This document shows positions 1-64,000 of a DNA stretch of 64,000 nt, piece by piece (within the stretch, counting starts at the first letter, position 1; each line of letters starts with the position of its first letter). The translations under genes and the position numbers were made by a program. The notes under the pieces were generated by a model that had not been told where the DNA came from, did no database searches, and saw only the letters and a list, made by a program, of their open reading frames with translations. The stretch is from a virus, in IMG/VR virus record IMGVR_UViG_3300036766_001793, positions 32,001-96,000 of that record, one strand, 5' to 3'.

Positions 1-147
1 CTGGGAGGACCCGTGCATGGAGATGACGTTGCTGATGACGTTCGAGAGGTGCGCCCACTCACGGTCTGAGTCGAGGGCCACGGACAGGCTCTCGAGGAGG
101 GCGGCGTTCATCCGCCTCTGGTCGTCCGGGGTGAGGGTCATGAGCAT
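1..147 (-). CDS. hypothetical protein, runs off the window edge
   Basis: ATG at 147 with GAGGTG just upstream; reads MLMTLTPDDQRRMNAALLESL... with GC3-biased codons; not in the ORF track. Confidence 0.5.
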   Translation of the reverse strand, partial: MLMTLTPDDQRRMNAALLESLSVALDSDREWAHLSNVISNVISMHGSSQ

Positions 148-151
148 CGGA

Positions 152-322
152 TCACCTCTGGGCCTTCTTGGCCGTCGCGTGGAGCTCCGCGACGGCCTGG
201 GCCAGCCCGTCCAGCGCGTCGAGCGTGAGGACGGACGCCAGCAGCGCGAGGTGCGCCCCGGCCGAGAGCTGCCCCTCTATGTCGGCCAGGGCCGCCTTGA
301 GGGCGTCTGAGCGGGCGCTCAC
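152..322 (-). CDS. small helical hypothetical protein (56 aa)
   Basis: GTG overlaps the TGA of 319..543 (GTGA); MSARSDALKAALADIEGQL... Confidence 0.5.
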   Translation of the reverse strand: MSARSDALKAALADIEGQLSAGAHLALLASVLTLDALDGLAQAVAELHATAKKAQR

Positions 323-543
323 CTCAGCGGCCTTCTACAGGTGCACGGGTCGCACGTCGGGCATACGTCGCGGCCGTGCTCGCACTCTATCCCGACGGCG
401 CAGGTGGCTGCCCTCCTGAACTTGCAGCTGGGCCGGTGTGCGGCCCTTACGGCGCACGTCTCGCACCCCTGGCCGGCCAGGGTGAGGTGGCCGCATCCTT
501 GGCACCCTTCCACCCGCAGCGTCGCTGGTGCGTCCGTGCTCAT
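319..543 (-). CDS. small Cys-rich, Zn-finger-like protein
   Basis: CQGC, CETC, CPTC and CTC motifs; GAGG SD upstream. Confidence 0.6.
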   Translation of the reverse strand: MSTDAPATLRVEGCQGCGHLTLAGQGCETCAVRAAHRPSCKFRRAATCAVGIECEHGRDVCPTCDPCTCRRPLR

Positions 544-607
544 GGTCTTTACCTCGCCGGCCAGTTCGGCTTGGCCTCGGCGGCGCGGCTGGTCCAGCCT
601 GTGTTCG

Positions 608-862
608 TCACCCTTGGATTATACCGGCTGTGGGCTTCCCCTTGGAGGTCCTGCGTGGCGGCAGCTCGCCCCTGTCCTGGAGGCCTCGGACGAGCACGTG
701 GTACTGGCGCCTGGTCAGGACCTGGCCGCCCACCGAGTACGCCGACGGCTGGCCGTTCCTGTAGCGCTCGACGACCTCGGCGGAGGGGAGGACCGGCCTC
801 CGGCCCCGCCCGGCCCTGTGGCCCTCCAGCACCGCCCTGACCTCTGAGTCGATGTTAATCAT
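608..862 (-). CDS. hypothetical protein
   Basis: TATGAT-GGAGG-cact-ATG at 862 (start moved from the ORF track). Confidence 0.5.
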   Translation of the reverse strand: MINIDSEVRAVLEGHRAGRGRRPVLPSAEVVERYRNGQPSAYSVGGQVLTRRQYHVLVRGLQDRGELPPRRTSKGKPTAGIIQG

Positions 863-891
863 AGTGCCTCCATCATACCATGTGTGTGCGC

Positions 892-3800
892 CTAGGATAC
901 ACAACCGGCGGGCACGAGGTTCTCCGGGCACACCGTGACCCCGTTCACCCTCACCTCGTAGTGGAGGTGAGGCCCGGTCGAGAACCCGGTGTTGTCCGAC
1001 ACCGCTATCTGCTGCCCGGCAGAGACGTGGTCCCCGACGGCCGGGAAGGCAGACGAGGTCGGCATGGACTGGTCAAGGTGGCCGTACCTCATGCTCGTCT
1101 GCCCGTCGTCGCAGTCGACGCTCATCATCACTCCGTAACCGCACGGCAGGAAGCCGAGGATGGTCCCGTCCCAGTCCCTGTAGGCACAGAGCGGGGGGTT
1201 CGGACCGTACCTCTGGTCCCAGTCGCGATAGGAGACGACACCGCCGCACGTGGCGTAGACGGCGGTGCCGCCCGGGACGCCGACGTCTATGGCCTGCAGG
1301 TTCTCGACCGCCTGGTGCCAGGCGCAACCCGCCGTCATCGTGAACCCGGCCTCGCACGGGCAGCCCGTCGACGCGGCCGGGGCGCCTCCCCCCGACCCGG
1401 GGGGTGGCCTCGCGCCGGGTGTGCCCCGCGGCGCCGGGATCTCCGCGGCGGGGGTGGTCGCCCCGAGGCACCACTCCTCCGCACTCTCCCACACCTCCGG
1501 TATCCGGCCGCCGGACTTCCGCGGGGCGTGGGAGTGGAGGGCCCCAGCGACGTCGACTATCTCCGTGATGGCCGGCCGGCTGATCGGTATTCCTGAGGGG
1601 GCGACCCCGGCGGTGTCCCTCATCCTGGCCGGGTCCGCCACGGGCAGGATCAGCGTGAACTTGGTCCTGAGGTCGCCGTCGGACTGGGACCGCCTGACCT
1701 CGATGAAGAGCGGCAGCTGCCCGTCGTCCCCGGGCAGCGGGGTGCCGGATAGCACTAGCTGCCCGTCCGGGAGGGGTGTCCCGTGCGGCTCAGAGAGGGG
1801 CCTGATCCCGTTCAGCTCCAGCCACCCGTCGGCGAGGCGCCTCGTTCCCCTCGCTCCCGCGCAGTCGGGGGTCGCGACCTCCGCCCACTGCGGGAAGTGC
1901 GAGTCACCGAGGTGGCCGGTCTTCCAGTTCTCGGTCGAGACGTAGATCCTCGGCGAGCCGCCTGGCGCCGGAAGGCCGGCAGGCGGCTCTTGGGAGGGCC
2001 CGGCTTCCGGGGACCCGCCGCCGTCGAGATCGTAGGGGAAGCCAGCCCGGAACGACCCCCAGCCGGTCTGGTAGTTCCCGCCTGGGAGCTCGCCCCACGG
2101 GTAGAACACCTCCTTCCCGTTCGGGTCCACCCCGCCGGCGTCCGAGGCCAGGAGCAGGTCGTAGGCCGCCTGGACCTGCTCGGGGATGGGCCTCGCGAGC
2201 CCGTCGCCGACGGTCAGCGGACGGTAGGGGGGGCAGGGGGCATAGGCGACGAACCCCCACGGGTAGGTGCACGCCTCCATCTGGAAGATGCCGGTGCCCG
2301 GGCCCCCGCCGGATTGCTGGACGTTCAGGCCGCCGGACTCGTGCTGGACGGTCCACAGCGCCTTGTTGACGAGGCCCGCCGGGAACACGGCTGCCACCGC
2401 CGCGCGGTGCTGCTCGACCTCCGGCGGGAAGGAGAGGGACGACCCTCCGCCGCCCGGCGCGGGGACCGTCCCGGGGGCTGACCCGAAGTGGGCGCCAGCG
2501 ACTATCGGGGGGAACGGGTCCGGGTCGTAGACGGGGACGACGGCGCCCTCGAGGGGGTTCAGCCCGTCGTACTCCCAGTATCCGGATGGGTCAGCCCCCT
2601 CTGGGCCATGGGCCGAGAGAGCGTCCAGGTCGTCGTAAACCACCAGACCGCTCCTGGGCGTCCAGTTCGTCCTCTGCTGGGGGAACGTCACGGTGACGGC
2701 CCCGTCGGTCACGGCGAGGTCCACGGTGGCCCCAGGGGACTGTCCGTTGCGCACGTCCACGACGAGCTCCGCCCTGCCTATCCCCCTTCCGCTCTCGTCC
2801 CACGGCCGGCACCATTGCCACGCGGCCGCCAGCGAGGTGGACCCGGCGGGGACCCTCGGGGCGGCGAAGGTCGCCGGACCAGAGTACCCGTTGACGAACG
2901 GCTCGAAGCACCCGTCAGCCGAGAGGAGCTCGCCCCACCCGGCGGTGGCCGGCGGGAGGACCGCGAAGGTCGGGCAATGCTGGCTCAGCCTCGGGACCCG
3001 CGGGCCGTGGCGGCTCCTCACATACTGTCCCTGGACGTGCTGGAACAGGGCCAGGGCCTTGCTCCTCGCCATGCGGCCCTTCCACGCCTCGTCGGTGATG
3101 TCTATCATCACGAAGTCCAGGTTCAGCCTGTTCCTCGCGTGGGCGACCGCTCTCGCGGCGAGCGACGGGGACTCGAACGCATCCCGCCCGAGCTCGAAGA
3201 GGCCTCCGATCACGAGCCCACCCGCCCTCAGCGTCTGCGCGCCGGCGAGCTGGGACCCGACCGCCTGGCCTGGGAGCTGGTCCGCAAGAAGCTGGGCCTG
3301 GTGGACCTGCCAGTCCTCGCCCTGCAGCGACGGGCTCCACCCGGGCGCCCGGGAGAACGAGCTGAGTTTGAGGACTACCCCGCGGAGCCCGTGGCCATTC
3401 ACCTGCTGGGAGAGTTGACCCAGGCTCGGCCTCGGAGCCCTCGAGACAACGTACTTTCCGGACGGGACCCGGTCGCAGAGGTTGACCTGGGCCCGCGGCT
3501 GACCGCCGGTCTGCTGGGTCGCGGCCGGCGCGTCGTACAGCACCGACCTCCCGCAGCCCCTCGGAGGGACTCCGAATGGCGGCGGCTGCGCCGGCGCGGC
3601 CTCGACGGAGAACTCCCTCTCTGCCGGGTTGCACGCCCCGTCGAAGACCCTGAGCCACCTCTGGCCGACGGACGGCTCGGCCACCCTCTCGGCGACCTGC
3701 TGCCCGGACGTCGCCGTGCCGCCCGCCAGAAGGGCCCCTCCGCCGTCGGAGGCGTCCCTCCACTCCCACCTGATCTCCCCGGGGTCGAGGGAGAGGTCGT

Positions 3801-6192
3801 CGGTCGCCGTGAAGGAGAGGTCGTACCCGGAGCCGTCAGAGTCACCGACGCCGACCTGGAACCAGTTGGGCGGCCACGAGTCGTCCCGCCTGACGAGGAC
3901 CTGGGCCTCGTTCGAGAAGGCCTGGCCGTCGCTGGCCCGGAGGTACAGGTGGTTGTCGCCGTCCGTGAGGCCAGGGGCGTTGTACGCCACCTGGAAGGAC
4001 CGCTGCGCGCCGGTCTGGGCCGAGCCGGAGGCGACCGACGTCCCTCCGCCCCCGGGGCCCGTCCTGAGGTCCCACTGGATCGAGGCCTGCTCCTGGTCCG
4101 CGGCGGTCAGCCTGAGGGTCCAGCTGGGGTTGCCGGGGCCCGTCCTGGAGCACGCCCCGTACCCGACCGGCCCGGCGGACAGAGTCGGCGGCGTATTCGG
4201 CTGCGGGATCTGGGCCTGGATGGCCAGCTCGTGCGGGTTGAGGGCCCCGTCCCAGAACCTGAGATAGGCGACCGCCGGCGGGGCCGGCACGAAGTCGCCC
4301 GCGAGGGCGGCCCCGGAGGTGGCCGTCCCGGAGGCGAGCAGGGCCCCGGCGCCGGCCGCCTGGGTCCTGAGCTCCCAGTGGAGCTCTCCGGGGGCGGTCG
4401 ACAGGTTGTCGTACAGGGTGGCGGAGAGCCGCCAGCCGGCCCCGCCAGGGGCGACGGCCCCGGAGGACGCCCCGGGGGCGGCGACCTGGTCGGCCAGGAC
4501 GGTGAACGGGAGGGCGTTGCTCTGCTGGAGGGTGCTCGGGTTGTACGCTATGAGGTACACCACCCTGTCCCCGTCCGGGAACGTGTAGGCGGTGGAGGGG
4601 TTCGTCCAGAGGACCGGGTACCTGTCGTCGGTGTCGGTCCCGAAGGTCCCGGGCTCGCCCCCGGGGCCGTAGCCGCCGTTCTGGACGAGCTGCCCGCTGG
4701 AGAGGCCTGCCCCGGTCCTGACCTGCCAGAGGAACTCCTGGGCGGGGGACGCGGCCAGGGTCGCCCGGAGCCTCGCCGCCATGGAGTTCGGGCCGATCCT
4801 GGTCGCCTGGAACGGGGCGGCCTCGGCGTACTCGACCCTCGGCTCCCCGCCGTAGGACAGGGTCACGAAGCCGGCCGTCGCCGGGTCCAGGTACACCTGG
4901 AACCTGGTCTCCTGCGGGTTGCCGGCCCCGTCGTACCACCTGATCCACCTGTCGGCGGGGACCCCGACCACGACCGACGGGTCGGACTGGACGGCGAAGC
5001 TCTCGGCCTGGCCGGCCGTCGCCCTCCCTGATGCCAGGGTGGCCCCGCTTCCATCTCCGCCGGTGCGGATCTCCCACCGCAGCTCGCCTGCGCCCGAGGA
5101 CAGGTCGTCCTGCAGGGCCGTGGTGAGCGACCAGGATCTGTCCGCCTGCACGCTCGGGTTGGCGAACCCGGAGGTCCCCCCGGCGGCCTGGTCGTCCCTC
5201 TTGAGGGCGAACGGGTAGTCCTGGGACACCAGGCCTGGGCCGGCGTTCGGGGAGTTGTCGACCGTGAAGTAGAGGGTCTGGTTCCCGTTCTGCAGCCCGG
5301 GGGCGTCCCTGGCTATCAGGACGGCCTGCCCCACGTCGCTGCCCAGGAAGGCCAGGCCCGCCACGAGCGTCCCGGACCTGCCCGGCCCGGTCCTGACCTG
5401 CCCGGCGAGGCTCCTCCCCGGGATGTTCGGATCGTCGGCTGTGAAGAAGAGGAACCACGGGGTGTTGAGCGGCCCGGTCCTCGTCCACGTGGGGCCGTAG
5501 TACGCCGCCGGCCCGCCGGTGACGGCCGGCGGCTGGGACGGCGGTGGGGCCGGCCCGAGGAGGACGATGGAGGTCGACTGCGCCTGGACGATGGGGGACC
5601 CTGAGCTGGCCGTCCTGTCAGGCGTGAACCCGCCCGAGGCGAGCTGCGCCCACGAGATGTCGCGCCCCATGCCGGCGATGGGGGCCGCGTCGTCGTCGTG
5701 GGAGATGATGCCCGAGGCCCTGGGGCCGACGATCGGCGGGAGGCCGGCCGCCCTCCTGGCCAGGTAGCTGTTGATGAGCGCGCACCCGGCGTAGGGGGTC
5801 GTGACCCCGGGTGAGGTCATGACGGTCCCAGAGGTCTGCCTGGCCCCGGCGACCTGCCCGACCTGCCCGACTCCGCCGCGGAAGGCGTGCGCCTCCAGGG
5901 TGCTCCACGAGACGGCCTGGGAGAACCCGCAGGAGAACGTCGGGCTGGACCCGAGGGCTGCCGTGGCCTCCATGTGCCAGATCTCCGACTTTTGCGAGGG
6001 GCCGTAGTCGCTGTCTATCCTGGAGAAGCCGGCGGGCGCGACGAAGTCGGCCGCGAGGGGGCTGGCCCACTGGACGAAGAGGACTATGTCGTCCCCGGGT
6101 TGGAGTCCGACCCCGCCCTGCCTGGAGAGGGCCGGCGCCGCGTTTGGGTAAGCCCCGGAGGGCGCCCACTTCGCGACGTAGCTCCAGCCCAC
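892..6192 (-). CDS. giant virion-associated peptidoglycan hydrolase: repeated beta domains + SLT/Rpf-like lytic transglycosylase + C-terminal M23 peptidase
   Basis: QHESGG...GIFQM transglycosylase motif (~2050-2420); AID...YGHL...STGPHLHYEV M23 motifs (~900-1330); three repeats of the form GELRWExR...LASGxATxG...FDGAxNP. Confidence 0.85.
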   Translation of the reverse strand: MGWSYVAKWAPSGAYPNAAPALSRQGGVGLQPGDDIVLFVQWASPLAADFVAPAGFSRIDSDYGPSQKSEIWHMEATAALGSSPTFSCGFSQAVSWSTLEAHAFRGGVGQVGQVAGARQTSGTVMTSPGVTTPYAGCALINSYLARRAAGLPPIVGPRASGIISHDDDAAPIAGMGRDISWAQLASGGFTPDRTASSGSPIVQAQSTSIVLLGPAPPPSQPPAVTGGPAAYYGPTWTRTGPLNTPWFLFFTADDPNIPGRSLAGQVRTGPGRSGTLVAGLAFLGSDVGQAVLIARDAPGLQNGNQTLYFTVDNSPNAGPGLVSQDYPFALKRDDQAAGGTSGFANPSVQADRSWSLTTALQDDLSSGAGELRWEIRTGGDGSGATLASGRATAGQAESFAVQSDPSVVVGVPADRWIRWYDGAGNPQETRFQVYLDPATAGFVTLSYGGEPRVEYAEAAPFQATRIGPNSMAARLRATLAASPAQEFLWQVRTGAGLSSGQLVQNGGYGPGGEPGTFGTDTDDRYPVLWTNPSTAYTFPDGDRVVYLIAYNPSTLQQSNALPFTVLADQVAAPGASSGAVAPGGAGWRLSATLYDNLSTAPGELHWELRTQAAGAGALLASGTATSGAALAGDFVPAPPAVAYLRFWDGALNPHELAIQAQIPQPNTPPTLSAGPVGYGACSRTGPGNPSWTLRLTAADQEQASIQWDLRTGPGGGGTSVASGSAQTGAQRSFQVAYNAPGLTDGDNHLYLRASDGQAFSNEAQVLVRRDDSWPPNWFQVGVGDSDGSGYDLSFTATDDLSLDPGEIRWEWRDASDGGGALLAGGTATSGQQVAERVAEPSVGQRWLRVFDGACNPAEREFSVEAAPAQPPPFGVPPRGCGRSVLYDAPAATQQTGGQPRAQVNLCDRVPSGKYVVSRAPRPSLGQLSQQVNGHGLRGVVLKLSSFSRAPGWSPSLQGEDWQVHQAQLLADQLPGQAVGSQLAGAQTLRAGGLVIGGLFELGRDAFESPSLAARAVAHARNRLNLDFVMIDITDEAWKGRMARSKALALFQHVQGQYVRSRHGPRVPRLSQHCPTFAVLPPATAGWGELLSADGCFEPFVNGYSGPATFAAPRVPAGSTSLAAAWQWCRPWDESGRGIGRAELVVDVRNGQSPGATVDLAVTDGAVTVTFPQQRTNWTPRSGLVVYDDLDALSAHGPEGADPSGYWEYDGLNPLEGAVVPVYDPDPFPPIVAGAHFGSAPGTVPAPGGGGSSLSFPPEVEQHRAAVAAVFPAGLVNKALWTVQHESGGLNVQQSGGGPGTGIFQMEACTYPWGFVAYAPCPPYRPLTVGDGLARPIPEQVQAAYDLLLASDAGGVDPNGKEVFYPWGELPGGNYQTGWGSFRAGFPYDLDGGGSPEAGPSQEPPAGLPAPGGSPRIYVSTENWKTGHLGDSHFPQWAEVATPDCAGARGTRRLADGWLELNGIRPLSEPHGTPLPDGQLVLSGTPLPGDDGQLPLFIEVRRSQSDGDLRTKFTLILPVADPARMRDTAGVAPSGIPISRPAITEIVDVAGALHSHAPRKSGGRIPEVWESAEEWCLGATTPAAEIPAPRGTPGARPPPGSGGGAPAASTGCPCEAGFTMTAGCAWHQAVENLQAIDVGVPGGTAVYATCGGVVSYRDWDQRYGPNPPLCAYRDWDGTILGFLPCGYGVMMSVDCDDGQTSMRYGHLDQSMPTSSAFPAVGDHVSAGQQIAVSDNTGFSTGPHLHYEVRVNGVTVCPENLVPAGCVS

Positions 6193-6193
6193 C

Positions 6194-6799
6194 CTATCCC
6201 CCCGCCCCGATGTCCCTCAGGTGCTGCCTGGCGGGGGCGTCGTGGTCCGCGTCGGGGTCTACCAGGCAGAAGCCCTGGGCGGTCGGGCCGTACGGGTGGA
6301 CGCCGCCCTCGATGAGATCCCTGAGCGGCGCGAAGGCAGGCTCGGCCTCAGCCCTCGCGAGCAGCCTGGCGACCCTCCACTGGAGCCCCTGCGCCAGCGC
6401 CCAGGGAGGGCAGTCCGTCCCCGCCCTCGCGTCCCACTCCGGGTCTAGCTGCACCTTCCCGGCTGTCCTGGGGTGGGCCCACCAGACGCCTGAGAGCGGG
6501 ATCCCGGCCGCGACCGAGTGCCGGTCGACCAGCCTCTGGCACTCCCGGTCCGAGAGCTGCCTGCCCGACGGCGCCGGGGGCGCGACCATCCCGGCCGCCT
6601 CCCACACCTGGGCCGGCGCCCCCCACTCGGCCAGGCGCTCGGCCAGCCTGCGCTCGTCCAGGGCCCTGGCCTCGACGACCCTCGCCGGGGTCGCGACCCC
6701 GGACCGGTGCATCTGCGCGACCAGCGCGGCCCTGCTCAAGCGTCCGCCATCCCGGAGGACGGGGATGCAGGGTGCCCCGCCCGGGTCACCCTCCTCCAC
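6194..6799 (-). CDS. hypothetical protein
   Basis: ORF abuts the next gene; plausible composition. Confidence 0.55.
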   Translation of the reverse strand: MEEGDPGGAPCIPVLRDGGRLSRAALVAQMHRSGVATPARVVEARALDERRLAERLAEWGAPAQVWEAAGMVAPPAPSGRQLSDRECQRLVDRHSVAAGIPLSGVWWAHPRTAGKVQLDPEWDARAGTDCPPWALAQGLQWRVARLLARAEAEPAFAPLRDLIEGGVHPYGPTAQGFCLVDPDADHDAPARQHLRDIGAGG

Positions 6800-7089
6800 A
6801 GCTCCTCGATCTCGCGGCCCATGGTCGTCTCGGTCGCCACCTCGAACCTCAGGACCCCGTCGTACTCGAGCACCCTGGCGACCCAGCCCGGCCCCTCAGA
6901 CTGGAGCGTCCTGAACCGGCCGCCGACAGAGGACTCCGAGCAGAGGACCTCGCCCTCACCGGTGGCGCACCCGCAGCCTGCCGAGGCGCACAGGCACAGG
7001 CACTCGCACGCGTCCGCGAGGAGGGCCTTGATGTAGGCCTCCCTGGCCTCCCCGCGCTGGAGGTGCACGGTCCACCCGAATACCTTCAT
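6736..7089 (-). CDS. hypothetical protein with Cys cluster (leaderless)
   Basis: TAAAAT-N6-ATG; CECLCLC. Confidence 0.55.
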   Translation of the reverse strand: MKVFGWTVHLQRGEAREAYIKALLADACECLCLCASAGCGCATGEGEVLCSESSVGGRFRTLQSEGPGWVARVLEYDGVLRFEVATETTMGREIEELWRRVTRAGHPASPSSGMADA

Positions 7090-7093
7090 GGTC

Positions 7094-7816
7094 TCATTTT
7101 AGCGCGTCCGGCCCCTCGAGGTCCCTGGCCCTGATCTTGGTGAGGACCGGCCTCCCGCGGCGGTCGCGGAGCCCTGGCAGGGTCCTGGCCACCAGCCCCT
7201 CGGCCATCTTGCGCGCGGCCGTGAGCTCTGAGTAGACCCCCAGCCTGACGGCCTCCTCCATCTCCCCGAGGGTCCCGGTGCCGACCACCGGCACGCACTC
7301 GAGGCCAAGCTTGTCGGCCACGTCCTGGGCGTCCCCCATGGACAGCCACCAGCCGTCGATGACCACGTCGAAGACGATGAACGACGGCTGGCCGTAGTCG
7401 CCCCCGCCCTTCTGGATCCCGGCCCCGTAGCCCTCCCCGTAGATGGTCGCCCTCGGGAGGGCAGACCTCCCGAGGGTCGCCAGCAGGTTCATTTCCGAGA
7501 AGGCCTTGAGCAGCGCCGGTGGCATTTGCGCCCGGTCGGTCCGGCCGCCGACGCGCACCGAGCCGGCCGCGGGGTCCCACCCGATCCTGACGTTCGTCCC
7601 GTCGACCTTCTCGGTCCACAGCCACTCGCAGTCCCTGAGCCACTCCAGCTCTGGGGTGGACCACTGGCCGAGCAGCATCTCTCCGCCCGGCCCCCTTTTG
7701 TAGAGCGATTGGATCTTCGGGTACTCCGCCATGAACCAGTCCGGCGGCTCCGCCGGCATCGTCCTCCAGGTAGGCTCGCGAAGCCCCGCCAGGACAGTCT
7801 CCGTCAGCCCTGTCAT
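7094..7816 (-). CDS. ATP-dependent RNA ligase (Rnl2-like nucleotidyltransferase)
   Basis: YPKI, motif I EKVDGTN, GEGYG, FIVFDV, EGLV, TKIR; ATG 7816 overlaps an upstream TGA; the frame is open to 8200. Confidence 0.85.
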   Translation of the reverse strand: MTGLTETVLAGLREPTWRTMPAEPPDWFMAEYPKIQSLYKRGPGGEMLLGQWSTPELEWLRDCEWLWTEKVDGTNVRIGWDPAAGSVRVGGRTDRAQMPPALLKAFSEMNLLATLGRSALPRATIYGEGYGAGIQKGGGDYGQPSFIVFDVVIDGWWLSMGDAQDVADKLGLECVPVVGTGTLGEMEEAVRLGVYSELTAARKMAEGLVARTLPGLRDRRGRPVLTKIRARDLEGPDALK

Positions 7817-7980
7817 TTCTTCAGGCCCGCCGCGAGCCTGTCGATGTTCGTCGTCCCGTGGAGGTTCGGCCCCGCCTTGACAGAGCGGACCACCGTCACC
7901 TCCACCACCAGGGCGTAGTACCGCTCCCCGCCGCCCTGGATCGCCCTCCAGATCGTCCCGTCGTTGGTCGCCAGCAGCAT
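7813..7980 (-). CDS. small hypothetical protein (55 aa)
   Basis: MLLATNDGTIWRAIQGGGERYYALVVEV...; GC3 codons; ATGA coupling to the ligase. Confidence 0.5.
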   Translation of the reverse strand: MLLATNDGTIWRAIQGGGERYYALVVEVTVVRSVKAGPNLHGTTNIDRLAAGLKK

Positions 7981-8189
7981 CGTCAGTCCCCTCGAGCCTC
8001 GCCCTGAGGCCTTGTATCGTTCCTTCGTAGTGCTCGCGTTGCCGCGCGAGCCCGGTCCGCTTGGCGTTCACGGCGTGGTTCGCTCTCCCCTCTGCCATCA
8101 GTGCCCTGCGGCGCCAGTACCTCAGCGCCTCTGCCGAGTCCGGCCGCGGGGCTTTCAGGACTTTGAGGAGCGCCCGAGTGTAGTCCCCG

Positions 8190-8549
8190 TCACCAGACAT
8201 CGCCGCTCTCGGCCTCGTAGTCCTCGAGGGCCCTCGCCGCCTCTGTGTCCGCTGCCGCGATGGCGTCGGCGCTGATCCTGCCGTAGTTCGTTCTGAGGAG
8301 ACTGGTGCGCCTCAAGGCCCTCAGGGCGACCACCGCGAGCCTGAGCTCTTCCCCCGTCATGGCGGATGGGTCCGGCCCGGAAATCTGTGGCACGAGAGCG
8401 ACTATGCCGCAGAGGCGGCACCGCAGCAATCTCGACCCGCCCACGGTCACGTGGGCGGAGGCCAGAAAGGAGTGCGCGCATCCGGCGGGCAGATCCCTGG
8501 CCGTCGCGTTGCTGAGCTCCGCGCTCACCTGGCTGTCCTTATACTCCAC
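8190..8549 (-). CDS. hypothetical Zn-ribbon/coiled-coil protein
   Basis: CAH...CRLCG; overlaps both neighbours. Confidence 0.55.
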   Translation of the reverse strand: MEYKDSQVSAELSNATARDLPAGCAHSFLASAHVTVGGSRLLRCRLCGIVALVPQISGPDPSAMTGEELRLAVVALRALRRTSLLRTNYGRISADAIAAADTEAARALEDYEAESGDVW

Positions 8550-8772
8550 CGAGCGCCTCCCTCCGGACCATCTCTTCGTACTCCCGCTCGGACGCCTCGT
8601 GGCAGCTGCACAGGCACCCGTCTGCCAGGCACTGCTCCGCGGGGTCGTCAGAGAAGCACCCCATGCAGTAGGCGCCGGGCCAGCCGCTCCACCAGTGGTG
8701 GGCCCCGTCGGAGAGCCCGTGGGGGCTCGGGCAGTCGTGGGCCCCGCGGCGGCAGGACCAGCACTCGGTCAA
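8539..8772 (-). CDS. small Cys/His-rich protein
   Basis: TTG overlaps the upstream stop; CWSC, CMGC, CLCSCH. Confidence 0.5.
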   Translation of the reverse strand: MTECWSCRRGAHDCPSPHGLSDGAHHWWSGWPGAYCMGCFSDDPAEQCLADGCLCSCHEASEREYEEMVRREALGGV

Positions 8773-9047
8773 GGTTGCTCCTTCCGGCGCGCGTCCAGGA
8801 GTGTCTTCGTCTCCTTCGCCAGCTCCCACACCTGTCTCCTGTCCGCGTCGCACGCCTCCTCGGTCACCCCCAGCCTCCCGGACCTCCACTCGTCGAACCA
8901 GCTCTGAGCCAGGGTCGTGAGCAGGCGCGCCTTCTCCTGGGCGACCTCCAGCGGGCTCAGCGACCCCTGCGAATCCGCTTGCTCGGCGTCCTTCGCCGCG
9001 CTCGTCGCCACCTCTTTGCCTAAACCTAGCCACCTGCAAAGTCTCAT
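8769..9047 (-). CDS. hypothetical protein
   Basis: ATGA-coupled ORF. Confidence 0.55.
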   Translation of the reverse strand: MRLCRWLGLGKEVATSAAKDAEQADSQGSLSPLEVAQEKARLLTTLAQSWFDEWRSGRLGVTEEACDADRRQVWELAKETKTLLDARRKEQP

Positions 9048-9319
9048 CGAAGGGCCTCCTCCAGCGTCGCGCGGGCCTCTGAGAGTTTGCGGCTGACCTG
9101 GGCGGAGGCGCTACCTTCCGCCGCCGAGATGGCCGCCCACGCCGCCACCGCCGCAGCCCTGAGCTCGCGGCAGCCCTGGGTCTGGCAAGCGGCCCTGGGG
9201 CCCCGCGCCGTGCGCTTCCAGCACTCCCGGGAGTGCCCGGAGTCCAAGGGGCCCCAGCAGATGAGGCAGCGCCCGTAGGAGCTTGGCGCCGCCGACCCGG
9301 CGCCCTCCGACTGTTCCAT
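9044..9319 (-). CDS. small Cys-containing hypothetical protein
   Basis: GGAGG SD before ATG 9319; CLIC..H..C, C....C. Confidence 0.5.
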   Translation of the reverse strand: MEQSEGAGSAAPSSYGRCLICWGPLDSGHSRECWKRTARGPRAACQTQGCRELRAAAVAAWAAISAAEGSASAQVSRKLSEARATLEEALR

Positions 9320-9321
9320 GG

Positions 9322-9708
9322 TCAGCCCTCCGTCAGCCCGAGGCCCAGTATCGCCTCGAGCAGCCTCTCCGCCTGGGGGTTCCCGCGGAGCATCCCCAGG
9401 GCCTCCGTGGCCCCCCTGGCGGCCGCCGCGAGCTCCGCCAGGGCGTCCACCTCGTTGTCGTGCCACTCCATCGCCTGCTCGAAGACGGGGCCCAGGTCGT
9501 CGCCGTCCCTGATGGCCTCGTCCATCCTCTCTATCGCCGACTTCAGGACGGACACCCGCACGCTCGAGCGGATGACCTCCTGCGAGAGGGACTCGACCCT
9601 CGCCCGCCAGTGCCGGCTGACCCGGCACCTGGCGCAGAGGCGGCTCTCCTGTCCGCTCCTGGCGTCCGTCGCCCTCCCGCACTCCGGGCATGCCTCGACC
9701 TCGGTCAC
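9322..9708 (-). CDS. Zn-finger + coiled-coil protein
   Basis: GTGA-coupled start; CPEC...CARC. Confidence 0.6.
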   Translation of the reverse strand: MTEVEACPECGRATDARSGQESRLCARCRVSRHWRARVESLSQEVIRSSVRVSVLKSAIERMDEAIRDGDDLGPVFEQAMEWHDNEVDALAELAAAARGATEALGMLRGNPQAERLLEAILGLGLTEG

Positions 9709-9968
9709 CCTTCGCCTGTTGGGCCTGCGGCGGCTCCGGCGCCACTGGCGCCTCCTGAGGTCGTCCTCGCTGAGCCCGAGGCCCGGCGGGATGATCGGCG
9801 GGACCGCCAGGCCGTCGACGACCCTCGGGCGCCCCCTGAGGGATAGGCACGCAGTCCCAGCAGCCTCGCCTCCAGGACGTCCATCTGCCTCAGGTACTCC
9901 TCGTCGGCCGGGCTCGCCCTCACCATCTCCCACAGGAAGCCTCCCTCCCCCGGGCAGAAGCTCTTCAT
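9705..9968 (-). CDS. hypothetical protein (leaderless)
   Basis: TACCAT-N6-ATG at 9968. Confidence 0.5.
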   Translation of the reverse strand: MKSFCPGEGGFLWEMVRASPADEEYLRQMDVLEARLLGLRAYPSGGARGSSTAWRSRRSSRRASGSARTTSGGASGAGAAAGPTGEG

Positions 9969-9987
9969 GCCCTGATGGTACCGGGCC

Positions 9988-12918
9988 CTAGGGGAATACC
10001 CTGAACCTCGTGAGGGTGTTGAGGTTGGCCGTGGTGAGCCACATCCCGGCCCCGTCGGAGTAGGCGATGTGGTAGGCGAAGCTGAGGCCAACGTAGTCCG
10101 CCGCGACCTTCGTGACCGACGCGCCGACGTGCTGGCCCTCGGCCGGGTCCCAGTGGTGCCCCTGCACCTGCACCGTCGTCCCGAGGATGGGGACCGGCTG
10201 CCCGTTCGGGTCGGTAGATCCGCCGTCCCAGAGGCCGACCTCGATCGTGACCCTCGACGGCTTCACGCCGAGCTTGTGTTCGATGTTCATCTGGCCGTCT
10301 CCGTTGACCGGAAACCACGACGTCGCGTAGCTGTCGTTCAGGCCCGCCATCCCCTGGGCGGCCATCCTGGCCATCCTGAGAAGCTGCTGGCCTATGCTGG
10401 AGTAGGACTGCCTCGCGAGGGTGTAGGTGGTGATCGTCTCAGGCCACTGGAAGGTCCAGCCATCGATAACGAACTCCTTGGCCTGGGAGGCCTGCCCGGG
10501 GTCGACTATTCCAGCATGCGGGATATAGAGGCCACAGAGAGTGCCTGGGCTCACGACGCCGCCCCACGGGAGGTTAGGCAAGTCAGCCACCGTAACCGAC
10601 CCGCGGTTAAGACCGCCCCTCGTGTTCTCGAGTCCGTCGTGCCCCGAAACCAGGCTGGCATACGCCGAGTCCCTGAGCGAGCGGGCGGTGGTGGCGTCGT
10701 TGCCGTCCTCCTTGGTGGAGTACTCCCACTCCCCGGCCCGACCCTGGTCGCGATTGGGGCTCTCCCTCCTGACCCTGAACCGCCCGTTGGTCGGGTCCCA
10801 CTCCTCCTCCATCTCCTTCACGACGATGGCAGTGCCAGTGAGGTTGTCCTGCTCGTTCTGCTTGCTATTGTCGGAAGCTGCCTCGCCCTTGCCCTGCACC
10901 CTCGACCTAGAGAAGATGTCGAAGCCCTGCTTGTCGAAGCTGTGCTCGATGATGTAGTTCACGTCGCTGCCGTCCGTCACGGCGCTGCCCGGGAAGGGCC
11001 CGTAAGAGAAGAACTTGTTAGAGCTGAGGCTGCCTCGCCTGAAGTACGCTGCCACTTGCCCGTTGTTGCCGACCGTGTCGCATATGATCTGGAATTCCCC
11101 GCCGAACCCGGACCCCTTGGGGAAGTTGTTCTGGTAAAGCCAGAGGGCGTCCACGCTCTTCTCCTCGCCGTCGAGCGGCCCGATGTTTGCCCCGGAGGAG
11201 CTCACGAACCATGGGTCAGACATCGAGAGCTCCCTGATCGCGTCGAGAATGCTGCTCTGCTTTGTCCCCCTCCAGTCGGCCTGGATGCGCCGGCTGTTTG
11301 GGGCCTGGTCGATGATTACCCCCCACAAGCCGGTGCCGGCGCTCGCTATGACATTGAGGGCCAGGTCAGAGATGATGGACATGCGCCGTTCCCCGAAGAC
11401 GCCACTGGGCCCCTTGGACCAGTTGCCGACGTACACCGGATCCCACGGCTTACCGACGAGAGATACGTCGAGGCCGCGGTGGGGCGGCATGGTGAACCAC
11501 TTCCCCTTGTCGACGTAGTTGTCGGCCAGGGCGCCGAGCCAGTCCCTGGCCGTGACCTTCCAAACGCGCCCCATCTGCTCGTCCTCGACGAGCTTCGCCT
11601 CGTCCAGCCTTCCTATGAAGTATTGGCGCGTGTTCAGCCCGGGGACGCTCTCCTGGTCGTCGAGTTCCACCACCCTCAGCTTGATGAACGGGTACCACCG
11701 GTTGAGCGACCCGGGGGCTGGCGCGGCCCCAGACTTGGACAGCTCGAACTTGACCACCGCCGCGGGGTACTGGTTAGTAGTCCCGTAGGCCGCCCCACCG
11801 TGGAGGGCGAGGGCCCGCCCCTTGTCGAAGCCGGACGGCGCGTTGGTCGTCGACACCTTGCTCATGCTCCCGGCGGTGTCCACCTTGACGAGCTTCATCG
11901 GGCTCGTGTGGAGGGCGTAGAGGTAGCCGCTCGACGGGTCGGCGTCGATGGAGAAGATGCCCCTGTCGATGGCCGGCAGCTGGAGCTCGGCCACCTTCGC
12001 CGGCAGGGTGCCCCCGATGTCGAACTTGACCAGGGTCGCCGGGCCAGGCCCGTTCGGGGAGAAGTTGCACGCCACGTACCCGGTCCCGTCGGTGAGGAGG
12101 TCTATGGAGTAGGCGTACTTGAGGGCGTCGAACGGCGCGGTGCCGACGAACGACGGGGAGCCGGCGCCCGCGCTGAGGCCGAACTTGGTGATGGCTATGG
12201 CCCCGCCCTCGCGATTGCCGACCGCGTAGATGGTCTGCCCGAGGCCCCTCATCGCCGTGATCTCGCCCCAGCCGGCGTTCAGGAGGATGGCCCCCGTCTC
12301 CGTTATCCCGGCCCCGTTGACGTCGAACTGGACGAGCCGGGTGTCGGTGGCCACATAGAGCCGGTCGCCGGCCGACGAGGCGATGGAGGGCCCTCCCCCG
12401 CCGGCGAGGGCGCTGACGGTCGCGTGGGCCACCCTGGCCATATCAGACGCCCTAATCTTGACGACCCTGGCCGGGTTTGAGGCGGTGACGGCGTAGACGT
12501 ACTGGCCGTTGCCATCCACAGTGATGGACCTGAACCCCTGCTCCGCCGGGTCGGTAAGCTGCACGGCCGCCACCCTGGTCGGCGGGCCGGCCTGGTTGAG
12601 CCTGACCTTCACCACGGTGCCAGGAGGGCCAAGGCCGGTGGACGTCGTGACATAGGCGAGGCCGGAGTTCTCGTCCACGGCCATCCAGAAGGCGCCGTTC
12701 TCCCCCGGGCCGAGGGTCAGCGCATCGGCCCCCGAGTCGAAGCCTGGCGGGTTGTAGGGGGCCTTCGCGTCCGCGTCCACGTCGGCCGTCACGGTCATCT
12801 CCAGCATCCCCGGCGACGAGTACCCACCGCGCGTGACCTGGAGGCTGATGACGCCCCTGAGGGTGCCGAACACGGTGTTGGTCTCGGCGTCGGCGACCTG
12901 GACCACGGGGATGCCCAT
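9988..12918 (-). CDS. tail tip/baseplate hub protein with inserted beta-propeller
   Basis: follows the Dit-like gene with TGATG coupling; repeated YxYA...PAxxVK blades; hub-like FIGRLD...WKVTARDWL segment. Confidence 0.7.
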   Translation of the reverse strand: MGIPVVQVADAETNTVFGTLRGVISLQVTRGGYSSPGMLEMTVTADVDADAKAPYNPPGFDSGADALTLGPGENGAFWMAVDENSGLAYVTTSTGLGPPGTVVKVRLNQAGPPTRVAAVQLTDPAEQGFRSITVDGNGQYVYAVTASNPARVVKIRASDMARVAHATVSALAGGGGPSIASSAGDRLYVATDTRLVQFDVNGAGITETGAILLNAGWGEITAMRGLGQTIYAVGNREGGAIAITKFGLSAGAGSPSFVGTAPFDALKYAYSIDLLTDGTGYVACNFSPNGPGPATLVKFDIGGTLPAKVAELQLPAIDRGIFSIDADPSSGYLYALHTSPMKLVKVDTAGSMSKVSTTNAPSGFDKGRALALHGGAAYGTTNQYPAAVVKFELSKSGAAPAPGSLNRWYPFIKLRVVELDDQESVPGLNTRQYFIGRLDEAKLVEDEQMGRVWKVTARDWLGALADNYVDKGKWFTMPPHRGLDVSLVGKPWDPVYVGNWSKGPSGVFGERRMSIISDLALNVIASAGTGLWGVIIDQAPNSRRIQADWRGTKQSSILDAIRELSMSDPWFVSSSGANIGPLDGEEKSVDALWLYQNNFPKGSGFGGEFQIICDTVGNNGQVAAYFRRGSLSSNKFFSYGPFPGSAVTDGSDVNYIIEHSFDKQGFDIFSRSRVQGKGEAASDNSKQNEQDNLTGTAIVVKEMEEEWDPTNGRFRVRRESPNRDQGRAGEWEYSTKEDGNDATTARSLRDSAYASLVSGHDGLENTRGGLNRGSVTVADLPNLPWGGVVSPGTLCGLYIPHAGIVDPGQASQAKEFVIDGWTFQWPETITTYTLARQSYSSIGQQLLRMARMAAQGMAGLNDSYATSWFPVNGDGQMNIEHKLGVKPSRVTIEVGLWDGGSTDPNGQPVPILGTTVQVQGHHWDPAEGQHVGASVTKVAADYVGLSFAYHIAYSDGAGMWLTTANLNTLTRFRVFP

Positions 12919-13451
12919 CAGGGGTGCATCCCGACCGGCCAGTAGGTCACCTGAAAGGCCATCTTCCACTCCCACCTGAGGGTGCCACCGACCCGGCTCG
13001 AGTCGAGCCTGATGATGATCCCCTGGAACCACTTTATGCCGCCCTGCCCGGGCCCCATGTCGATGAGGAGCCTGGCCCCGCCGTGCATCCTCAGCAGGCC
13101 GTTCGGCCCGCCGCCGCCGGAGGTCACCGTAGCCCAGTGGGTCCTGACTATCTCCTGAAGATCGGAGATCGACGGCACGAGCGGGTCGAGGTTGTTGTCG
13201 GGGACTATCCCAGAGAGGCTGATCATCTCCTGGGCAGTGCCCAGGTCGAGTGCCCACGCGATCGGCCTGTTCTCCGCCACCGACCTGGCGGTCTGCCGGC
13301 CGGTCGGGAAGGACACGACGACCGGCATCCTCGTGATGTTCATCTGGACCGTCTCGACGAGCAGCTTCAGGGCAGGACCGCCCTGGTACGGGGAGTCGTC
13401 GCTGCCGAGCAGCTGGAGGGTCACCGTGGGGATGATGTCTGGCGCTGCCAT
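12918..13451 (-). CDS. distal tail (Dit-like) protein
   Basis: position after the tape measure; ISLSG...FQGII...WEWKMAF beta-rich pattern. Confidence 0.6.
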   Translation of the reverse strand: MAAPDIIPTVTLQLLGSDDSPYQGGPALKLLVETVQMNITRMPVVVSFPTGRQTARSVAENRPIAWALDLGTAQEMISLSGIVPDNNLDPLVPSISDLQEIVRTHWATVTSGGGGPNGLLRMHGGARLLIDMGPGQGGIKWFQGIIIRLDSSRVGGTLRWEWKMAFQVTYWPVGMHP

Positions 13452-14726
13452 CTAGATGAACAGTCCCCCTAGCCTTTTGAGCCCGCCCACCGCCGTGCCG
13501 AACGGGGTTCTGCCGCCGCCGAGCGCCTGGATGACCCTGGCCGTCTGCGGGATTGACCGCCCGGCAAGCACGTACCCGGTCCTCTTCTCTATCTGCTCCA
13601 CGGCCTGGTTGACCGAGGCCCCGTAGTCCCCCCCGCCGGCGAAGCTGTTGTTCTGGGTGAAGTTGATGGTGTTATTCGAGTTAACCATGGACACCCCACC
13701 ACCTAAGACGCCCTGCTGCTGGGCTTGCTGCTTGTTCTTCATCCAGGCCATGCCACCCTCGGCAAAAGCGCCGATGCCAGCCCCAATAGCAGTACCCCAT
13801 CCCGGCATAATCATAGACCCTATAGCGCCACCTTCAATAGCGCCCTTACCAGCAGCTGCCAAGACATTCGTCTTCTTCTGACCTACTCCGACCATTGGAA
13901 GCGCAGTCTGAAGTATGCCCTCCGCCGCCTGACCTCCGAAATAGCCAATCATAGCTTTCTGGCCAATAGTACCCATGAGACCGCCCTTCCCAGCTGTTGG
14001 GATGCCGATCATGGCCTCCTCGGCTTTGGCAGCCTTGCCGCCTATCCCGAACATTCTAAATCCTAGCCCCACCAAACCCTCTCCGGCTCTCACAACACGC
14101 CCGAGAAGAGGGAAGTTCCTAGCAAAGAGATAGCCTAAGGCTAGGGTTCCAGCGGTGGCCGCGGCGGCCGTCGGGTTGGTCACCGCCTCCTTCACGGTCG
14201 CCTTGACCGCGTCCGCTATCAGGGACCCGACCTTACCGAAGTCAAGGTCCTTGATGGCCCTCAGCATCTCTATGAGCCACCTAGCCATGGCAGCTATGTT
14301 CTTCGCCACCTCCTCCATGATCTTGGTCATCTTCTCCAGGTACCCTGACGAGATGAGCCACATGATCAGCTTGGAGATGCCGACCATGAGGAGGTTGAAC
14401 AGTGGGATGAACGGGATCAGGAGGATGTCGATCGCGGCGCCGAACATCTTCCCCATGGCGCCCATGTAGGTGTTGGCTACGGCGCTGTTCTTGAGGATCC
14501 CGCCGAGGGCCTTCTCTATCCCGAAGAGGAGGGCGAGGGGCTTGAAGATGCCCTGCCCACCGGCCCCCGGGGGGACTCCCCCCTGGCCGGCGCCCGCGCC
14601 GGCGGACGCGCCGCCGAGCGCCGCCCCGGCCGGGCCGCCGACGCCCTGGGACGCGAGGAGGCGCCTCAGGTCTGAGGTGTCCACCTTCATCGTGAAGACG
14701 AGGTCCTGGGCGCTGGGCTGGGTCAT
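13452..14726 (-). CDS. tape measure protein (short, 424 aa)
   Basis: follows the chaperone pair; Ala/Gly-rich, amphipathic and hydrophobic helices, glycine zipper. Confidence 0.75.
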   Translation of the reverse strand: MTQPSAQDLVFTMKVDTSDLRRLLASQGVGGPAGAALGGASAGAGAGQGGVPPGAGGQGIFKPLALLFGIEKALGGILKNSAVANTYMGAMGKMFGAAIDILLIPFIPLFNLLMVGISKLIMWLISSGYLEKMTKIMEEVAKNIAAMARWLIEMLRAIKDLDFGKVGSLIADAVKATVKEAVTNPTAAAATAGTLALGYLFARNFPLLGRVVRAGEGLVGLGFRMFGIGGKAAKAEEAMIGIPTAGKGGLMGTIGQKAMIGYFGGQAAEGILQTALPMVGVGQKKTNVLAAAGKGAIEGGAIGSMIMPGWGTAIGAGIGAFAEGGMAWMKNKQQAQQQGVLGGGVSMVNSNNTINFTQNNSFAGGGDYGASVNQAVEQIEKRTGYVLAGRSIPQTARVIQALGGGRTPFGTAVGGLKRLGGLFI

Positions 14727-14932
14727 CTGCTGTAGGCCTCAGATTTCATTTTGACGCGTTCGTTCGCCACCACGAACCACCTGAGCACCGTCTGCTCGTC
14801 GGGAGCGCCCTCGATGGCCGGCCACGGGATCCCGCCCTCCAGGAGGACCGCCTCCACGTGGGCCCTCCACAGGTCCTCGTCGGCCATCTGCGCGTCTCTG
14901 TCCCCTAGGAGGAGCTCCCGGTACCTTTTCCC
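14723..14932 (-). CDS. tail assembly chaperone, -1 frameshift extension (gpT-like)
   Basis: the -1 frame after the slippery site reads GKRYRELLLGDRDAQMADEDLWRAH... and ends in an ATGA overlap with the TMP. Confidence 0.75.
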   Translation of the reverse strand, partial: GKRYRELLLGDRDAQMADEDLWRAHVEAVLLEGGIPWPAIEGAPDEQTVLRWFVVANERVKMKSEAYSR

Positions 14933-15360
14933 ATCTCTGCAACCCCGGCGGAGCTGAACGGGTCTGGGATGATGGCGTCGAACTGGGCTCCGACCGCCTC
15001 CGGGAAGCGCTCGATGACGCTCTCGGACATGGCGAACGGGCAGGCCGTGACCATCTCCACGAGGGCCTTCTTCTTGTAGACGTCGAGGTGGAACACGGCC
15101 TTGACTATGGACGCCCCGGTCTGGGGGTTGGTGTCGGAGGCGTACTCGGTCGCGGCCGACACCGCCCGGCTCTTGCCGGTCCAAGTGAGCGGCCTCCAGC
15201 GGACCTCGAAGGATACCTCGTCGTTCACCGCGATGGTGAGCGGCTCGCCCTCCTCCGCCCCGGCCTCGAGGATGGCGGCCAGGATCTCCTGGCCGCTCCT
15301 GTCGATGCGTGGGAGGCCCTGCGCTGCGGGCCTCGCCGCGCGGCTTCTCTGTGCGGTCAT
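14905..15360 (-). CDS. tail assembly chaperone (gpG-like)
   Basis: between tail tube and TMP; carries the slippery site. Confidence 0.8.
   Translation of the reverse strand: MTAQRSRAARPAAQGLPRIDRSGQEILAAILEAGAEEGEPLTIAVNDEVSFEVRWRPLTWTGKSRAVSAATEYASDTNPQTGASIVKAVFHLDVYKKKALVEMVTACPFAMSESVIERFPEAVGAQFDAIIPDPFSSAGVAEMGKGTGSSS
14926..14932 (-). promoter_or_regulatory. programmed -1 ribosomal frameshift slippery heptamer G GGA AAA
   Basis: ATG GGA AAA GGT near the chaperone 3' end; X XXY YYZ pattern in the canonical position. Confidence 0.85.
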
Positions 15361-15386
15361 GTGCGTACCTCTCTGGTGGGGCCCTT

Positions 15387-16454
15387 CTACGGGACCTGGA
15401 TGCTGACCGTGTCCACGTCCACCTGCCAGGACGACGGGAACAGGCCCGTCGGGGGCCCGGGGACGCTGATCTTGCCGCCGGTGACGATGGCCCCCGGCTT
15501 GCCGGTTTGCGAGAAGACCCCGCCGGCCGTGATGACGAGGCTCCCCGCGCCCTCCCCGGGGGTGAGGTCGAACTGGGCCCTGATGGTGCCGCCGACGCTC
15601 GGGCCGGCCGTCCCGCCTATGCCGCCGCCGCTGGCCCCCTCGTTCATGAGGGCCCTGAACAGGACAAGGTCGGTCCCCTTGTCGACCACGTCCACCTCGA
15701 GCTCCATCGTGTACCGGCGCTTCCCCTCCACCAGGTCGGTGAGGACCTGGGTCATGGCCCCATTGGGGTTGCCTGACGCCCTGCAGAGGTAGTACCTCGG
15801 CTCGAGCTGGTTGTCAATCGAGAGGGAGATCCTCCTGACGCGGCAGAGCTGCTGGTCGAAGACCGTGATGGTGGCACCGGCGAAGACGAACCTGCCACCG
15901 AAGCCCGGGCCCGGGTCTGCGGCCTCGGAGGGCGACCCGAATTTGGAGACCCCGCTGAGGTTGTGGGAGGTGTCCTTGAAGATCATCTCGTCGATCGAGA
16001 GGCGGAGCTCCTCCCCCTCGGCCGCCGACAGGGTCATCCTGTTGATCTTCCCGCCGTGGTAGTCGCGGATGAAGGTGTACTGCCCGTCCGTGTCCCTCAT
16101 CGCGATCTGCATCATGAGGGACGGGATCCTGCCGTCGTGGGCCGTTATCCCCTCGCTGACGGTCCCCGCCGAGAACCTGCCGAACGCCAGCTCGAGCAGC
16201 TCGCCGAGCGCATCGGAGTCCCTGATCTTGATGTCCGGGATCGATCCCGTGAGCTTCCACCGCCCGCGGAGCATGTCGCCGCGGTTGCGGTCTGTGCCGA
16301 CGCCGAAGAACGGGTACCACTCCTGCTCCGGGTCAGGGGCGCTTACGGTCTCGTGCAGCCCGAACCTCTTGTTCGGGATTTGGGCCCCTGTCCCGCCGAA
16401 GACGGATTCCTTTATCCAGGTGACAAGACAGTTTTCCGTACGATAGATTGCCAC
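15387..16454 (-). CDS. major tail (tube) protein
   Basis: ESVFG, GGKINRMTLS, ISLSIDNQLE, GKRRYTMEL pattern of siphovirus tube proteins; GAGGGG SD before GTG 16454. Confidence 0.8.
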   Translation of the reverse strand: MAIYRTENCLVTWIKESVFGGTGAQIPNKRFGLHETVSAPDPEQEWYPFFGVGTDRNRGDMLRGRWKLTGSIPDIKIRDSDALGELLELAFGRFSAGTVSEGITAHDGRIPSLMMQIAMRDTDGQYTFIRDYHGGKINRMTLSAAEGEELRLSIDEMIFKDTSHNLSGVSKFGSPSEAADPGPGFGGRFVFAGATITVFDQQLCRVRRISLSIDNQLEPRYYLCRASGNPNGAMTQVLTDLVEGKRRYTMELEVDVVDKGTDLVLFRALMNEGASGGGIGGTAGPSVGGTIRAQFDLTPGEGAGSLVITAGGVFSQTGKPGAIVTGGKISVPGPPTGLFPSSWQVDVDTVSIQVP

Positions 16455-16475
16455 AGCGCCCCCTCGGATCACATC

Positions 16476-16715
16476 CTAGCCGGGGGACAGCCCCGCGGGA
16501 GCCCGTGGCGGCCTCGTCGCGGCCAGCAGCGACTCGATGGTCGTCCCGGTGCCGGCGATCTCGCACAGGGTCCCGCAGTAGGTCATCTTGAGGGACCCGG
16601 AGGTGGACTTGCGCCAGTCGTACGCAGTCCCGCACCTGAGGCAGGCCCTGATGTGGCCACCCGCCGGGCGCTCGGCGTTCCCGGCGGTCTGGCAGTCTCT
16701 GGTTGCGGTGACCAT
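16476..16715 (-). CDS. small Zn-finger protein inserted in the tail operon
   Basis: CLRCG..YDWRKS...MTYCGTLCE; own CATAAT box and GAGG SD. Confidence 0.6.
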   Translation of the reverse strand: MVTATRDCQTAGNAERPAGGHIRACLRCGTAYDWRKSTSGSLKMTYCGTLCEIAGTGTTIESLLAATRPPRAPAGLSPG

Positions 16716-16788
16716 GGCCTCACCCCTCAGCGTCCTTGCTCCGATTATGCCCGCTGGCGTCCGTGCCGAGGGCCCGCTTACAGGATAC

Positions 16789-17352
16789 CTAGACGCCCCC
16801 CGGGAACTGGCCGGGGTCCGTCGAAGGAGATTCTTCTCCACCCACCCGGCGCTTGAAGACGGGGACGGCCCCGGCGGTCAGCCTGATCCTCATGATCCCG
16901 CTGAAGTTCTTGGGCCCGAGGTAGTCCGGCTGGAACCCGTCGAAGTAGAGGCTGTGGTAGGGCTGGAGGGCCAGGATCCACCGGTAGACGATCCGCCTGC
17001 ACTCGGCCATGAGGTTCCACATGCGCTGCCTGGAGTGCACGGACCGGACCGTTATGCCGATGGACACCTCGACGTCCACGAACTCGTGCCGGTGGCCCGT
17101 GAACCGGTCCTCGTAGTTCTCCACCTCCACCACCAGGGCGTCGCCCCGGGCGAGGTCGGCCTGCATGGCCTCGTCCTTGACGAGGAACCTCGGCGTCGGG
17201 GCGGCCTCCGTGGCGAGCCACTCCCGCTGGAGCAGGTCCCTGACGAGCTCGTCAGGGACCACCTCGTTGCCGGCCGCCTGGAGGGACAGGGTCGGGATCG
17301 GGTAGGAGTTGTCCCTGATCTGGGTGTCCGGGGCTCCGTCCACGTCTGGCAT
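16789..17352 (-). CDS. tail terminator/completion protein
   Basis: position before the tube; size and alpha/beta pattern. Confidence 0.6.
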   Translation of the reverse strand: MPDVDGAPDTQIRDNSYPIPTLSLQAAGNEVVPDELVRDLLQREWLATEAAPTPRFLVKDEAMQADLARGDALVVEVENYEDRFTGHRHEFVDVEVSIGITVRSVHSRQRMWNLMAECRRIVYRWILALQPYHSLYFDGFQPDYLGPKNFSGIMRIRLTAGAVPVFKRRVGGEESPSTDPGQFPGGV

Positions 17353-17361
17353 CGTCCTACC

Positions 17362-18465
17362 TCACGCGATGAGCGGCATGCGGAGCTCGTCCGCCCGCTC
17401 GATGCTCTGCTCGATGTACTGCCGGGCCTTGTCCGGCTTCGGGACCGCGTCGGGGTTGTTCACGAGGACGGCCGTCCAGTCCTGCATCAGGACGATGTCG
17501 GCCGCGGTCCTCTTGACGACGATGTCCGCGACCTGCTCCCGCTTCTCGCTCACGTCGAAGTCCTCACCGTACACGTAGTCCATCTCCACTGAGCCCGGGA
17601 GCCTGAGGTACCTGCTGGAGATGCTGGCCCACGGGAGGCCGCGGCCGAGGGCGATCCTGGTGAAGTAAATCATCGAGTTGTCGGACAGGTAGAAGTCCCT
17701 CTGCCGGCCCTCGAAGAGCTCGGTCGCCGTGGTCCCGCCGGTCCACACCGACACCCGGGAGACGAACCAGACCGGGTGCATCCTCAGGAGCATCCCGTAC
17801 GGGTTGAGGGTCGCCCTCTCGTTGTAGACGGTCCTCATCCTCCAGGCGCGCCTGGTGTACACGTCGAGCCAGTCCTCGTTGGCCCGGATCCTCTTGCGGA
17901 CGAAGGACTGGAGCGGGTCGTTCACCTCGGTGAACTCCGGTAGGCCCATGAACTGGGCGACCTCCTGGTGGCTCGCGTAGGTGTTGTAGAGCGACGGGAG
18001 CGCCCTGGCTATCGTGAGGGACGTGGGGCCCCCGTTGACGAGCCTCACCCAGTAGAGGGTGGGGGTCGACGGCGGCTCGGCCCCGTACTCCGGGAACTCC
18101 GCGCCCGCCACCTTCAGTGTCCAGAGCCACTGCGAGGTCCCCCAGTAGGCCACCCCCGGCCTCTTGAAGGAGAACCCGGCGGGGACGAGGGCGTGCCCGC
18201 CCTGCCCGATCTGGTCGACCCTCTCCTGGAGGGGGAGCCTCTTCCACTCGCCGGTCGCCCCGTCGTAGGTCTCGACCCGCATCTGCGGGTTCCCGTCCGG
18301 GGCCAGGTCGACCTGCAGGTAGAGCCCGCTGATCCAGTCCTGGTGCCCCACGTAGAGGGCGTCGCCCTGGGCCAGGGTGGCCGGGGCGCTCCCGTCGCCC
18401 AGGGACTGCGTGACGTCGGCCAGGGCGGCCCCGTCCCACTTCCATAGGGCATCTGCGCGTCTCAT
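17362..18465 (-). CDS. head-tail adaptor with N-terminal beta-sandwich extension
   Basis: YASHQEVAQFMG...WLDVYTRRAW...VEMDYVYG adaptor pattern. Confidence 0.7.
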   Translation of the reverse strand: MRRADALWKWDGAALADVTQSLGDGSAPATLAQGDALYVGHQDWISGLYLQVDLAPDGNPQMRVETYDGATGEWKRLPLQERVDQIGQGGHALVPAGFSFKRPGVAYWGTSQWLWTLKVAGAEFPEYGAEPPSTPTLYWVRLVNGGPTSLTIARALPSLYNTYASHQEVAQFMGLPEFTEVNDPLQSFVRKRIRANEDWLDVYTRRAWRMRTVYNERATLNPYGMLLRMHPVWFVSRVSVWTGGTTATELFEGRQRDFYLSDNSMIYFTRIALGRGLPWASISSRYLRLPGSVEMDYVYGEDFDVSEKREQVADIVVKRTAADIVLMQDWTAVLVNNPDAVPKPDKARQYIEQSIERADELRMPLIA

Positions 18466-18469
18466 CTCG

Positions 18470-18967
18470 TTAGTGAACCTCTCCGTACACGCCGAATGTG
18501 AATGCCGCGCCGCCCGCGTCGGTGAGAGTCGCCCGCAATCGGATCAGGTCTCCGGCCCATGCGCCTGGAGTCGCCCCGGCGCCCACATCATTCGTCACGT
18601 TGGCGTAAGTCGCAGCCGTGCCCGCCGAGCACGCGAGCGCCTGGTAGGGGACACTTGTAGTCCCGAGAATCTGGACGAAATGAATGACATTGAACCATGA
18701 GCCCCCCTCGTCCATCGATGAGTCGACATAGAGATCGAGCTTGTCCCCGGCGGCGGCCGCCGCCGCGGTGATCACCAAATAGATGTGCAGCTGCTGCCAG
18801 CCTCCCAGTGGGAGCTTGATCGTATTGATGATGGTGTTCGTGCCGAGGCCCACTGGCATCAAGGCGGTCTCATACAGGACGAAATCACGTCCTATGAGCA
18901 CGCGTAAAGATTCGCGCGAGGTCTGGTCATCTTCCCCATAGATCACTTGATCGAGTGTCGTTTTCAT
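18470..18967 (-). CDS. virion beta-sandwich protein, paralog A
   Basis: aligns by eye with 18968..19465 over its full length; lower GC. Confidence 0.7.
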   Translation of the reverse strand: MKTTLDQVIYGEDDQTSRESLRVLIGRDFVLYETALMPVGLGTNTIINTIKLPLGGWQQLHIYLVITAAAAAAGDKLDLYVDSSMDEGGSWFNVIHFVQILGTTSVPYQALACSAGTAATYANVTNDVGAGATPGAWAGDLIRLRATLTDAGGAAFTFGVYGEVH

Positions 18968-19465
18968 CTAGTGAATGCTCCCATACACGCCAAATGAAAA
19001 CTGGGCGAGCGTGCTGTCATTCACGAAGGTGGCCCGCAGTCTGAGGGCGTTTCCACACCAGTTAGCAGGTGGTACTCCGGCCGCGATGTTGCCGCTGACG
19101 TTCGCGTAGCTCCCGGATCCCATCTGCGATACCACCAGGTTCTTGAGTGGCACCACCATGTTGCCCTTTAGCTGGTTGAAGTGGACGAGATTGTACCAGT
19201 GGACGTCATCTATCATGCTATCGACGTAAAGATCGAGCGTGTCCGCCACCGTGCTGGCCGCCGCGGTGACACGCAGATAGAGGTGGAGCTGCTCCCAAGA
19301 TTTCTCCGGAATACGAATGACATGAATGATCGAGTTCGTGCCGAGGCCTGCCGGCATCGGTTCCGTCTCGTACAGGGCGAATTTCATGCCGAGCAATTTC
19401 CGAGTGGCACCTCTTTCCATGTCATCGATTTCTCGATAGATGGCCTGGTCCACGTTTCTAGTCAC
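18968..19465 (-). CDS. virion beta-sandwich protein, paralog B
   Basis: GGAGG upstream of GTG 19465 gives 165 aa, the same length as paralog A. Confidence 0.7.
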   Translation of the reverse strand: MTRNVDQAIYREIDDMERGATRKLLGMKFALYETEPMPAGLGTNSIIHVIRIPEKSWEQLHLYLRVTAAASTVADTLDLYVDSMIDDVHWYNLVHFNQLKGNMVVPLKNLVVSQMGSGSYANVSGNIAAGVPPANWCGNALRLRATFVNDSTLAQFSFGVYGSIH

Positions 19466-19481
19466 GATGCCTAAAACCTCC

Positions 19482-19523
19482 AAAAACGAAAGAGGGACCG
19501 GAAATCGAATCCAATCCCCCTTT
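19482..19523 (-). terminator. intrinsic terminator
   Basis: AAGGGGGATTGGA/TCCGGTCCCTCTT hairpin followed by TCGTTTTT. Confidence 0.65.
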
Positions 19524-19541
19524 TCCTTTCGGCTCGCCGGT

Positions 19542-20546
19542 TTAGATCGGTACCGCCACGATGTCGGCGGCGGTGTCTGTGACCTTGTTGCGCCACACGT
19601 CGCCGGTCGAGGGCTTGTACCCCTTGGCGACGGTCACGTTCCCCACGGCGTCGGCGAAGATGTTCCCCGTCACGTGGTTGCCAGTGGCAGGGTCCACCGT
19701 GTAGGCGAGGTTGACGGTGACTGGGTGGGCGGAGACGTGGTAGGCGGTCATGAACCGGTTGTCCGCCACCACGCACCGACTGCCATTGAAGGCGACGTCG
19801 TTCGTGTTGCCGTCGAAGACGCACCTGCGGATGGTGTTCCTGAGCGGCGCCGCTATGGACACGTTCGTGGCCACGATGGCGGATACCAGCTGGGCGAACT
19901 CGCAGTCCTCCACGAGGTAGTGGTGGTTGCCGCCGTAGTCCTCGATGCCGATGCCGCCGGCGGAGCCGAAGGCTACGTTCCCGATGAACTTGCAGCCTCC
20001 CACGATGAAGTGGCTGGAGTCCGGGTGCGCCGCGTCCTCGGCCCTCCAGGCCTTGATAGCGGAGTAGCCGGTCTGCGGCACGAAGAGGATGTTGCGGAAC
20101 TCCCAGCCCTGCTCGTGGATGATGACGAGCGGGGCGTTCCCGGCGACCGCGGCCTGCTTCCAGCGCGCGCCGTCGTCGTGGCGCGGGCGGCCGCCGGCGT
20201 AGCCGATGACCTTCACGCCCTGCACCCCGAGGGGCGCCGAGATCTGCTCGGCGACGACGCCCTTGACGTAGACGGTGCCGTTGTCGGCGACCGCCGCGAA
20301 GGCGGCGGCCATGGTCTGGAGGGCCGTCTCCGGGCTGACCCCTGAGTGCAGGTCGCTCCCGGAGACGGTGTCCACCCAGAGGACGTTCGGCTGCGAGAAG
20401 AGCCGGGCGAAGTTGAAGGCCAGGCCGTCGCGGACGCCCATCCTCGTCACGTAGAAGAAGGCCTCGGGGATGCCCTGGTCCTGGACCCCGTAAACCTCGA
20501 TAGGCTTGATGCCAGCCACGCTGTCGTAGTCTATGCTCGAGACCAT
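19542..20546 (-). CDS. right-handed beta-helix (pectin-lyase-like) virion protein, possible head spike
   Basis: WVDTVSGSD..G.SPETALQT N-cap; repeated (V/I)xxCxF and NxF rungs. Confidence 0.7.
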   Translation of the reverse strand: MVSSIDYDSVAGIKPIEVYGVQDQGIPEAFFYVTRMGVRDGLAFNFARLFSQPNVLWVDTVSGSDLHSGVSPETALQTMAAAFAAVADNGTVYVKGVVAEQISAPLGVQGVKVIGYAGGRPRHDDGARWKQAAVAGNAPLVIIHEQGWEFRNILFVPQTGYSAIKAWRAEDAAHPDSSHFIVGGCKFIGNVAFGSAGGIGIEDYGGNHHYLVEDCEFAQLVSAIVATNVSIAAPLRNTIRRCVFDGNTNDVAFNGSRCVVADNRFMTAYHVSAHPVTVNLAYTVDPATGNHVTGNIFADAVGNVTVAKGYKPSTGDVWRNKVTDTAADIVAVPI

Positions 20547-20629
20547 GTCCCCTCATCCCCCCGGTTGGCTGGCCCGCTGGCCCTTCTCGGCCGCGAGCGC
20601 TTTTGCGTCTGTCTGACGGTCAGTACCTG

Positions 20630-21100
20630 CTAGATGCCGTCGTCGTATGACCCGTACGTGTGCGCCCTGGCGTTCTGGTCGTAGACGGGGATGTCCACCC
20701 CGACCCTGACGGAGATGGACCCCGGGGCGGCGGCGTTGTCGCCCGGGAACACCCCCACGACCGTGACCGGGGTCCCGGCCGGGATCCTGCGGTTGGCGGC
20801 TGTGACGCTCACGGCGGTCGGCACCTGGAGGACGAAGCCGTCCGGGTCTATCTGCGTGCAGACCTTCACCGCGCCGGAGACCGTCCCCTTGTAGAGGTCG
20901 ACCGTGTTGGACGTGCCCGCGGGGGCGGCCCCGACGGTGACCTCGATGTCCATGACGTCGACGTCCACCTCCCACGGCCCGAGGACGTGGATGTAGGTGC
21001 CGCTCCCGGCGAGGGCGTCTACCAAGTTGGCCTGGCCGAACCTGAGGGCCTCGACGCCCTTGCCGACCTCGGACCTCACCCTGTTCCTGGGGGTGCTCAT
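20630..21100 (-). CDS. probable capsid decoration/cement protein
   Basis: small beta-rich protein, AGGAG SD, first gene of the neck/tail operon. Confidence 0.55.
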   Translation of the reverse strand: MSTPRNRVRSEVGKGVEALRFGQANLVDALAGSGTYIHVLGPWEVDVDVMDIEVTVGAAPAGTSNTVDLYKGTVSGAVKVCTQIDPDGFVLQVPTAVSVTAANRRIPAGTPVTVVGVFPGDNAAAPGSISVRVGVDIPVYDQNARAHTYGSYDDGI

Positions 21101-21221
21101 CTCTGCATTCTCCTACGCCATTGCCTCTTTCGCCGCCTGCCGGCGGCCGGGCTATGGGACTCCCGTAGGTTACACCTTGCGGCGCCCGAGGGCGGGAAAA
21201 AGCCCGCGGGCCGAAGAAAAG

Positions 21222-21428
21222 TCACCGTTCCGCGGAGGGGCGGCCCGGCGGAAGCCCGCGGCAGCGGCAGACCAGGTAGCGCCCGCCCTCCCCGCCCGCC
21301 CAGTGGGCGTGGCCGAACGGCTCGTACCCGTGCCTGAACCGCGGGTCCCGGCAGCTGGAGCAGTGGCGCGGCTCGCCGCGCTGGCCAGGGTGGTGCCAGA
21401 AGGAGCCCTCCACCGCCTCACTCGGCAT
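21222..21428 (-). CDS. small Cys/His-rich protein
   Basis: CSSC...H...CRC. Confidence 0.45.
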   Translation of the reverse strand: MPSEAVEGSFWHHPGQRGEPRHCSSCRDPRFRHGYEPFGHAHWAGGEGGRYLVCRCRGLPPGRPSAER

Positions 21429-21675
21429 CGGCCAGCTCCGCCAAGACCTCAGCGTGGCAGGTCTCCGGGGCGCACCAGCACCCGAGCACCAGGCCCTTCA
21501 GCTCGTGCAGGCTGGCCACCAGATCAGGCTGCTGGACCACCCACGCCCGGTACTTCCCGATGACCTCCTCGCGCGTCCCGTCCCTGCCGATGGAGAATGG
21601 GTTGCCCCACCTCGAGGGCCTCCCAACGTACACGTCGTAGAGCCTGGCCCTCTTGACATTCACGACCTCAGTCAA
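21418..21675 (-). CDS. DUF4326 family protein
   Basis: YDVYVGRPSRWGNPF...LGCWCAPETCHAEVL signature; start uncertain (21675 or 21696). Confidence 0.85.
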   Translation of the reverse strand: MTEVVNVKRARLYDVYVGRPSRWGNPFSIGRDGTREEVIGKYRAWVVQQPDLVASLHELKGLVLGCWCAPETCHAEVLAELADAE

Positions 21676-21689
21676 CCCATTGGCCCCTC

Positions 21690-22028
21690 TCAGCATGTGA
21701 TGCACCAGCCCCTCGCGGTCGCCCGCCCGCACCGTGGGCAGGCCCGGTTCGTGACGGACTCCCACGCCGTCGGCTTGTACCGCGGTGGCCCGGGCCTCCT
21801 CGTGGCTCCCGCATCGGCCTCCCCAGCGCCCCGCATCACCTGCCCCTCGGTCATCCCCAGCTCGGCGCCCATCCTGACCACGGACTCCCTAGTGACGTAC
21901 GCAGCCCGATCCACCCTGACGACGGTCAGCTTGTCGTCCCTCATCCATTTCTGGACGGTCCTCCCGGAGGTGAACAGGCGCCTGCAGACCTCGGCGGTGG
22001 TCATCATCTCGTCGGCGGCCTGCGTCAT
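21690..22028 (-). CDS. excisionase/MerR-like HTH DNA-binding protein with C-terminal Zn ribbon
   Basis: MTTAEVCRRLFTSGRTVQKWMRDDKL; CPRC...CITC. Confidence 0.7.
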   Translation of the reverse strand: MTQAADEMMTTAEVCRRLFTSGRTVQKWMRDDKLTVVRVDRAAYVTRESVVRMGAELGMTEGQVMRGAGEADAGATRRPGPPRYKPTAWESVTNRACPRCGRATARGWCITC

Positions 22029-22462
22029 GGCCCGCCGCCGGCGCCGCCGCCCCTGTTGAAGAGGACCACCTCGCCGACCACGTCCAGGCCCCTCTCCAGG
22101 CATGCGGCCCTCAGCTCGGAGAGCGTTCGCCCGGTCGTCCTGACGTCGTCGAGGAGGACGACCCTGGTGCCGGCTGGCGGCCGCGGGCTCCACTCCACGC
22201 CGTGGCCCTTCGGGTTCCACAGGTATCCGGTCCCGACGGTGGCTAGCATGATGGCGCCGCCGGTGCCGGTGGCCACCGGGAGGGCAGGGCCGAACGCGGA
22301 GATCTTCCGGTGCAGGAACTTCCTGAATGTCTCCGGGTGCTCCAGCATCGCGGCCCTGCAGTCCACGTACGTGCCGGCCCGCAGGCCGGAGCTGAGCCTG
22401 AAGTCCCCCTCGAGTGTGTGCCTCCTCAGGATCTCCAGTATGTCGCTGTCCGTCACGTCCAC
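22025..22462 (-). CDS. orotate phosphoribosyltransferase-like type I PRTase (minimal)
   Basis: GDFRLSSG...YVDCR hood; KGHG; PRPP loop VVLLDDVRTTGRT. Confidence 0.8.
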   Translation of the reverse strand: MDVTDSDILEILRRHTLEGDFRLSSGLRAGTYVDCRAAMLEHPETFRKFLHRKISAFGPALPVATGTGGAIMLATVGTGYLWNPKGHGVEWSPRPPAGTRVVLLDDVRTTGRTLSELRAACLERGLDVVGEVVLFNRGGGAGGGP

Positions 22463-22809
22463 ATTACCACCGTCACTTCCTTCCCCGCCCGCCTGGCCCT
22501 CGCTATGGAGTCCGCGGTGCCGCGGCTCTCCCCGTCCCAGAAGGCTACAAGCCTGTCGCTAGCGTCCACTATCAGCTGGTTCCTGGCGTTGGCGCGGCGT
22601 GCGAACTCGCCCCGGCTCGCCGCGCCCTCGGCGTCGACCCGGTAGATCTCGGTCGCCATCCCCAGCCTCCCGGCCTCCTTCTCCGCCACCGAGTCCACCC
22701 CGAGGGCGCCCCCGCTGACGACCACCGTGCCCGGCTGGAGGCCGCGCACGTACCTCGCCACCTGGGCGAGGTCCCCGAATCCGCGGGAGCCGACGATGCC
22801 TACCTTCAT
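22453..22809 (-). CDS. SLOG superfamily protein (YspA/DUF2493-like)
   Basis: IVGSRGF, VVSGGALGVD, RNQLIVD, AFWDGESRGT. Confidence 0.85.
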   Translation of the reverse strand: MKVGIVGSRGFGDLAQVARYVRGLQPGTVVVSGGALGVDSVAEKEAGRLGMATEIYRVDAEGAASRGEFARRANARNQLIVDASDRLVAFWDGESRGTADSIARARRAGKEVTVVMWT

Positions 22810-22842
22810 GTGCCCTGATAGTACCGGGGCCGCGGGCAAGCG

Positions 22843-22869
22843 AAAGGGGGCCTGTAGCCAGGCCCCCTT
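22843..22869 (-). terminator. intrinsic terminator after holin
   Basis: AAGGGGGCCTG gcta CAGGCCCCCTTT. Confidence 0.65.
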
Positions 22870-22894
22870 GGGGGTGGTCGCCGATCAGTGGACG

Positions 22895-23284
22895 TTAGCC
22901 GGTCTGGCCCGAGACGCCGCTAGATGCGCCGTCCCCCGGGCCTCGCTGGAGGATCTGGCCGGCGAGGCCGGGGATGCTCGTCCCGGCCATGGCGGCGATG
23001 TTGTTGACCACCCCGGCGGCGGATGCGCCGACCGCCAGGGCGTAGACCGCGGCGCTCGCCGTCGGGCTCAGCACGAACGCCGCGCCCCACGCGGCGCCCA
23101 TCCAGAGGCTCTTCTTCGCGATGTCGAACACGCGGCTCCAGTCGAAGGCGTTGCTCTTGAGCGCCAGGAGCACCCCCGTGACGAACTCGAGCGCCAGGAG
23201 GGTGACGAGCCACTGGACCATGGTCGGGTCGTAGGCGGCGAAGATGTCGCCCCACGCCCTGACGGAAGAATCTGCGATGCCCAC
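22895..23284 (-). CDS. holin
   Basis: about three hydrophobic helices; downstream of the endolysin. Confidence 0.7.
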   Translation of the reverse strand: MGIADSSVRAWGDIFAAYDPTMVQWLVTLLALEFVTGVLLALKSNAFDWSRVFDIAKKSLWMGAAWGAAFVLSPTASAAVYALAVGASAAGVVNNIAAMAGTSIPGLAGQILQRGPGDGASSGVSGQTG

Positions 23285-23296
23285 TTTGGGCTCCTT

Positions 23297-23527
23297 CTAC
23301 TCCCTGCGGGAGTCGTTGCTGTTGGTCTCGCTGACCGCGGCCTCGAGGGCCTCGATGAGCCTGCTTATCGTTGCGCCGGTCCCGTAGAGCGGGCCCCCGA
23401 CCGCGATCCTCGTGCCCCTCTCGGCATCACCTCCTTTGATGAACGGGACTATCGAGACCCGCCCTCCCTCGGAGGTCCCCACGAAGAGCCCGCCGCCCTC
23501 CAGCAGGACTTCCGCGGGGAGGCGCAT
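23297..23527 (-). CDS. hypothetical protein in the lysis cassette
   Basis: fills the gap between amidase and holin. Confidence 0.45.
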   Translation of the reverse strand: MRLPAEVLLEGGGLFVGTSEGGRVSIVPFIKGGDAERGTRIAVGGPLYGTGATISRLIEALEAAVSETNSNDSRRE

Positions 23528-23529
23528 CG

Positions 23530-24369
23530 CTACATCAGGTCCGCGGCGCCGGGGTCCGTGGCGACGAGCTGCATGACGCGGCCCCTCTTAACCACGGCCG
23601 CGTTGAGGCTGTCGTCCGCGAGCGCGAGGCCCTCGCCCGGGATGCGCCCGAGCTTGACCAGCTTGTCGTAGACCAGCTTCATGTAGTCGTAGTCGCCCCA
23701 GGCGACCCCGGTGATCTTCTTCTCCTGCGGTGACATCCCGGTGTTCCCCTCCCTGAGGGCCGCGAGCCCCCTGGCGTACCTGTCGCTCGCGCAGGCCGTC
23801 GGGTCGTACCCGTACCTCGCGGCGACCTGCTTGTGCTGGAGGAGGTTGTCCCCCTCCACGAGCCTGAACGGCCGGCCAAGGCGCCTGCTGTTCCATCCCT
23901 CCAACGCCCCGACGTACTCCGTCCAGGTGGCGACCTGGAGGTCGTTCATAGGTTCCCCGAAGTTCTGGGTCCCGTCCGGCAGGTAGCCGCCTCCCTCCAT
24001 CTCCATGGAGAGGAACCGCTCGTTGGCCTCGCTCCCGCCGCTCGTCCAGGTGCTCGAGGTGAGCGGGTACATCTGGATGAGGGTCGCGTAGCCGGCCGTC
24101 ACGGTGTCGAACTTCCTGAGGACCACCTGGACCGAGGCGGCCGCGTAGGGGGTGAACCTGTAGACCCCGTAGGCGGGGTCGTAGTAGGTAGACGTGTCCA
24201 TGAACCTGTTGGGCACGCCGTCCTGGAACTCAGACTCCTGCCCCACGATGGAATGCAGAGCGAACGAGTCCCCGGCGTTCCTGCGGCTGTTCTGCTTTCC
24301 CGGGATGCCTGGGATCTGCACGACCATCGGGCCGTGGACAGTCCCCGCCTCGTCGATCTCTATGGTCAT
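23530..24369 (-). CDS. endolysin, N-acetylmuramoyl-L-alanine amidase (Amidase_2-like)
   Basis: ALHS...SMEMEG...QHK...TAC, a Zn-ligand H/E/H/C pattern. Confidence 0.75.
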   Translation of the reverse strand: MTIEIDEAGTVHGPMVVQIPGIPGKQNSRRNAGDSFALHSIVGQESEFQDGVPNRFMDTSTYYDPAYGVYRFTPYAAASVQVVLRKFDTVTAGYATLIQMYPLTSSTWTSGGSEANERFLSMEMEGGGYLPDGTQNFGEPMNDLQVATWTEYVGALEGWNSRRLGRPFRLVEGDNLLQHKQVAARYGYDPTACASDRYARGLAALREGNTGMSPQEKKITGVAWGDYDYMKLVYDKLVKLGRIPGEGLALADDSLNAAVVKRGRVMQLVATDPGAADLM

Positions 24370-24443
24370 CCCCAACCCCCTGGGCTGATACTAACAGTGC
24401 GCCGGCCAGCCCTCCCGGCGAAACCCTCGCGGCCGCCCGCCGG

Positions 24444-24665
24444 TCAGACGGCCTTCTGGCCATGGTACACAGCTGAGGCGATGTGGAGTGCGGCGGCGGC
24501 CGACAGCAGGGCGGTGGCGGCGACCTTCGCGGCGAGGCGCCTGGCCCTCAGGACATCGGAGACGACCACGTAGACGGCGACCCCGGCAGCCGCCATGTGG
24601 AGGGCCGCCCAGGCGGCCTGGAACTGCCTGCCGGGCGGCATGCTCACCCTGGGGAGATGGCCCAC
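24444..24665 (-). CDS. small two-helix membrane protein (possible lysis accessory)
   Basis: two hydrophobic segments; upstream of the endolysin. Confidence 0.55.
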   Translation of the reverse strand: MGHLPRVSMPPGRQFQAAWAALHMAAAGVAVYVVVSDVLRARRLAAKVAATALLSAAAALHIASAVYHGQKAV

Positions 24666-24721
24666 CTGGCGCCCCCTGCTCCTGGCCTATAGGCCACACT
24701 CTAGGCCTGGCCGCCCGGACG

Positions 24722-24771
24722 ACAAAGCCCCGCCTAGCGGGGCCCTGCCGAGCTGGAGAGGTACTGCCAGC
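24722..24771 (-). ncRNA. putative ~50-nt small RNA
   Basis: TAAGAT -10 box at 24778-24783; GCTGG/CCAGC hairpin with ACCTCT in the loop; GCCCCGC/GCGGGGC-TTT terminator. Confidence 0.35.
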
Positions 24772-24788
24772 GGGGTGATCTTACGCCG

Positions 24789-24977
24789 CTAGATGGCCGG
24801 TGGGGCCCCGACGACCGCCACGTACCGCTCCCTGGTCCCGTGGATCTCCTGGACGACGAGGGGCCCGGGCTCGCTGGGGAGGAAGGCCGCCTGCCCCACG
24901 TAGGGCATCCTGTAGGGGTAGTTCGCTTCCCGGCGGAGCACCTCGCCGGTGGTCGTCTGGTAGACTAGCTCCGTCAT
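24789..24977 (-). CDS. hypothetical protein
   Basis: ATGA-coupled; GGAGG upstream. Confidence 0.55.
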   Translation of the reverse strand: MTELVYQTTTGEVLRREANYPYRMPYVGQAAFLPSEPGPLVVQEIHGTRERYVAVVGAPPAI

Positions 24978-25210
24978 CGCTGGGGCGCCTCCGCGGATGT
25001 GGGTTGCTGTCCATCGTACCGCGCGCCGCCCCCCGGCGCCACCCGGCCCCTGATCGCCTCCAGCTCCGCCGGGACGGTCCCGGTGTAGATCCGCGGGTAC
25101 TGCCAGGCCGGGTCGTGGACGTTCCACGGGGACGGGGAGACCGCCTCCTTCGCCACGGCGTAGCACAGGTAGGCGGCGACCGCCAGCTTGGCCTTAGTCC
25201 TGCCGGACAC
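24974..25210 (-). CDS. hypothetical protein
   Basis: tightly packed ORF. Confidence 0.5.
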   Translation of the reverse strand: MSGRTKAKLAVAAYLCYAVAKEAVSPSPWNVHDPAWQYPRIYTGTVPAELEAIRGRVAPGGGARYDGQQPTSAEAPQR

Positions 25211-25212
25211 GC

Positions 25213-25404
25213 CTAGTGGCCGGCGGTCGGCCAGGGCTCGAAGGCCTCCGGCGCCGGGGCGTAGCCGACGTTGTGCCCGGACGCGCCGCAGGCGCAGCGC
25301 CGCGTCACGAAGCGCCCGCGCGCCTCGTAGTCCCGGGCGGTCGCGGGGTCCCCGTTGGCGGCAGAGTAGGCGTAGCGGTGCTTGTGGAGGGTGCGCGATA
25401 GCAT
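25213..25404 (-). CDS. small HxH...CxCG Zn-binding protein
   Basis: AGGAG SD; HKH...RRCACG. Confidence 0.55.
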   Translation of the reverse strand: MLSRTLHKHRYAYSAANGDPATARDYEARGRFVTRRCACGASGHNVGYAPAPEAFEPWPTAGH

Positions 25405-25429
25405 GCTGGCTCCTAGAGGGTTGGTGAGC

Positions 25430-25642
25430 CTATGTTACCGCATTCAGTACCATCTGTATGCTGCCGGAACCGCTTCCTGCGCGGATCATGCGCTCCACCA
25501 CGTCGTCGTCCAGCTCGGCCTCCACCCAGCCCTTCGCGGTCACCCCGACGACGGTGCCGACCCTCTCGCCGTTCAGGTTCACCGGGCAGCCCGGGACGAG
25601 CGGCACGGAGCCATAGACGCTCATGTCGAACCTGGCCCGCAT
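25430..25642 (-). CDS. hypothetical protein
   Basis: AGGAGG SD before ATG 25642. Confidence 0.55.
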   Translation of the reverse strand: MRARFDMSVYGSVPLVPGCPVNLNGERVGTVVGVTAKGWVEAELDDDVVERMIRAGSGSGSIQMVLNAVT

Positions 25643-25704
25643 GGGAGGCCTCCTGAATGGACGGTCGGCGGCGGGGCCCTGGTCGCCCCGCCGCCGCCGC
25701 GCCC

Positions 25705-26202
25705 TTATCTTACCGGGCGGCGCGCCCCTCTGATCCAGTCCTCGAGCCTTCTGGCCTCGTCGGACTTGGCGGCCTGGAACTCTGCCCTGGTCATGAGCGG
25801 CCTGGCGTCCTGGTCGAGCTCCTGGACCCCGTAGTCCCGCACGAGCCTGCGGACGCGGTCCCACCTAGCGCCCTCGGGCCTGGCGGCGCTCGGCTCGATC
25901 GCCCTGTACCCGAGCCCCCTGAGGAACCCGTAGGCGAGCCCGGCGGCCCTGGCCTCAGGTCGGACCTCGGCCCGGCGGTGGGCGCGGAGCCCGGCGCGCC
26001 AGCGCCAGTGCCTGTAGTCGACCCTGGGCCTCTTCCTGGTCCCGTAGGGCTTCCCGTCCACGACGGTCGGCTCCGGCCTCGCGTCGGCCTCCGTGGGCCT
26101 CCTGGAGCGGCCCTGGCCCTCCATCCGCCGGATGGTGCGCGCCTCGTCCCCGAGCGAGATGATCTTCACCTTGAGGTAGACCCTCTGGTCCCTGACTTCC
26201 AC
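25705..26202 (-). CDS. basic phage hypothetical protein
   Basis: LKVKIISLGDEARTIR...HRR.EVR.EARAA.LAYGFLRG..Y..IE pattern that I recognise from large phages. Confidence 0.7.
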   Translation of the reverse strand: MEVRDQRVYLKVKIISLGDEARTIRRMEGQGRSRRPTEADARPEPTVVDGKPYGTRKRPRVDYRHWRWRAGLRAHRRAEVRPEARAAGLAYGFLRGLGYRAIEPSAARPEGARWDRVRRLVRDYGVQELDQDARPLMTRAEFQAAKSDEARRLEDWIRGARRPVR

Positions 26203-26503
26203 TTCTGCTGTCTCCTTGCTTGGCCGGTCGTCGACGACTGTTGTTCAGCAAGGGGACGGGGGCGGCCTACCGGTGTATTCAGCCGAACGCCGAGGCGGCC
26301 AGGCACATCGGGGTGTGGCGGCCCCTGAGGGACCGCGCCCACTCCGCCTTGTCCCTACTGCCCCGCGGCGCCGGGACGAACCTTGGGCGCCTCGGCAGCG
26401 GGCGGCCGGTAAAGGACTCTTCGGTCACGATGTGCGCGATCTCGCCGTCCGTCAGGCCCATCTCTTTCAGATCCTTCAGCATGCCTGCCCCCATCATATC
26501 GTG

Positions 26504-26580
26504 TGGAGCGCGCGGGGGGACTCGAACCCCCGGCGGCGCGGGGTTGAAATCCCGCCGCTCTGCCCCTGAGCTACGCGCGC
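26504..26580 (-). tRNA. atypical tRNA: Gly-type acceptor, 8-nt anticodon loop AUUUCAAC (UCA or UUC/UUCA)
   Basis: GCGCGCG/CGCGCGC-U-CCA, D stem GCTC/GAGC, AC stem GCGGG/CCCGC, T arm GGGGG-TTCGAGT-CCCCC. Confidence 0.85.
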
Positions 26581-26589
26581 GGTCCCATG

Positions 26590-26862
26590 TTACCGCGGCG
26601 CGCCGCCGTCGCGGAGCGCGCCCAGCCCGGAGGCGACCTCCAGGCCGCCTGCCTCCTCGGCGTCCGATATGAAGTTGTCCACGGAGCTGGACGCGGAGAT
26701 GGGGCCGCCCCCCGCCGCCTCGAGGGCGGCGCGGTAGTCGGCGACCGGGTCGCCGGTGGAGAACCTCGCGGGGGCGGCCCAGAGGTCCCTGGCCTCGGAG
26801 AGCTCCACGGCCCTGTACGTGCCGGGGTGGAACTCGTCGTAGTCTATCCCGATGATCTTCAT
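26590..26862 (-). CDS. hypothetical protein coupled to Fic
   Basis: ATGA overlap with the Fic stop; MKIIGIDYDEF... Confidence 0.6.
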   Translation of the reverse strand: MKIIGIDYDEFHPGTYRAVELSEARDLWAAPARFSTGDPVADYRAALEAAGGGPISASSSVDNFISDAEEAGGLEVASGLGALRDGGAPR

Positions 26863-27401
26863 CTCCCTCTCCTCCCTGGTGGTCGCGCCGCGTTCTGCGC
26901 CTCCCACTCCTCGATGCTCCGGTAGTAGGCGAACCTGTCCTCGTACCGCACGGTGAGCCACCGGAGCCCCACGGTGAGCCTGAGGGCGTTCATCCACAGC
27001 CTCCCCGTCCTGCCGTTGCCGTCCCAGAAGGGGTGGACCCACTCCAGCCTGTGGTGCATGCCCCAGCACCACCCCTCCGGGTCCTCGGGCACGGCCGCCG
27101 CCGCCGCCGCGAGCAGGGCCGGGAACTCGCCCCTGACCTCGGCCGGGCCCATCTTCAGGCGGCCGCCGACCGACACGCCGACCTGCCTGAGCTCGCCCGG
27201 GAACTTCCCGGGCTGCGAGGCCATCAGCCTCCTGTGGATCCCCAGCGGGTCCAGCCACTCCTCCGGTCGGGCCGCTACGCCCCTGGCCACGGAGAGGTGG
27301 TCGTCGTACAGCGGGTGCCCCGGCGCGTCCGGCTCGCCCTCTATCCGGTTGGACTGGGCGACGAACTCGGCGAGGTCGGCGTCAGGCGTCTGTCTCTGCA
27401 T
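26859..27401 (-). CDS. Fic domain protein (AMP transferase)
   Basis: HPFWDGNGRTGR catalytic motif; SNRIEG autoinhibitory motif; TACGAT-N6-ATG. Confidence 0.92.
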   Translation of the reverse strand: MQRQTPDADLAEFVAQSNRIEGEPDAPGHPLYDDHLSVARGVAARPEEWLDPLGIHRRLMASQPGKFPGELRQVGVSVGGRLKMGPAEVRGEFPALLAAAAAAVPEDPEGWCWGMHHRLEWVHPFWDGNGRTGRLWMNALRLTVGLRWLTVRYEDRFAYYRSIEEWEAQNAARPPGRRGR

Positions 27402-27429
27402 GCTGCCATCGTACCGTGGCGCCCGGCGC

Positions 27430-28539
27430 CTACCACACGTCCGGGATCCCGAGCGCCTCCGCGATGCTGGCCCTGCCGTGGGTCCTGTACGCGTTGACGA
27501 GTCCCGCCAGGCGGCCCTCCGCCTCCTCGGACCTCCCCCGGAGGCGGGCCGCCTCCCCCTGGGTGGTCGCCGCCAGCTCCGCGCGCTCCGCCGCCCCCAG
27601 GGCGCCCCTCAGCCTCCCGTACTCCGGGTCGCCCTCGGCCATCCGCCTCGCCACCCCGGCGGCCACCCGGCGCACCGCGGCCGGCAGCTCGCCGGCGACG
27701 AGGCCCTCCCTGCGGACTCCCGCCCCACGCAGCTCCCGGAGCGCCTCGTCGACGCCACCGGCCTCCCTGAGGTCCTCGAGCGCCCTGGCCGCCCTGTCCT
27801 CCCACCCGGCGGCGAACATGCCGCGGGCCCGCCGCGGCTCCGGGGTGCGGTCGGCCGCGCCCTGGTCGCGGGCCCAGTCGAGCATCCACCTGGCGGCCTG
27901 GGAGACAGCCTCGTCCGCCCCGGCGGCGTGCCCGCCGTACAGCAGCTCGGCGACCGGCCCGTTGTCGTGCGCCGCGGACATCGCCTGGTCTATAGCCAGG
28001 ACCTGCGACCTCCTGTCCCCGTGCGCCGAGGTCTCCAGGTCCCTGGTCACCTTCTCCAGGAGGGCGTTGAGCTCGGGCGACCTGCGGTAGAACGCGAAGA
28101 GGCGCTTGCGGGCCCGGCCCGCGAGGTCCTTGGCGAGCCTCCTGACCCCGTCGTCGCTCAGGTCGCTCACCCTCGAGTACTGGAGGATGCCGCCCGCCAT
28201 CTCGCGGACGTCCTGGGCCTCGAGCCGGCCCAGGCCCTCGGTGAACTCGTCCAGCCCGTGCCCGCTGGCCTGGCGGAACGCCTCGTCAGCGGTCGCCGGG
28301 GACGCCTCCTCCCCGGCCGCGGCGGTGCCACCGGTGCGCCTCCAGTAGCGCCCCCCGCGCGGCCCGGTCCACGTCGCCGCGCCGGCCGGGGGCCGGAACC
28401 TCTCGGGGTCGTAGTTCTTCCACTGGCCGTCGGCCTTGTAGATGGCCCACGACACGCGCTCGGCCATGTCCAGCCGCGCCCACATGGCCACCGCCGCCGA
28501 CAGCCTGAGGACCCTATCTACGCCCGTCACCAGTCCCAT
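27430..28539 (-). CDS. probable internal head protein
   Basis: IYK-ADG candidate cleavage site followed by a TGPRGGRYW motif; helical. Confidence 0.55.
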   Translation of the reverse strand: MGLVTGVDRVLRLSAAVAMWARLDMAERVSWAIYKADGQWKNYDPERFRPPAGAATWTGPRGGRYWRRTGGTAAAGEEASPATADEAFRQASGHGLDEFTEGLGRLEAQDVREMAGGILQYSRVSDLSDDGVRRLAKDLAGRARKRLFAFYRRSPELNALLEKVTRDLETSAHGDRRSQVLAIDQAMSAAHDNGPVAELLYGGHAAGADEAVSQAARWMLDWARDQGAADRTPEPRRARGMFAAGWEDRAARALEDLREAGGVDEALRELRGAGVRREGLVAGELPAAVRRVAAGVARRMAEGDPEYGRLRGALGAAERAELAATTQGEAARLRGRSEEAEGRLAGLVNAYRTHGRASIAEALGIPDVW

Positions 28540-28686
28540 TCACCGTATTCTAACCAGGCGCCCGCGGCGTCGGGACCTCTCCGGGGACGGCGCCGTGCGC
28601 CGCGGACGCGGCGAGGAGCCCGGCCCGGCCGCGGAAGTGCTCGACGAGCCGGCGGGCCCGCGCGCCGGCCGTGGCGGCCGCCCCTG

Positions 28687-29082
28687 TCACTGGCGGTGCC
28701 CCCTCAGGAAGGCCTCGGCCGACCCGGCGGTGCCGCCCTCCTCGAACGAGAGGCAGTACCCGTCGAACGTCAGCAGGCCGGCGCGCACCAGGGCGTCGAC
28801 GGCCCGCCCGAACTCGGCCGTGCCGAGCCAGCCGAGGCGGCCGACGACCCAGTCGGGCCCGAGGGCAGTCGGGTCGCCCTCGTCCCAGTCCTCCTCGGCG
28901 GCGAGCAGCGCGAGGGCGGCGTCCACCGACCCGAGCCTCGCGGCCGCGGCCGCGACGTCCGCGGCGGGGAGCTGGGCGAGCAGGTGCACCAGGGAGGCGG
29001 CGTCCGCCTCCTGGGCCTCGGTGAGCCCGGCCCAGCACGCCGGGTGGCCGCACTCGCAGCCCTGTTCGTCTTCCTCTGTCAT
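28687..29082 (-). CDS. hypothetical protein, possibly wHTH (leaderless)
   Basis: TATCCT-N6-ATG; FGRAVDALVRAGLL. Confidence 0.55.
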   Translation of the reverse strand: MTEEDEQGCECGHPACWAGLTEAQEADAASLVHLLAQLPAADVAAAAARLGSVDAALALLAAEEDWDEGDPTALGPDWVVGRLGWLGTAEFGRAVDALVRAGLLTFDGYCLSFEEGGTAGSAEAFLRGHRQ

Positions 29083-29086
29083 GCCA

Positions 29087-29341
29087 CTAGGATACCGGGC
29101 TGCCTCCCGTCACATCGCCGTCCCACCGGGTCCGTGGCAGCCCAGGCCATCCCGTCGCCCTGTAGTAGTCCTCGAACGCTGCCAAAAGGAGCGGGAGATG
29201 GTCCAAGAATATCTCCGCCTCCGCTCTCGCGCTCTCGGCGCCCCACCGGATGATCCCCTCCTCCGTCTCGCCGCGCCTCAGGCGCCTCCTGACGTTGCCC
29301 TCGCTCAGGCCCGAGGCCTCGGCCAGCTCCGCCGCCGTCAC
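29087..29341 (-). CDS. small HTH protein
   Basis: TAAELAEASGLSEGNVRRRL. Confidence 0.6.
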   Translation of the reverse strand: MTAAELAEASGLSEGNVRRRLRRGETEEGIIRWGAESARAEAEIFLDHLPLLLAAFEDYYRATGWPGLPRTRWDGDVTGGSPVS

Positions 29342-29649
29342 GGCGCCGTCCCGCCGAGCCGTGCGCCCCTCTCTAGGAGTGGCGCCATCGCCACGTCGGG
29401 GTGGCGCGAGAGGCGGCCCACCGCATCCATAGGAACATTAGCGCACAGCGTCCGCCGCGACGCGGAGGACTCGGTAATTACGCCGGTGAGGCTCCATACG
29501 AGGTCTTCCACCGGGCGGAACCCCTCCATCCGCGGCCCCGGCTCAAGGTCGTCCCTAAGCCTAATCCCCACATCCGGGAACCATTTCAGCCTGGCCGCCA
29601 GCTCGGGGGAGACCCGATCGGTATCCGTCAGGTCGTAGTCGAGCGTCAT
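29338..29649 (-). CDS. hypothetical protein
   Basis: ATGA-coupled to the HNH stop. Confidence 0.5.
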   Translation of the reverse strand: MTLDYDLTDTDRVSPELAARLKWFPDVGIRLRDDLEPGPRMEGFRPVEDLVWSLTGVITESSASRRTLCANVPMDAVGRLSRHPDVAMAPLLERGARLGGTAP

Positions 29650-30353
29650 AGTGGCCCCCTTCTCGCCGTCAACATGCCGAGGTCGGAGGGCCACTCGTTC
29701 TTGCGGTGGCCGCCCAGGTGGCAGGGCGTGCACAGGGTCGCTAGGTTCCCGGGCTGGCAATCCCGCTTGTCGTAGTTCAGGTGGTGCGCGTGCGGGCTCC
29801 CGCCGCGGAGGTCCGCCCCGCACAGGGCGCACGCGTACCCGTCCCTCTCCCAGACCCTGCGCCGGGTCCTGGGCCACCCCGGCGGGTACGCCTGGCCCGC
29901 CGCCGGCGCCCTCCCGTGGGCCCGGCAGCACCCCTTGACCCTGGCGAGCGAGGGGGAGGTGACGATGACCGCGTCGCAGCCGGGGTAGTGGCAGGTGCGT
30001 GAGACAGACTGGTCCTTGTTGGGAGGTTTGGCTCCCTTCGGCCATTTCCAGCTCTTCCCTTTGGTCGTGCCGCCCGCCAGGCGTCTGGGGTCGTCCTCGG
30101 GCCATTTATGACCCAGAGTTGGGGTCTTGCCGGCCCTCTTCTCTCGCAGCTTTGACTTGGTCTCGTCGCTGTGGACGCCGCACCCGCACCCCTCCTGGCA
30201 CGGCTGGCGGCCGGCGGGCTCGATCCCGAGCCTCTTGAATGCGTAGCTCACAGCGGAGACAGAGCACCCGACCTCCTCTGCGACGTGCCTCAGGGGCTCC
30301 TCTGCCCTGGCGATGACCCAGTCCTGGTCTGCTAGCTGCGGATACCTTGGCAC
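29646..30353 (-). CDS. free-standing HNH homing endonuclease (HTH + NUMOD-like + HNH)
   Basis: RDGYACALCG...HAHHLNYDKRD...NLATLCTPCH; HSDETKSKL; TATCAT-N6-GTG. Confidence 0.88.
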   Translation of the reverse strand: MPRYPQLADQDWVIARAEEPLRHVAEEVGCSVSAVSYAFKRLGIEPAGRQPCQEGCGCGVHSDETKSKLREKRAGKTPTLGHKWPEDDPRRLAGGTTKGKSWKWPKGAKPPNKDQSVSRTCHYPGCDAVIVTSPSLARVKGCCRAHGRAPAAGQAYPPGWPRTRRRVWERDGYACALCGADLRGGSPHAHHLNYDKRDCQPGNLATLCTPCHLGGHRKNEWPSDLGMLTARRGPL

Positions 30354-30460
30354 GCTCACATGATACCGGATCCACCGACGGACAGGGTGCAGGAAGTAGC
30401 AAAGGCTCGCTCTGCGCTCCATTGATGTCAGTATTAGGTGTCTTTATTATTGGACCATGG

Positions 30461-30492
30461 ATAGCAAGAGGCCCGCATCTCTGCGGGCCTCT
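30461..30492 (-). terminator. terminator after the capsid gene
   Basis: AGAGGCCCGCA gaga TGCGGGCCTCT hairpin. Confidence 0.7.
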
Positions 30493-30519
30493 GGTGGTCG
30501 TCGTTGCTGGCGCTTGGGA

Positions 30520-31938
30520 CTAGGTCAGGTTTAGCCCATCGGAAAGATCCGTGATCTTGCTCTGCTTGACGAAGTCGTAGCAGCGCAGCTGGAGACTCGT
30601 GAGAAATATGCCCTTTATCCCAAGCATATTGTTCTGCAGGTAGTCCCTCGACTCGAGGTACTGCGTGGTGAACAGCACCGGGAGCTCCAGGAACCTGGTG
30701 TCGAGGACGTACACGTTGGCGCCGCGCCTCGAGTCGCCGTTCGCGGCGAGCTGGTAGGAGGTGGCGGAGTCGAAGTCGTGGAAGAGCGGGATGCCCTTGT
30801 AGGTCGCTACCTGGAAGCCGGTCGGGTAGCCGAGGAGCGTGCCCTCCCCGCCCTGCTTCACCTGGAAGGTGCCCTCCCCGATGAAGTGCTGGTTGGCCTG
30901 CAGGATGGTGCCGAGCCGGGTGACCTGCTCGATGCCGGTGTAGATGAGGTCCGGCTCGCCGGCGTTGCGGCGGACGCTGTCGATGGCCTGGTCGATCATG
31001 CCGGTGCTGAGGTGCCTGAGGGCCCCCGCGCCCTGCGAGAAGACCTGGCTGGCGCTCCAGGCGGCCGGGTCGCGGTCGGCGGTGACCAGCGAGCCGTAGC
31101 CCGCGGCCTCGGCGCCGGAGAACCCGGTCCCGTTGACGTTCAGCCCCGTGACGTTCACGACGTCGTCGAGGGACGAGAGGCCCGCCCTCTGGCGGACGTA
31201 CAGGATGCGGTCGGTCGTGGTCGTCTGGTCGAACTGCAGCGTGGTGCTGAGGCCGCCGACGGTCACGACGATGTCCTGGGACTGGCCCGCCTCGCGGAGG
31301 ACGTCGCCCTCGGTGAGCCAGGAGGCGTCGACCACGGCGACGTTGTTGTTGGCGGCGGCGCCGGTGACGACGCGCTGGTTAGAGGACGCGACCAGCATCT
31401 GGTTGACCCTCTTGATGTGGTCGATCATCGCGGTCTCCTGGGCGACGGCGAGGGCGTCCCCGATGCCGCCTTCGAGCGTCCCGAGGAACTGGGCCAGCGC
31501 CGAGACGCCGAGGGAGGTCACGATGAAGACCGGCTGGACGTACACCGTCTGGAGCGTCGGGCTCGCGATGGTCGGCAGGGCGCCGATCTCGGAGACCGCC
31601 CTCGTCGAAGTGTTGCGGCCGGACCTGATCCTGTAACCAGTGGTGTTGCCCCACGCGACCTTGCGGATCAAGTTGAAGACGCGGGTCTGGCTGTTGAGCG
31701 AGTCCCACACCTTCGAGCCGAAGGTATTCGTGAAGAAGGACGTCCCGATGACCGGCGAGCCGGCGGAGGTGATGTCCTTGGAGAGGACCGAGCTGCCGGG
31801 CCCGAAGTACCCGTAGTTCAGATCGACCCCGCTGCCACCAGGGGTGCGCTGCAGCCAGTCGGCGATGCTGCGGGGCTGGTAGATGCCGGTCCCGAACCCG
31901 TCGGCCTTGGAAATCGTGGAAGCTGGAATTGACGTCAT
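30520..31938 (-). CDS. major capsid protein (HK97 fold)
   Basis: follows the acidic scaffold; extreme GC3; FGSKVWDSLN, PDLIYTG, YKGIPL, VYVLDT motifs. Confidence 0.88.
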   Translation of the reverse strand: MTSIPASTISKADGFGTGIYQPRSIADWLQRTPGGSGVDLNYGYFGPGSSVLSKDITSAGSPVIGTSFFTNTFGSKVWDSLNSQTRVFNLIRKVAWGNTTGYRIRSGRNTSTRAVSEIGALPTIASPTLQTVYVQPVFIVTSLGVSALAQFLGTLEGGIGDALAVAQETAMIDHIKRVNQMLVASSNQRVVTGAAANNNVAVVDASWLTEGDVLREAGQSQDIVVTVGGLSTTLQFDQTTTTDRILYVRQRAGLSSLDDVVNVTGLNVNGTGFSGAEAAGYGSLVTADRDPAAWSASQVFSQGAGALRHLSTGMIDQAIDSVRRNAGEPDLIYTGIEQVTRLGTILQANQHFIGEGTFQVKQGGEGTLLGYPTGFQVATYKGIPLFHDFDSATSYQLAANGDSRRGANVYVLDTRFLELPVLFTTQYLESRDYLQNNMLGIKGIFLTSLQLRCYDFVKQSKITDLSDGLNLT

Positions 31939-31970
31939 TTTCGTGTGCTCTCCTGCAGTCCCTGATGGGC

Positions 31971-32846
31971 TTAGATGACGCCAGCCGGCAGATCGCCGAG
32001 CTCCACGCGGAGCCTGTTGATCTCGCTGAACGAGCGGTTCCTGAGGCCCTTCGACAGCTCGGCCATGTCGACCGCGCGCTCGGACTTATCAAGCTTGGAC
32101 GATGACCCGACGCCGGGGGCGACGGACTTGTTGATGCGGCTGACGCCGGCGGCGTCCAGGGCCTGCCTGACGCCGCGGTTGATCATGGCCTCCAGCCGGG
32201 CCGCGGTCACGAAGGTGCCCTGGCCCTTGCTGATCGGGCCCGGACCGGCGCCTGGGCCGCCCTGGACGATGGTGTCGTCCTCGCCCGGGTTCGTCTGGTC
32301 GTAGGGCCGGTTGCCTGGGGCGGTGTCGTCCTTCTCGCCGAAGCTCGAGGCCGCGTCGTCCTTGGCGACCTTGGAGCCGGCCTTGCTCGTCTTGGGCCCC
32401 TTGGACTTGCTGGCCTTGGACTTGCTGGTCCTGGCGAGGTTCAGGGCGTCCTCGTCCATGTCCTGGACGTCCATCGGGTCCTGCTCGCCCTCGTCCTCGT
32501 CCTCGGCCTCGTCATCGAAGCCCTCGTCGTCGAAGTCCTTCGTGAGCATGGCCTTCTGGACCTTGGCCAGAGCGTTGACGCTCTTGGCCAGCGCCCCGAG
32601 GCTCTGCTCGATGCGGCCCATCCTGTCGTCCGAGGAGGCCAGTTTCGTGCGCGGGCCGTGGACCCTCTTGCCCTTGTAGGCCAGGTCGTCCATGTCGTCC
32701 GCGGCGTCCCCCTCGGCCATGTCGTCGTAGTACTCGTTATCGCCGGTGCCCTGGTCACCCATGCTGCCGGTCGGGTCCCCGCCGAAGCCGTCGTCGCCGT
32801 CCTCCGGATTCGGGGCCAGCTTGATGAGGGTGCTCGTCTTTGACAC
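31971..32846 (-). CDS. capsid scaffolding protein
   Basis: acidic and disordered with a coiled coil; directly upstream of the MCP. Confidence 0.75.
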   Translation of the reverse strand: MSKTSTLIKLAPNPEDGDDGFGGDPTGSMGDQGTGDNEYYDDMAEGDAADDMDDLAYKGKRVHGPRTKLASSDDRMGRIEQSLGALAKSVNALAKVQKAMLTKDFDDEGFDDEAEDEDEGEQDPMDVQDMDEDALNLARTSKSKASKSKGPKTSKAGSKVAKDDAASSFGEKDDTAPGNRPYDQTNPGEDDTIVQGGPGAGPGPISKGQGTFVTAARLEAMINRGVRQALDAAGVSRINKSVAPGVGSSSKLDKSERAVDMAELSKGLRNRSFSEINRLRVELGDLPAGVI

Positions 32847-32939
32847 TGTTCAGTTCTCCTGTGCGCCCTTGCTTCCGGGCGCCCCCGGTGGGACGCACGT
32901 CGAGAGTATGTTACGCATGCTCCTTTGGGTAACGAAACC

Positions 32940-33323
32940 CTACTGGGCCCTGGCGCTCGGGTACACTTCAAAGATGGCCCTCTGCGAGAGCTGCTCCCTG
33001 CCGCTAGGGAAGAGGACCGATACCTGGATCACGTACCATCCGGGGTCCACCGGGACGGCGGATGCTGGGCTCCCGAGGGCCCAGTCGTACTCGGCCTCGC
33101 CCTTGGAGGCGTTGACGATGGTCATGGGCGCCCTGGCGAGCTCCGGCCCAAGGGGCGCCTTCCGGCGCGGATCCCACCGCCTCACGATCCCCTCGACGTA
33201 CGCCTCTCCGCCGAGGTTGACGTAGCCCCCGGAGTCCCACAGGAGGACGACCGAGATCGCCGGCCCGGTGTCCCCCGCGAACATCGGGCCGAACTTGACC
33301 GGAACCGCTATCTGCTCTGCCAT
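32940..33323 (-). CDS. BppU N-terminal-like Ig adaptor
   Basis: GDT.P...L.D..G.VNL.G...GEAEYDW...PGWY...V.FP.G. Confidence 0.7.
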   Translation of the reverse strand: MAEQIAVPVKFGPMFAGDTGPAISVVLLWDSGGYVNLGGEAYVEGIVRRWDPRRKAPLGPELARAPMTIVNASKGEAEYDWALGSPASAVPVDPGWYVIQVSVLFPSGREQLSQRAIFEVYPSARAQ

Positions 33324-33339
33324 CGCACCATTCTAGCCT

Positions 33340-36300
33340 CTAGCCCGCTGGATTGGAAGGCACAGCCGGCTCGTTGGTGCCCTCCATCCTGAGCCTGACG
33401 CGCCCGTAGTGCATCAGGAGCCTGACCGTCAGGCTGGACGTGACCGCGACCGACAGGGCCTCGGAGGCCGACGCCGAGTCGCCAGCGACGGAGTTAACGC
33501 CTGGTCGATCGACGGCGACGGCGGACTCCGCGAGGGCAATGCTGACGGCCAAGCCCTCCGAAGCGCCACCGGAGTCGCTGCTTGCGATGTCTATGATGGA
33601 CAGGATGACGGACAGGATGCCCAGGCCCCGGAGCGAGACCGTCGGGGTCTGGTCCCCGGTCGCCGCCGCGAGGTTCTCGCGGATGTCAGTCCACGCGCCG
33701 TCCGGGGGGTCGTCCATCCTCCAGGCCGGGGCCGAGTCGTTCTGGAGGCCGACGTACAGGGCCCTCGACCTGTGGTCGTAGGCCACGGCCGAGAGCAGCG
33801 ACGGCCGGTAGGGGTCTATCGGGTCGCCCACGTCCTGGAGCGTCCTCCAGCCCTGGCCCTCAGACTGCGACAGCAGTATCCTGGCGCTCCGCGCCAGGAA
33901 GCTCGGGTCGCGCCTGACCGCGTATATGGAGGATCCGCGCCTGGTCGCATCGACGAACGGCGCCCCATCGCCGTACTGCTGCGCGACTGCCCAGGTGGCT
34001 CCACTATCGTCCGAGGTCCACAGTGTGGCTGGGCCAGGCTGGTGGACCCCGATAGAGGATCCCGTTACATTATAGAATGCCACGAAGCCATATGTCCTAG
34101 GCGGAGTTACATTGCCGACCGCTGGGTAGGACGGTATCAAGATCAGGCCACCGACTATCTCCAGGGCATGCGATGTAGCGGCTACGCTAGGCGAAGCCGA
34201 CACAAAGGTCGGGGTGTTCGAGAAGCAGTCGTACTTTCTCAAGCCGCTGTTAGTGTAGCCACCGCCAGGATATAGCACGTAGGCCGCGTCCTGGTAGGCG
34301 GCGACGGCCGACACGAACCCTGGAACGCTGACGGCCCCGAGCCGCGCCATCGGCCCCGAGATCCCCACCTTGACCAGCTTGGAGTCCCCCGACCCCGGGT
34401 AGACGGTCACGAACAGGGCTGTGCCCTCGCCGGACACGGCGCATCCTGGGGTCCCGGCGTCCTCCCCGGAATCCAGCGTGAGGGCCGAGTCGCGCGTCGG
34501 GAGCGGTCCCGAGATGTCCACCTTCACGATTCTGGCTGGGGCGGTCCTCGTGACCGCGTACAGGAAGGACCCGCTCGCAGAGAGCCCGGAGGGCTCGGCC
34601 TCGCCGGCGTCGAGCGTGAGGCCCCCGTCCCTGACCATGGCCGTCGGGTCGGAGACGTCCACCTTGACTATGGTCCCTGGCGTCTTGAGGAAGGCCAGGT
34701 AGAGGTAGCTGCCCACGAGAACCGCCGACGACGGGTGGTCCTCGCCTGCGCCGAGGGCCAGCGTGCCAGCCACGCCGACGGGCTCGGTCGAGATCTGGAT
34801 CGCCGTCACGGTGGCTGGCGCCCCGGAGTCCACGACAAAAACGTGCGTGTCGTTCCCGACCGCGGTGACAACCGAGGCTCCGGTCAGGTGGTGATATTGA
34901 GATATGTTAGGGCCATAACTGAACCACCCGTCCGCGGTGATCCCCCACTTCCTCCCGGTGGAGGTGGCCCCCGCCGCCACGGCGGTCTGCGTGGAAGGAG
35001 AGGACCCTCCAGGAGTAGGAAATGAGATTATAAAGGAATTCCCATTAGAGAAGTCACTCCCTATCCGCACGTCGGCCCTGGTCCCGCCGAAGACGAGCCT
35101 CCCGCCGGCGGCGCCCACCGTGACGCTGTCGGTGTGCAGGGCGCCGGGGCCGGGATAGTGGGATACCTGGCCGACGGCCGGCAGGGCTACGGACCAGCTC
35201 TGCCCGCCGTCACGGCTCGCGGCCACCTGCAGCTCGTCGGAGAACCTAGAGCCGCGCGCGACGCCCAGGGCGGCCACGCGCAGCGGGTCGTCCGGGTCGC
35301 AGACGACGTGCGCGTAGCTCGGGTAGCTGCCGCCCGTCCCGTAGGCCTGGTCGTCCATGACGCGGCCCCAGGTGAGCCCGCGGTCGGCCGACCTGAAGAC
35401 CTGCCTCTGGACGACCGCCCACCCGCGCGGGCCGACCCCGTCCGCGTGCCCGAGGGGGTCCGGCGACGCAGGCCGCCCGCCGTCGTTCCCCACGCCGTAC
35501 AGGGAGCCGCCCGCCGCCAGGGCGATGCACGCCATCTGCGGCGGCCCGGCCGGCGCGAAGGCCCTTCCGCCGTCCCCGCTGCGCATGAGCGGCCCCCAGG
35601 CGGTCGGGCCGGTCGGGGTGCAGGCGAACACCACGCCCTTGTAGGAGACGTCGAGGTCCTCGAAGGCGAACAGCCTCGTGCGGGCCTCGTCCTGGACCGG
35701 CCCGCGGGCCTCCCAGCTGTCGCGGACGCCGGAGTGCACGTCGACCAGGCCGCCGGCGGCGGCCATGATCGCGTAGCGGACCCTGTTCTGCGCCTGGTCC
35801 GCGTAGGACCCGAGGACCCCGAAGGTCTCGAGCGCCGCCGCGCGGTCGGAGAACCGGAGGTCGAGGGCGAAGGCCTCGGCCGCCGACCCGGAGTCCGAGA
35901 CGTCCGGGCCGGCCCTGACGGAGTCCTCGCCGCGGACGGCCTCCGGGAGGAGGACAGTGAGCGAGAGCCGCTCCGCCGCGACTGCCGACAGGTCCCCCAC
36001 GGTCTGCGGCTCCGACAGGATCTGCTTGACCATGTCGAGCACCTCCGAGACCGAGCCGGACTCGGAGACGGGGACGGGAACGCCCGAGATCGTCACATCG
36101 GCGGCCATGCCTGAGTCGTCGACAAACACGTCCACCGTGACGAGAACCATATCCGCACCGATGGCCTCCTCAGAGGCCGCAGACCCGACTGTGAAGGCGA
36201 ACGACTCGGCCGCCGAGGCGGCGTCGAGGGCCGAGCGCCCTATCGGCCCGACGGAGTCCGAGGCGGATGCCGAGTCAGAGACCGACCTCGCCTCGCCGGC

Positions 36301-37527
36301 GGTGGGCACGACGTCGACCGCCGTGGCCGAGTCCGAGACCATCGGCCCGGCCACCAGGGCCTCGAGGGCGGCGGAGGTGTCCGCCACGTTCTTGAAGATG
36401 GCGACCGCGACCGAGGCGAGGTAGACCGTGTACCCGTCCAGCCCGGGGTCGACGCCCTCGGCCCACTGCAGCACCAGGCAGTTGTAGTCGCTGACGTCGC
36501 GCCCGAGCCTCAATCCCCGCCACGCGCTCGCGCCTGGGTCAGTGTCGAGGTCGTACCTCGTCGAGAGGTCGGAGGTGTAGGAGATCCTGAGCTTCCGCTG
36601 GTCGCCCGAGACGGTCTCCGTCCAGCCGACGATCCACTGGCCGAAGTACCTGGAGACGGCCTGCGAGGCCGCCTGGGCGGCCACCGTCTGGGCGGCCCCG
36701 AGAGCGTTGGTCTGGGCCTCCCAGGTCCTGAACTTGGCCGTGCCGCCCTCGACGTAGGCGATGCCGAGCCTCCCGTTGGGGGCGTCGTCAGGGTCGGGGT
36801 TCCACGCCGCGTCAAGCGGCGCCGCCGGCGTTGGGGTGACGAAGAAGGTCTGCGCGGCGACCCACGCGAGGAGGTGCTGGGTGGGGGACAGGACGGTCGC
36901 CGACCTGGAGATCCTCACGAACCCGTCTAGCTCGAACAGGAGCCCCCACCACTCCACCCCGGGGAGGAACCTCAGGACGGGCTGGATCGGCTGGGCGCCG
37001 ACGGCCGCCGCCATGGCGTCCGACGCGGTGGCGGAGCTCAGGTCGAACGGGGCGTTGGAGGCGAGGGCCCTCATGACCGCCTGGGTCGCCGTCTTCTTGT
37101 AGAAGGCGGCGGCGAGGTAGCCGTTCGAGTCGACGTCCACCACGGCGTTCGAGAGCCCCTGGGACGCGGACCCTGCCTCGACGACCGCCTCGCCGGTCGC
37201 TGCCCACCCGGACCCGTTCCAGACGAGCACCCGGTACCAGACGCCCCACGCCGAGCTGAGCGCCGGGTCCCCGGGCCTGCTGTAGACGAGGTGGACGTCG
37301 CCGGTCCCGCGGTTCATCGCGCCGGCGGGGAGGACGTCCTGCCTGCTGCTGATCTGGGACTCAGCCTCCCAGGTCTGCCCGAGGTCCGAGGACGCGCGCA
37401 TGACGAGGCCTGTCGCCCCGAGCGAGCCGGCCTGGTAGACGGCGAGCACGGTCCTCGAGATGGGGTGGGCGAAGAGAGCGGCCGCCCCGGGCGGGGAGGT
37501 CGCGGACGGCGAGGAGGACAGGCTCAC
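33340..37527 (-). CDS. large fibre/adhesin: BNR (Asp-box) propellers, (D/E)SxxAx(D/E) repeat shaft and inserted propeller
   Basis: SSDLGQTW, SADRGLTW, SRDGGQSW, SDDSGATW Asp-boxes; SDSASASDS-type repeats; GTGA-coupled start. Confidence 0.75.
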   Translation of the reverse strand: MSLSSSPSATSPPGAAALFAHPISRTVLAVYQAGSLGATGLVMRASSDLGQTWEAESQISSRQDVLPAGAMNRGTGDVHLVYSRPGDPALSSAWGVWYRVLVWNGSGWAATGEAVVEAGSASQGLSNAVVDVDSNGYLAAAFYKKTATQAVMRALASNAPFDLSSATASDAMAAAVGAQPIQPVLRFLPGVEWWGLLFELDGFVRISRSATVLSPTQHLLAWVAAQTFFVTPTPAAPLDAAWNPDPDDAPNGRLGIAYVEGGTAKFRTWEAQTNALGAAQTVAAQAASQAVSRYFGQWIVGWTETVSGDQRKLRISYTSDLSTRYDLDTDPGASAWRGLRLGRDVSDYNCLVLQWAEGVDPGLDGYTVYLASVAVAIFKNVADTSAALEALVAGPMVSDSATAVDVVPTAGEARSVSDSASASDSVGPIGRSALDAASAAESFAFTVGSAASEEAIGADMVLVTVDVFVDDSGMAADVTISGVPVPVSESGSVSEVLDMVKQILSEPQTVGDLSAVAAERLSLTVLLPEAVRGEDSVRAGPDVSDSGSAAEAFALDLRFSDRAAALETFGVLGSYADQAQNRVRYAIMAAAGGLVDVHSGVRDSWEARGPVQDEARTRLFAFEDLDVSYKGVVFACTPTGPTAWGPLMRSGDGGRAFAPAGPPQMACIALAAGGSLYGVGNDGGRPASPDPLGHADGVGPRGWAVVQRQVFRSADRGLTWGRVMDDQAYGTGGSYPSYAHVVCDPDDPLRVAALGVARGSRFSDELQVAASRDGGQSWSVALPAVGQVSHYPGPGALHTDSVTVGAAGGRLVFGGTRADVRIGSDFSNGNSFIISFPTPGGSSPSTQTAVAAGATSTGRKWGITADGWFSYGPNISQYHHLTGASVVTAVGNDTHVFVVDSGAPATVTAIQISTEPVGVAGTLALGAGEDHPSSAVLVGSYLYLAFLKTPGTIVKVDVSDPTAMVRDGGLTLDAGEAEPSGLSASGSFLYAVTRTAPARIVKVDISGPLPTRDSALTLDSGEDAGTPGCAVSGEGTALFVTVYPGSGDSKLVKVGISGPMARLGAVSVPGFVSAVAAYQDAAYVLYPGGGYTNSGLRKYDCFSNTPTFVSASPSVAATSHALEIVGGLILIPSYPAVGNVTPPRTYGFVAFYNVTGSSIGVHQPGPATLWTSDDSGATWAVAQQYGDGAPFVDATRRGSSIYAVRRDPSFLARSARILLSQSEGQGWRTLQDVGDPIDPYRPSLLSAVAYDHRSRALYVGLQNDSAPAWRMDDPPDGAWTDIRENLAAATGDQTPTVSLRGLGILSVILSIIDIASSDSGGASEGLAVSIALAESAVAVDRPGVNSVAGDSASASEALSVAVTSSLTVRLLMHYGRVRLRMEGTNEPAVPSNPAG

Positions 37528-40055
37528 GGGGTCCTCCTGAGGACGCTGTTGAAGGCGAGGTCCCTCTCGCGCCCGGCGGCCTGGTCTGACATGTGGAGGT
37601 TGAGGCTCCACTCCACCTGGGAGCCGCCGGCCGCGGAGAGCCTCCTCTTGGCCTCCACCGACACGACCGCCGTCCGGCCGACGGACAGGGTGCCGCCGAG
37701 TCCGAACTCCACCGGCACAGCCGCCGCCGACGAGGACCTCCCACTCGCCTCCGCGAGGAGGACGCCGGACCGGAGGACCGAGGTCCTGTCGCCGAGCAGC
37801 CAGGCTATCGCCTCGCCGGTGATAGTGAACGCGCGCGGGTCTGCGGCGGCGGCCCCGAAGGCCCCGCCGGAGAAGGGGAAGAGCTGGATCCTCTTGGACC
37901 CCGCCGCGCCCACCGCGACAACCGTCCCGTTCGGGTGCCAGCCGGCGCCCCTGGCCGAGATAGGAGCGCCGCCGAGAGACGGGGCGACCACCAGGGCCCC
38001 GAACCCGGAGGCGTCGCTCCAGTGGAAGGTGAAGGTGTACGGTGAGTTCGCGTTGCTAGTGACCGTGATGTAGTCCTGCCCAGGCGCCCACGCGACGCCG
38101 TAGGCGTTCGGCACGGGGGACGGAGGCGAGGGCATCTTCACCGTGAAGCCGGTGACGTCGTTCCACCTGTAGACCTCTATGCCCGGGCTCGTGGCAATAG
38201 ATACAGCAACAAAATTACCATTTGGTGAGAAGGCCATCTTTTGTATGCCACCAAGCGGGGGGACTCCCGGCGCTGAATAAGCTGGACCGAACCCGCCTGC
38301 CCAGCGATAGGCTCTAAGCCACGGGGTGCCCTGTGTTGCCAAGGCCACAGCGTTCCCAGACGGCGCCCAGGCGACGTCGTACACAACAGAGTCCGGAAGG
38401 GGCGACGGATTAGCGTACTTAGTCCCGAAGCCACCGGCTCTCCCGGACCACACGTAGGCATGCAGGTAAGGGGAGAGCGTGGACCCGCAGACGATAACCA
38501 GCCCGTCAGGGGAGAACTTTACCCCCAGCACCGTGCTCCCCACCGGGGTGGCCTGGTCGGCGTACCTCTTCCCCCACCCGTTCTGCCATGCCCACGCTCT
38601 GAGAAACGGGGCGGAAGTGCCTCCCTCGGCGACGGCCAGCCTATCCTTCGCGACATCTAAGCTATACCCGGCAGACGGTTCATCGCCAGGGGGGAAGTCG
38701 GTGAAGGTCTTGAGGAAGGCGGGTCCGGCCACCGTGTATCCGATGAGCCCCGAGGAAACGGCCCCCGCCTCGAAGACGGCATCCGACAGCTGCTCCTTTG
38801 CTGCGAACGAGAGGACGGCCTGTATCCCAGTGTATAGACTCGGCGGATTCCGAAAGACGTTCCACAGCGGGAGGCCACCCACCATCGGAGAGACGGAGAC
38901 GGCTGCCATCGGCCAATCTACCACCGCTACTGCCTGGGACGGGGCAAATACATCGGTCTTATAGTCCCCATTCTGACCCAAGGACGAAAGAATGGAGAAG
39001 CCGTTAGCCTCGGCTACCTGGAGACCGATGAATGAGAGCATCCTGTCATTGTAGAACTTCGTCGTCGGGTAGACCGGCGCTGGAACTGAGCTGGTTAAGG
39101 CGGAGACACTAGAGAGAGTCGGAACGGCGGACAGGTACTCCCTGGCGTTCCGGTAAACCCTCAGGATGTAAGAGTGCTTGGAGGAGGCAGCTAGCGTAAA
39201 CACCCAGGACGAAGGCTCGCCAGAGAACTCCTTGCAAAGGACAGCCCCGTAGAAGCCCCCGGATGCCAGCGACCCCCGGACCTCCCAGCCTGACAATCCC
39301 CCGGACAGGACGGCCGCCGCGCTGCCGGCGAAGACGAAGAGGAACCCAACGTCCCCGTCCTGGGTGCCGGCTGGCTTCGTGACCGAGACCCCCACCCCGG
39401 TCGTGGACATCCCGTAAGAGGAGGCAACGTAGACCGGCTGGATGTGCCTCCCGGCCCCCTTGACGACCACGGCCGCGGCCGCAAAGTCCGAGGAGGACCT
39501 GGCCATTATGAGAGCCTGCGAATAGTTCATTCGGTCCCCCGCCCCGAAGGTCGACCAGTTAAGCGGGTTTGTCTGCCCCGGGACTGTGTCGAGGAGGTTG
39601 TTGGGCGAGATGCCCCCAATCACGAGGTCCCCCGCAACCGCTCCAGCCAGGCTGAAGACGATATCGGCTGCCGACGGGACACTGGACCCCTGATTGCCGG
39701 TGGAACCGAACGGGGTGCTCTGGTTCACGTCGGAGAGTATGTAGACGGCGACTAGTGGCTGCATGCTGCCGGAGCCGCCGCGCGAGATCACCAAGCTGGT
39801 CGCGATCGCGCTCGGGCTGGCCAACCCCCAGATCTCGACCCTCTTCCTGTAGGTCGCGTCGTAGATCTGGGTCCTGGACTCGAGCAGGGTGAGGCCGACC
39901 GAGTTCCAGGTCACCGCCGAGGAGAAGTTCGTCGCCCCGGCGCCCTCTACCCAGGACACGACCGCCACCATGGCGGCGTCCGCGAGGTCGGGATAGACCT
40001 CGGCCGCCACGGAGAGGCCGCTAAGGCTCACGAAGGCCCTCTCTACCTTGGCCAC
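37524..40055 (-). CDS. virion adhesin with C-terminal WD40-like beta-propeller
   Basis: repeated (F/W)SPxG...SPYLxxYxW...GFGxK blades. Confidence 0.75.
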   Translation of the reverse strand: MAKVERAFVSLSGLSVAAEVYPDLADAAMVAVVSWVEGAGATNFSSAVTWNSVGLTLLESRTQIYDATYRKRVEIWGLASPSAIATSLVISRGGSGSMQPLVAVYILSDVNQSTPFGSTGNQGSSVPSAADIVFSLAGAVAGDLVIGGISPNNLLDTVPGQTNPLNWSTFGAGDRMNYSQALIMARSSSDFAAAAVVVKGAGRHIQPVYVASSYGMSTTGVGVSVTKPAGTQDGDVGFLFVFAGSAAAVLSGGLSGWEVRGSLASGGFYGAVLCKEFSGEPSSWVFTLAASSKHSYILRVYRNAREYLSAVPTLSSVSALTSSVPAPVYPTTKFYNDRMLSFIGLQVAEANGFSILSSLGQNGDYKTDVFAPSQAVAVVDWPMAAVSVSPMVGGLPLWNVFRNPPSLYTGIQAVLSFAAKEQLSDAVFEAGAVSSGLIGYTVAGPAFLKTFTDFPPGDEPSAGYSLDVAKDRLAVAEGGTSAPFLRAWAWQNGWGKRYADQATPVGSTVLGVKFSPDGLVIVCGSTLSPYLHAYVWSGRAGGFGTKYANPSPLPDSVVYDVAWAPSGNAVALATQGTPWLRAYRWAGGFGPAYSAPGVPPLGGIQKMAFSPNGNFVAVSIATSPGIEVYRWNDVTGFTVKMPSPPSPVPNAYGVAWAPGQDYITVTSNANSPYTFTFHWSDASGFGALVVAPSLGGAPISARGAGWHPNGTVVAVGAAGSKRIQLFPFSGGAFGAAAADPRAFTITGEAIAWLLGDRTSVLRSGVLLAEASGRSSSAAAVPVEFGLGGTLSVGRTAVVSVEAKRRLSAAGGSQVEWSLNLHMSDQAAGRERDLAFNSVLRRTP

Positions 40056-40057
40056 GT

Positions 40058-40423
40058 CTAGGCGTCCAGCCGCCTGGCCGGCACGAGGACGAGCTTCCCT
40101 GACCCGGCGAGCCAGGTGTCCCCGTTGTTCTCCACCAGCTCGAGCTCCCAGTCGTACGAGCTGCCGCCAGGCCCGCCCCTGTCGACCGTGTCGGCCGGGG
40201 CGAAGTCTATCCTCATGACCCCGCCAGGCCCGTTCGTCACGACCAGGCCGGCCCCGACGGTCTTAGTGAGCCACGGCGTCTGCGGGCCGTCCACCCCGGT
40301 ATTGGGCTCGTAGGCGGCGAAGGTCATCTGGGCCCCCACGAGGCTAATCGGCTGCCTCGTCTGGTCCTTGATGGTGAAAACATGGCGAAATGTAGTCCCT
40401 TCCGGAAACCTAATAGCTGGCAT
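40058..40423 (-). CDS. BppU N-terminal-like Ig adaptor
   Basis: GTTF...FTI.D...ISL.G...GVMRIDF...DT...YDWELEL...SG. Confidence 0.7.
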   Translation of the reverse strand: MPAIRFPEGTTFRHVFTIKDQTRQPISLVGAQMTFAAYEPNTGVDGPQTPWLTKTVGAGLVVTNGPGGVMRIDFAPADTVDRGGPGGSSYDWELELVENNGDTWLAGSGKLVLVPARRLDA

Positions 40424-41087
40424 TTGCCCTACCTATCTTCAAAAGCTCGGCCTCTGTGAACCTCACTACCGGCAGGCCATGCTCCTCCAGCAGCCAGGCG
40501 TCTCTCGCGGCGTCCCTGGCCGGGTCGTGCCAGCGCAGGCCGTCGGCCTCGAAGGCCATGTGGACCTCAGGCACGTAGGCGTCGACGAAATACCTCCCGA
40601 ACCGCTCGCCGGTCCTGACCTCCTGGAACCCTGCCAGCAGCACTCCGACCAGTATCCTCTCTATCCGAGTCCCGCTCGTCCTAACCCCGCGAGGGCCGGA
40701 ACATGGGATGCAGGCGCACCCAGGGACTGTCCCGATATGCTTCTTCACCCCTGCGCTGATCCTGGCCTTTCGCTCTTCGGTCACCGAGACAGTCGGGCCC
40801 CTCAGGGACCTCCTCTTCTGCCCCACGGACCTAGCGGCCTCAGGGTTACATTCCATGCAGAAGGGATGAGCCTTCCCGCATGACTTCACAGTCACTAGGC
40901 CCCCACCCTCCAACTGAGCTTTAATCCGCTGGCTCATAGCTTGCCGGTGCTCCTCAGTCCGAACAGCCCCCTTGCCCCACTGATTCCCCTTGAACTTTAC
41001 AGCAGTAGCCGGGCTGCACTCGCGGCACCAGGGGTGGGCCTTCCCACAGGACTTGATCGAGAACTGGACAGGGAACAAAGGCACCAC
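40410..41087 (-). CDS. free-standing DUF559/Vsr-like homing endonuclease
   Basis: YFVDAY...AFEADG..WH...DAARD..L...G..VVRF; two SCGKAHPxCxEC repeats. Confidence 0.8.
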   Translation of the reverse strand: MVPLFPVQFSIKSCGKAHPWCRECSPATAVKFKGNQWGKGAVRTEEHRQAMSQRIKAQLEGGGLVTVKSCGKAHPFCMECNPEAARSVGQKRRSLRGPTVSVTEERKARISAGVKKHIGTVPGCACIPCSGPRGVRTSGTRIERILVGVLLAGFQEVRTGERFGRYFVDAYVPEVHMAFEADGLRWHDPARDAARDAWLLEEHGLPVVRFTEAELLKIGRANASY

Positions 41088-41135
41088 CTCTCAACCCATA
41101 CTGTAAGGCCCGGGCAGCCGGGCCAGGGGCCCTTC

Positions 41136-43196
41136 TCAGCCCCCGGAGCGGCCCCTCGCCACGACGAGCACCGCCCGCGCGGCCCTCACGACGACCAGGG
41201 TCCCGCGGCCGCCGATCCTCGTGTGGTCGGGCGGCTGCCGGCCGTCGCTGTGGGACCACTGCACCGCCCCCGCTGCCAGGACCCGCCTGAGCGCCTCCGC
41301 GACGAGGCCGGCGGCGGCCCCGGAAGCCGCCTCGCTGGACTCCCAGGCCGCCGCGGCGAGCGGCGCGAGGGCCCTGGCGGACTCGGCCTGCTGGGGGCCG
41401 GCCGGCGCGAGCCTCCTGATCCGCTCCGCCGGCTGCGCGGCCGCTGCGACGAGCGCCCTCTTCCACTCCGCCGGCAGCCCGCCCTGTACCGGGAGCAGCC
41501 TCAGGACGTCGACGTTGACGCGCCCCGTCTGCGAGACTATGGTGACCGTCTGGACCAGGTGCACCGCCTCCACCCCGGCGGTGCCCTGGATCCTGGTCTT
41601 GAGGAGGGCCTCGATGGCCTCAGCGGCGGCCCGCCTGACCGCGAGGACGAACTCCGCGCCGGCCGCCCCGCTCGCCCGGAGGAGGCGGGCAGACTCCGCC
41701 GGGGCGGCCGCCGACGAGCCCGACGGCGCCAGGAACTCCCACCACCCCTGGGCGGCGGCGGGGACCTGCCGCTTGGCCTCCAGCGGGAGGGCGGCATAGG
41801 CGCCCAACAGCCTGATGGACTCCCAGTCGATGGCCGCCGCCGCGATGATGGCCGAGGACACAGCCTGGGCGGACTCGACGAGGACGACGGCCTGCCGGAG
41901 GACCCCATTGCCGTGTGCCTCCAGCCGCAGGAGGGCCGCCTGGCCGAGCCGCTCGAGGGCCTCCAAGACGAATGGGGCCGCCGACGCCAAGAGGCCGACG
42001 GCCTCGACCTCCGCGTTGGCCGATCCCGGCTCGGCCGCCTCGTTGGCCTCGGCACCGGCCGCCGCCTGGGAGAGCGCGGTCGACTGGGCCTCGACGTACT
42101 GGACCTGGTCGGAGCTCGAGTGCCCGCGGGCCTCGACCGCCTCGGCCGACTGGCCCGAGGTGTAGCCAAGTGCCTCCAGCGGCTCCGCCGCGGAGTGGCC
42201 CACCCTCTCGTTAGATTCCAACGGCCCCTCGGCCGCTGAACCTGAGGCCTGCTGGGCCTCTATGCCACCATCGGCCTGCTGGGCGGAGGCCTCGTTCGAC
42301 TCCATGGGCCCTGGGACCGGCGAGCTGAGCCGGTTCCCGAACTCTACCGGCCCCTCCGATAGCGAGTCTACCGCCTGCCCGGCCTCCAGCGGCCCCTCGG
42401 CCTGGGAGCCCACCCCCAGCTGGGCCTCCAGCGGGACGGCAGCCTGGGCCGCGCCGGGCGCCTGGGCCTCCAGCGACCCGTCCGCCTGGGAGGAGATAGC
42501 CTCGTTGGACTCTGCGCCGGTCTCCGCCTGGAAGGAGGACAGGGCCTCCGACTCGAACGGCTCCACGGCCTGCGCCGCTGAGTAACCGGCCGACTCGAGC
42601 GCCCCCACCGCCTGGGACGCCGAGTGCCCCTCGGCTTCGACCTGGGCCTCAGCACCGCCTGGGCCAGCCTTTTCGTTCGACTCGACCGGCGCCTCCGCAA
42701 CCCCTGGCCCCGCGATCTCGTTGGACTCGAGGGACGCATCTGCCTGGGAGCCAGAGGACCCCTTGGCCTCGAGCGGGGTCTCCGCCTGGGCCGCGCGGGA
42801 CGCCATGGCCTCGAGCGAGGTGCCGGCGGGCGCGTTCACGCCGAGGTTGGATTCGAGCGCAGCCTCGGCGTCCCCCGGGCCCGCCGTCTCGTTGGCCTCC
42901 AGGGCCACCTGGGAGGGCGAGTCTACTGCCTGCCCGGCCTCCAGTGGCTCCGATGCCAGGGACCCGGTGGTCTGCCCGGCCTCCAGCGGCTCCGAGGCCG
43001 GCGAGCCGACTGCCTGCCCGGCCTCCAGCGGCGCCTGGGCAGTGGCGGAGGCGTCCTCGAGGAGCCTGTACAGCTGGGCGAGCTGCAGCCCGTCGCCGGT
43101 GCCGGCGAGGGACCCGTCCGGGACGGGCAGCAGCCGTGGCGCCGGCAGCCCCAGCCCGATGAGGGAGGACCTCCGGTCCCTCGTGTCTACGGCCAC
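41136..43196 (-). CDS. 14-aa-repeat fibre shaft/template protein B
   Basis: tandem xxAxxx(L/V)E(A/S)xxxxx repeats; 42-nt DNA repeats near 42930-43040. Confidence 0.75.
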   Translation of the reverse strand: MAVDTRDRRSSLIGLGLPAPRLLPVPDGSLAGTGDGLQLAQLYRLLEDASATAQAPLEAGQAVGSPASEPLEAGQTTGSLASEPLEAGQAVDSPSQVALEANETAGPGDAEAALESNLGVNAPAGTSLEAMASRAAQAETPLEAKGSSGSQADASLESNEIAGPGVAEAPVESNEKAGPGGAEAQVEAEGHSASQAVGALESAGYSAAQAVEPFESEALSSFQAETGAESNEAISSQADGSLEAQAPGAAQAAVPLEAQLGVGSQAEGPLEAGQAVDSLSEGPVEFGNRLSSPVPGPMESNEASAQQADGGIEAQQASGSAAEGPLESNERVGHSAAEPLEALGYTSGQSAEAVEARGHSSSDQVQYVEAQSTALSQAAAGAEANEAAEPGSANAEVEAVGLLASAAPFVLEALERLGQAALLRLEAHGNGVLRQAVVLVESAQAVSSAIIAAAAIDWESIRLLGAYAALPLEAKRQVPAAAQGWWEFLAPSGSSAAAPAESARLLRASGAAGAEFVLAVRRAAAEAIEALLKTRIQGTAGVEAVHLVQTVTIVSQTGRVNVDVLRLLPVQGGLPAEWKRALVAAAAQPAERIRRLAPAGPQQAESARALAPLAAAAWESSEAASGAAAGLVAEALRRVLAAGAVQWSHSDGRQPPDHTRIGGRGTLVVVRAARAVLVVARGRSGG

Positions 43197-43205
43197 GCGC
43201 CACCC

Positions 43206-46200
43206 CTACTCATCGAACGCCCTCACGACGAGCACACCGGAGCCGAGGCGGACGACCGTGAGCTGCCCCTCGACGACCCTCCGGACGACGAGGGTCCCGA
43301 CGGAGTTCGGCCCCGCCGGCTCGGGGAGGAAGTCTCCGAGGTCGCCGGACTCCCAGTTGACCGCGGCCGCCGGCGGCTGGGCGCGGCCTGGGGCCTCGAC
43401 GTTCTCAGTCGCGGCCCCCGGCCCGCCGCCGGCGAGGGATTCTGCGTTCGTCTGGGCCGTCCTCCTCGCGGCCCCGAGGTGCTCCACGTTGGTCGCGCCG
43501 GCAGACGAGGCCCTCCTGTGGGCCTCCCAGCCGGCCGTGGCGGCAGAGAGGACCCGGTTGGCCGCCTCCATCTGGGTCTGGGCCTGCCACGCGGCGGCGG
43601 CGATGGTTTCGTAGGCCTCCAGCGCCTGGCGGGCGGTGGCCCTGAGCGACTCGTACCCCACCGCCGCCGCGGCGGCCGCGGCGGCGATGGACTCGTAGCT
43701 GGCCGCGGACTGCGCTGACAGCCGGGAGCTGGACTCCACCAGCACCTTGGCCGGGGCGACGATCGAGGTGCTGACGATGACGTACGGGAACTCCCACGGG
43801 ACCTCCGCCTGGGCCCTTACCGAGACGAGGAACTCCCAGCCGGAGTCCTCGGGTCCACGGGCACTCTTGAGAGCCTCGACCGCCGCCTGCGCCTGGCCGC
43901 CGACCGTCCGGAGGGCCTCGAAGACCACGAGGAACGCCGCGCTGGCCTCGAGGTTGCTCTCGACGGCCGCCAAGGCCGCAGCGGAGACGGCGGTCCCCCA
44001 CTCGATGGGGGCGGTCTGGACGCCGAACACGAACCCGCGCGCCTCGAGGCTGGCCGCGCCCGCGGAGTTCCTGTACCCTGCGGCCTCCACCTGGGCGCTG
44101 GAGGTGTTCGCCCTCCTCTGGGTTCGCTCCCAGCTCACCGCAGCGGAGGCCCTCTCCGTCTGGAGGGCCTCGAGTGTGGCCTCGGCGGTCTGGATGACAA
44201 AACCCGGGGTCTCCTCGTACGGAATTTCCACCTGCGAGACGATGCCGATGTTGAACTCGTGAGGCTCCTCCGCCGCCCCGGGCCCGGCGGTGGCGAGGGA
44301 CTCTAGATTCCCCCCTGCGGTCTGGCCGGCGGCCGCCTTGGACTCCATCGGGGCCTCGGCATAGTTGTCCCTGAGGGCGGTGAGGACCTCGAGACCCACC
44401 TCGCTCTGCTGTTTGGCCCCGAGGCTGGACTCGAGGTTGACCTCCGCCGACTGCCCCTCGGGCCCCTCGTTCGCCTCGAGGCCGGCCGCGGCCTGCGAGG
44501 CCACCACCGCCTTGGACTCCATGGGCACGGAGGCGCCCGAGCTGGCACGCCCGGCCGCCTCAACCGGCGCCTCCGCCTGCCCGGCCCCCGCGGGCTCGTT
44601 CGACTCGAAGCCTGCCGCAGCCTCCGAGGCTACCGCCCTCTTGGACTCGACTGGGGCGCCGGCCTGGCCGGCCGCGCGGCCTACGGCCTCGACTGGCGCC
44701 GCCGCGCCGCCGGGCCCCGCGACCTCGTTGGACTCGAGGCCGACCGTGGCCTGGTTGCCGGGGAGCCCGCTCGCCTCGACGTTCCCCTCGGCCGCGGCGG
44801 ACGCGGCGCCCGTCGCCTCCACCTGCGCGGCCGCCTCCTGCTGAACGAAGTACCCGCGGTTCTCGAGGTTGACCGCCGCCTGGGAGCCCTCCACGGCGAG
44901 GAGCGACTCTGCCGGCACGGCGGCGGACGAGTACACAACGGCGGCCGACTCGAGGTTGAATCTCGGGCCGCGGCGCTCCCACTGGATCTTCGCCTTGGCC
45001 CTGGCCGCCGGGCCGACGGCCTCCCACGCCGCCTCCGCGGCCTGGCTGCGGCCCGAGGTCGCCTCGACGGGGGCCACGCCGACCTGGGCCTCGCCCTCCG
45101 TGGAGCGCTGCCACTCGAGGCTGGGCGCCGCCTGGACGGACAGGAAGAGCCCGCTCTCTGCGGGGGCGGCGGCGGCCGCGGCCACGTTCCTCCCGCTCCA
45201 GTCCCACTCGACAGGGACAGTCGCGGCGCCTGGCCCGGCAGGCGCGATGGACTCGAGGCCGAGCTCCCTGGCGGAGGAGGCCCCCACGAACGGCTGCGTC
45301 TCGACGGGGACGCTGGCCTGGGCGCCCGGCTGCCCGTCAGGGAAGCCGGCGGACTCGAGGGGGGCCTCCGCCGCCGAGGACACCAGGTATCCGCGGCCCT
45401 CCAGGTTGACCACCGCGCCGGACTCGACGAGCCGCTTGCTCTCGATCTGCGCGTGGGCCAGGAACGGGGCCAGGGCCTCGAGGCCGGCCTCCGCCGACGA
45501 GGCGGTCGTCGGACGGAGGGACTCGAGGCCGGCCGCCGCGGACTGGGAGGCCGCCGCCTTCCACTCGACCGGGGCGATGGCCTCGCCGGTGAGGAGGTAG
45601 ATCTCCACCGGTATCTCGGCCTGGGCCGCGGCGGCCGCTTCCGTGCGCTCCCACGGGAGGGAGGCCGCCGCGGACACGCCAGTGTTCTTCCACTCCAGCC
45701 GCATCTCCGCGGCGGAGACTATCTCGTAGACCTCGGAGAACTGGCGCAGCCACTCGAGGTTGGCGTCTGCCTGCCGGGTCGTGGCGAGCCTTCCCTCGAG
45801 GTTCGTCTCCGCGGTCTGCGAGACGGCCCGTTTCCACTCGATCGGGATCTGGCCGAGCCCGATGAGGGGAGACTCGAACGGGATCTCAGCCGTCGAGGAT
45901 ACTGACAGCTTGGATTCGAGATTGACCTCGACGGCCCTCTCGACGAGCCCCCTGGCCTCCAGATTGATGAGGGGCAGCTGCGCCTGCTGGGTGACAGACT
46001 TTGCGGATTCCACCGGCACCGAGCTGGACTGGCCAGCCGCTGCCTTGGACTCTAGGTTTACTGTGCCCTGGCGCTGTATGAGGCCCTTGGCCTCTATGTC
46101 GATGGGGGCCTGCTGGGTGACGGACTGTCCGCTGGACTCGAGGTTGACTGAGGCCGTCTGGCTGACCGGGGTCAGGGGCGAGACGAGGTCCGGCAGGGGC

Positions 46201-46301
46201 TCGCCGGCGCGCCAGGCCTCGAACCCGGACGTCCCGGACGTGCCGAGCCCTGGGTACGGCTGCCCGCCGCGGAAGTACTCGAAGCCCTTCGTGTCCGCCA
46301 C
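43206..46301 (-). CDS. 14-aa-repeat fibre shaft/template protein A
   Basis: e.g. QQAPIDIEAKGLIQ / RQGTVNLESKAAAG / QSSSVPVESAKSVT, repeated along about 950 aa. Confidence 0.75.
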   Translation of the reverse strand: MADTKGFEYFRGGQPYPGLGTSGTSGFEAWRAGEPLPDLVSPLTPVSQTASVNLESSGQSVTQQAPIDIEAKGLIQRQGTVNLESKAAAGQSSSVPVESAKSVTQQAQLPLINLEARGLVERAVEVNLESKLSVSSTAEIPFESPLIGLGQIPIEWKRAVSQTAETNLEGRLATTRQADANLEWLRQFSEVYEIVSAAEMRLEWKNTGVSAAASLPWERTEAAAAAQAEIPVEIYLLTGEAIAPVEWKAAASQSAAAGLESLRPTTASSAEAGLEALAPFLAHAQIESKRLVESGAVVNLEGRGYLVSSAAEAPLESAGFPDGQPGAQASVPVETQPFVGASSARELGLESIAPAGPGAATVPVEWDWSGRNVAAAAAAPAESGLFLSVQAAPSLEWQRSTEGEAQVGVAPVEATSGRSQAAEAAWEAVGPAARAKAKIQWERRGPRFNLESAAVVYSSAAVPAESLLAVEGSQAAVNLENRGYFVQQEAAAQVEATGAASAAAEGNVEASGLPGNQATVGLESNEVAGPGGAAAPVEAVGRAAGQAGAPVESKRAVASEAAAGFESNEPAGAGQAEAPVEAAGRASSGASVPMESKAVVASQAAAGLEANEGPEGQSAEVNLESSLGAKQQSEVGLEVLTALRDNYAEAPMESKAAAGQTAGGNLESLATAGPGAAEEPHEFNIGIVSQVEIPYEETPGFVIQTAEATLEALQTERASAAVSWERTQRRANTSSAQVEAAGYRNSAGAASLEARGFVFGVQTAPIEWGTAVSAAALAAVESNLEASAAFLVVFEALRTVGGQAQAAVEALKSARGPEDSGWEFLVSVRAQAEVPWEFPYVIVSTSIVAPAKVLVESSSRLSAQSAASYESIAAAAAAAAVGYESLRATARQALEAYETIAAAAWQAQTQMEAANRVLSAATAGWEAHRRASSAGATNVEHLGAARRTAQTNAESLAGGGPGAATENVEAPGRAQPPAAAVNWESGDLGDFLPEPAGPNSVGTLVVRRVVEGQLTVVRLGSGVLVVRAFDE

Positions 46302-46308
46302 GGCGGGC

Positions 46309-49077
46309 CTAGGTCACCGAGAGGTCGTCGAAGAACGCCTTCCCCGTGGTGCTGCCCGGGGACCCGGGCGCGGCGAGCCTGATTGTGACGAACCCGGCGG
46401 CGGTCGGGGTGAAGGTGAGCGAGATCTGCTCCCAGGCCCCGGACGGCCCCACCATCTGGGCCTCGTCGTCGGCCACGCCGATCTCGGTGCCGCCGAGGAC
46501 CGACATCGTGGGGGCGTGGTTGAACCGGTACCCGTACATCGAGTACGCGCTGGCTGCCGCGAACTCGTTCATGCTCACCACGTACTTGCCCTTGCCGATT
46601 ACCCCGAGACCGCCGCCGGCGCCGCCGAGCACCGTGCCTGGGCTGGCCACCTTGGTCCCGAACGCGCCGGCGCTCCACGGGTAGAAGTGGATGTATGGGG
46701 AGGTCCAGGTGTGGACCCCGATGTAGTTGCCGCCGGCCAGCCAGGACAGGCCGCCGTAGTCGGCAGGGGCTCCTGGGAGGGTTCCCGGGTCAGAGACCTT
46801 GGCCCCGAAGCCGGTCGTGAAGGGCCAGACGACTATGAACGGGGTGGTCCTCCCGATCACCCCGACGTAGGCGCCGTCCGGGCTCCAGGCCAGGCCCAGG
46901 CTGTTGCCGCCCGCCAGCGTCCCGGGATCGGCGACCTTGGCCCCGAACCCGGCGCTCCACGGGTACACCGAGATGAACGGGGTGGTCGTGTGCGCCACGG
47001 CTATGTAGGTCCCGGCCGGGCTCCAGGCCACCTGGCCGCCTGTGTCGGCCGGCAGGGTCGCGGGGTCCGCTACCTTGGCCCCGAAGGCGCCCCCGCTCCA
47101 CGGGTAGACACTCACGTACGGGCTGGTATTGTGCGACACCGCTATGTAGTCGCCGGCCGGGCTCCACGCCACCGAGTGGGCCACGCCGGTCGGCAAGGTG
47201 GCCGGGTTGGAGGCCGCGGCCCCCACCGCTCCCGTGGCGGCGTCGAACGGGAAGACCTGCACGTACGGACTGCCGGAAAAACACACGGCCAGGTAGGTCC
47301 CGTCCGGGCTCCACGCGCAGGCCCCCTGGACGCCGCCCGCGAGGGTGGCCGGGTCCGGGGACCGCCTCCCCATCTGGCCTGTGGACGGGTCCAGGGAGTA
47401 GACCTGCAGAGTGACATTCCCGGAGACCGCCAGGATCCACTTCCCGCCGGGGTGCACGGCCACGTTCACGTACGGGCCCAGGACGTCCTGTATCGGGGCG
47501 ACCTGGTTGCCGTACTTGAACGCGGCGTAGTTCGAGTCGTACCTGGCGTACACTCTGACCGTCGTGGCGGCGGCGCCGACCGGCAGCAGGAAGTCCCTCG
47601 ACCCGCCCTGGTCGAACCTCAGGGAGTAGGAGCCCGTGCGGATGGTGGAGGCCTCCCTCGCCGCCGACGGCAGCTCCAGCGCGCCGGACGTCACGGTCAC
47701 CTTGGCCGACGAGGGCCTCGACGACCTGGTCAGGTCCTCGCCGGCCGGGGCCACCACCCCCTCCGCCGCCTTGCCGAGCCCGCCAACCGCGTCGAACGGC
47801 GTCCCGAACTGGAGCGGCTGGGCGCCGAACGTCCTCTCGTGGCCGAACGCGAAGAACGGCCCCGGGTTGTTCACACCGAGCAGCGACGTGTTCCCGCCGG
47901 CGGTGACGTTCGTCCCTATGGCCGGGGCGCTAGCCCCGTGGGACAGCCAGACGTTGTTGTTCTCGGTCACCTGTCCCGACGTCATGTTCAAGAAGACGGC
48001 CGTGGCGCCCCCGCCGACCATCCCGACGTTGTAGAAGAGCTTCCAGTTCCTCGTCGGCACGCCGGTCACCTTGCCGCTCGCGCTCAGGGTCGCGAGGATG
48101 TTCGACGACAGGTCCCCCATCATGAACGTGCAGTGGGTCACCGTAAGGTCGGACAGCTTGACGGCGCTGTCGGTGCCGGTTGAGCCGTTGCTAGATGCCA
48201 GCAGTATCCTGGGGACGCCCGACGGGGCCAGGCTGAGGAACATGCAGTTTCGCACCGTCATCCCGAGGGAGAACTCCGTGGTCGTCCCGCTGACGGAGTA
48301 GTTTATGTATATGTCGGGGATGTTGCCCGCGCCGGTCGTCCAGAAGTAGCACCGGTCGAGGAGTATCTCGCCCACGGACTTGGCCGACGCGGCGAGCAGC
48401 ACGTTGAAGTTCCCCCGCTCCGCGTTCACCGTGGTGGTCCCGATGGAGGACTTCAGGAACGCGCAGTCTATGAACCTGAATATGTTTCCCGCCGTGCCGT
48501 TTCCGACGGTGACGCCCTTGGCGCCGCCGGGGTTGAAGCTGACGTTGCGGAACTCCAGCGCGGTGGCGTTCCTGAGGTCGGCCGCCCCGAGCTGCACCTC
48601 TCCGGGGGAGTCCCCGGTGTGGGACCCGTCGTAGTCGCCCTGCACGACGACCGTCCCGACCTGGCCCGGTGAGGCCCCGACCGTCCAGGCGTCCGAGCGG
48701 TAGTCGCCCGGGCCGACGTACACGGCGTCCCCCGCGATCGACACCGGGGCGCCGTTGACCGTCTTCAGGTCGAACACTGCCTTCTGGAGTGTGAGGAACG
48801 CGCCGCCCACCGTCCAGGTCCGCCCGGTCTGGGTGGTGCCGAGGGCGGAGCCGAGCGTGAGCGTGTGGGCGTCGGGGACGGCGACGATCTTCCTGATCGA
48901 GACGGTCGTCGTGTTGACCTGGACGTAGTGGCCGACGTCGGCCGAGGTCCAGGCCGCGGAGGCGGACGTGAGGGTCGTGTTGCTGGCGGAGACCCCGTCC
49001 GTGCCGGTGCTGCGGACCGCGGGCGAGGTCCCGCCGTTCGCGTCGGAGCCGGCCTTCCTGACGTAGAGCGCGGTCAC
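46309..49077 (-). CDS. adhesin: beta-helix + WD40-like propeller inside a CBM-like sandwich
   Basis: beta-helix rungs (DCAF, DRCYF, RNCMF, THCTF); near-identical AWSPxGxYIAV...GAKVADP blades. Confidence 0.75.
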   Translation of the reverse strand: MTALYVRKAGSDANGGTSPAVRSTGTDGVSASNTTLTSASAAWTSADVGHYVQVNTTTVSIRKIVAVPDAHTLTLGSALGTTQTGRTWTVGGAFLTLQKAVFDLKTVNGAPVSIAGDAVYVGPGDYRSDAWTVGASPGQVGTVVVQGDYDGSHTGDSPGEVQLGAADLRNATALEFRNVSFNPGGAKGVTVGNGTAGNIFRFIDCAFLKSSIGTTTVNAERGNFNVLLAASAKSVGEILLDRCYFWTTGAGNIPDIYINYSVSGTTTEFSLGMTVRNCMFLSLAPSGVPRILLASSNGSTGTDSAVKLSDLTVTHCTFMMGDLSSNILATLSASGKVTGVPTRNWKLFYNVGMVGGGATAVFLNMTSGQVTENNNVWLSHGASAPAIGTNVTAGGNTSLLGVNNPGPFFAFGHERTFGAQPLQFGTPFDAVGGLGKAAEGVVAPAGEDLTRSSRPSSAKVTVTSGALELPSAAREASTIRTGSYSLRFDQGGSRDFLLPVGAAATTVRVYARYDSNYAAFKYGNQVAPIQDVLGPYVNVAVHPGGKWILAVSGNVTLQVYSLDPSTGQMGRRSPDPATLAGGVQGACAWSPDGTYLAVCFSGSPYVQVFPFDAATGAVGAAASNPATLPTGVAHSVAWSPAGDYIAVSHNTSPYVSVYPWSGGAFGAKVADPATLPADTGGQVAWSPAGTYIAVAHTTTPFISVYPWSAGFGAKVADPGTLAGGNSLGLAWSPDGAYVGVIGRTTPFIVVWPFTTGFGAKVSDPGTLPGAPADYGGLSWLAGGNYIGVHTWTSPYIHFYPWSAGAFGTKVASPGTVLGGAGGGLGVIGKGKYVVSMNEFAAASAYSMYGYRFNHAPTMSVLGGTEIGVADDEAQMVGPSGAWEQISLTFTPTAAGFVTIRLAAPGSPGSTTGKAFFDDLSVT

Positions 49078-49313
49078 GGCGACGCCACCGCCCTCTTGGC
49101 CTCGAGGGACAGCCTCACGGAGGCGGAGATCCTGGCCCGGACCTCGGGGGCTCGGGGGACGCCGCGCTTCGAGGCGGCTATGGCCTCGCGGGCCTCCGGC
49201 GTGCGGCGGCGGCCGCGGTTGGCGCGGCCGATGGCCTCCCTGGCCTCCGGGGTGTGCCGGCGCCCGTGGAAGGGGTTCGCCTCGCCTCGCCTGCCGGCCT
49301 TCGCCTGCTCCAT
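49074..49313 (-). CDS. NUMOD3-only protein
   Basis: NPFHGRRHTPEAREAIG repeats; TAAGAT-N6-ATG. Confidence 0.65.
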   Translation of the reverse strand: MEQAKAGRRGEANPFHGRRHTPEAREAIGRANRGRRRTPEAREAIAASKRGVPRAPEVRARISASVRLSLEAKRAVASP

Positions 49314-49476
49314 GCGGGCATCTTAGGCCGCGGGGGATGGATTATGTAACCTCCGCGGCCCTCCTGGCCTTGCCCCTGCGGTAGGCGGTGTGCTGCCCCT
49401 CGGTCAGGGCGAACCCGCCGCCGGCCCTGGCCGCGGAGCGTCCTGGAGGGGGATCCACCGAGCGCGCCGCCAATGG

Positions 49477-49965
49477 CTACTGGTGGTCGGGGGGTGGATC
49501 GACGGCCTCCGACTCTCTCGGCAAGTGCGCGCCGGCCTGGCGGCGCCGCACCCACGCCTCGAACGCGGCCTGCGAGAACGACTCGCGCGCCTCGTCGTTG
49601 AACGTGCGGCCACGGCGCGCCGCTCCCATCTTTTGCTTAGTCTCGTCTGAGGCCTTCCTCCCGATGCTCGCTTCGCGGATGTGCTGTTTGTGCTCCTCGG
49701 TCAGCCTCTTCCCCGCCTGCGCCTTCTTCTGCGATTCTGACATCTTCGCCCTAGTCTCGTCGGAGCGCCTCTGGCCAGTGTGCGAGGCCGCCATCCTGGC
49801 CCTGGTCTCGTCTGAGGCCTTCCTCCCGGTGAGGGTCCGCGAGATCGCCTCTCTCTGTTCCTGGGGGATAGTTCTGCCGCGCTGGGAGTCGCTGATCTTC
49901 CTCTTGGTCTCCTCGCTCTGCGGGTGGCCAACGCGCTTCTTGGGCTCGTCGCGCGAATCATCCAT
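49477..49965 (-). CDS. NUMOD3-repeat protein, no nuclease domain
   Basis: about seven SEETKRKIS-type repeats. Confidence 0.75.
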   Translation of the reverse strand: MDDSRDEPKKRVGHPQSEETKRKISDSQRGRTIPQEQREAISRTLTGRKASDETRARMAASHTGQRRSDETRAKMSESQKKAQAGKRLTEEHKQHIREASIGRKASDETKQKMGAARRGRTFNDEARESFSQAAFEAWVRRRQAGAHLPRESEAVDPPPDHQ

Positions 49966-50542
49966 CCTGTCGGCCCTGTCCTTTCAGAGCACGCCGTCGC
50001 TCCATGCTCGCCCTGCTCATCGGGTTCCCATCCCCTGACGCCCTCTCGCTCGCGGCGTCCTTGACCTCCCGAGTGCGTGTCCTGCCGCGATTGGCGTCAC
50101 CGATCTTCTTGCGGGTCTCTCCAGTCGTCTCGTGCCCCATTAAGGCCGCGCTGAGCTTCTTCCGCGTCTCGTCAGATACGACTCGCCCGATCATGCTGGC
50201 CGACACCTTGGCCCTGGTCTCGGCAGAGGGAACGTAGCCTTTCGGCTGGCCATCCCCTCCGGAGGTCACGTTGAGGAGCGGCACGCCTTTCGACTTGAGC
50301 TCCGCTATCCACCATCGTTCCGCCTCGTCGATGTCCTCTGGGTCTTCCTCGAGAACGATCACGTCGGGGACGATGCCACGAGAGCGGATCCAGTCGCAGA
50401 GAGGGCTCCTCCGCTTCTTGATTGGGTGGGTCGCGGCCCAGTAATGCTGGTCGCGGCGTTTCTCAGCGGCCAGTGTCGTCTTGCCAACATACCTGACGAG
50501 GAACTTGTTCTCTGGTTCATGCAGGGCGTAGATGATCTCCAT
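49958..50542 (-). CDS. GIY-YIG homing endonuclease with NUMOD3 repeats
   Basis: IIYAL...RYVGKT...R..QH...E..WI...LLNVTSGGDG; TACTAT-N6-ATG. Confidence 0.88.
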   Translation of the reverse strand: MEIIYALHEPENKFLVRYVGKTTLAAEKRRDQHYWAATHPIKKRRSPLCDWIRSRGIVPDVIVLEEDPEDIDEAERWWIAELKSKGVPLLNVTSGGDGQPKGYVPSAETRAKVSASMIGRVVSDETRKKLSAALMGHETTGETRKKIGDANRGRTRTREVKDAASERASGDGNPMSRASMERRRALKGQGRQDG

Positions 50543-50673
50543 GAAGGCATAGTACCACAACAGAGAGATTTATTGGTTAGATAGTCTGCCCGCTAAGCTA
50601 TCTCGTGCATCTGGCGGCTGGCCCCCAAGCCGTTCCGATGGGCACAACTAGCCTGGGATGGACAAAATGTCTA

Positions 50674-50704
50674 GAGAGAACACTGGCCGGTTTCCCGGCC
50701 AGTG
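50674..50704 (-). terminator. terminator after 50730..51485
   Basis: CACTGGCCGG gaaa CCGGCCAGTG then TTCTCTC. Confidence 0.7.
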
Positions 50705-50729
50705 CCCTGTCTCATAGCAGAATAGTGTT

Positions 50730-51485
50730 TTACACACTCTGCCCCGCTATTTGTGACGTATAGGTAGATTTAATGGGAGCTTCTGCTGCGCCCAGGGCGA
50801 GCTTGAGCCACACGCCGATCCTGGAGGCCGCCGCGAGGTCGGTGCCCGGGACGTTCTTGTCGGTGTCGTCGAACGTGTCGGGGTCGAGGGTGTTGGCCGC
50901 GGACGGCGCCGTGAGGCGGTTGGCCGAGGTGGCGGTGTCGTTGACGGCGGCCGCGATGAGGTGCGTGATCTTGCCGGTCGGGTCCGCCGACTGCTGGACG
51001 ACCGCGTTGAGCAGCGCCAGGGTGGCGTGGGTGTTCTTCCAGAAGAACTTCATGTAGTAGTCCTTCGCGCCGACGTCGGAGAAGGCGTTGATGAACAGCC
51101 TCGTGAAGCCGCGCTCGCCGGCCGGGATGACGCCGATGGTGGTGTCGCCCGTCGCCCTGCGGACCGTGACGGCGCCGGCCGCGTCCGAGGCCAGGAGGGC
51201 CTTCTGGACGCGCTCCACGGCGGCGAGGGTGTCGAAGGTGATGAAGGTGACCCCGGTGAGGGCCTTGGTCTGGGAGACCGTGGCGCCGCCGGCGGACCTG
51301 CCGGTCACCGTGAGGTTCATGGTGTCGCCGGCGCTCGAGGAGACGGCCTCGACGTCGTCGGTCGCGGCGATGTCGGTGAAGACGACGCGGTTGTCGACGT
51401 CGACGGCGCCGCCGACGGTCGAGGACTCGTCCTCCGGCATGCTGAGGCCGGCGTAGGCGACGAGGTCTGAGGCGACGATAGGCAT
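50730..51485 (-). CDS. virion structural protein, candidate major filament subunit
   Basis: MCP-like GC3 bias, AAGGAG SD, upstream -10 box, downstream terminator; MPIVASDL...KFFWKNTH...GVWL. Confidence 0.65.
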   Translation of the reverse strand: MPIVASDLVAYAGLSMPEDESSTVGGAVDVDNRVVFTDIAATDDVEAVSSSAGDTMNLTVTGRSAGGATVSQTKALTGVTFITFDTLAAVERVQKALLASDAAGAVTVRRATGDTTIGVIPAGERGFTRLFINAFSDVGAKDYYMKFFWKNTHATLALLNAVVQQSADPTGKITHLIAAAVNDTATSANRLTAPSAANTLDPDTFDDTDKNVPGTDLAAASRIGVWLKLALGAAEAPIKSTYTSQIAGQSV

Positions 51486-51574
51486 TTCTGGCTGCTCCTT
51501 GGGCCGGGCCGCCCGTGCCGGGGGCCTCTGGACTATATCCTAGGCGGGCCGGGGGCCGGCGCGAAGCCCCCGCC

Positions 51575-52204
51575 CTAGTTGAGCCTGTGCCAGCGCACGA
51601 ACGAGCCGGCCCTCACCGTGACGGCGGCCCCGCCGGCAGTCGACGAGGCGAACCTGAGGGTGAGCTCGCCGGCGGACGCCCCGTTGCGGAGCGTCCCGAC
51701 CACCTCCGCGAAGTTGTCGACGTTCGCCGCGTCCACCGAGGCGGTCGGGGCGCCGCTGTCGTACGCCCTGGCCTGCCCCAGGACCACGGAGACGAGGGAC
51801 GTGGGGATCGCGGTCTGCAGGGCCACCGAGACCGGAGACGCCGGGCCGCTCACCGCGAGGGCGATCCCCCTGTTGGTCCCGGCGGCCCTGAAGACGATCC
51901 CGAACTCGAAGTAGTAGTCCGCGCCGGCGTCCACGGGGAACGACAGGCCGGCCACGTCGGCGAAGGAGGTGGCGCTCCTCGTCTGGTCCGACCCGAGCTG
52001 GGCCGAGGACACCAGGGCCCCGGCGACCATGAGGTCCCAGAAGAGGCCGGGCGGCCGCGCGGCCGCCGAGGCGAGGTGGGCGCCGGTGCAGACGTAGGTG
52101 CCGGCGACGTCCTGGCAGGCGTCCCCGACCTCGTACAGCGCACCGTCCTGCCACGCCCCCGTCCAGGTGAAGGTGAACCTCTGGAAGGAGAGCGCGAAGG
52201 CCAT
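51575..52204 (-). CDS. virion protein (short CBM-like motif + C1q/knob-like domain)
   Basis: GAW....YEVGD...G.YVC...H; LTLRFAS...VRAGS. Confidence 0.6.
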   Translation of the reverse strand: MAFALSFQRFTFTWTGAWQDGALYEVGDACQDVAGTYVCTGAHLASAAARPPGLFWDLMVAGALVSSAQLGSDQTRSATSFADVAGLSFPVDAGADYYFEFGIVFRAAGTNRGIALAVSGPASPVSVALQTAIPTSLVSVVLGQARAYDSGAPTASVDAANVDNFAEVVGTLRNGASAGELTLRFASSTAGGAAVTVRAGSFVRWHRLN

Positions 52205-52207
52205 GGG

Positions 52208-52558
52208 CTAGGCCGCGGGGCCGCTCCACAGCACGCCGCGGAGCCTCGGGCTCACGGCGGCTGTCACGTTGATGAACGAGACCTTCGTCGCGACGGCGAG
52301 CGCCTGGTCGGCGTAGCCCTCGCCCTCCCTGATGAGGACGTCGGTCGTGGTGGCGGTGGCGTCGAACCTGATGGCCGCGTCCCCCGGCCCCTCGTTGATG
52401 ATCGACACGTTGCGGCCGACCTTCACGCCCGGGACGAGGACGAGGTCCTCTGCCGTCGCCGGCACCGCGAGCGTGACGTCGAAGGGCGTGGCCTCGTCGG
52501 CGGCCAGGGTCGGGACGTTCACTGTCTGGGTCACGTTGACCCTCGGGTAGATTGGCAT
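52208..52558 (-). CDS. small beta-sandwich virion protein, paralog of 52573..52875
   Basis: shared FDA...GE.Y...F.N....PR.RG..W. Confidence 0.65.
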   Translation of the reverse strand: MPIYPRVNVTQTVNVPTLAADEATPFDVTLAVPATAEDLVLVPGVKVGRNVSIINEGPGDAAIRFDATATTTDVLIREGEGYADQALAVATKVSFINVTAAVSPRLRGVLWSGPAA

Positions 52559-52572
52559 GGCTGGACCCCCTC

Positions 52573-52875
52573 CTAGTTCCCCCAGATGATCCCCCGCACC
52601 CGCGGGGTCTCGCCCGTCACGAGGTTCACGAACCTCAGGCTGCTGAAGATGACGCCGTCCTCGGAGTAGCTCTCGCCGGCCTGCAGCTCCAGGGCGTCGT
52701 CCGGGGTCAGCTCCCCGGAGGCGTCGAACCCGATGAGGATGCCCTTGTCCGTCGTGACCGTCAGCCGGTGGCCGAAGGACATCCTGGACCGGTCTACCCG
52801 CGCGAGCGTCTCCGCCTGCCCCGCCGCGGCCAGCTGTCTGTTGAACACCTGGTGGGCCCCGTAGAGGCTGGGCAT
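52573..52875 (-). CDS. small beta-sandwich virion protein
   Basis: TAGGAT box + GGGGAG SD; paralog of the next gene. Confidence 0.65.
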   Translation of the reverse strand: MPSLYGAHQVFNRQLAAAGQAETLARVDRSRMSFGHRLTVTTDKGILIGFDASGELTPDDALELQAGESYSEDGVIFSSLRFVNLVTGETPRVRGIIWGN

Positions 52876-52921
52876 GGCTCCCCTGGCACCATCCTAGGTC
52901 GCGCCGCGCGCCCGCCGAAAC

Positions 52922-53977
52922 CTACTCCGCCAGGGCCGCGATGTCCGCCTCGTCGAACCGCACCACCGCCGCGAGGCCGTGGTCCCGCACCAGCGCCGCG
53001 TCCCTCTTCCTGTCACGCCACACCTGCTGCCGGGTGAGGACGTGCCACCGGGCGCCGTCCGCCTCGAAGGCGATGTTGTACTCCCTGTCGTAGAGGTCCA
53101 CGGAGTACCGGCCGAAGCCTATCTCGCACTCCACGTCGTGGCCTGCCTCACGGAGGAACCTGTAGAGTGCCGCGTGGATCCTGCTGGGCCACCTCCGGTA
53201 GCCGAGCTGCCGGGCGCTCTGCCGGCCCTTCCTCTGGTGCTCGGTCCACTGGGCGACCAGGGCCGGGTTGGTCCTGCACAGTTCGCTACGCTCGGCCCTC
53301 TGCTCGTCGGTGAACTTGCGCCCTGAGTTCGGGCCGGTCTTGCCGAGGCTGGCCCATGTCGCTCGCGAACTCTCATTTCGCGCCGCCATCACGTCTGGCT
53401 GGCAAGTCGTTGTGTAAGAATGTGGACCGCCGCACGCCCGGCAGGTCGGCTTCGCGCGGCCCGGGTGCGTCTTCCCGGCGTTGGCCTTACCAGAAATTCC
53501 ATCGTGCTTCCGACACTGGCAGCCAGATTCGCAGGCCTTCCCCGGCTGTCCTGCCCTAGCTGCCCTAATAGCAACCTTACGCGCCTCACGCTCTTCATCA
53601 GTCATGTTAGCCCAACGGAGTTTCACCAACTGCCCGATTCGAGCCTTGACTGGCTGCATCCCTGCCGAGATAGCAGCCCGACGCTTCTCAATGGTACCGT
53701 CCTCTTTAGACCGAGCCCATCCTTGCGCCGCACTGAGACTTTGCCGGTCCCTCTGTTCCTGTGTCTTCTTGACTCCAATCCGAGGTGGTCGATTCTCTTT
53801 TGGCTTAGGGCCTCCTCTGGTCCCCATGCCAGTTCGCATCTCTGTTCCGAGTAATTTGAGATGTGTCTGGATCGGCCGGAAGCTGCAGCCTATTTCCTTG
53901 CCGATAGCATTGAGGCCGGACCCCGCCTCGTACATGGACAGGATCCGGCCTGACTGTTCCTCTGTGAAGCTTATCAT
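52922..53977 (-). CDS. free-standing DUF559/Vsr-like homing endonuclease with HTH, NUMOD and Zn modules
   Basis: GRYSVDLY...AFEADG..WH...DRKRD...VVRF; TACAAT-N6-ATG. Confidence 0.85.
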   Translation of the reverse strand: MISFTEEQSGRILSMYEAGSGLNAIGKEIGCSFRPIQTHLKLLGTEMRTGMGTRGGPKPKENRPPRIGVKKTQEQRDRQSLSAAQGWARSKEDGTIEKRRAAISAGMQPVKARIGQLVKLRWANMTDEEREARKVAIRAARAGQPGKACESGCQCRKHDGISGKANAGKTHPGRAKPTCRACGGPHSYTTTCQPDVMAARNESSRATWASLGKTGPNSGRKFTDEQRAERSELCRTNPALVAQWTEHQRKGRQSARQLGYRRWPSRIHAALYRFLREAGHDVECEIGFGRYSVDLYDREYNIAFEADGARWHVLTRQQVWRDRKRDAALVRDHGLAAVVRFDEADIAALAE

Positions 53978-54041
53978 GCACTCATTGTACACTACTTAGC
54001 CCCAGATGTAAACAGTTGAAATTAAGTTTAGGTTATGCTCT

Positions 54042-54719
54042 CTATGAGAACGTCACCGTCTCCGAAAGCGACCAGGACGACCCCGAGCTCTTCGTGCCGA
54101 GCGACTGGACCACGCGGTTGAGCATCGAGCCGCCCGAGGCCGCGTTGAAGGTCCCGACCTCGTTCCAGACGAAGTTGGCCTCCGAGGAGCCGAAGGTGGA
54201 CTGGAAGGTGATGGTCGGGGCGGAGTCCACCGGGTAGGTGGCGTTCATGGCCTTGCGGAGCTTGTTGGACGAGGCCTGGAGGTCTGTTTGGGCCACGTTC
54301 GTGCCGGTCGTGGAGTCGCCGACGCCGAGGTAGGCGCTGGCGTTGCTGAAGACCGTGTCCGAGTCGCCCTTGAGGAGGTTCAGGAGGACCGCGATGCCGG
54401 CGGTGACGAGGATGTTGCCCTCGCGCTCGATCACCTCGTAGGGGTCCGCCTCGAGGAACATGCGGTGGAGGGCCTCGTCCACCTGGCGGCCAGGAGTCCA
54501 GAGCTCCCTGACGCGCCCGTCCAGGCCGGGCTCGGACAGCCACGCCCGGATGGTCTCGACGCCATCCATGAACCTGCGGGCGTCGAGCCCCCCGGAGGCC
54601 CTGCCGCCTGAGAGGACGCGCGCGGCGTCCCCGCGGTTCTCGAGGATGAAGTCCTCGACCGACCCGGCCCTCTTCTCGAGGCGCCACTCGGTGCGGTGGG
54701 TTGCTGAGTCGTTCGACAC
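54042..54719 (-). CDS. virion fibre-associated protein, candidate filament subunit
   Basis: NILVTAG...YLGVG...QTDL...FGSSEAN...EVGTFNAASGGSMLNR; own TACGAT box and AGGAG SD. Confidence 0.7.
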   Translation of the reverse strand: MSNDSATHRTEWRLEKRAGSVEDFILENRGDAARVLSGGRASGGLDARRFMDGVETIRAWLSEPGLDGRVRELWTPGRQVDEALHRMFLEADPYEVIEREGNILVTAGIAVLLNLLKGDSDTVFSNASAYLGVGDSTTGTNVAQTDLQASSNKLRKAMNATYPVDSAPTITFQSTFGSSEANFVWNEVGTFNAASGGSMLNRVVQSLGTKSSGSSWSLSETVTFS

Positions 54720-54842
54720 TTGCCTAGCTCCTGGGCGGTTCTGCCCTGTTGATCGTATCCAGCCGGCGCCGCGTATAGAAACCTACCGCGCGGCCGAGCC
54801 ATCGGGGGCCCCGAGCCCGCGGGCTGGCACCGCCGAGCGGGC

Positions 54843-55673
54843 TTACGCCCACTCGCCGCGGGTCACCGTCGTCGCGTCGTCGGACACGGCCGAGGTCGCG
54901 ACCGGCGTGGACCCGTCGTCCTTCATGAGCGTCCCCAGGCTGGCGGTCTGGGTGATCTTGTTGCGCGCCAGCTCGAACAGCCAGTTGAGCGCGGCGAGGG
55001 CGCTGGCCGTGGCCCCTGGCACCGCCGCGAGGTCGCTCATGGCCTTCGCCCAGATCTCGTCCACCGCGTCCGAAGCCAGCGCGTCGGCGTCGATGGCCCC
55101 GGTGGCGATAGACGCCGCCGTGATGGCGCCCGATGCCCACGCTGTGCCGCCGGCCTGGACGGCGTTCACGCCGAGCTGCGCCGTGGACGTGCTGACCGCG
55201 GCGTTCGCGATGTTCTTCAGGTTCACCTCGGGGATCCCGGCCGTCGCCGGGGCCGAGACGGCTGTGCCGCTCCAGGCGTCCACGTCCGCCTTGGGCTTGG
55301 CGGCAACGCCCTCGGCCGCCATCAGGCGGAACTGGCACGCGATGAACGAGACGGTCTGGCCATCCACGGTGACCGAGGAGACCACGACCGTGAACCAGGC
55401 CCCGACGGTGTAGAACCCGGCGTCGCCGTTGTCGCCCGTGTCGATGCTGAACCCGTGGACGCCGGTGATGCCGTCGAAGTCGATGCCATCCGTGTCGAGC
55501 AGGACGTACCCGGAGTCGGACGCCCTCTGGGTCGTGCCGCCGTCCTTGTAGATCTCGATGTCAGTGACGGCCAGGCCCGTCATGGTGATGCTCGCGCCGG
55601 TCGCGCCCGCGAATGTGTCGAACATCACCGGGAGCACGTCTCCGGCCGGGACGTGGAAAACGGGGTAGCCCAT
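54843..55673 (-). CDS. virion structural protein
   Basis: Ig-like N-terminus; AITAASIATGAIDADA beta-helical repeat. Confidence 0.65.
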   Translation of the reverse strand: MGYPVFHVPAGDVLPVMFDTFAGATGASITMTGLAVTDIEIYKDGGTTQRASDSGYVLLDTDGIDFDGITGVHGFSIDTGDNGDAGFYTVGAWFTVVVSSVTVDGQTVSFIACQFRLMAAEGVAAKPKADVDAWSGTAVSAPATAGIPEVNLKNIANAAVSTSTAQLGVNAVQAGGTAWASGAITAASIATGAIDADALASDAVDEIWAKAMSDLAAVPGATASALAALNWLFELARNKITQTASLGTLMKDDGSTPVATSAVSDDATTVTRGEWA

Positions 55674-56954
55674 CTAGCCCACCAGCCTCCTGTTGCCGAA
55701 TGCTAGCAGTTTCCCGCCTACGAGGGGACCCACTTTCGATGCTGCTTCTCTGATAATGAACAACACCGTATAAAACGGCGGCTCGGCTGTGCCAGAGTCC
55801 ATGCCGGGGTCGCCCGTGCCCGCCCACGACTGAGCGGCGCCAGAGGTTGAGGCGGTGTGGGTGTGCGCCGAAACGTGCACGACGTAAGTGGGGCCCTCCC
55901 CGAGGCTAGCCGAAGAGCCAGTCGCCCCCGCCAGTGTTACCGTGCCAAGCGTGTGAGTGTGCCCTGTGGCGGTCGTGTGTGCATGGCTATACGTATGGGC
56001 GTGGGCATTGGCTCCTCCGGTTCCGCCAGCATCGCCATTGGCGCCCTTGAGCATCCTGTTATCGAGATTGGGAGTGCCGGTCCCGTTACAAAGCGACCAT
56101 CCCGCAGGAATAGAGCCGACCGTCCCTGTCCAAATGGCTATGGTGTTGACCGGCGCCGCCGTGGCGGCGTCTGCCTTAATGTGTGTCACCGCGTAGTAAG
56201 GCGGGTTGTTGCTGCCGGACCCCGAGCCCGTGGACTGCCCCGACAGCGTGTCGGTGGCGGCTGCTATCGTCCCGGAGGGGGCATGGGTATGCGAGCCGAC
56301 GAGGTACACCGTAATATAGTCGTTCGAACCCGCAGTGCCCGGTACGGTCGTACCTATCGTAAGTGTATGGTCGGTGTGCGACGGATACGTGTGGGTGTGA
56401 CTGGACTGGGTGTGAGTGTGGCTTGCCGCACCACCCGTGCCACCACCATCTCCGCCAGTAGTCATGCCTTTAAGATATTTGTCCCCTGACGACGCGAGCG
56501 CCGTGAATCCAGTCGGCGCAGACGCGCCGTCGTACCATGCAACGACACCTGTCGAGATGTCGGTGGTGCCGTTGCTCTGGATAAAAATCGCGCGGATGAA
56601 CGACGGCTCGTTGCTTATGGTGTCGCTGTTTGCGGCACTTGAGGCGCCCGAGGTTTGCGTGGAGGTGGCGTAGGTTTGGGTGTGAGTGTGGGACAGGCTG
56701 GCCCCGGTGTCATCCGTGTTAACGGGCTGCGTATCGGTCGGGATGCTCGTGTCGGCGCTAACGTGACTGTGGCTCGCAGAGTGCGTGTGGGCCGGGGTGT
56801 TGTGCAGGTGGGTTGTAGCTCCACCCGTACTGCCCACTGTGGTCAGGTTACCCTTCGGGAAGTTGGCATCTAACGCAGTGACACGCGACCAGCCAGCGGG
56901 AATGCTGGCGCTTGTGCCAGTCCACGCCATGACGATGCCGTTCGGGAGGGCCAC
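55674..56954 (-). CDS. fibre tip protein with three tandem collar + HxH needle units
   Basis: three copies of (I/V)xxWxG...P.G(W/F)...KG...GG..H.H...(E/N)P.(F/Y)....I. Confidence 0.75.
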   Translation of the reverse strand: MALPNGIVMAWTGTSASIPAGWSRVTALDANFPKGNLTTVGSTGGATTHLHNTPAHTHSASHSHVSADTSIPTDTQPVNTDDTGASLSHTHTQTYATSTQTSGASSAANSDTISNEPSFIRAIFIQSNGTTDISTGVVAWYDGASAPTGFTALASSGDKYLKGMTTGGDGGGTGGAASHTHTQSSHTHTYPSHTDHTLTIGTTVPGTAGSNDYITVYLVGSHTHAPSGTIAAATDTLSGQSTGSGSGSNNPPYYAVTHIKADAATAAPVNTIAIWTGTVGSIPAGWSLCNGTGTPNLDNRMLKGANGDAGGTGGANAHAHTYSHAHTTATGHTHTLGTVTLAGATGSSASLGEGPTYVVHVSAHTHTASTSGAAQSWAGTGDPGMDSGTAEPPFYTVLFIIREAASKVGPLVGGKLLAFGNRRLVG

Positions 56955-56956
56955 GG

Positions 56957-57172
56957 CTAGGCCGCCTTGGTGTCAGGCGCCGCCGGGAGGCTCGTGACAG
57001 CGAGTTTGAGGGCGGCGAGCTGGGAGTCGAGCTTGGCGCGCGCGAGGTTCACCGCCGCCTGCGGGAGCACGTCTGAGAGGCCCTCCAGCGCGACTACCCG
57101 GTCGCGCACGCGGACGAGGGCGCCGACCACCAGGTTTAGTTCGTCGATGAAGGCCTGCGTCTGGGAGTTCAC
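56957..57172 (-). CDS. small coiled-coil protein
   Basis: GTGA-coupled; heptad pattern. Confidence 0.6.
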   Translation of the reverse strand: MNSQTQAFIDELNLVVGALVRVRDRVVALEGLSDVLPQAAVNLARAKLDSQLAALKLAVTSLPAAPDTKAA

Positions 57173-57492
57173 GGCGCGTCCCCCCTCAGCTCCGTCACGT
57201 GGGCGACGCGGTACGCCTGGCGCCTGACCGCCCGCATGGCCTTGGCCACCGCGGCGGCCTCGTCCTGGGCGATGACCTGGACCGTCGCCAGGTCCACCAG
57301 GTCCCCGCTCTCATAGTCCGCCCACTCGAAGGCCTGCACGGTCCATGAGTAGCTCGCCACGTGGGCATCCGGGCCGTCTGCCACGTCCTGGTCGTAGGGC
57401 CAGAGGTACTGGCCGTGCAGCCGCGGGCGCATGGCCGTCCCCACCGGCATCGAGGACCTGGGCATCTTTACCATTCTGTTGCTCTGGGGCAT
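57169..57492 (-). CDS. hypothetical protein
   Basis: GGAGG SD; packed ORF. Confidence 0.6.
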   Translation of the reverse strand: MPQSNRMVKMPRSSMPVGTAMRPRLHGQYLWPYDQDVADGPDAHVASYSWTVQAFEWADYESGDLVDLATVQVIAQDEAAAVAKAMRAVRRQAYRVAHVTELRGDAP

Positions 57493-57493
57493 G

Positions 57494-57685
57494 CTACCTC
57501 CCGGCCGGGTGGTACGCGTCCACCAGGGCCATGATCTCGTCGACGAGGGAGTCGGCCTTCCGGAGCGCCGACAGGTCGGGCCCGCCGCGGCCGTCGGTCG
57601 GGACCATGCCGGACACGCGGTCCTCTACCTCGGCCCTGAGCTGCGCCCTGGACATGGCGCGCGCCTGGTCGTAGATGCTCCGCAT
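57494..57685 (-). CDS. small hypothetical protein
   Basis: TGATG coupling to the protease stop; contains LRKA. Confidence 0.55.
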   Translation of the reverse strand: MRSIYDQARAMSRAQLRAEVEDRVSGMVPTDGRGGPDLSALRKADSLVDEIMALVDAYHPAGR

Positions 57686-60600
57686 CAGCCCGGCCCCACC
57701 GTCGTCCGCCCGCCCGCTTCCCTCGCCGGGGCCGCGCTCTTGGCTGGGCCGCCCTTCCTGAACTGCTCCGGCTCCGCGCCTGACACCTGCCCGACCCCGC
57801 GATCGAGCGAGACCTCGAACCTCTCGCCGGCGGACACCAGCCACAGCCTGTCGATGGCGATCGGCGAGGTCTCGGTGACCGGGATGCCGCGCCGCTCGAG
57901 GTCGTCCATGCCGGCCGGGTCGTACCTGAGGGTCATGTGCGGCGTGAACCCGTGCCTCCCGTCGACCGGGACCCCGACCTCCCTGAGGGCACCGACGAGC
58001 TTGGCCCTGAACTCCGAGAGGCCAGGCACGTCCACGAGGGCGACGAGCGGGACGCGCCCGTCGTCCCCCGGGGAGAACCTGCCTAGGCCCCCGATGCTGC
58101 CGTCCATCGGCCTCTGCTCGAGGGCGCAGTGCCTCAGGACCCCGAGGGCCCTCTCGACCCCGTCGTCCCCGAGGTCGTTGGCGGCGTCGTCCGTGAGGTA
58201 CGCGATGGTGACGTGGAGCTCGTCCGCGTCCTCACCGCCGTCGGTCGCGAGCTGCCTCGCCAGGCCGCTCTCCGGGAACCAGGCCACCATGGCGCCTGGG
58301 TGCGGGCCCTCAGCCTCCAGGTGGCGCTCCTTGAACCCCTCCGGGAGGTTCTCCGGGCCGCCCTTGTTGGAGAGCCCGTCCAGGTCCTCCGGGCCCCTGA
58401 TGGTGTCGCTCTTCTCTGACTGACCGAGGTCCCCCCTGAGGCCCCGGTGGAAGTCGTCTGCCCCGCCCTTGGAGACCCTGCCGAGAGCAGCGTCGGTCTT
58501 GGCGACGTCCTTGTAGGTGCTCCCGGCGCCGGCCTCCTTGATGATCCCGTGCTCCGGCTCCTCGCCCATCCTCACGTACTGGCCGAGCGCCATGCCTTCG
58601 ATGACGCTCTCCGCGTCCTCGTAGAGGGACCCAAGCGCCGCCATGACGGTGGGGTCGAGGTTGCCTCCCCCGTCCCCGACCGCGGCCTCCAGCTGCTTCC
58701 TCACGCCGTCGAGGGCGGCCGCCGGATCGCCCCGCACGGTCGAGTCCCATGCCTTGGCGAGGCCTGACAGCGCGGACGGCGGGAGGCCGGGGGCCAGGGT
58801 GGCCGCCCTCACGATCGCCGCGGCCTTGCCGGCCGCCTGGCCGGCGGTGAGCGGGACCGACTTCCGAAGCCTCTCCTGGGCTACGCCGGCCGCGTTGAGG
58901 GCCTCCCCCGCCCCCGCCCGCGTCGCCGCGTCCCTGAGGCCCTTGAGGAGCCTCCCGAGCCTGACGTACGCCCGGTCAGGCCCGAAGGCAGTCCCGTCAG
59001 TCCAGAGGACGAAGTCGCTCCTCTGCCCCGGGATCCAGGTGAGGCTCGGGCTGCCGAACCTGATGGCCGCCGCCGCCGCCCTGGCGTCCCCCTCGAGCCC
59101 CTTGTCCAGCCTGACCGAGTCCACGGCGGCCTCCACGGCCGCGAGGACCTCCTTGATGACCATCGGCACGTACGAGTTGTCAGGGGCGGCCAGCTTCGGG
59201 GTCTTGACCTTCCCCTGCGTGACAGGCTGGACCTTCTCCTCGTCGCCCTGGACGAGCCTGAAGCCGCCATGCGACGCCCAGACGTCGCTGAGGTTGAGGT
59301 ACTGCCTCTCCCCGTCCGGGTCGGCCAGGGGGGCGTCCGGGGCGACCCCGTACGTCGGCCTGGGCCCGTACCGCTCGGCCATCTCCCGGGCGCCCGGGGT
59401 CTCCACGCCCGCCCTCGCCCGCTCGAGCTTGGCGGCGGACGCCGGGTCGAGCTTCCCCTCCTCGCCCCCCTCCTCGGCCAGGACCTTCGAGTAGTACCTC
59501 GGGTCCTCCGCGAGGTGGTCCCTCACTATGTTGGCGATGGAGCCCACGTCGCCGCCGACGCTCTCGTAGTGCTCCGCCGACTCCGTCTCCAGGCCCTCGT
59601 CGAACTCGTCGACCCCGTCCCGGGACTTCCCCACCGCGGAGGTGGCCTGCCTGGCCAGCTTCTCTATGTCGCCCGCCTGGTCCTTGAGCTCCTCCCTGAG
59701 GGCGGGGTTGTCCCCGATGTGGTCGGGCTCCCACCAGGCCAGGGCCTCGAACTGGTCCCCGTCGGGATCGTCCGGGTTGATCATCTCGTCCCGCTCCCCT
59801 AGGGGGAGGAGGTCCTCCCCGTCGATCCTCCACACGAACCCGGCGTATACTCCGTCCGGCGACTCCCACTGGGAGGCCAGCCCGCCCTCGGGCAGCGGCC
59901 TCCCGACCTCCTCTGCCCACTCCCTCTTGGCGGCCCCCAGCGGACTCTCCCCCGGCTCGAGGCGCCCCCCGGGGAACTCCCAGGTGCCGCCGGCCGGGTC
60001 GTCGCCCTCAGCCGCCCTCTGGAGCATAAGGACGCGCCCAGTGTCGCCGGCGACCACCGCCAGCCCGGCCGCCCTGACGCCGCCGCCGACCGGCCCAGGG
60101 GCGTCCTTGGCGATGGACCCGAACTCCCTGTCTATCATCGCCTGGACCCTCGGGTCCACCATCCCCCTCAGTCCCTTCAGGAACTTGGCGAACTTCGGGG
60201 TCGTCGGCTCCGGCACGAGCCGGTTGGCCGGCGAGGGCGGCGTGGCCTCCGGCCCGCTGGACTCCAGGCCCTTCGGGCCGGCCGCCTCGTCGGCGACGCC
60301 CTCGAAGAGCATCCTCCCTGACTCAGAGCGGTAGCCCTTCAGCACCATGGCCGCCTGGGCCGGGGTGACTGGGCAGCGCCCGTCCCCGCACCACGCGGAC
60401 GCGGCGAACTCGCCCGCCTCGTCGAAGGACTTCGAGATGACCGTGAACTTGGCGTCCTGGTTAACGGGGCTCTCGCAGTTGTGGACGACGCCCTCCTTCA
60501 TGGTGTAGGAGTTGTCCTCCTCGACCTCAAGGTTGTACACGGTGCCCTTATACGGCTCGGTGCCGATGGTCGTCACCCTCACGAGGGCATTCCCGGCGAA

Positions 60601-62547
60601 CTCCTCCACAATCGGGGCCACATCGAGCCCGTTCACCTCCGACTCCCAGAGCACCAGAGTCTCGTAGCCATGCTTCGCGAAGTGGTCCAGGCGGTTCTGC
60701 GGGTCTTGACCGCTGTGGAAATAGTCCCCGTAGAGCTCGATGAGCTTCGTCCCGCCGTCCCAGAAGTCCGGGCCCCTCCCGCCGATAACGAGCTGCCCGT
60801 CGCCCACGAACCTGAAGCCGTACGTCCTAGCGAGTGGCTCGAACACCTTCTCCAGCTTGTTCTGCCCGACGTTCCGCACCGCCATCTGCCTGGCCACATA
60901 TGCCGGATCCCTCCACTGGGCGGATGTGATGGCCCTCCTCTTCGCGCGGAACCCGTCGGTCTTGACAGAGGCCCTTTGGACCGCCCTGCCGGCCTCTGTT
61001 TTAATGCCGCCCTTGCCGGGATGTCTCAGCCCCCTGACCTTAGCCGCATGAGAGATAGCGCCAGGGTCGCCTGAGGCTACTGTCTTGCCCCTCCTGTTCG
61101 GGACTTTGGCCTTGCACTGGATGTCGCAGAACTTCTTAGTTGGCTTTGAGGAGAACATGGGGGCGCCACAGGCCTCGCAGAGCCGAGAAGGCTCGTGATA
61201 CGAGATGAGGTCGCCCACGACGAGGTCTTTTGCCGGCACCCACTCGTACTTCGATCCCTCGCCCCTGCCCCTATACCTCATCACCCTGAACGGGTGCTCG
61301 CCCGTCGGACTAATGATCCCCCGCTCGGTCGTGATCCTGACCAGGTCCTCGTCGACCTCCCGCTGCATGGTCCTGACGACCGGGCGCCACCTGTTCTTGT
61401 GGGTCCACACGAGGTCCCCGGTCATAACGTCCTTGATCTTTTTAAGCCCGGACTTCGTCCACACGGGCTCATTTCCCTTAAAACAAAGTGTAACTTCGTA
61501 TAGTACGATTTCGTCTATCACCCAAAAGCATGTCCCGCCCGCACACTCGTGGCGCCTGGACTCGAACGGGGCGTCGGCCGAGATGGAGAAGGCCGCGAGC
61601 TTCCCGCTCTCTATGTCGTCGATGACCTTGTCGACGATCGGCGGGCGCGCCGCGTCGGTCCTGACCCTGACCACGGTGAAGAGGCCGACCTCGTCGACTT
61701 TCGTCTCGTACCGCTCCCCGGTGCGTGGGTTGGTCCATGACGGAATGACTTCCCCGACCTGGACGTTCGAGTTATGGTAGATGACCCCCTTGCCGGCGTA
61801 GGAGTGGTCGTCCTCCACCTCGAGGTTGTACACCCACCCGTCGAACGGGATCTTCTCGGCGGAGAGGACCTCCACCCCATTCGTCACGACCTCCCTGGCC
61901 TCCTCGTTCCTCCTAGCGTTGGAGGCTTCCCTGGTCCTCTCGGTTATGTGGGACGAGTCGCCCTTGAAGAGGTAATTCCTTGGGTGCTGGTCGGCTAGCT
62001 CCCACGACCGATGGCCCTTCTTAACCAGGTGGTGGAGCATGTCCCCTGCCACAAGGTCGCCGGCTCTCGTCCACCCCTTCCCGACCACGAGCACCTGGTG
62101 CTCGTCTGTGATGTGGACTGTCTCCCCGTTGCCGAGACGGAGCTCGACGACCTCGTTTGGCCCCTTGTGCTTGAACACGTGGGTGACGGGCATGAGCCTG
62201 CCCTTGTGGGTCAGCACCCTGTCGCCCACCTTGATGACCTCTATCCTGGTGAACGTGGACCCAGAGACCCCATTGCCTCCGACCTTAATCGGGGTCCCGG
62301 CCTCAAGGCAATGGAGCAGATTGACGTTTCTGTAGTGCGGATGCGCCATGAACCTCGGGAGGTCCCTCGCGAGGGCCTCCTTCGTGATGACGTGCTTCTC
62401 GCGGTCCACGATTTGTGGCGAACTGTAGCCGGCCACGATGAGGGGCTCGCGTCCCTCGGCCTTCTGGAGGACGGAGACCGCGCCGTACCTCCTGAGCGGG
62501 TACTGCGTCACGGAGGACTCCACCACGGACGACCAGCTGTCAGCCAT
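57685..62547 (-). CDS. prohead maturation protease with two inteins, fused to Nudix, DUF5661-like and 2H phosphoesterase domains
   Basis: VAGYSS..VD...LLH|SNVQVGEV...AFSIS...LYEVTL|CESPVN; Nudix box GGRLEPGESPLGAAKREWAEEVG; EH...DHLAEDPRYY; LHVT and PHMT. Confidence 0.9.
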   Translation of the reverse strand: MADSWSSVVESSVTQYPLRRYGAVSVLQKAEGREPLIVAGYSSPQIVDREKHVITKEALARDLPRFMAHPHYRNVNLLHCLEAGTPIKVGGNGVSGSTFTRIEVIKVGDRVLTHKGRLMPVTHVFKHKGPNEVVELRLGNGETVHITDEHQVLVVGKGWTRAGDLVAGDMLHHLVKKGHRSWELADQHPRNYLFKGDSSHITERTREASNARRNEEAREVVTNGVEVLSAEKIPFDGWVYNLEVEDDHSYAGKGVIYHNSNVQVGEVIPSWTNPRTGERYETKVDEVGLFTVVRVRTDAARPPIVDKVIDDIESGKLAAFSISADAPFESRRHECAGGTCFWVIDEIVLYEVTLCFKGNEPVWTKSGLKKIKDVMTGDLVWTHKNRWRPVVRTMQREVDEDLVRITTERGIISPTGEHPFRVMRYRGRGEGSKYEWVPAKDLVVGDLISYHEPSRLCEACGAPMFSSKPTKKFCDIQCKAKVPNRRGKTVASGDPGAISHAAKVRGLRHPGKGGIKTEAGRAVQRASVKTDGFRAKRRAITSAQWRDPAYVARQMAVRNVGQNKLEKVFEPLARTYGFRFVGDGQLVIGGRGPDFWDGGTKLIELYGDYFHSGQDPQNRLDHFAKHGYETLVLWESEVNGLDVAPIVEEFAGNALVRVTTIGTEPYKGTVYNLEVEEDNSYTMKEGVVHNCESPVNQDAKFTVISKSFDEAGEFAASAWCGDGRCPVTPAQAAMVLKGYRSESGRMLFEGVADEAAGPKGLESSGPEATPPSPANRLVPEPTTPKFAKFLKGLRGMVDPRVQAMIDREFGSIAKDAPGPVGGGVRAAGLAVVAGDTGRVLMLQRAAEGDDPAGGTWEFPGGRLEPGESPLGAAKREWAEEVGRPLPEGGLASQWESPDGVYAGFVWRIDGEDLLPLGERDEMINPDDPDGDQFEALAWWEPDHIGDNPALREELKDQAGDIEKLARQATSAVGKSRDGVDEFDEGLETESAEHYESVGGDVGSIANIVRDHLAEDPRYYSKVLAEEGGEEGKLDPASAAKLERARAGVETPGAREMAERYGPRPTYGVAPDAPLADPDGERQYLNLSDVWASHGGFRLVQGDEEKVQPVTQGKVKTPKLAAPDNSYVPMVIKEVLAAVEAAVDSVRLDKGLEGDARAAAAAIRFGSPSLTWIPGQRSDFVLWTDGTAFGPDRAYVRLGRLLKGLRDAATRAGAGEALNAAGVAQERLRKSVPLTAGQAAGKAAAIVRAATLAPGLPPSALSGLAKAWDSTVRGDPAAALDGVRKQLEAAVGDGGGNLDPTVMAALGSLYEDAESVIEGMALGQYVRMGEEPEHGIIKEAGAGSTYKDVAKTDAALGRVSKGGADDFHRGLRGDLGQSEKSDTIRGPEDLDGLSNKGGPENLPEGFKERHLEAEGPHPGAMVAWFPESGLARQLATDGGEDADELHVTIAYLTDDAANDLGDDGVERALGVLRHCALEQRPMDGSIGGLGRFSPGDDGRVPLVALVDVPGLSEFRAKLVGALREVGVPVDGRHGFTPHMTLRYDPAGMDDLERRGIPVTETSPIAIDRLWLVSAGERFEVSLDRGVGQVSGAEPEQFRKGGPAKSAAPAREAGGRTTVGPG
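60478..61485 (-). mobile_element. intein 2 (336 aa) with Zn finger + Vsr/DUF559-like endonuclease
   Basis: CFKGNEPV...TGEHPF...VYNLEVEEDNSY...VHN|C; internal PDF...IELYGDYFH...LVLWESE. Confidence 0.9.
61771..62310 (-). mobile_element. intein 1, mini-intein (180 aa)
   Basis: CLEAGTPI...TDEHQV...VYNLEVEDDHSY...YHN|S; inserted right after the conserved His. Confidence 0.9.
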
Positions 62548-62824
62548 TGGCTACATCGTATTTCGGGGGCCGCCCCCTGCGGAGCCCCCCGCCGGCCGTC
62601 GGGGTGCTCACGTCCCGCCCCACCATCGGGGCGCCGGTCGCCGGCCCAGCGCCGCCGTCACCCCCGCCGGCCTCCTTCATGACCGCCGCCGACAGGCGTA
62701 TGGCCAGGTCGAGCGCCGACCCGCGGGCCACCCTCCCGCGGGCGAGGGCCCTACCGGCCGCCCGCTCCCTTGGGCTCCTGCTCCTCATGAGCTGCTTCGC
62801 CACCGCCCGCCTCGGGTTCTGCAT
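62540..62824 (-). CDS. hypothetical protein
   Basis: overlaps the protease start; start uncertain (62788 possible). Confidence 0.35.
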   Translation of the reverse strand: MQNPRRAVAKQLMRSRSPRERAAGRALARGRVARGSALDLAIRLSAAVMKEAGGGDGGAGPATGAPMVGRDVSTPTAGGGLRRGRPPKYDVANG

Positions 62825-63071
62825 CCCCTGCCTCCAGCCTCCCCGCCGCGAGGTCGTCGGCCATGAGCCCCAGGGCGTACAGGACGTCGTCGAGCGAGCC
62901 CATGTTGAACGCTATCCCGCGGCCCGGCGTCGGAGCCCCTTTGTCGTCGGGGTAGTACTCCCTGACGTGGGCCTTCCAGGACCCCTTCCACCTCACCGCG
63001 GAGACGCGGAGCTGCGCCCGCTCGCCCCTCCTGTCGTACAGCGGGATGGAGGTGTAGATCCTGTCTGGCAC
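62751..63071 (-). CDS. PC4/YdbC-like ssDNA-binding protein
   Basis: LRVSAVRWKG...HVREYY...G..TPGRGIAF; TATAAT-N6-GTG. Confidence 0.75.
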   Translation of the reverse strand: MPDRIYTSIPLYDRRGERAQLRVSAVRWKGSWKAHVREYYPDDKGAPTPGRGIAFNMGSLDDVLYALGLMADDLAAGRLEAGDAEPEAGGGEAAHEEQEPKGAGGR

Positions 63072-63111
63072 GCGTCGATTATAGGGCGCGGGAACCTTCA
63101 GCGCGGCCCTC

Positions 63112-63186
63112 TGGCTCCGCCCGAGGGCATCGAACCCCCGCCATCCTGGTCCAACGCCAGGCGTGCTACCACTACACCAGGGCGGA
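63112..63186 (-). tRNA. tRNA-Gln(UUG) with G33
   Basis: TCCGCCC/GGGCGGA-G-CCA; AC arm CCTGG-CGTTGGA-CCAGG. Confidence 0.88.
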
Positions 63187-63189
63187 GTC

Positions 63190-63263
63190 TGGCTCCATCG
63201 GATGGACTCGCACCACCGTGACATGTTTCAGAGACATGCATCCTACTGCTAGATGACGATGGA
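63190..63263 (-). tRNA. tRNA-Gln(CUG)
   Basis: TCCATCG/CGATGGA-G-CCA; CATGT-CTCTGAA-ACATG; T loop TGCGAGT. Confidence 0.85.
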
Positions 63264-63272
63264 ATGCCTGGG

Positions 63273-63701
63273 TCAGTCCCACATGGACGGGAGGGCGACC
63301 GCGAGCTCCACCAGGCACCACGCCGCGAAGCGCGCGCCGTAGAACTCCTCCTCGTCCTTCTCCGGGTCGGCCTGGGCCACTTTGTAGGCGACGATCCTGT
63401 CGTAGATCCCCTGGAGGCCCGGCACCTCGCCGTGGTAGGCGGCGAACGACTCGTCGTGCTTGCAGGCCCAGACGTAACCGCCGACGAACTGCTCGAGGAG
63501 GGAGAGGACCGTGCCCTCTGTGTCCCAGTAGTGGGGCACGTCCACGTGGATAGCCCTGAACGGGTTGTCCAGGTCGTGGGTCATGTGCCCACTGAGCTTC
63601 CGCTGGACTGCGTCGTGGACGCTTGCGAACCTGTCCTCGAAGGAGGACTTGCCCTGCGGGAGGGCGGACTGGTCTTTCTTCTTCTTCAGCTTGAGATCCA
63701 T
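63273..63701 (-). CDS. hypothetical protein (leaderless)
   Basis: TACACT-N6-ATG; GC3-biased. Confidence 0.65.
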   Translation of the reverse strand: MDLKLKKKKDQSALPQGKSSFEDRFASVHDAVQRKLSGHMTHDLDNPFRAIHVDVPHYWDTEGTVLSLLEQFVGGYVWACKHDESFAAYHGEVPGLQGIYDRIVAYKVAQADPEKDEEEFYGARFAAWCLVELAVALPSMWD

Positions 63702-63714
63702 GCCATGAGTGTAC

Positions 63715-63790
63715 TGGAGCCGCCTGCGGGGATCGAACCCGCCCCTCGCGGTCGGAGGCCGCGCGTACTAGACCATTATACTGAGGCGAC
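63715..63790 (-). tRNA. tRNA-Gly(UCC) with C33
   Basis: GTCGCCT/AGGCGGC-T-CCA; CGCGG-CCTCCGA-CCGCG. Confidence 0.8.
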
Positions 63791-63796
63791 TGGCCA

Positions 63797-63904
63797 CTAC
63801 GGGAGCAGCACCCACTCCAGGACAACGTGCCCGCAGGCGCAGGTGCAGACGCGGATCATGTCGTCGAGCAGCGGCCCTATTGAGTAGGAATGCGAGTGGG
63901 CCAT
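63797..63904 (-). CDS. 35-aa HxH...CxCxCG micro-protein between tRNAs
   Basis: AGGAAGGAGG SD; MAHSHSYSIGPLLDDMIRVCTCACGHVVLEWVLLP. Confidence 0.5.
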   Translation of the reverse strand: MAHSHSYSIGPLLDDMIRVCTCACGHVVLEWVLLP

Positions 63905-63923
63905 CTTGCCCTCCTTCCTGTCT

Positions 63924-63999
63924 TGGAGCGCCAGGCGGGTCTCGAACCCGCGACCTCCTGCTTGGGAAGCAGGCACACTGCCAACTGTGCTACTGGCGC
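63924..63999 (-). tRNA. tRNA-Gly(CCC)
   Basis: GCGCCAG/CTGGCGC-T-CCA; CCTGC-TTCCCAA-GCAGG. Confidence 0.92.
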
Positions 64000-64000
64000 G

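What the first reader, a model, noticed from the sequence alone, without database searches (positions are those of the whole stretch)
26504..26580. Solitary tRNA with glycine identity and an 8-nt UCA-containing anticodon loop: possible UGA-to-Gly suppressor or quadruplet decoder
Seen: a clean cloverleaf with encoded CCA and G1-C72, C2-G71, G3-C70, U73, but the loop is A-U-U-U-C-A-A-C. Established: those acceptor features are GlyRS identity elements, and tRNA-Gly(UCA) underlies genetic code 25. With the extra A bulged out, the loop reads U32 U33 UCA A37 C38 and decodes UGA; as an expanded loop, UUCA would read UGAA (+1 shift). It lies apart from the tRNA cluster, just downstream of Fic and about 2 kb upstream of the lysis genes. 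Inference: phage-controlled opal read-through, host sabotage, or a nuclease decoy. A UUC (Glu) reading needs two stem mismatches and conflicts with the acceptor.
Basis: partly seen in the sequence, partly recalled or inferred. Interest (0 to 1): 0.8.

Follow-up and report, generated by a model that had tools for sequence, protein, structure and literature searches.

The report
Phage tRNA decoding four-letter UGAA
This phage tRNA has one extra base in its anticodon loop and most likely reads the stop codon UGA plus the following A as a single four-letter word in a small reading frame 220 bases downstream; that would push the ribosome into a stalling Arg-Pro-Pro-Pro stretch and uncover the start site of an unknown but very widespread phage protein, a switch for which I found no published description.

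Summary
A 77-nt cloverleaf tRNA lies on the minus strand at 26504-26580, with encoded CCA, a Gly-like acceptor stem with U73, and an 8-nt anticodon loop AUUUCAAC. It is not an assembly error: four independently assembled homologues keep an 8-nt loop, with compensatory stem changes. The quadruplet reading is supported and its target was found. The next ORF ends in UGA-A. Only the +1 frame continues, as YTGRPPPSPC; the 0 frame meets UAG after three codons. The segment after the RPPP codons pairs with the Shine-Dalgarno site of the next gene, p165. In 76 further phage loci carrying a p165 homologue, leader stop and tRNA matched without exception: UGAA with UUCA 8-nt loops (23), UAGA with UCUA 8-nt loops (8), and in-frame UAG with normal CUA loops (6). 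I found no genome-wide UGA recoding, and nothing supports host sabotage or a nuclease decoy. The function of p165 is unknown: it has no Pfam, PHROG or NCBIfam match, yet matches about 3,650 cluster representatives. Everything here is computational; expression, charging and frameshifting are untested. Earlier agents of this scan noted the same design on other phage DNA, and I re-derived it here on independent loci. I found no paper describing it.

The parts
26504..26580 (-). tRNA gene, 77 nt, encoded CCA, Gly-like acceptor (G1-C72, C2-G71, G3-C70, U73), 8-nt anticodon loop
   Evidence: ARAGORN; Rfam 48.5 bits; sequence; covariation among 5 homologues
26543..26550 (-). 8-nt anticodon loop AUUUCAAC; the four-base anticodon UUCA is 26545-26548
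   Evidence: The same loop occurs in unrelated phages L086, L104, L111, L146, L151 and in Phage NCTB.
26279..26497 (-). 72-aa ORF (p72) that starts 6 nt after the tRNA and serves as the leader; it ends ...Ser-Ala-Phe-Gly-UGA
   Evidence: GC3 0.89. Homologous 65-68-aa ORFs occur in L066 and L069, shortened to 14 codons in L071 and 4 codons in L003.
26278..26281 (-). UGAA, the proposed four-base codon (stop UGA plus A)
   Evidence: All 10 hand-checked and 27 automatically called leaders of this class have UGA followed by A.
26245..26277 (-). +1-frame extension Tyr-Thr-Gly-Arg-Pro-Pro-Pro-Ser-Pro-Cys-stop; the RPPP codons are 26257-26268
   Evidence: RxPP with x = G, A, S or P causes ribosome arrest in E. 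coli according to work cited in PMC12992588.
26267..26269 (-). 0-frame UAG back-stop overlapping the AGG Arg codon; plain UGA read-through ends here, before the Pro codons
   Evidence: The same U-AGR arrangement occurs in 15 of 40 four-base leaders and in 0 of 7 in-frame leaders.
26247..26257 (-). anti-SD arm (GUC-CCUUGCU), directly after and overlapping the Pro codons
   Evidence: MFE folds
26210..26220 (-). SD arm (AGCAAGG-GAC, containing AAGGAG) of p165, paired with the anti-SD arm
   Evidence: Across 45 loci the pairing between the post-RxPP segment and the SD has mean z -2.7, and 36 loci have z < -1.64.
25705..26202 (-). p165, the gated gene: 165 aa, GTG start, basic and helical, function unknown
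   Evidence: No Pfam, PHROG or NCBIfam hit. 3,656 cluster representatives at E<=1e-3. AF2 pLDDT 81.6 with no informative fold match. It is the only gene shared by 81 loci.
26590..26868 (-). p92, a small ORF ending 9 nt before the tRNA; linked to the module only in this clade
   Evidence: homologues next to the tRNA or p165 in L003, L066 and L071
26859..27401 (-). Fic-domain gene (context only)
   Evidence: Pfam PF02661, E 9.8e-12; also present in L071

Best explanation
The tRNA is the trans-acting key of a three-part phage module: tRNA, leader and p165. Ribosomes finishing the 72-aa leader ORF meet UGA-A. Most terminate there. When the phage tRNA with anticodon UUCA in its 8-nt loop takes the site, probably carrying glycine, four bases are consumed and the ribosome continues in the +1 frame through Tyr-Thr-Gly-Arg-Pro-Pro-Pro. 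RxPP is a known ribosome-arrest motif. A ribosome paused with Pro codons in its P and A sites would cover 26247-26257, the arm that otherwise pairs with the Shine-Dalgarno site of p165, so p165 can then be translated. Plain triplet read-through of UGA ends at a UAG three codons later and never reaches the motif. Shown here: the tRNA, the conservation of its 8-nt loop, the frame logic, the SD pairing, and the family-wide match between leader stop and anticodon. Inferred: expression and charging of the tRNA, the +1 decoding event itself, the stall, and the release of the SD. The function of p165 is unknown; my guess is a basic RNA- or ribosome-binding regulator.
For: 1. The tRNA is real and under structural selection. 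Five homologues from separate assemblies all have 8-nt loops (AUUUCAAC, CUUUCAAU, ACUUCAAA twice, ACUUCAGA); 97% of stem cells pair, and five pairs show double changes, including the loop-closing pair G-C to A-U.
2. Frame logic in the window: +1 gives YTGRPPPSPC, while the 0 frame gives IHR then UAG.
3. The same design occurs in every close relative: L003 MSFG[UGAA]WPGTRSPPPVR; L066, L069 and L071 ...G[UGAA]CTGRSPP.... It also occurs in unrelated contigs L059, L063, L072, L073 and L074, each with a UUCA 8-nt-loop tRNA.
4. Independent automatic calls on 76 further loci gave these pairings. UGAA leaders: 22 with a UUCA 8-nt loop, plus 1 that ARAGORN called 'tca' but that has the loop CUUUCAAU, 4 with no tRNA found, 0 with another type. 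UAGA leaders: 8 with a UCUA 8-nt loop, 2 with none. In-frame UAG leaders: 6 with a CUA 7-nt loop, 1 with none.
5. The SD is sequestered by the segment just after RxPP: seen in the window and in 45 loci with mean z -2.7, at a near-constant 52-77 nt from RxPP to the start codon in 43 of the 45.
6. [quoted passage not shown] The motifs found here are RPPP, RSPP, RGPP, RAPP and RDPP.
7. The codons before UGAA are diverse and not slippery, which argues against P-site slippage without the tRNA.
8. GCG...U73 is otherwise specific to tRNA-Gly in these phages.
Against: The base 5' of UUCA is C in the closest clade (ACUUCAAA). The invariant U could therefore be U33, with a triplet UCA read followed by a +1 slip, rather than true four-base pairing; sequence cannot separate these. 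The 4th codon base is always A and its partner always U, so that pair shows no covariation of its own. The window's leader is unusual: 72 codons and no clear SD. The 89-nt leader-to-SD region as a whole does not fold better than shuffles (z -0.93); only the specific arm pairing stands out. RPPP is less well studied than RAPP and RGPP, and EF-P may relieve it. Four of the 27 UGAA leaders had no tRNA within 4 kb. The closest nearly complete relative (G001, 98% complete) lacks the module, so it is accessory.
Confidence: 0.68

Rival explanations
1. It is a plain triplet opal suppressor (anticodon UCA with one bulged loop base) that inserts Gly at UGA genome-wide or in host genes, as in genetic code 25 or in stop-recoded phages.
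For: UCA is present, flanked by a U and an A as in a normal loop. The acceptor is Gly-like. ARAGORN calls the closest homologues 'tca'.
Against: The 0 frame after the leader's UGA meets UAG after three codons, and the conserved RxPP is only in the +1 frame. The automatic calls found no in-frame UGA leader in 76 loci, whereas in-frame UAG leaders use ordinary 7-nt CUA loops. TGA ends about 45% of the phage's genes. No conserved gene needs TGA read-through.
Confidence: 0.1
2. The +1 shift at UGA-A senses release factor 2 through slippage of the P-site tRNA, as in prfB, and the odd tRNA is only a passenger.
For: The stop-codon site followed by a +1 continuation formally resembles the prfB frameshift site (own knowledge).
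Against: The codons before UGAA are diverse and cannot re-pair in the +1 frame (GGC here; ACC, ACG, AAC and UUG elsewhere). The stop type tracks the tRNA anticodon in all 37 matched loci, including UAGA with UCUA.
Confidence: 0.06
3. It has a non-decoding role: a decoy for, or a form resistant to, host anticodon nucleases, or an RNase P/Z processing signal that cuts the operon transcript.
For: The tRNA sits 9 nt after one ORF and 6 nt before the next, with no promoter or terminator predicted nearby. Many class members have reduced D arms and measure 69-72 nt.
Against: A decoy or a processing signal gives no reason for the anticodon to match the stop in the adjacent leader across three classes. 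This tRNA keeps all the elbow and acceptor features needed for translation.
Confidence: 0.08
4. It is a tRNA-Glu-like decoder that reads GAA with UUC and carries an extra 3' loop base, giving GAA-N frameshifting.
For: CUUUCAA is the loop of the phage's own tRNA-Glu(UUC).
Against: The acceptor and discriminator are Gly-type, not those of the phage's Glu tRNAs (GGC or GGU with A73). The phage already has tRNA-Glu(UUC). The sibling class UCUA/UAGA shows that the stop complement is the selected feature.
Confidence: 0.03
5. It is an assembly error or a decaying pseudo-tRNA.
For: The closest nearly complete relative lacks it.
Against: The 8-nt loop is present in five independent assemblies with compensatory changes, and in more than 30 unrelated phage contigs.
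Confidence: 0.02

Closest known systems
Laboratory +1 frameshift-suppressor tRNAs (sufD, sufA6/SufB2, sufJ) and engineered quadruplet tRNAs, including UAGN decoders (bioRxiv 10.1101/2020.12.31.424971; PMC9094753; PMC4764823; listed)
   Same: They have an 8-nt anticodon loop with four bases complementary to a four-base site, and the outcome is a +1 reading frame.
   Different: Those are mutants or designs selected in the laboratory. This one is natural, conserved, encoded by phages, aimed at a stop codon plus one base, and paired with a dedicated target next to it.
RAPP/RGPP-type arrest-peptide leaders (ApdA, ApdP, SecM and others; PMC10951233, PMC12992588, PMC7897499)
   Same: A short upstream ORF carries R-x-P-P, and the ribosome paused there would open a hairpin that hides the SD of the next gene.
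   Different: Known examples sense protein export or insertion, and the motif lies in the normal frame. Here the motif can be reached only after a stop codon is decoded by a dedicated tRNA, and the gated gene is an unknown phage protein.
Suppressor tRNAs of stop-codon-recoded phages (for example crAss-like phages, PMC7886860; theta-ribozyme-linked tRNAs, PMC10879173)
   Same: They are phage-encoded tRNAs complementary to a stop codon.
   Different: Those phages carry many in-frame stops in late genes. This phage shows no recoding, and the single identified target is a regulatory leader.
tRNA-Gly(UCA) of genetic code 25 and glyT-derived opal suppressors of E. coli (own knowledge)
   Same: They combine a Gly-type acceptor and U73 with UCA in the loop.
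   Different: Those have 7-nt loops and read UGA as a triplet. Here the loop has 8 nt and the evidence points to the +1 frame.

Membership tests
Canonical elongator tRNA (Rfam RF00005) | Cloverleaf with a 7-bp acceptor stem, D arm, T arm with a UUCGA-type loop, U8, A14 and G18G19 | tested here: met
   48.5 bits against a gathering score of 29; direct parse of the sequence; covariation among homologues
Canonical elongator tRNA (Rfam RF00005) | 7-nt anticodon loop | tested here: not met
   The loop AUUUCAAC has 8 nt. It is closed by G-C here and by A-U in homologues.
Bacterial tRNA-Gly (GlyRS identity set) | U73, G1-C72, C2-G71, G3-C70 | tested here: met
   Seen in the sequence. In six related phages this combination occurs otherwise only in tRNA-Gly.
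Bacterial tRNA-Gly (GlyRS identity set) | C35 and C36 in the anticodon | tested here: not met
   With UCA as positions 34-36, C35 is present but position 36 is A. Charging by GlyRS cannot be tested with these tools.
Triplet opal suppressor or UGA-reassigning tRNA | 7-nt loop with UCA, and in-frame UGA codons in genes of the genome | tested here: not met
   The loop has 8 nt. Comparison with five related phages found no in-frame TGA in conserved genes. TGA is a common stop.
+1 frameshift-suppressor / quadruplet-decoding tRNA | Expanded 8-nt loop with four bases complementary to a four-base site | tested here: met
   UUCA faces UGAA at 26278-26281. The pairing holds in 23 of 23 UGAA loci where a tRNA was found, and UCUA faces UAGA in 8 of 8.
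+1 frameshift-suppressor / quadruplet-decoding tRNA | Demonstrated +1 decoding on the ribosome | not testable with these tools
   The only evidence is the conservation of a functional motif in the +1 frame.
RAPP-like arrest-peptide leader switch | R-x-P-P motif (x small) near the end of a short upstream ORF | tested here: met
   RPPP in the +1 frame here; RSPP, RGPP, RAPP and RDPP in relatives; motif set as given in PMC12992588
RAPP-like arrest-peptide leader switch | The downstream SD is sequestered by a segment that a ribosome stalled at the motif would cover | tested here: met
   The window's arms 26247-26257 and 26210-26220 pair; 45 loci give mean z -2.7.
RAPP-like arrest-peptide leader switch | Actual translation arrest | not testable with these tools
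   Needs toeprinting or ribosome profiling.

The most novel reading that the evidence does not exclude
This is a natural four-base-codon genetic switch. Phages encode tRNAs with 8-nt anticodon loops whose four-base anticodon (UUCA here, UCUA in a sibling class) decodes a stop codon plus one base (UGAA, UAGA) in a leader beside the tRNA gene. That moves the ribosome into a +1 frame ending in an RxPP arrest motif, which unmasks the ribosome-binding site of a conserved, uncharacterised protein family. The tRNA would then act as a dedicated translational regulator, not as a general decoder.
Probability: 0.65. Interest if true: 0.92.

Novelty: categorically new. Interest (0 to 1): 0.86.

Why it matters
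To my knowledge, four-base decoding by tRNAs with expanded loops is known from laboratory suppressor mutants and from synthetic biology, not as a conserved natural system with its own target. If this reading holds, nature has evolved matched quadruplet codon-anticodon pairs (UGAA/UUCA and UAGA/UCUA) many times over in phages. These would offer ready-made efficient quadruplet tRNAs, natural material for the question of triplet-plus-slip versus four-base pairing, and a new kind of gene switch in which a tRNA is the regulator. It also singles out a very large uncharacterised phage protein family (p165, about 3,650 cluster representatives), whose members in most sampled loci sit behind a stop-codon-gated leader next to a suppressor-type tRNA; that suggests a link to translation or to infection timing. 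For annotation, such tRNAs are currently missed or mislabelled as SeC, Pyl, Ile, Val or '???'.

Tried and rejected
- Exact search for the anticodon arm in viral contigs: one chance hit, not a tRNA.
- megablast of the region, and tblastn of p165, against GenBank phages: nothing.
- Fic as a synteny probe: no relatives.
- Genome-wide scan for coding signal continuing past stops: dominated by tightly packed genes, with no excess at TGA.
- tblastn split-gene and in-frame-stop screen of G000 and G002 against relatives. All candidates were shadow-frame or N-terminal-extension artefacts, for example genome position 123187. The 877-aa gene that ends in TGAA with a +1 neighbour has the same two-gene layout in G001, which lacks the tRNA.
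- TGAA share of TGA stops: lower in the two phages with the tRNA (11/130) than in the four without it (34/200). This is confounded by GC content, so I did not rely on it.
- Isotype by overall similarity: the best hits are mixed (Lys, Arg, Gly), so uninformative.
- Fold searches for p165 (Foldseek PDB, VIA-align wide): only generic helical hairpins. The protein atlas gave no usable hit.
- Conserved neighbours of p165: none beyond the tRNA and leader.
- Literature searches for natural 8-nt-loop phage tRNAs or stop-gated arrest leaders: nothing relevant. The library covers open-access papers only.

Full report
**Observation.** The window is bases 32001-96000 of a 165,484-bp IMG/VR phage record (about 68% GC, 87% complete) that carries about 40 tRNA genes in one cluster. 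ARAGORN reports a separate tRNA on the minus strand at 26504-26580 with a four-base anticodon 'ttca'. Rfam's tRNA model scores it 48.5 bits, within the 32-66 bit range of the cluster tRNAs. Read directly, it is a regular cloverleaf:
- acceptor stem GCGCGCG/CGCGCGC;
- U8, A14 and G18G19;
- T loop UUCGAGU;
- discriminator U73 and an encoded CCA;
- a 5-bp anticodon stem GCGGG/CCCGC enclosing eight bases, AUUUCAAC (26543-26550);
- a 6-nt variable region.

A Fic gene lies upstream, but a 92-aa ORF sits between it and the tRNA. The nearby 'lysis genes' could not be confirmed.

**Not an artefact.** Using the major capsid protein I fetched nine related phage loci. One of them, L003, has a homologous tRNA in a similar position, with the loop CUUUCAAU. 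Homologues of the downstream protein led to three more assemblies, represented by L066, L069 and L071, with loops ACUUCAAA, ACUUCAGA and ACUUCAAA. On the five-sequence alignment, 97% of stem cells pair. Five pairs change on both sides, including the pair that closes the loop (G-C to A-U). Slid controls fall to 38-70% pairing. The 8-nt loop is therefore conserved and under selection.

**Amino-acid identity.** Among about 175 tRNAs of six related phages, the combination GCG...U73 occurs otherwise only in tRNA-Gly. This agrees with the GlyRS identity rules that I know. Across the wider class, however, acceptor stems and discriminators vary freely and many members have reduced D arms. The residue inserted is probably unimportant.

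**No general recoding.** TGA ends about 45% of the crude gene calls, TAG about 45% and TAA about 10%. A scan for coding signal continuing past stops found nothing. A tblastn comparison of this genome and G002 with three to five related genomes also found no gene that needs TGA read-through or a +1 shift.

**The target.** On the minus strand the order is Fic, p92, tRNA, a 72-aa ORF (26279-26497), then a 165-aa gene (p165, 25705-26202). The 72-aa ORF ends Phe-Gly-UGA-A.
- In the 0 frame, three codons follow and then UAG.
- If UGAA is taken as one codon, the frame reads Tyr-Thr-Gly-Arg-Pro-Pro-Pro-Ser-Pro-Cys-stop.
- L003 reads MSFG[UGAA]WPGTRSPPPVR.
- L066, L069 and L071 read ...G[UGAA]CTGRSPP....

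After I had noticed the shared UUCGGCUGAAU motif, earlier notes of this scan pointed me to the idea of an RxPP arrest motif that unmasks the next gene's ribosome-binding site. I then tested that idea on my own loci.

**SD sequestration.** In the window, the segment 26247-26257 (GUC-CCUUGCU, starting at the last base of the third Pro codon) pairs with 26210-26220 (AGCAAGG-GAC, containing the AAGGAG site of p165) in the MFE fold. The whole 89-nt region does not fold better than shuffles (z -0.93), so the claim rests on the specific arms. The arms co-vary among close relatives: the window's CCUUGCU/AGCAAGG becomes CCUGCUAGU/ACUAGCAGG in L071. Across 45 loci, duplex energy between the 45 nt after the Arg codon and the SD region beats shuffled controls, with mean z -2.7 and 36 loci below -1.64. 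RxPP lies 52-77 nt from the start codon in 43 of the 45.

By the usual ribosome footprint (own knowledge), a ribosome terminating at UGA would not reach the anti-SD arm. One paused with Pro codons in its P and A sites would cover it. [quoted passage not shown] The same paper reports that Asp or Ser at x partly retains the arrest activity of ApdA and ApdP. The motifs I found (RPPP, RSPP, RGPP, RAPP, RDPP) fall exactly in that set.

**Family-wide covariation.** p165 has no Pfam, PHROG or NCBIfam match, yet a profile search finds 3,656 cluster representatives. I fetched 80 more viral loci encoding homologues. For each I called two things independently: the nearest stop within six codons upstream of R[AGSPD]PP in the 320 nt before the gene, and any suppressor-like tRNA within 4 kb. 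The results for 76 non-duplicate loci were:

| Leader type | Matching tRNA | No tRNA found | Other tRNA type |
|---|---|---|---|
| Four-base UGAA | 22 with a UUCA 8-nt loop, plus 1 called 'tca' by ARAGORN whose loop is CUUUCAAU | 4 | 0 |
| Four-base UAGA | 8 with a UCUA 8-nt loop | 2 | 0 |
| In-frame UAG | 6 with a normal 7-nt CUA loop | 1 | 0 |

Hand checks added L059, L063, L072, L073 and L074, all UGAA with UUCA. The 8-nt loop is therefore used where a +1 step is needed, and a 7-nt loop where in-frame read-through is needed. In 15 of 40 four-base leaders the Arg codon is U-AGR, which creates a 0-frame UAG back-stop as in this window; none of the 7 in-frame leaders has this. Codons before the four-base site are diverse, which argues against tRNA-independent slippage. 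p165 is the only protein shared across 81 loci, so the module is tRNA, leader and p165.

**What remains open.** Sequence cannot tell whether all four bases pair at once or whether UCA reads UGA and the tRNA then slips. The base before UUCA is C in some homologues, so the invariant U could be U33. p165 is predicted with good confidence (pLDDT 81.6) as a basic helical hairpin plus further helices, but it matches only generic coiled hairpins. No data on expression, charging or stalling could be obtained. The nearest nearly complete relative lacks the module, so it is accessory.

**Comparison with what is known.** The tRNA works like laboratory +1 frameshift suppressors and engineered quadruplet tRNAs. 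The leader works like RAPP-type arrest leaders. The phage origin recalls the suppressor tRNAs of recoded phages. None of these covers a natural tRNA dedicated to a four-base stop-containing codon in a regulatory leader. Ten full-text searches found no such description. Earlier agents of this scan described the same design in other genomes.

**Test systems.** Cultured phages carry the amber version and could serve for experiments: DLP5, DSS3_MAL1 and BUCT-ZZ01. Phage NCTB carries the UGAA version with the same AUUUCAAC loop.

Noticed in passing
L094, L126, L128, L132, L133, L134, L148, L150 (about 100-400 nt either side of the p165 homologue): A sibling class exists: leaders with UAG-A followed in the +1 frame by RxPP, each paired with a tRNA whose 8-nt loop contains UCUA (AUUCUAAC, CUUCUAAU, ACUCUAAA and similar). 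This is a second natural four-base pair, UAGA/UCUA.
   Followed up: partly
L157 (Stenotrophomonas phage DLP5, MG189906, 49873-50342); L160 (Bacteriophage DSS3_MAL1); L161 (Synechococcus phage BUCT-ZZ01); L159 (Phage NCTB): Cultured phages carry the module. DLP5 has MK[UAG]VYKPP-stop before DLP05_071, with tRNA-Sup-CTA right after it. DSS3_MAL1 has MKS[UAG]IRPPP-stop. BUCT-ZZ01 has ...S[UAG]INLKPP-stop. NCTB has MLNN[UGAA]CNRGPP and a tRNA with the loop AUUUCAAC. Some leaders end in K-P-P-stop instead of RxPP.
   Followed up: partly
L158 1324-1500 (Agrobacterium phage OLIVR1): The tRNA annotated tRNA-Val before gp84 (a p165 homologue labelled 'putative structural protein') has the odd anticodon region GCCCUAAC, which can be read as an 8-nt or a 6-nt loop. 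It sits upstream of a leader VIEPL[UAG]IKKPP-stop. This does not fit the simple four-base rule.
   Followed up: no
genome G000 104126-104198, minus strand (beyond the window's end): ARAGORN reports a second odd tRNA inside the tRNA cluster, with a 2-base 'anticodon' (cg), which implies a shortened anticodon loop.
   Followed up: no
whole genome G000 and relatives G001-G005: TAG is used unusually often as a stop (31-52% of crude gene calls) for phages of 59-68% GC. TAG roughly equals TGA in G000, G002 and G004, exceeds it in G003 and G005, and is about half as frequent as TGA in G001.
   Followed up: partly
window 26244-26247 (minus strand) and L003 about 14874-14877: The stop that ends the +1 extension is itself followed by A (UGA-A) in both this phage and L003. 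A second four-base event would not enter the p165 frame, and other lineages lack this feature.
   Followed up: partly
L071 and L061 (also L072): In some loci the frame reached after the gated stop runs straight into the p165 reading frame. Suppression would then make an N-terminally extended p165 fusion instead of, or in addition to, unmasking its SD.
   Followed up: no
window 22025-22839 and 21418-21765 (minus strand): Downstream accessory genes: a SLOG/DprA-like protein (PF02481, E 2.3e-7) overlapping a weak phosphoribosyltransferase-like ORF, and a DUF4326 protein (E 7e-26). A 258-aa HNH endonuclease lies at 29646-30422, between the capsid gene and the module.
   Followed up: no
L074 5237-6847 and 7837-8354: One phage carrying the UGAA module also encodes a Ro60/TROVE protein and an RlaP-like nucleotidyltransferase among tRNA genes, which is an RNA-repair or quality-control context.
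   Followed up: no

Follow-up and report, generated by a model that had tools for sequence, protein, structure and literature searches.

What would a phage gain from a head protease that carries folded enzymes behind it, and could these enzymes reach the next host cell? The question is raised by the window analyzed here, a 64,000-nucleotide stretch of DNA from a large uncultured high-GC phage. A single open reading frame (ORF) in the window encodes a protease followed by three enzyme or cargo domains, with predicted protease cut sites between them (Table 1). A first-pass annotation proposed that this protease is packaged, cuts itself into separate enzymes, and that these enter the cell with the DNA to destroy immune second messengers before phage genes are expressed. 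Every sequence feature quoted in that annotation is present where it was placed, and the interval it considered comprises only the final 912 codons of the ORF (residue 710 onward). The extension beyond the protease domain, previously put at about 900 residues, starts at residue 691 and is 930 residues long. In the AlphaFold model, the extension is composed of three confident domains with disordered stretches between them. A frameshifted C-terminus of the ORF has been ruled out, as the tail is equal in length to that of the homologues and merely divergent in sequence. No near-DNA match to the window was found in the phage collection.

Table 1. Features of the protease ORF and of the capsid and putative scaffold genes in the window.
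Feature	Positions	Strand	Basis
Whole ORF, 1620 aa; intein-interrupted S78 prohead protease with 930-aa multi-domain extension	57685..62547	-	
Protease extein 1, residues 1-79, C-terminal end the conserved ...NLLH	62311..62547	-	Alignment and conceptual splice
Intein 1, residues 80-259, 180-aa mini-intein	61771..62310	-	Pfam Intein_splicing, alignment
Protease extein 2, residues 260-354, contains FSISADAP	61486..61770	-	Alignment
Intein 2, residues 355-690, 336 aa	60478..61485	-	Pfam, alignment
Protease domain end, residues 691-706, CESPVNQDAKFTVISK, predicted self-cleavage site ISK|S	60430..60477	-	Site in 12/12 related proteases
Mostly disordered linker, residues 707-814, C-terminal IAK|D	60106..60429	-	pLDDT 30-58, alignment
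Nudix hydrolase module, residues 815-974, flanked by IAK|D and VGK|S	59626..60105	-	Pfam, pLDDT 80-93, VIA
DUF5661 (Pfam match residues 982-1024) and low-confidence, largely disordered stretch, residues 975-1122	59182..59625	-	Pfam, pLDDT <60
Family-specific folded middle domain, helices and small sheet, residues 1123-1335	58543..59181	-	pLDDT 86-97
Helical end of middle region, then disordered linker, residues 1336-1416	58300..58542	-	Alignment, AlphaFold model
LigT-like 2H phosphoesterase, residues 1417-1598, C-terminal FRK|G	57754..58299	-	Pfam PF13563, Foldseek, VIA
Disordered C-terminal tail, residues 1599-1620, and stop codon	57685..57753	-	AlphaFold model
Major capsid protein, 472 aa, 11-residue leader ending ISK|ADG	30520..31938	-	phrog_24667; homologues named major capsid protein or with PF17236
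Putative scaffold, 291 aa, acidic, low-complexity, directly upstream of capsid gene	31971..32846	-	

The N-terminal part of the ORF is an S78 prohead protease, in agreement with the first-pass annotation. The three protease exteins give no Pfam match when searched singly, and the identity of the protease is therefore taken from intein-free homologues, which are approximately 72% identical overall to the window protein and pass the Pfam Peptidase_S78 cut-off of 21 bits (P0002, 26.5; P0026, 24.4; P0007, 23.9; P0024, 23.0). The conceptually spliced protease domain of 194 residues aligns without gaps to that of P0002 at 83% identity. The motifs NLLH|SNVQVG and FSISADAP are conserved in every aligned homologue with a protease domain (P0002-P0005 and P0007), and we take NLLH to hold the likely catalytic His and FSISADAP the likely catalytic Ser. 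A PDB sequence search with the protease domain of a homologue returned no solved relative.

Two inteins, both splice-competent in appearance, interrupt the protease at conserved motifs. Intein 1 has C80, the block B motif TDEH, and HN259 followed by S260 at the +1 position; intein 2 has C355, the block B motif TGEH, and HN690 followed by C691. The Pfam Intein_splicing score is 74.5 bits. Intein 1 is missing from all seven aligned homologues, intein 2 is also present in P0005 with remnants in P0006 and L001, and the intein-free homologues lack the inteins precisely at the insertion points. Intein 2 additionally contains a Cys-rich stretch and a nuclease-like insert, which is non-LAGLIDADG and has no Pfam family match. 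With two inteins in the protease domain, an active protease would require two protein-splicing events, and both head maturation and cargo release would depend on protein splicing. Literature searches gave nothing specific on inteins in prohead proteases.

The Nudix module of the extension contains a complete Nudix box, as reported earlier, at residues 860-882 (59902-59970, with GRLEPGE at 59947-59967). Its residues (G860-x5-E866-x7-R874-E875-W-A-E878-E879-V-G881) fit the pattern GX5EX7REUXEEXGU. The module scores 61 bits against the NUDIX Pfam cut-off of 21.1 and matches Nudix folds at VIA Z values of 11-14.4, and the box is invariant across the family, as are both HxT motifs of the 2H domain. 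These observations support a Nudix domain that is catalytically intact by motif. MutT, Ap4A, ADPR and RppH-type enzymes match the domain about equally. A Pro 15 residues past the Nudix box is a marker of ADPRases, and the Pro at this position is not conserved among the homologues. A T4 NudE-like Nudix subgroup has been named (Iyer et al., 2022; PMC9503650); hhalign with thin profiles gives 92.7% over 67 columns for T4 NudE and 96.6% over 85 columns for E. coli MutT, with no specific affinity to NudE seen. Literature searches on virion-borne Nudix enzymes gave nothing specific.

The DUF5661-like domain, described at first by the pattern EH...DHL.E.P.YY, is likewise present, with EHYES at 59560-59574, DHLAED at 59503-59520, and a Pfam match to DUF5661 (PF18905) of 32.7 bits versus a cut-off of 27. 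It is modelled as low-confidence helices, and literature searches gave no paper on the family. The largest conserved piece of the extension is the middle domain. The region from residue 1100 to 1360 has no Pfam or PHROG match, no shorter relatives of the middle domain were found, and an ESM Atlas feature search with it returned sub-threshold rows only. Structure searches with the whole model give lists filled by Nudix and 2H matches. In 14 proteins the middle domain is found together with either the protease or the 2H domain, and some of these proteins are without a recognised Nudix domain. Short conserved motifs are also found in the flanking linkers, e.g. SFDE.GEFA.SA.C.DG.C and NRLVPEPT.PKFAK at residues 707-814, while VSK|G, SEK|S and an invariant KGGPENLP all fall within residues 1336-1416.

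The last folded domain is the 2H phosphoesterase recognized earlier by its two HxT motifs, LHVT at 58207-58218 and PHMT at 57931-57942. The triplets HVT (1445-1447) and HMT (1537-1539) are invariant among homologues, and the domain scores 40.1-45.1 bits against the 2_5_RNA_ligase2 (PF13563) cut-off of 27. Its best structural matches are RNA 2',3'-cyclic phosphodiesterases (VIA Z of 17.1 for 5h7f, 16.7 for 1vgj and 15.2 for LigT 4qak; Foldseek E of 2.7e-7 for 5h7e), with Usb1 (Z of 13.4), rotavirus VP3 (13.3) and MHV ns2 (13.1) also matching, and hhalign with thin profiles gives 31% for LigT. A LigT-like 2H domain with intact motifs is thus supported. The first-pass annotation also pointed to Acb1. 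This link holds at the level of the superfamily but not at the level of the family: the Pfam Acb1 model (PF23474) gives 12.8 bits versus a cut-off of 27 (E = 0.1) over 16 residues only, and hhalign with thin profiles gives 17% for T4 Acb1 (57B) over 26 columns at the second motif only. Acb1 structures are absent among the best 50 matches listed by Foldseek or VIA, which is not evidence of different folds. The closest kin of the domain are RNA-end cyclic phosphodiesterases, and fold similarity does not discriminate substrates. The substrate of neither the Nudix nor the 2H domain can be read from sequence or fold.

The linkers were originally described as carrying repeated Lys sites that bracket the domains, seven in number (residue starts: ISKS 704, IAKD 812, VGKS 972, LDKG 1147, LRKS 1227, VSKG 1358 and FRKG 1596). 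In the AlphaFold model, ISKS, IAKD, VGKS, VSKG and FRKG do lie at order/disorder borders, whereas LDKG and LRKS are inside a confidently folded domain. Using the loose motif [ILVFM]-x-K-[SAGDN], 11 sites are found in the 930-residue extension compared to 3.2 +/- 1.7 in shuffles (P = 0.0004) and to 2.4 expected from the rest of the genome's proteins (Poisson P = 4e-5), an enrichment of approximately 4.6-fold; 31% of the lysines in the extension are within the motif versus 11% genome-wide. Six motif sites are at order/disorder borders. Four copies (LDK|G, LLK|G, LRK|S and LAK|A) are inside the folded middle domain, where they are perhaps uncut on account of that location and where part of the enrichment may reflect helix composition.

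The specificity of the protease can be approached from other proteins of the same genome, with the end of the capsid-protein leader as the reference. A leader of 4-27 residues ends in [ILVMF]-x-K in 96 of 104 capsid-protein homologues, and the P1' residue is A, S or G in 80 of these 96. The leader Lys is 11-20 residues upstream of a conserved D-W in the homologues (11 residues in 67/96). The putative scaffold contains 5 strict and 8 loose cleavage motifs; the loose motifs compare with 0.75 expected, and the density of strict motifs is 17 per 1000 aa compared to 0.66 genome-wide. Directly after the protease domain, [IL]-[SQ]-K|[SA] is present in 12 of 12 related proteases. Several other sites, including IAK|D and VGK|S, are conserved in close relatives only. 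On the evidence of the capsid leaders, the scaffold, the module boundaries and the invariant site that follows the protease domain, hydrophobic-x-K|small is very probably the protease site of this phage family. The HK97 capsid protein is cleaved at K103/S104 (PMC10275583). In the genome, PF05065 (HK97 capsid) and PF04233 (MuF) find nothing and PF04860 (portal) gives a 13-bit match only. The code (I/L/V)-x-K|(S/A/G), obtained independently from capsid leaders and scaffold, is concrete and testable, comes with a map of expected products, and could aid the annotation of packaged proteins in other S78-type phages.

A survey of cargo variation among homologous proteases finds modules missing, duplicated or replaced at the predicted cut sites. 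P0005 is without the Nudix module, and its gap extends exactly from ...LAK to the start of DUF5661; DUF5661 is present twice in P0002 and in P0004; and the P0008 lineage has another module after LSK|A. The folded domains and catalytic motifs are conserved down to approximately 40% identity. Among 64 representatives with the same Nudix module, 17 also have 2H, 12 MuF, 9 S78 and 8 portal domains, and P0010 combines portal, 2H and Nudix. Atlas clusters in Actinomycetota include S78 with 2H (56 members) and S78 with Nudix (71 members). Portal, MuF and S78 proteins are thus all found to bear this Nudix module and 2H domains that belong to the Pfam family of the window domain, a recurrence that fits cargo riding into the capsid. 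Two candidates among cultured phages were rejected as protease fusions: only the Nudix part of Streptomyces phage Gilgamesh gp52 matches, and Pseudanabaena phage Pam4 gp13, annotated as a protease, is MuF plus Nudix by Pfam.

Our preferred answer, to which we give an even chance, is that the gene encodes an S78 (HK97-type) capsid-maturation protease at the head of a polyvalent protein, whose cargo would be packaged, self-cleaved and ejected with the DNA to act on nucleotide-based substrates. The whole protein would enter the procapsid because the protease must work there. The protease would then free itself at ISK|S and cut the linkers at IAK|D, VGK|S, VSK|G, SEK|S and FRK|G. The folded products of 17-40 kDa would exceed the capsid pores, by which scaffold peptides exit, and would stay in the head until they leave it with the DNA at the next infection. 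Given the separate scaffold gene, the extension would not be needed as a scaffold. The least certain step is that the cargo would hydrolyse its nucleotide-based substrates ahead of any phage gene expression. Pyrophosphate-linked compounds are candidate substrates for the Nudix domain, while 2',3'-cyclic, 2'-5' or cyclic-oligonucleotide phosphodiesters are candidates for the 2H domain, and immune or stress signalling nucleotides would be the most likely targets. No virion, cleavage or enzymatic data on the ORF or related proteins were found in the literature searched. A fuller version of this answer, doubtful as a whole, describes an intein-gated, self-contained cassette: the protease would load the cargo and cut it out at Lys-based linkers, and the injected enzymes would jointly erase immune nucleotide signals before phage expression, with ADPR-/NAD-derived or pyrophosphate-linked signals as targets of the Nudix domain and cyclic oligonucleotides as those of the LigT-like 2H domain. 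The linker code would permit the exchange of modules among protease, portal and MuF proteins.

The cargo could also be delivered and yet be directed at RNA, which we consider rather unlikely. The Nudix domain would act like RppH or NudC and strip 5' pyrophosphate or NAD-type caps, while the activity of the 2H domain would be either the opening of 2',3'-cyclic phosphate ends or that of a Usb1-like RNase, resulting in rapid host mRNA decay or in the healing of tRNAs cut by host anticodon nucleases. The structural matches of the 2H domain to RNA 2',3'-cyclic phosphodiesterases and Usb1 are in line with this, as are the RppH and decapping enzymes among the tied Nudix matches, and an RNase role is one of two options given for head-fused 2H domains (Iyer et al., 2017; PMC5512222). 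However, viral 2'-5' phosphodiesterases, i.e. rotavirus VP3 and MHV ns2, match the 2H fold as well, there is no RNA ligase partner in the annotated part of the window, and such 2H domains never associate with RNA ligases according to the same study (PMC5512222).

Delivery itself may be absent, a reading we judge quite improbable. The enzymes would then act in the producing cell or the procapsid, e.g. by clearing nucleotides or RNA from proheads or by damping late abortive-infection signalling. The fusion would secure late stoichiometric expression, and the fragments would be expelled or degraded like scaffold. The HK97-type protease digests itself and leaves the capsid, and the cleaved domains could be lost before or during DNA packaging, which would count against delivery. 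The motif copies inside the folded middle domain could likewise mean full degradation. Against this, the sites cluster at domain borders, where cutting would release the domains whole instead of destroying them; catalytic motifs and folded domains are retained at the low identity noted above; and capsid residence is the common trait of the portal, MuF and S78 carriers of Nudix and 2H. It is far less probable that the extension has a chiefly structural role, docking the protease in the prohead as a scaffold-like or core-forming part, with the enzyme domains as passengers of little consequence. Of all the domains, the helical middle domain accompanies the protease most constantly, and the protease-scaffold fusions of lambda C/Nu3 and P2 gpO are well known; the acidic scaffold-like gene upstream of the capsid gene is, however, separate and packed with cut sites, and the invariance of the Nudix box and both HxT motifs also speaks against mere passengers.

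The preferred reading, of a protease whose cargo is packaged and injected, can be compared with several known systems. In T4, the prohead takes up the internal proteins IPI-III and Alt, which the gp21 head protease trims; the trimmed proteins remain in the head until they are injected with the DNA, and one of them, IPI*, acts against a host restriction system by blocking it. The T4 proteins are separate cargo with an N-terminal capsid-targeting sequence cut after Glu (L/I-x-E), whereas the window cargo is covalent with the protease, which is predicted to cut it after Lys. HK97 gp4 (Peptidase_S78) belongs to the same protease family as the window ORF, and proteases with a long C-terminal extension that goes into the prohead are familiar from lambda C/Nu3 and P2 gpO. 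The extensions of these proteins serve as scaffolds or short docking tails and are lost by degradation, whereas the window extension has folded enzymes and the scaffold is a separate gene. Acb1 (T4 57B) is a phage 2H phosphodiesterase that destroys cyclic nucleotide immune signals. Both Acb1 and the window domain are of the 2H superfamily with two HxT/S motifs, but Acb1 is a free early protein that is not known to be packaged, and the window domain fails the Acb1 family model. If the cargo is truly delivered, preformed enzymes could blunt defences that rely on signalling (CBASS, Thoeris, type III CRISPR and alarmones), or host RNA metabolism, from the very start of infection and before early genes are expressed; in the literature searched, this idea comes from computational inference alone.

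Long head proteins with a 2H or Nudix domain are also encoded by cultured phages, i.e. Gordonia Zitch gp20, GTE6 and Tiamoceli gp18, Arthrobacter Sonali and Mufasa8 gp3, and Pseudanabaena Pam4 gp13. The Gordonia proteins are annotated as "capsid maturation protease/RNA ligase", and Sonali gp3, which contains Nudix, is annotated as a portal-MuF fusion. Compared to the window ORF, these proteins have one cargo module each, with 30-49% identity within that module. No characterisation of the Gordonia, Arthrobacter or Pam4 head proteins was found in the literature searched; the cultured relatives (Gordonia, Arthrobacter, Streptomyces and Pseudanabaena phages) would permit virion proteomics. MuF polymorphic toxins of temperate phages similarly join a conserved head-morphogenesis domain to variable C-terminal enzymatic modules that are swapped between lineages; they differ from the window protein in having a MuF carrier and toxin cargo, and neither a built-in protease nor a code in the linkers is described for them (Jamet et al., 2017; PMC5576092).

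Head-fused effectors have been predicted from genomes with Nudix domains on MuF, portal and capsid-processing serine peptidase proteins and with 2H domains on MuF and portal proteins (Iyer et al., 2017, PMC5512222; Iyer et al., 2022, PMC9503650). The later study proposed that such proteins are packaged and injected and that their 2H domains degrade nucleotides of immune signalling (PMC9503650), and the earlier one made the same proposal for 2H domains (PMC5512222). Injected anti-signalling enzymes are hence an already published computational hypothesis and not new here (Iyer et al., 2017; 2022), and the ORF clearly adds another case to the effector fusions with head packaging that were predicted from genomes. 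The polyvalent proteins of Iyer et al. and the window protein both have Nudix or 2H fused to a capsid-resident protein, and the inference of packaging, injection and a possible breakdown of nucleotide immune signals is identical. Assemblin-like peptidases are reported as C-terminal in polyvalent proteins (Iyer et al., 2017; PMC5512222), whereas the window protease is N-terminal. In further contrast to those proteins, the window protease bears both enzymes along with DUF5661 and a further domain, is gated by two inteins, and is a carrier predicted to release its cargo itself, by a cut-site code that can be derived from the capsid protein and scaffold of the window.

The prohead protease gene of this virus encodes a polyprotein in which a Nudix domain, DUF5661, a folded middle domain and a 2H phosphoesterase follow the S78 protease domain, and every feature quoted in the first-pass annotation lies in the ORF where it had been placed. 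The source IMG/VR record is linear (165,484 bp, ~87% complete, ~70% G+C), with the window at its bases 32001-96000, and no near relative of the genome was found among deposited phages. The 930-residue extension was modelled with AlphaFold2 (residues 691-1620, 20-sequence alignment as input, mean pLDDT 66.8), and the catalytic motifs of its enzymes are intact. The middle domain has no Pfam match, no PHROG match and no shorter relative. It is present in 14 proteins, all from matches to the extension search; those checked for domains each contain S78 protease and/or 2H, and two homologues (P0009 and P0026) have it without a Nudix domain recognised by Pfam, making it the protease's most constant companion.

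Features of the polyprotein, its gene neighbourhood and the wider genome (G000, whole virus genome)
Feature	Position	Strand	Description
Polyprotein ORF	window 57685..62547	minus	1620 aa, single ORF
Both inteins	window 60478-62310	minus	within N-terminal 690 residues
Intein 1	residues 80-259		C1, TDEH block B, terminal HN then Ser
Intein 2	residues 355-690		C1, TGEH, HN then Cys
Linker	residues 691-820		low confidence, mostly disordered
Nudix	residues 821-970		pLDDT 80-93; Pfam NUDIX 826-946, above curated cut-off
DUF5661-containing stretch	residues 973-1122		low confidence, DUF5661 as uncertain helices only; Pfam DUF5661 982-1024, above curated cut-off
Middle domain	residues 1123-1330		helical with small sheet, pLDDT 86-97
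Linker	residues 1330-1416		low confidence
2H	residues 1417-1595		pLDDT 77-96; Pfam 2_5_RNA_ligase2 1440-1545, above curated cut-off
Tail	residues 1599-1620		low confidence
Major capsid protein	window 30520..31938	minus	matches phrog_24667; homologues so named or with PF17236
Putative scaffold	window 31971..32846	minus	291 aa, acidic, low-complexity, directly upstream of capsid gene
PC4-like (PF02229) ssDNA-binding protein	window 62751-63224	minus	directly upstream of protease gene
Putative tail protein	window 55674-56954	minus	426 aa, PHROG 'tail protein' match E 2e-30; ~730 bases downstream of protease gene, two small ORFs between
WD40/beta-propeller signals	window 46309-49077	minus	922 aa
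Endonuclease genes	window 29646-30422, 49958-50560, 52922-53992	minus	free-standing; HNH, homing, MTES_1575-like; amid structural genes
Portal-like ORF	G000:C1:132116-137401 (L011:117-5402)	minus	1761 aa, beyond window
YL.PGE-module protein, example	window 27430-28539	minus
YL.PGE-module proteins, examples	G000 5999-7258, 7262-8770, 103092-103997, 107555-108559, 109548-111113, 121547-123184, 162883-164466

A lysine-based motif, [IL]-[SQ]-K↓[SA] (the arrow marks the predicted cut), is found directly C-terminal of the protease domain in 12/12 related proteases in the set. The extension contains 11 motifs of the looser form [ILVFM]-x-K-[SAGDN], compared with 3.2 ± 1.7 in shuffles and 2.4 expected from the genome background (P = 4e-5). 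Of all lysines in the extension, 31% belong to a motif, versus 11% genome-wide. The first-pass annotation held that such sites bracket the domains. In the model this is borne out for ISK↓S 706, IAK↓D 814, VGK↓S 974, VSK↓G 1360 and FRK↓G 1598, which fall at order/disorder borders together with SEK↓S 1379, whereas LDK↓G and LRK↓S lie inside the folded middle domain, as do LLK↓G and LAK↓A. Cutting at the borders would release six products, namely the protease, a linker peptide, Nudix (~17 kDa), DUF5661 with the middle domain (~40 kDa), 2H with a leader (~25 kDa) and a short tail.

The capsid protein begins with an 11-residue leader ending ISK↓ADG. In 96 of 104 capsid homologues with a locatable conserved D-W landmark, the leader is 4-27 residues long and ends [ILVMF]-x-K. 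These have L, I or V at P3 (93/96), mainly N, S, D or Q at P2, and A, S or G at P1' (80/96), and their Lys precedes the D-W by 11-20 residues, exactly 11 in 67. The leader is wholly missing in a few homologues. Leaders of this kind fit a propeptide that is cleaved off, and the predicted Lys-based cut agrees with that of HK97 at K103/S104 (PMC10275583). The acidic protein encoded next to the capsid gene is plausibly the scaffold, and the density of predicted cleavage motifs reaches its genome maximum there, with five strict motifs (17 per 1000 aa vs 0.66 genome-wide) and eight loose ones vs 0.75 expected (P = 1e-6). The existence of this separate scaffold-like gene weakens the alternative that the extension itself is the scaffold. 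The capsid gene is 26 kb from the protease gene, which, with its tail-type neighbour, thus lies outside the classical portal-protease-scaffold-capsid block. A PC4-like gene likewise neighbours the protease gene on a homologous contig (L002). Elsewhere in the genome, about ten otherwise dissimilar proteins have in common a module YL.PGE.PP.G..V..GPRGG(R/K/Q/L)(F/Y), preceded in some by K↓A; this module is absent from the protease polyprotein.

Alignment with seven homologues shows that the inteins are precisely missing where homologues lack them. Intein 1, right behind the conserved ...NLLH, occurs only in the window protein; intein 2, which splits the conserved motif EVTL|C(E/S)(T/S)PVN at the bar, also occurs in homologue P0005, with remnants in P0006 and the P0008 lineage. 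Besides a Cys-rich stretch, intein 2 contains an insert (PDFW...ELYGDYFH...LWESE) that is nuclease-like but matches no Pfam family and lacks LAGLIDADG and HNH signatures. Taken one at a time, the exteins have no Pfam match; the conceptually spliced domain (194 residues) shows 83% identity to the P0002 N-terminus in a gapless alignment, and P0002, P0007, P0024 and P0026 pass the Peptidase_S78 gathering score. Because the inteins interrupt conserved protease motifs, folding of the protease would have to await splicing of both. A second head gene also appears to be intein-interrupted, since the portal-like ORF, the sole and weak (13 bits) portal-profile match of the genome, has intein splicing blocks and a LAGLIDADG domain. 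The scattered endonuclease genes and the inteins indicate a genome rich in selfish elements.

Module content differs between homologues at cut-site borders. P0005 is missing Nudix exactly from ...LAK to the start of DUF5661, DUF5661 is duplicated in P0002 and P0004, and P0026 comprises S78, middle domain and 2H without Nudix. The P0008 lineage has another, nuclease-like module (D...VVVEAK motif) after LSK↓A. Its gene (L001:2-4518, JGI contig) consists of three overlapping ORFs. The reading frame changes within intein 2, after the endonuclease part and ahead of the C-terminal splicing block, and the Nudix...2H part makes up a separate 1004-aa ORF; two independent contigs have this structure. 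The Nudix module is found in 349 representative clusters (E < 1e-30, 45-65% identity), and the proteins that contain it range from 177 to 4688 aa. Among 64 representatives scanned, it co-occurs with 2H (PF13563) in 17, MuF in 12, Peptidase_S78 in nine, portal in eight and ADP-ribosyltransferase in three; P0010 unites portal, 2H and Nudix. The ESM Atlas contains S78+2H (56 members) and S78+Nudix (71 members) clusters, which come mostly from Actinomycetota; a viral cluster there combines DUF2213 with 2H. The carriers (protease, portal, MuF) are all inside the procapsid, which is the main comparative argument for the enzymes as capsid cargo.

From the architecture, intact catalytic motifs, inteins, motif statistics, motif conservation and carrier swapping, we infer a pathway whose certainty falls with each step. 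The polyprotein would enter the prohead and cut itself at the border sites; the folded products would be kept in the head and ejected with the DNA, and may, least certainly, act early in infection as hydrolases of nucleotide-type substrates. The closest folds to the 2H domain are LigT-type RNA 2',3'-cyclic phosphodiesterases (Foldseek, VIA-align), with 5h7e/5h7f (E 2.7e-7, Z 17.1), 1vgj (Z 16.7) and 4qak (Z 15.2) ahead of AKAP18, Usb1, rotavirus VP3 and MHV ns2 (Z 13-14). The suggested kinship with the anti-CBASS enzyme Acb1 does not amount to family membership, as the domain scores 12.8 bits with the Acb1 model, whose cut-off is 27. With hhalign, T4 Acb1 aligns only at the second HxT motif (probability 17%), and E. 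coli ThpR/LigT covers both motifs (31%). For the Nudix domain, many classes match roughly equally, and T4 NudE shows no advantage over MutT. Action on RNA ends or caps, rather than on immune or stress signalling nucleotides, is a live alternative because the 2H domain is LigT-like; sequence and fold fit either substrate class.

Both papers that anticipate the capsid-cargo reading are computational. Between them they place Nudix on MuF, portal and the capsid-processing serine peptidase, and propose packaging and injection. Fusions of 2H to MuF or portal may serve against immune signals made of nucleotides (Iyer et al., 2022; PMC9503650), and a like proposal was made for 2H in polyvalent proteins, in which assemblin-like peptidases occur (Iyer et al., 2017; PMC5512222). 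The first-pass interpretation is therefore a pre-existing hypothesis, and literature searches found no experiment on whether any such fusion protein is delivered or active. Databases contain many head-protein/enzyme fusions. This locus contributes four cargo parts combined on a single protease, a putative cleavage code that was derived independently and predicts the products, the apparent exchange of modules at code sites, and a protease probably gated by two inteins; it is a good experimental lead and no conceptual surprise. Cultured phages have simpler versions of this architecture, such as the 'capsid maturation protease/RNA ligase' annotated in Gordonia phages (e.g. Zitch gp20), the annotated portal-MuF fusion with a Nudix module in Arthrobacter phage Sonali (gp3), and the MuF-Nudix protein of Pseudanabaena phage Pam4 (gp13).
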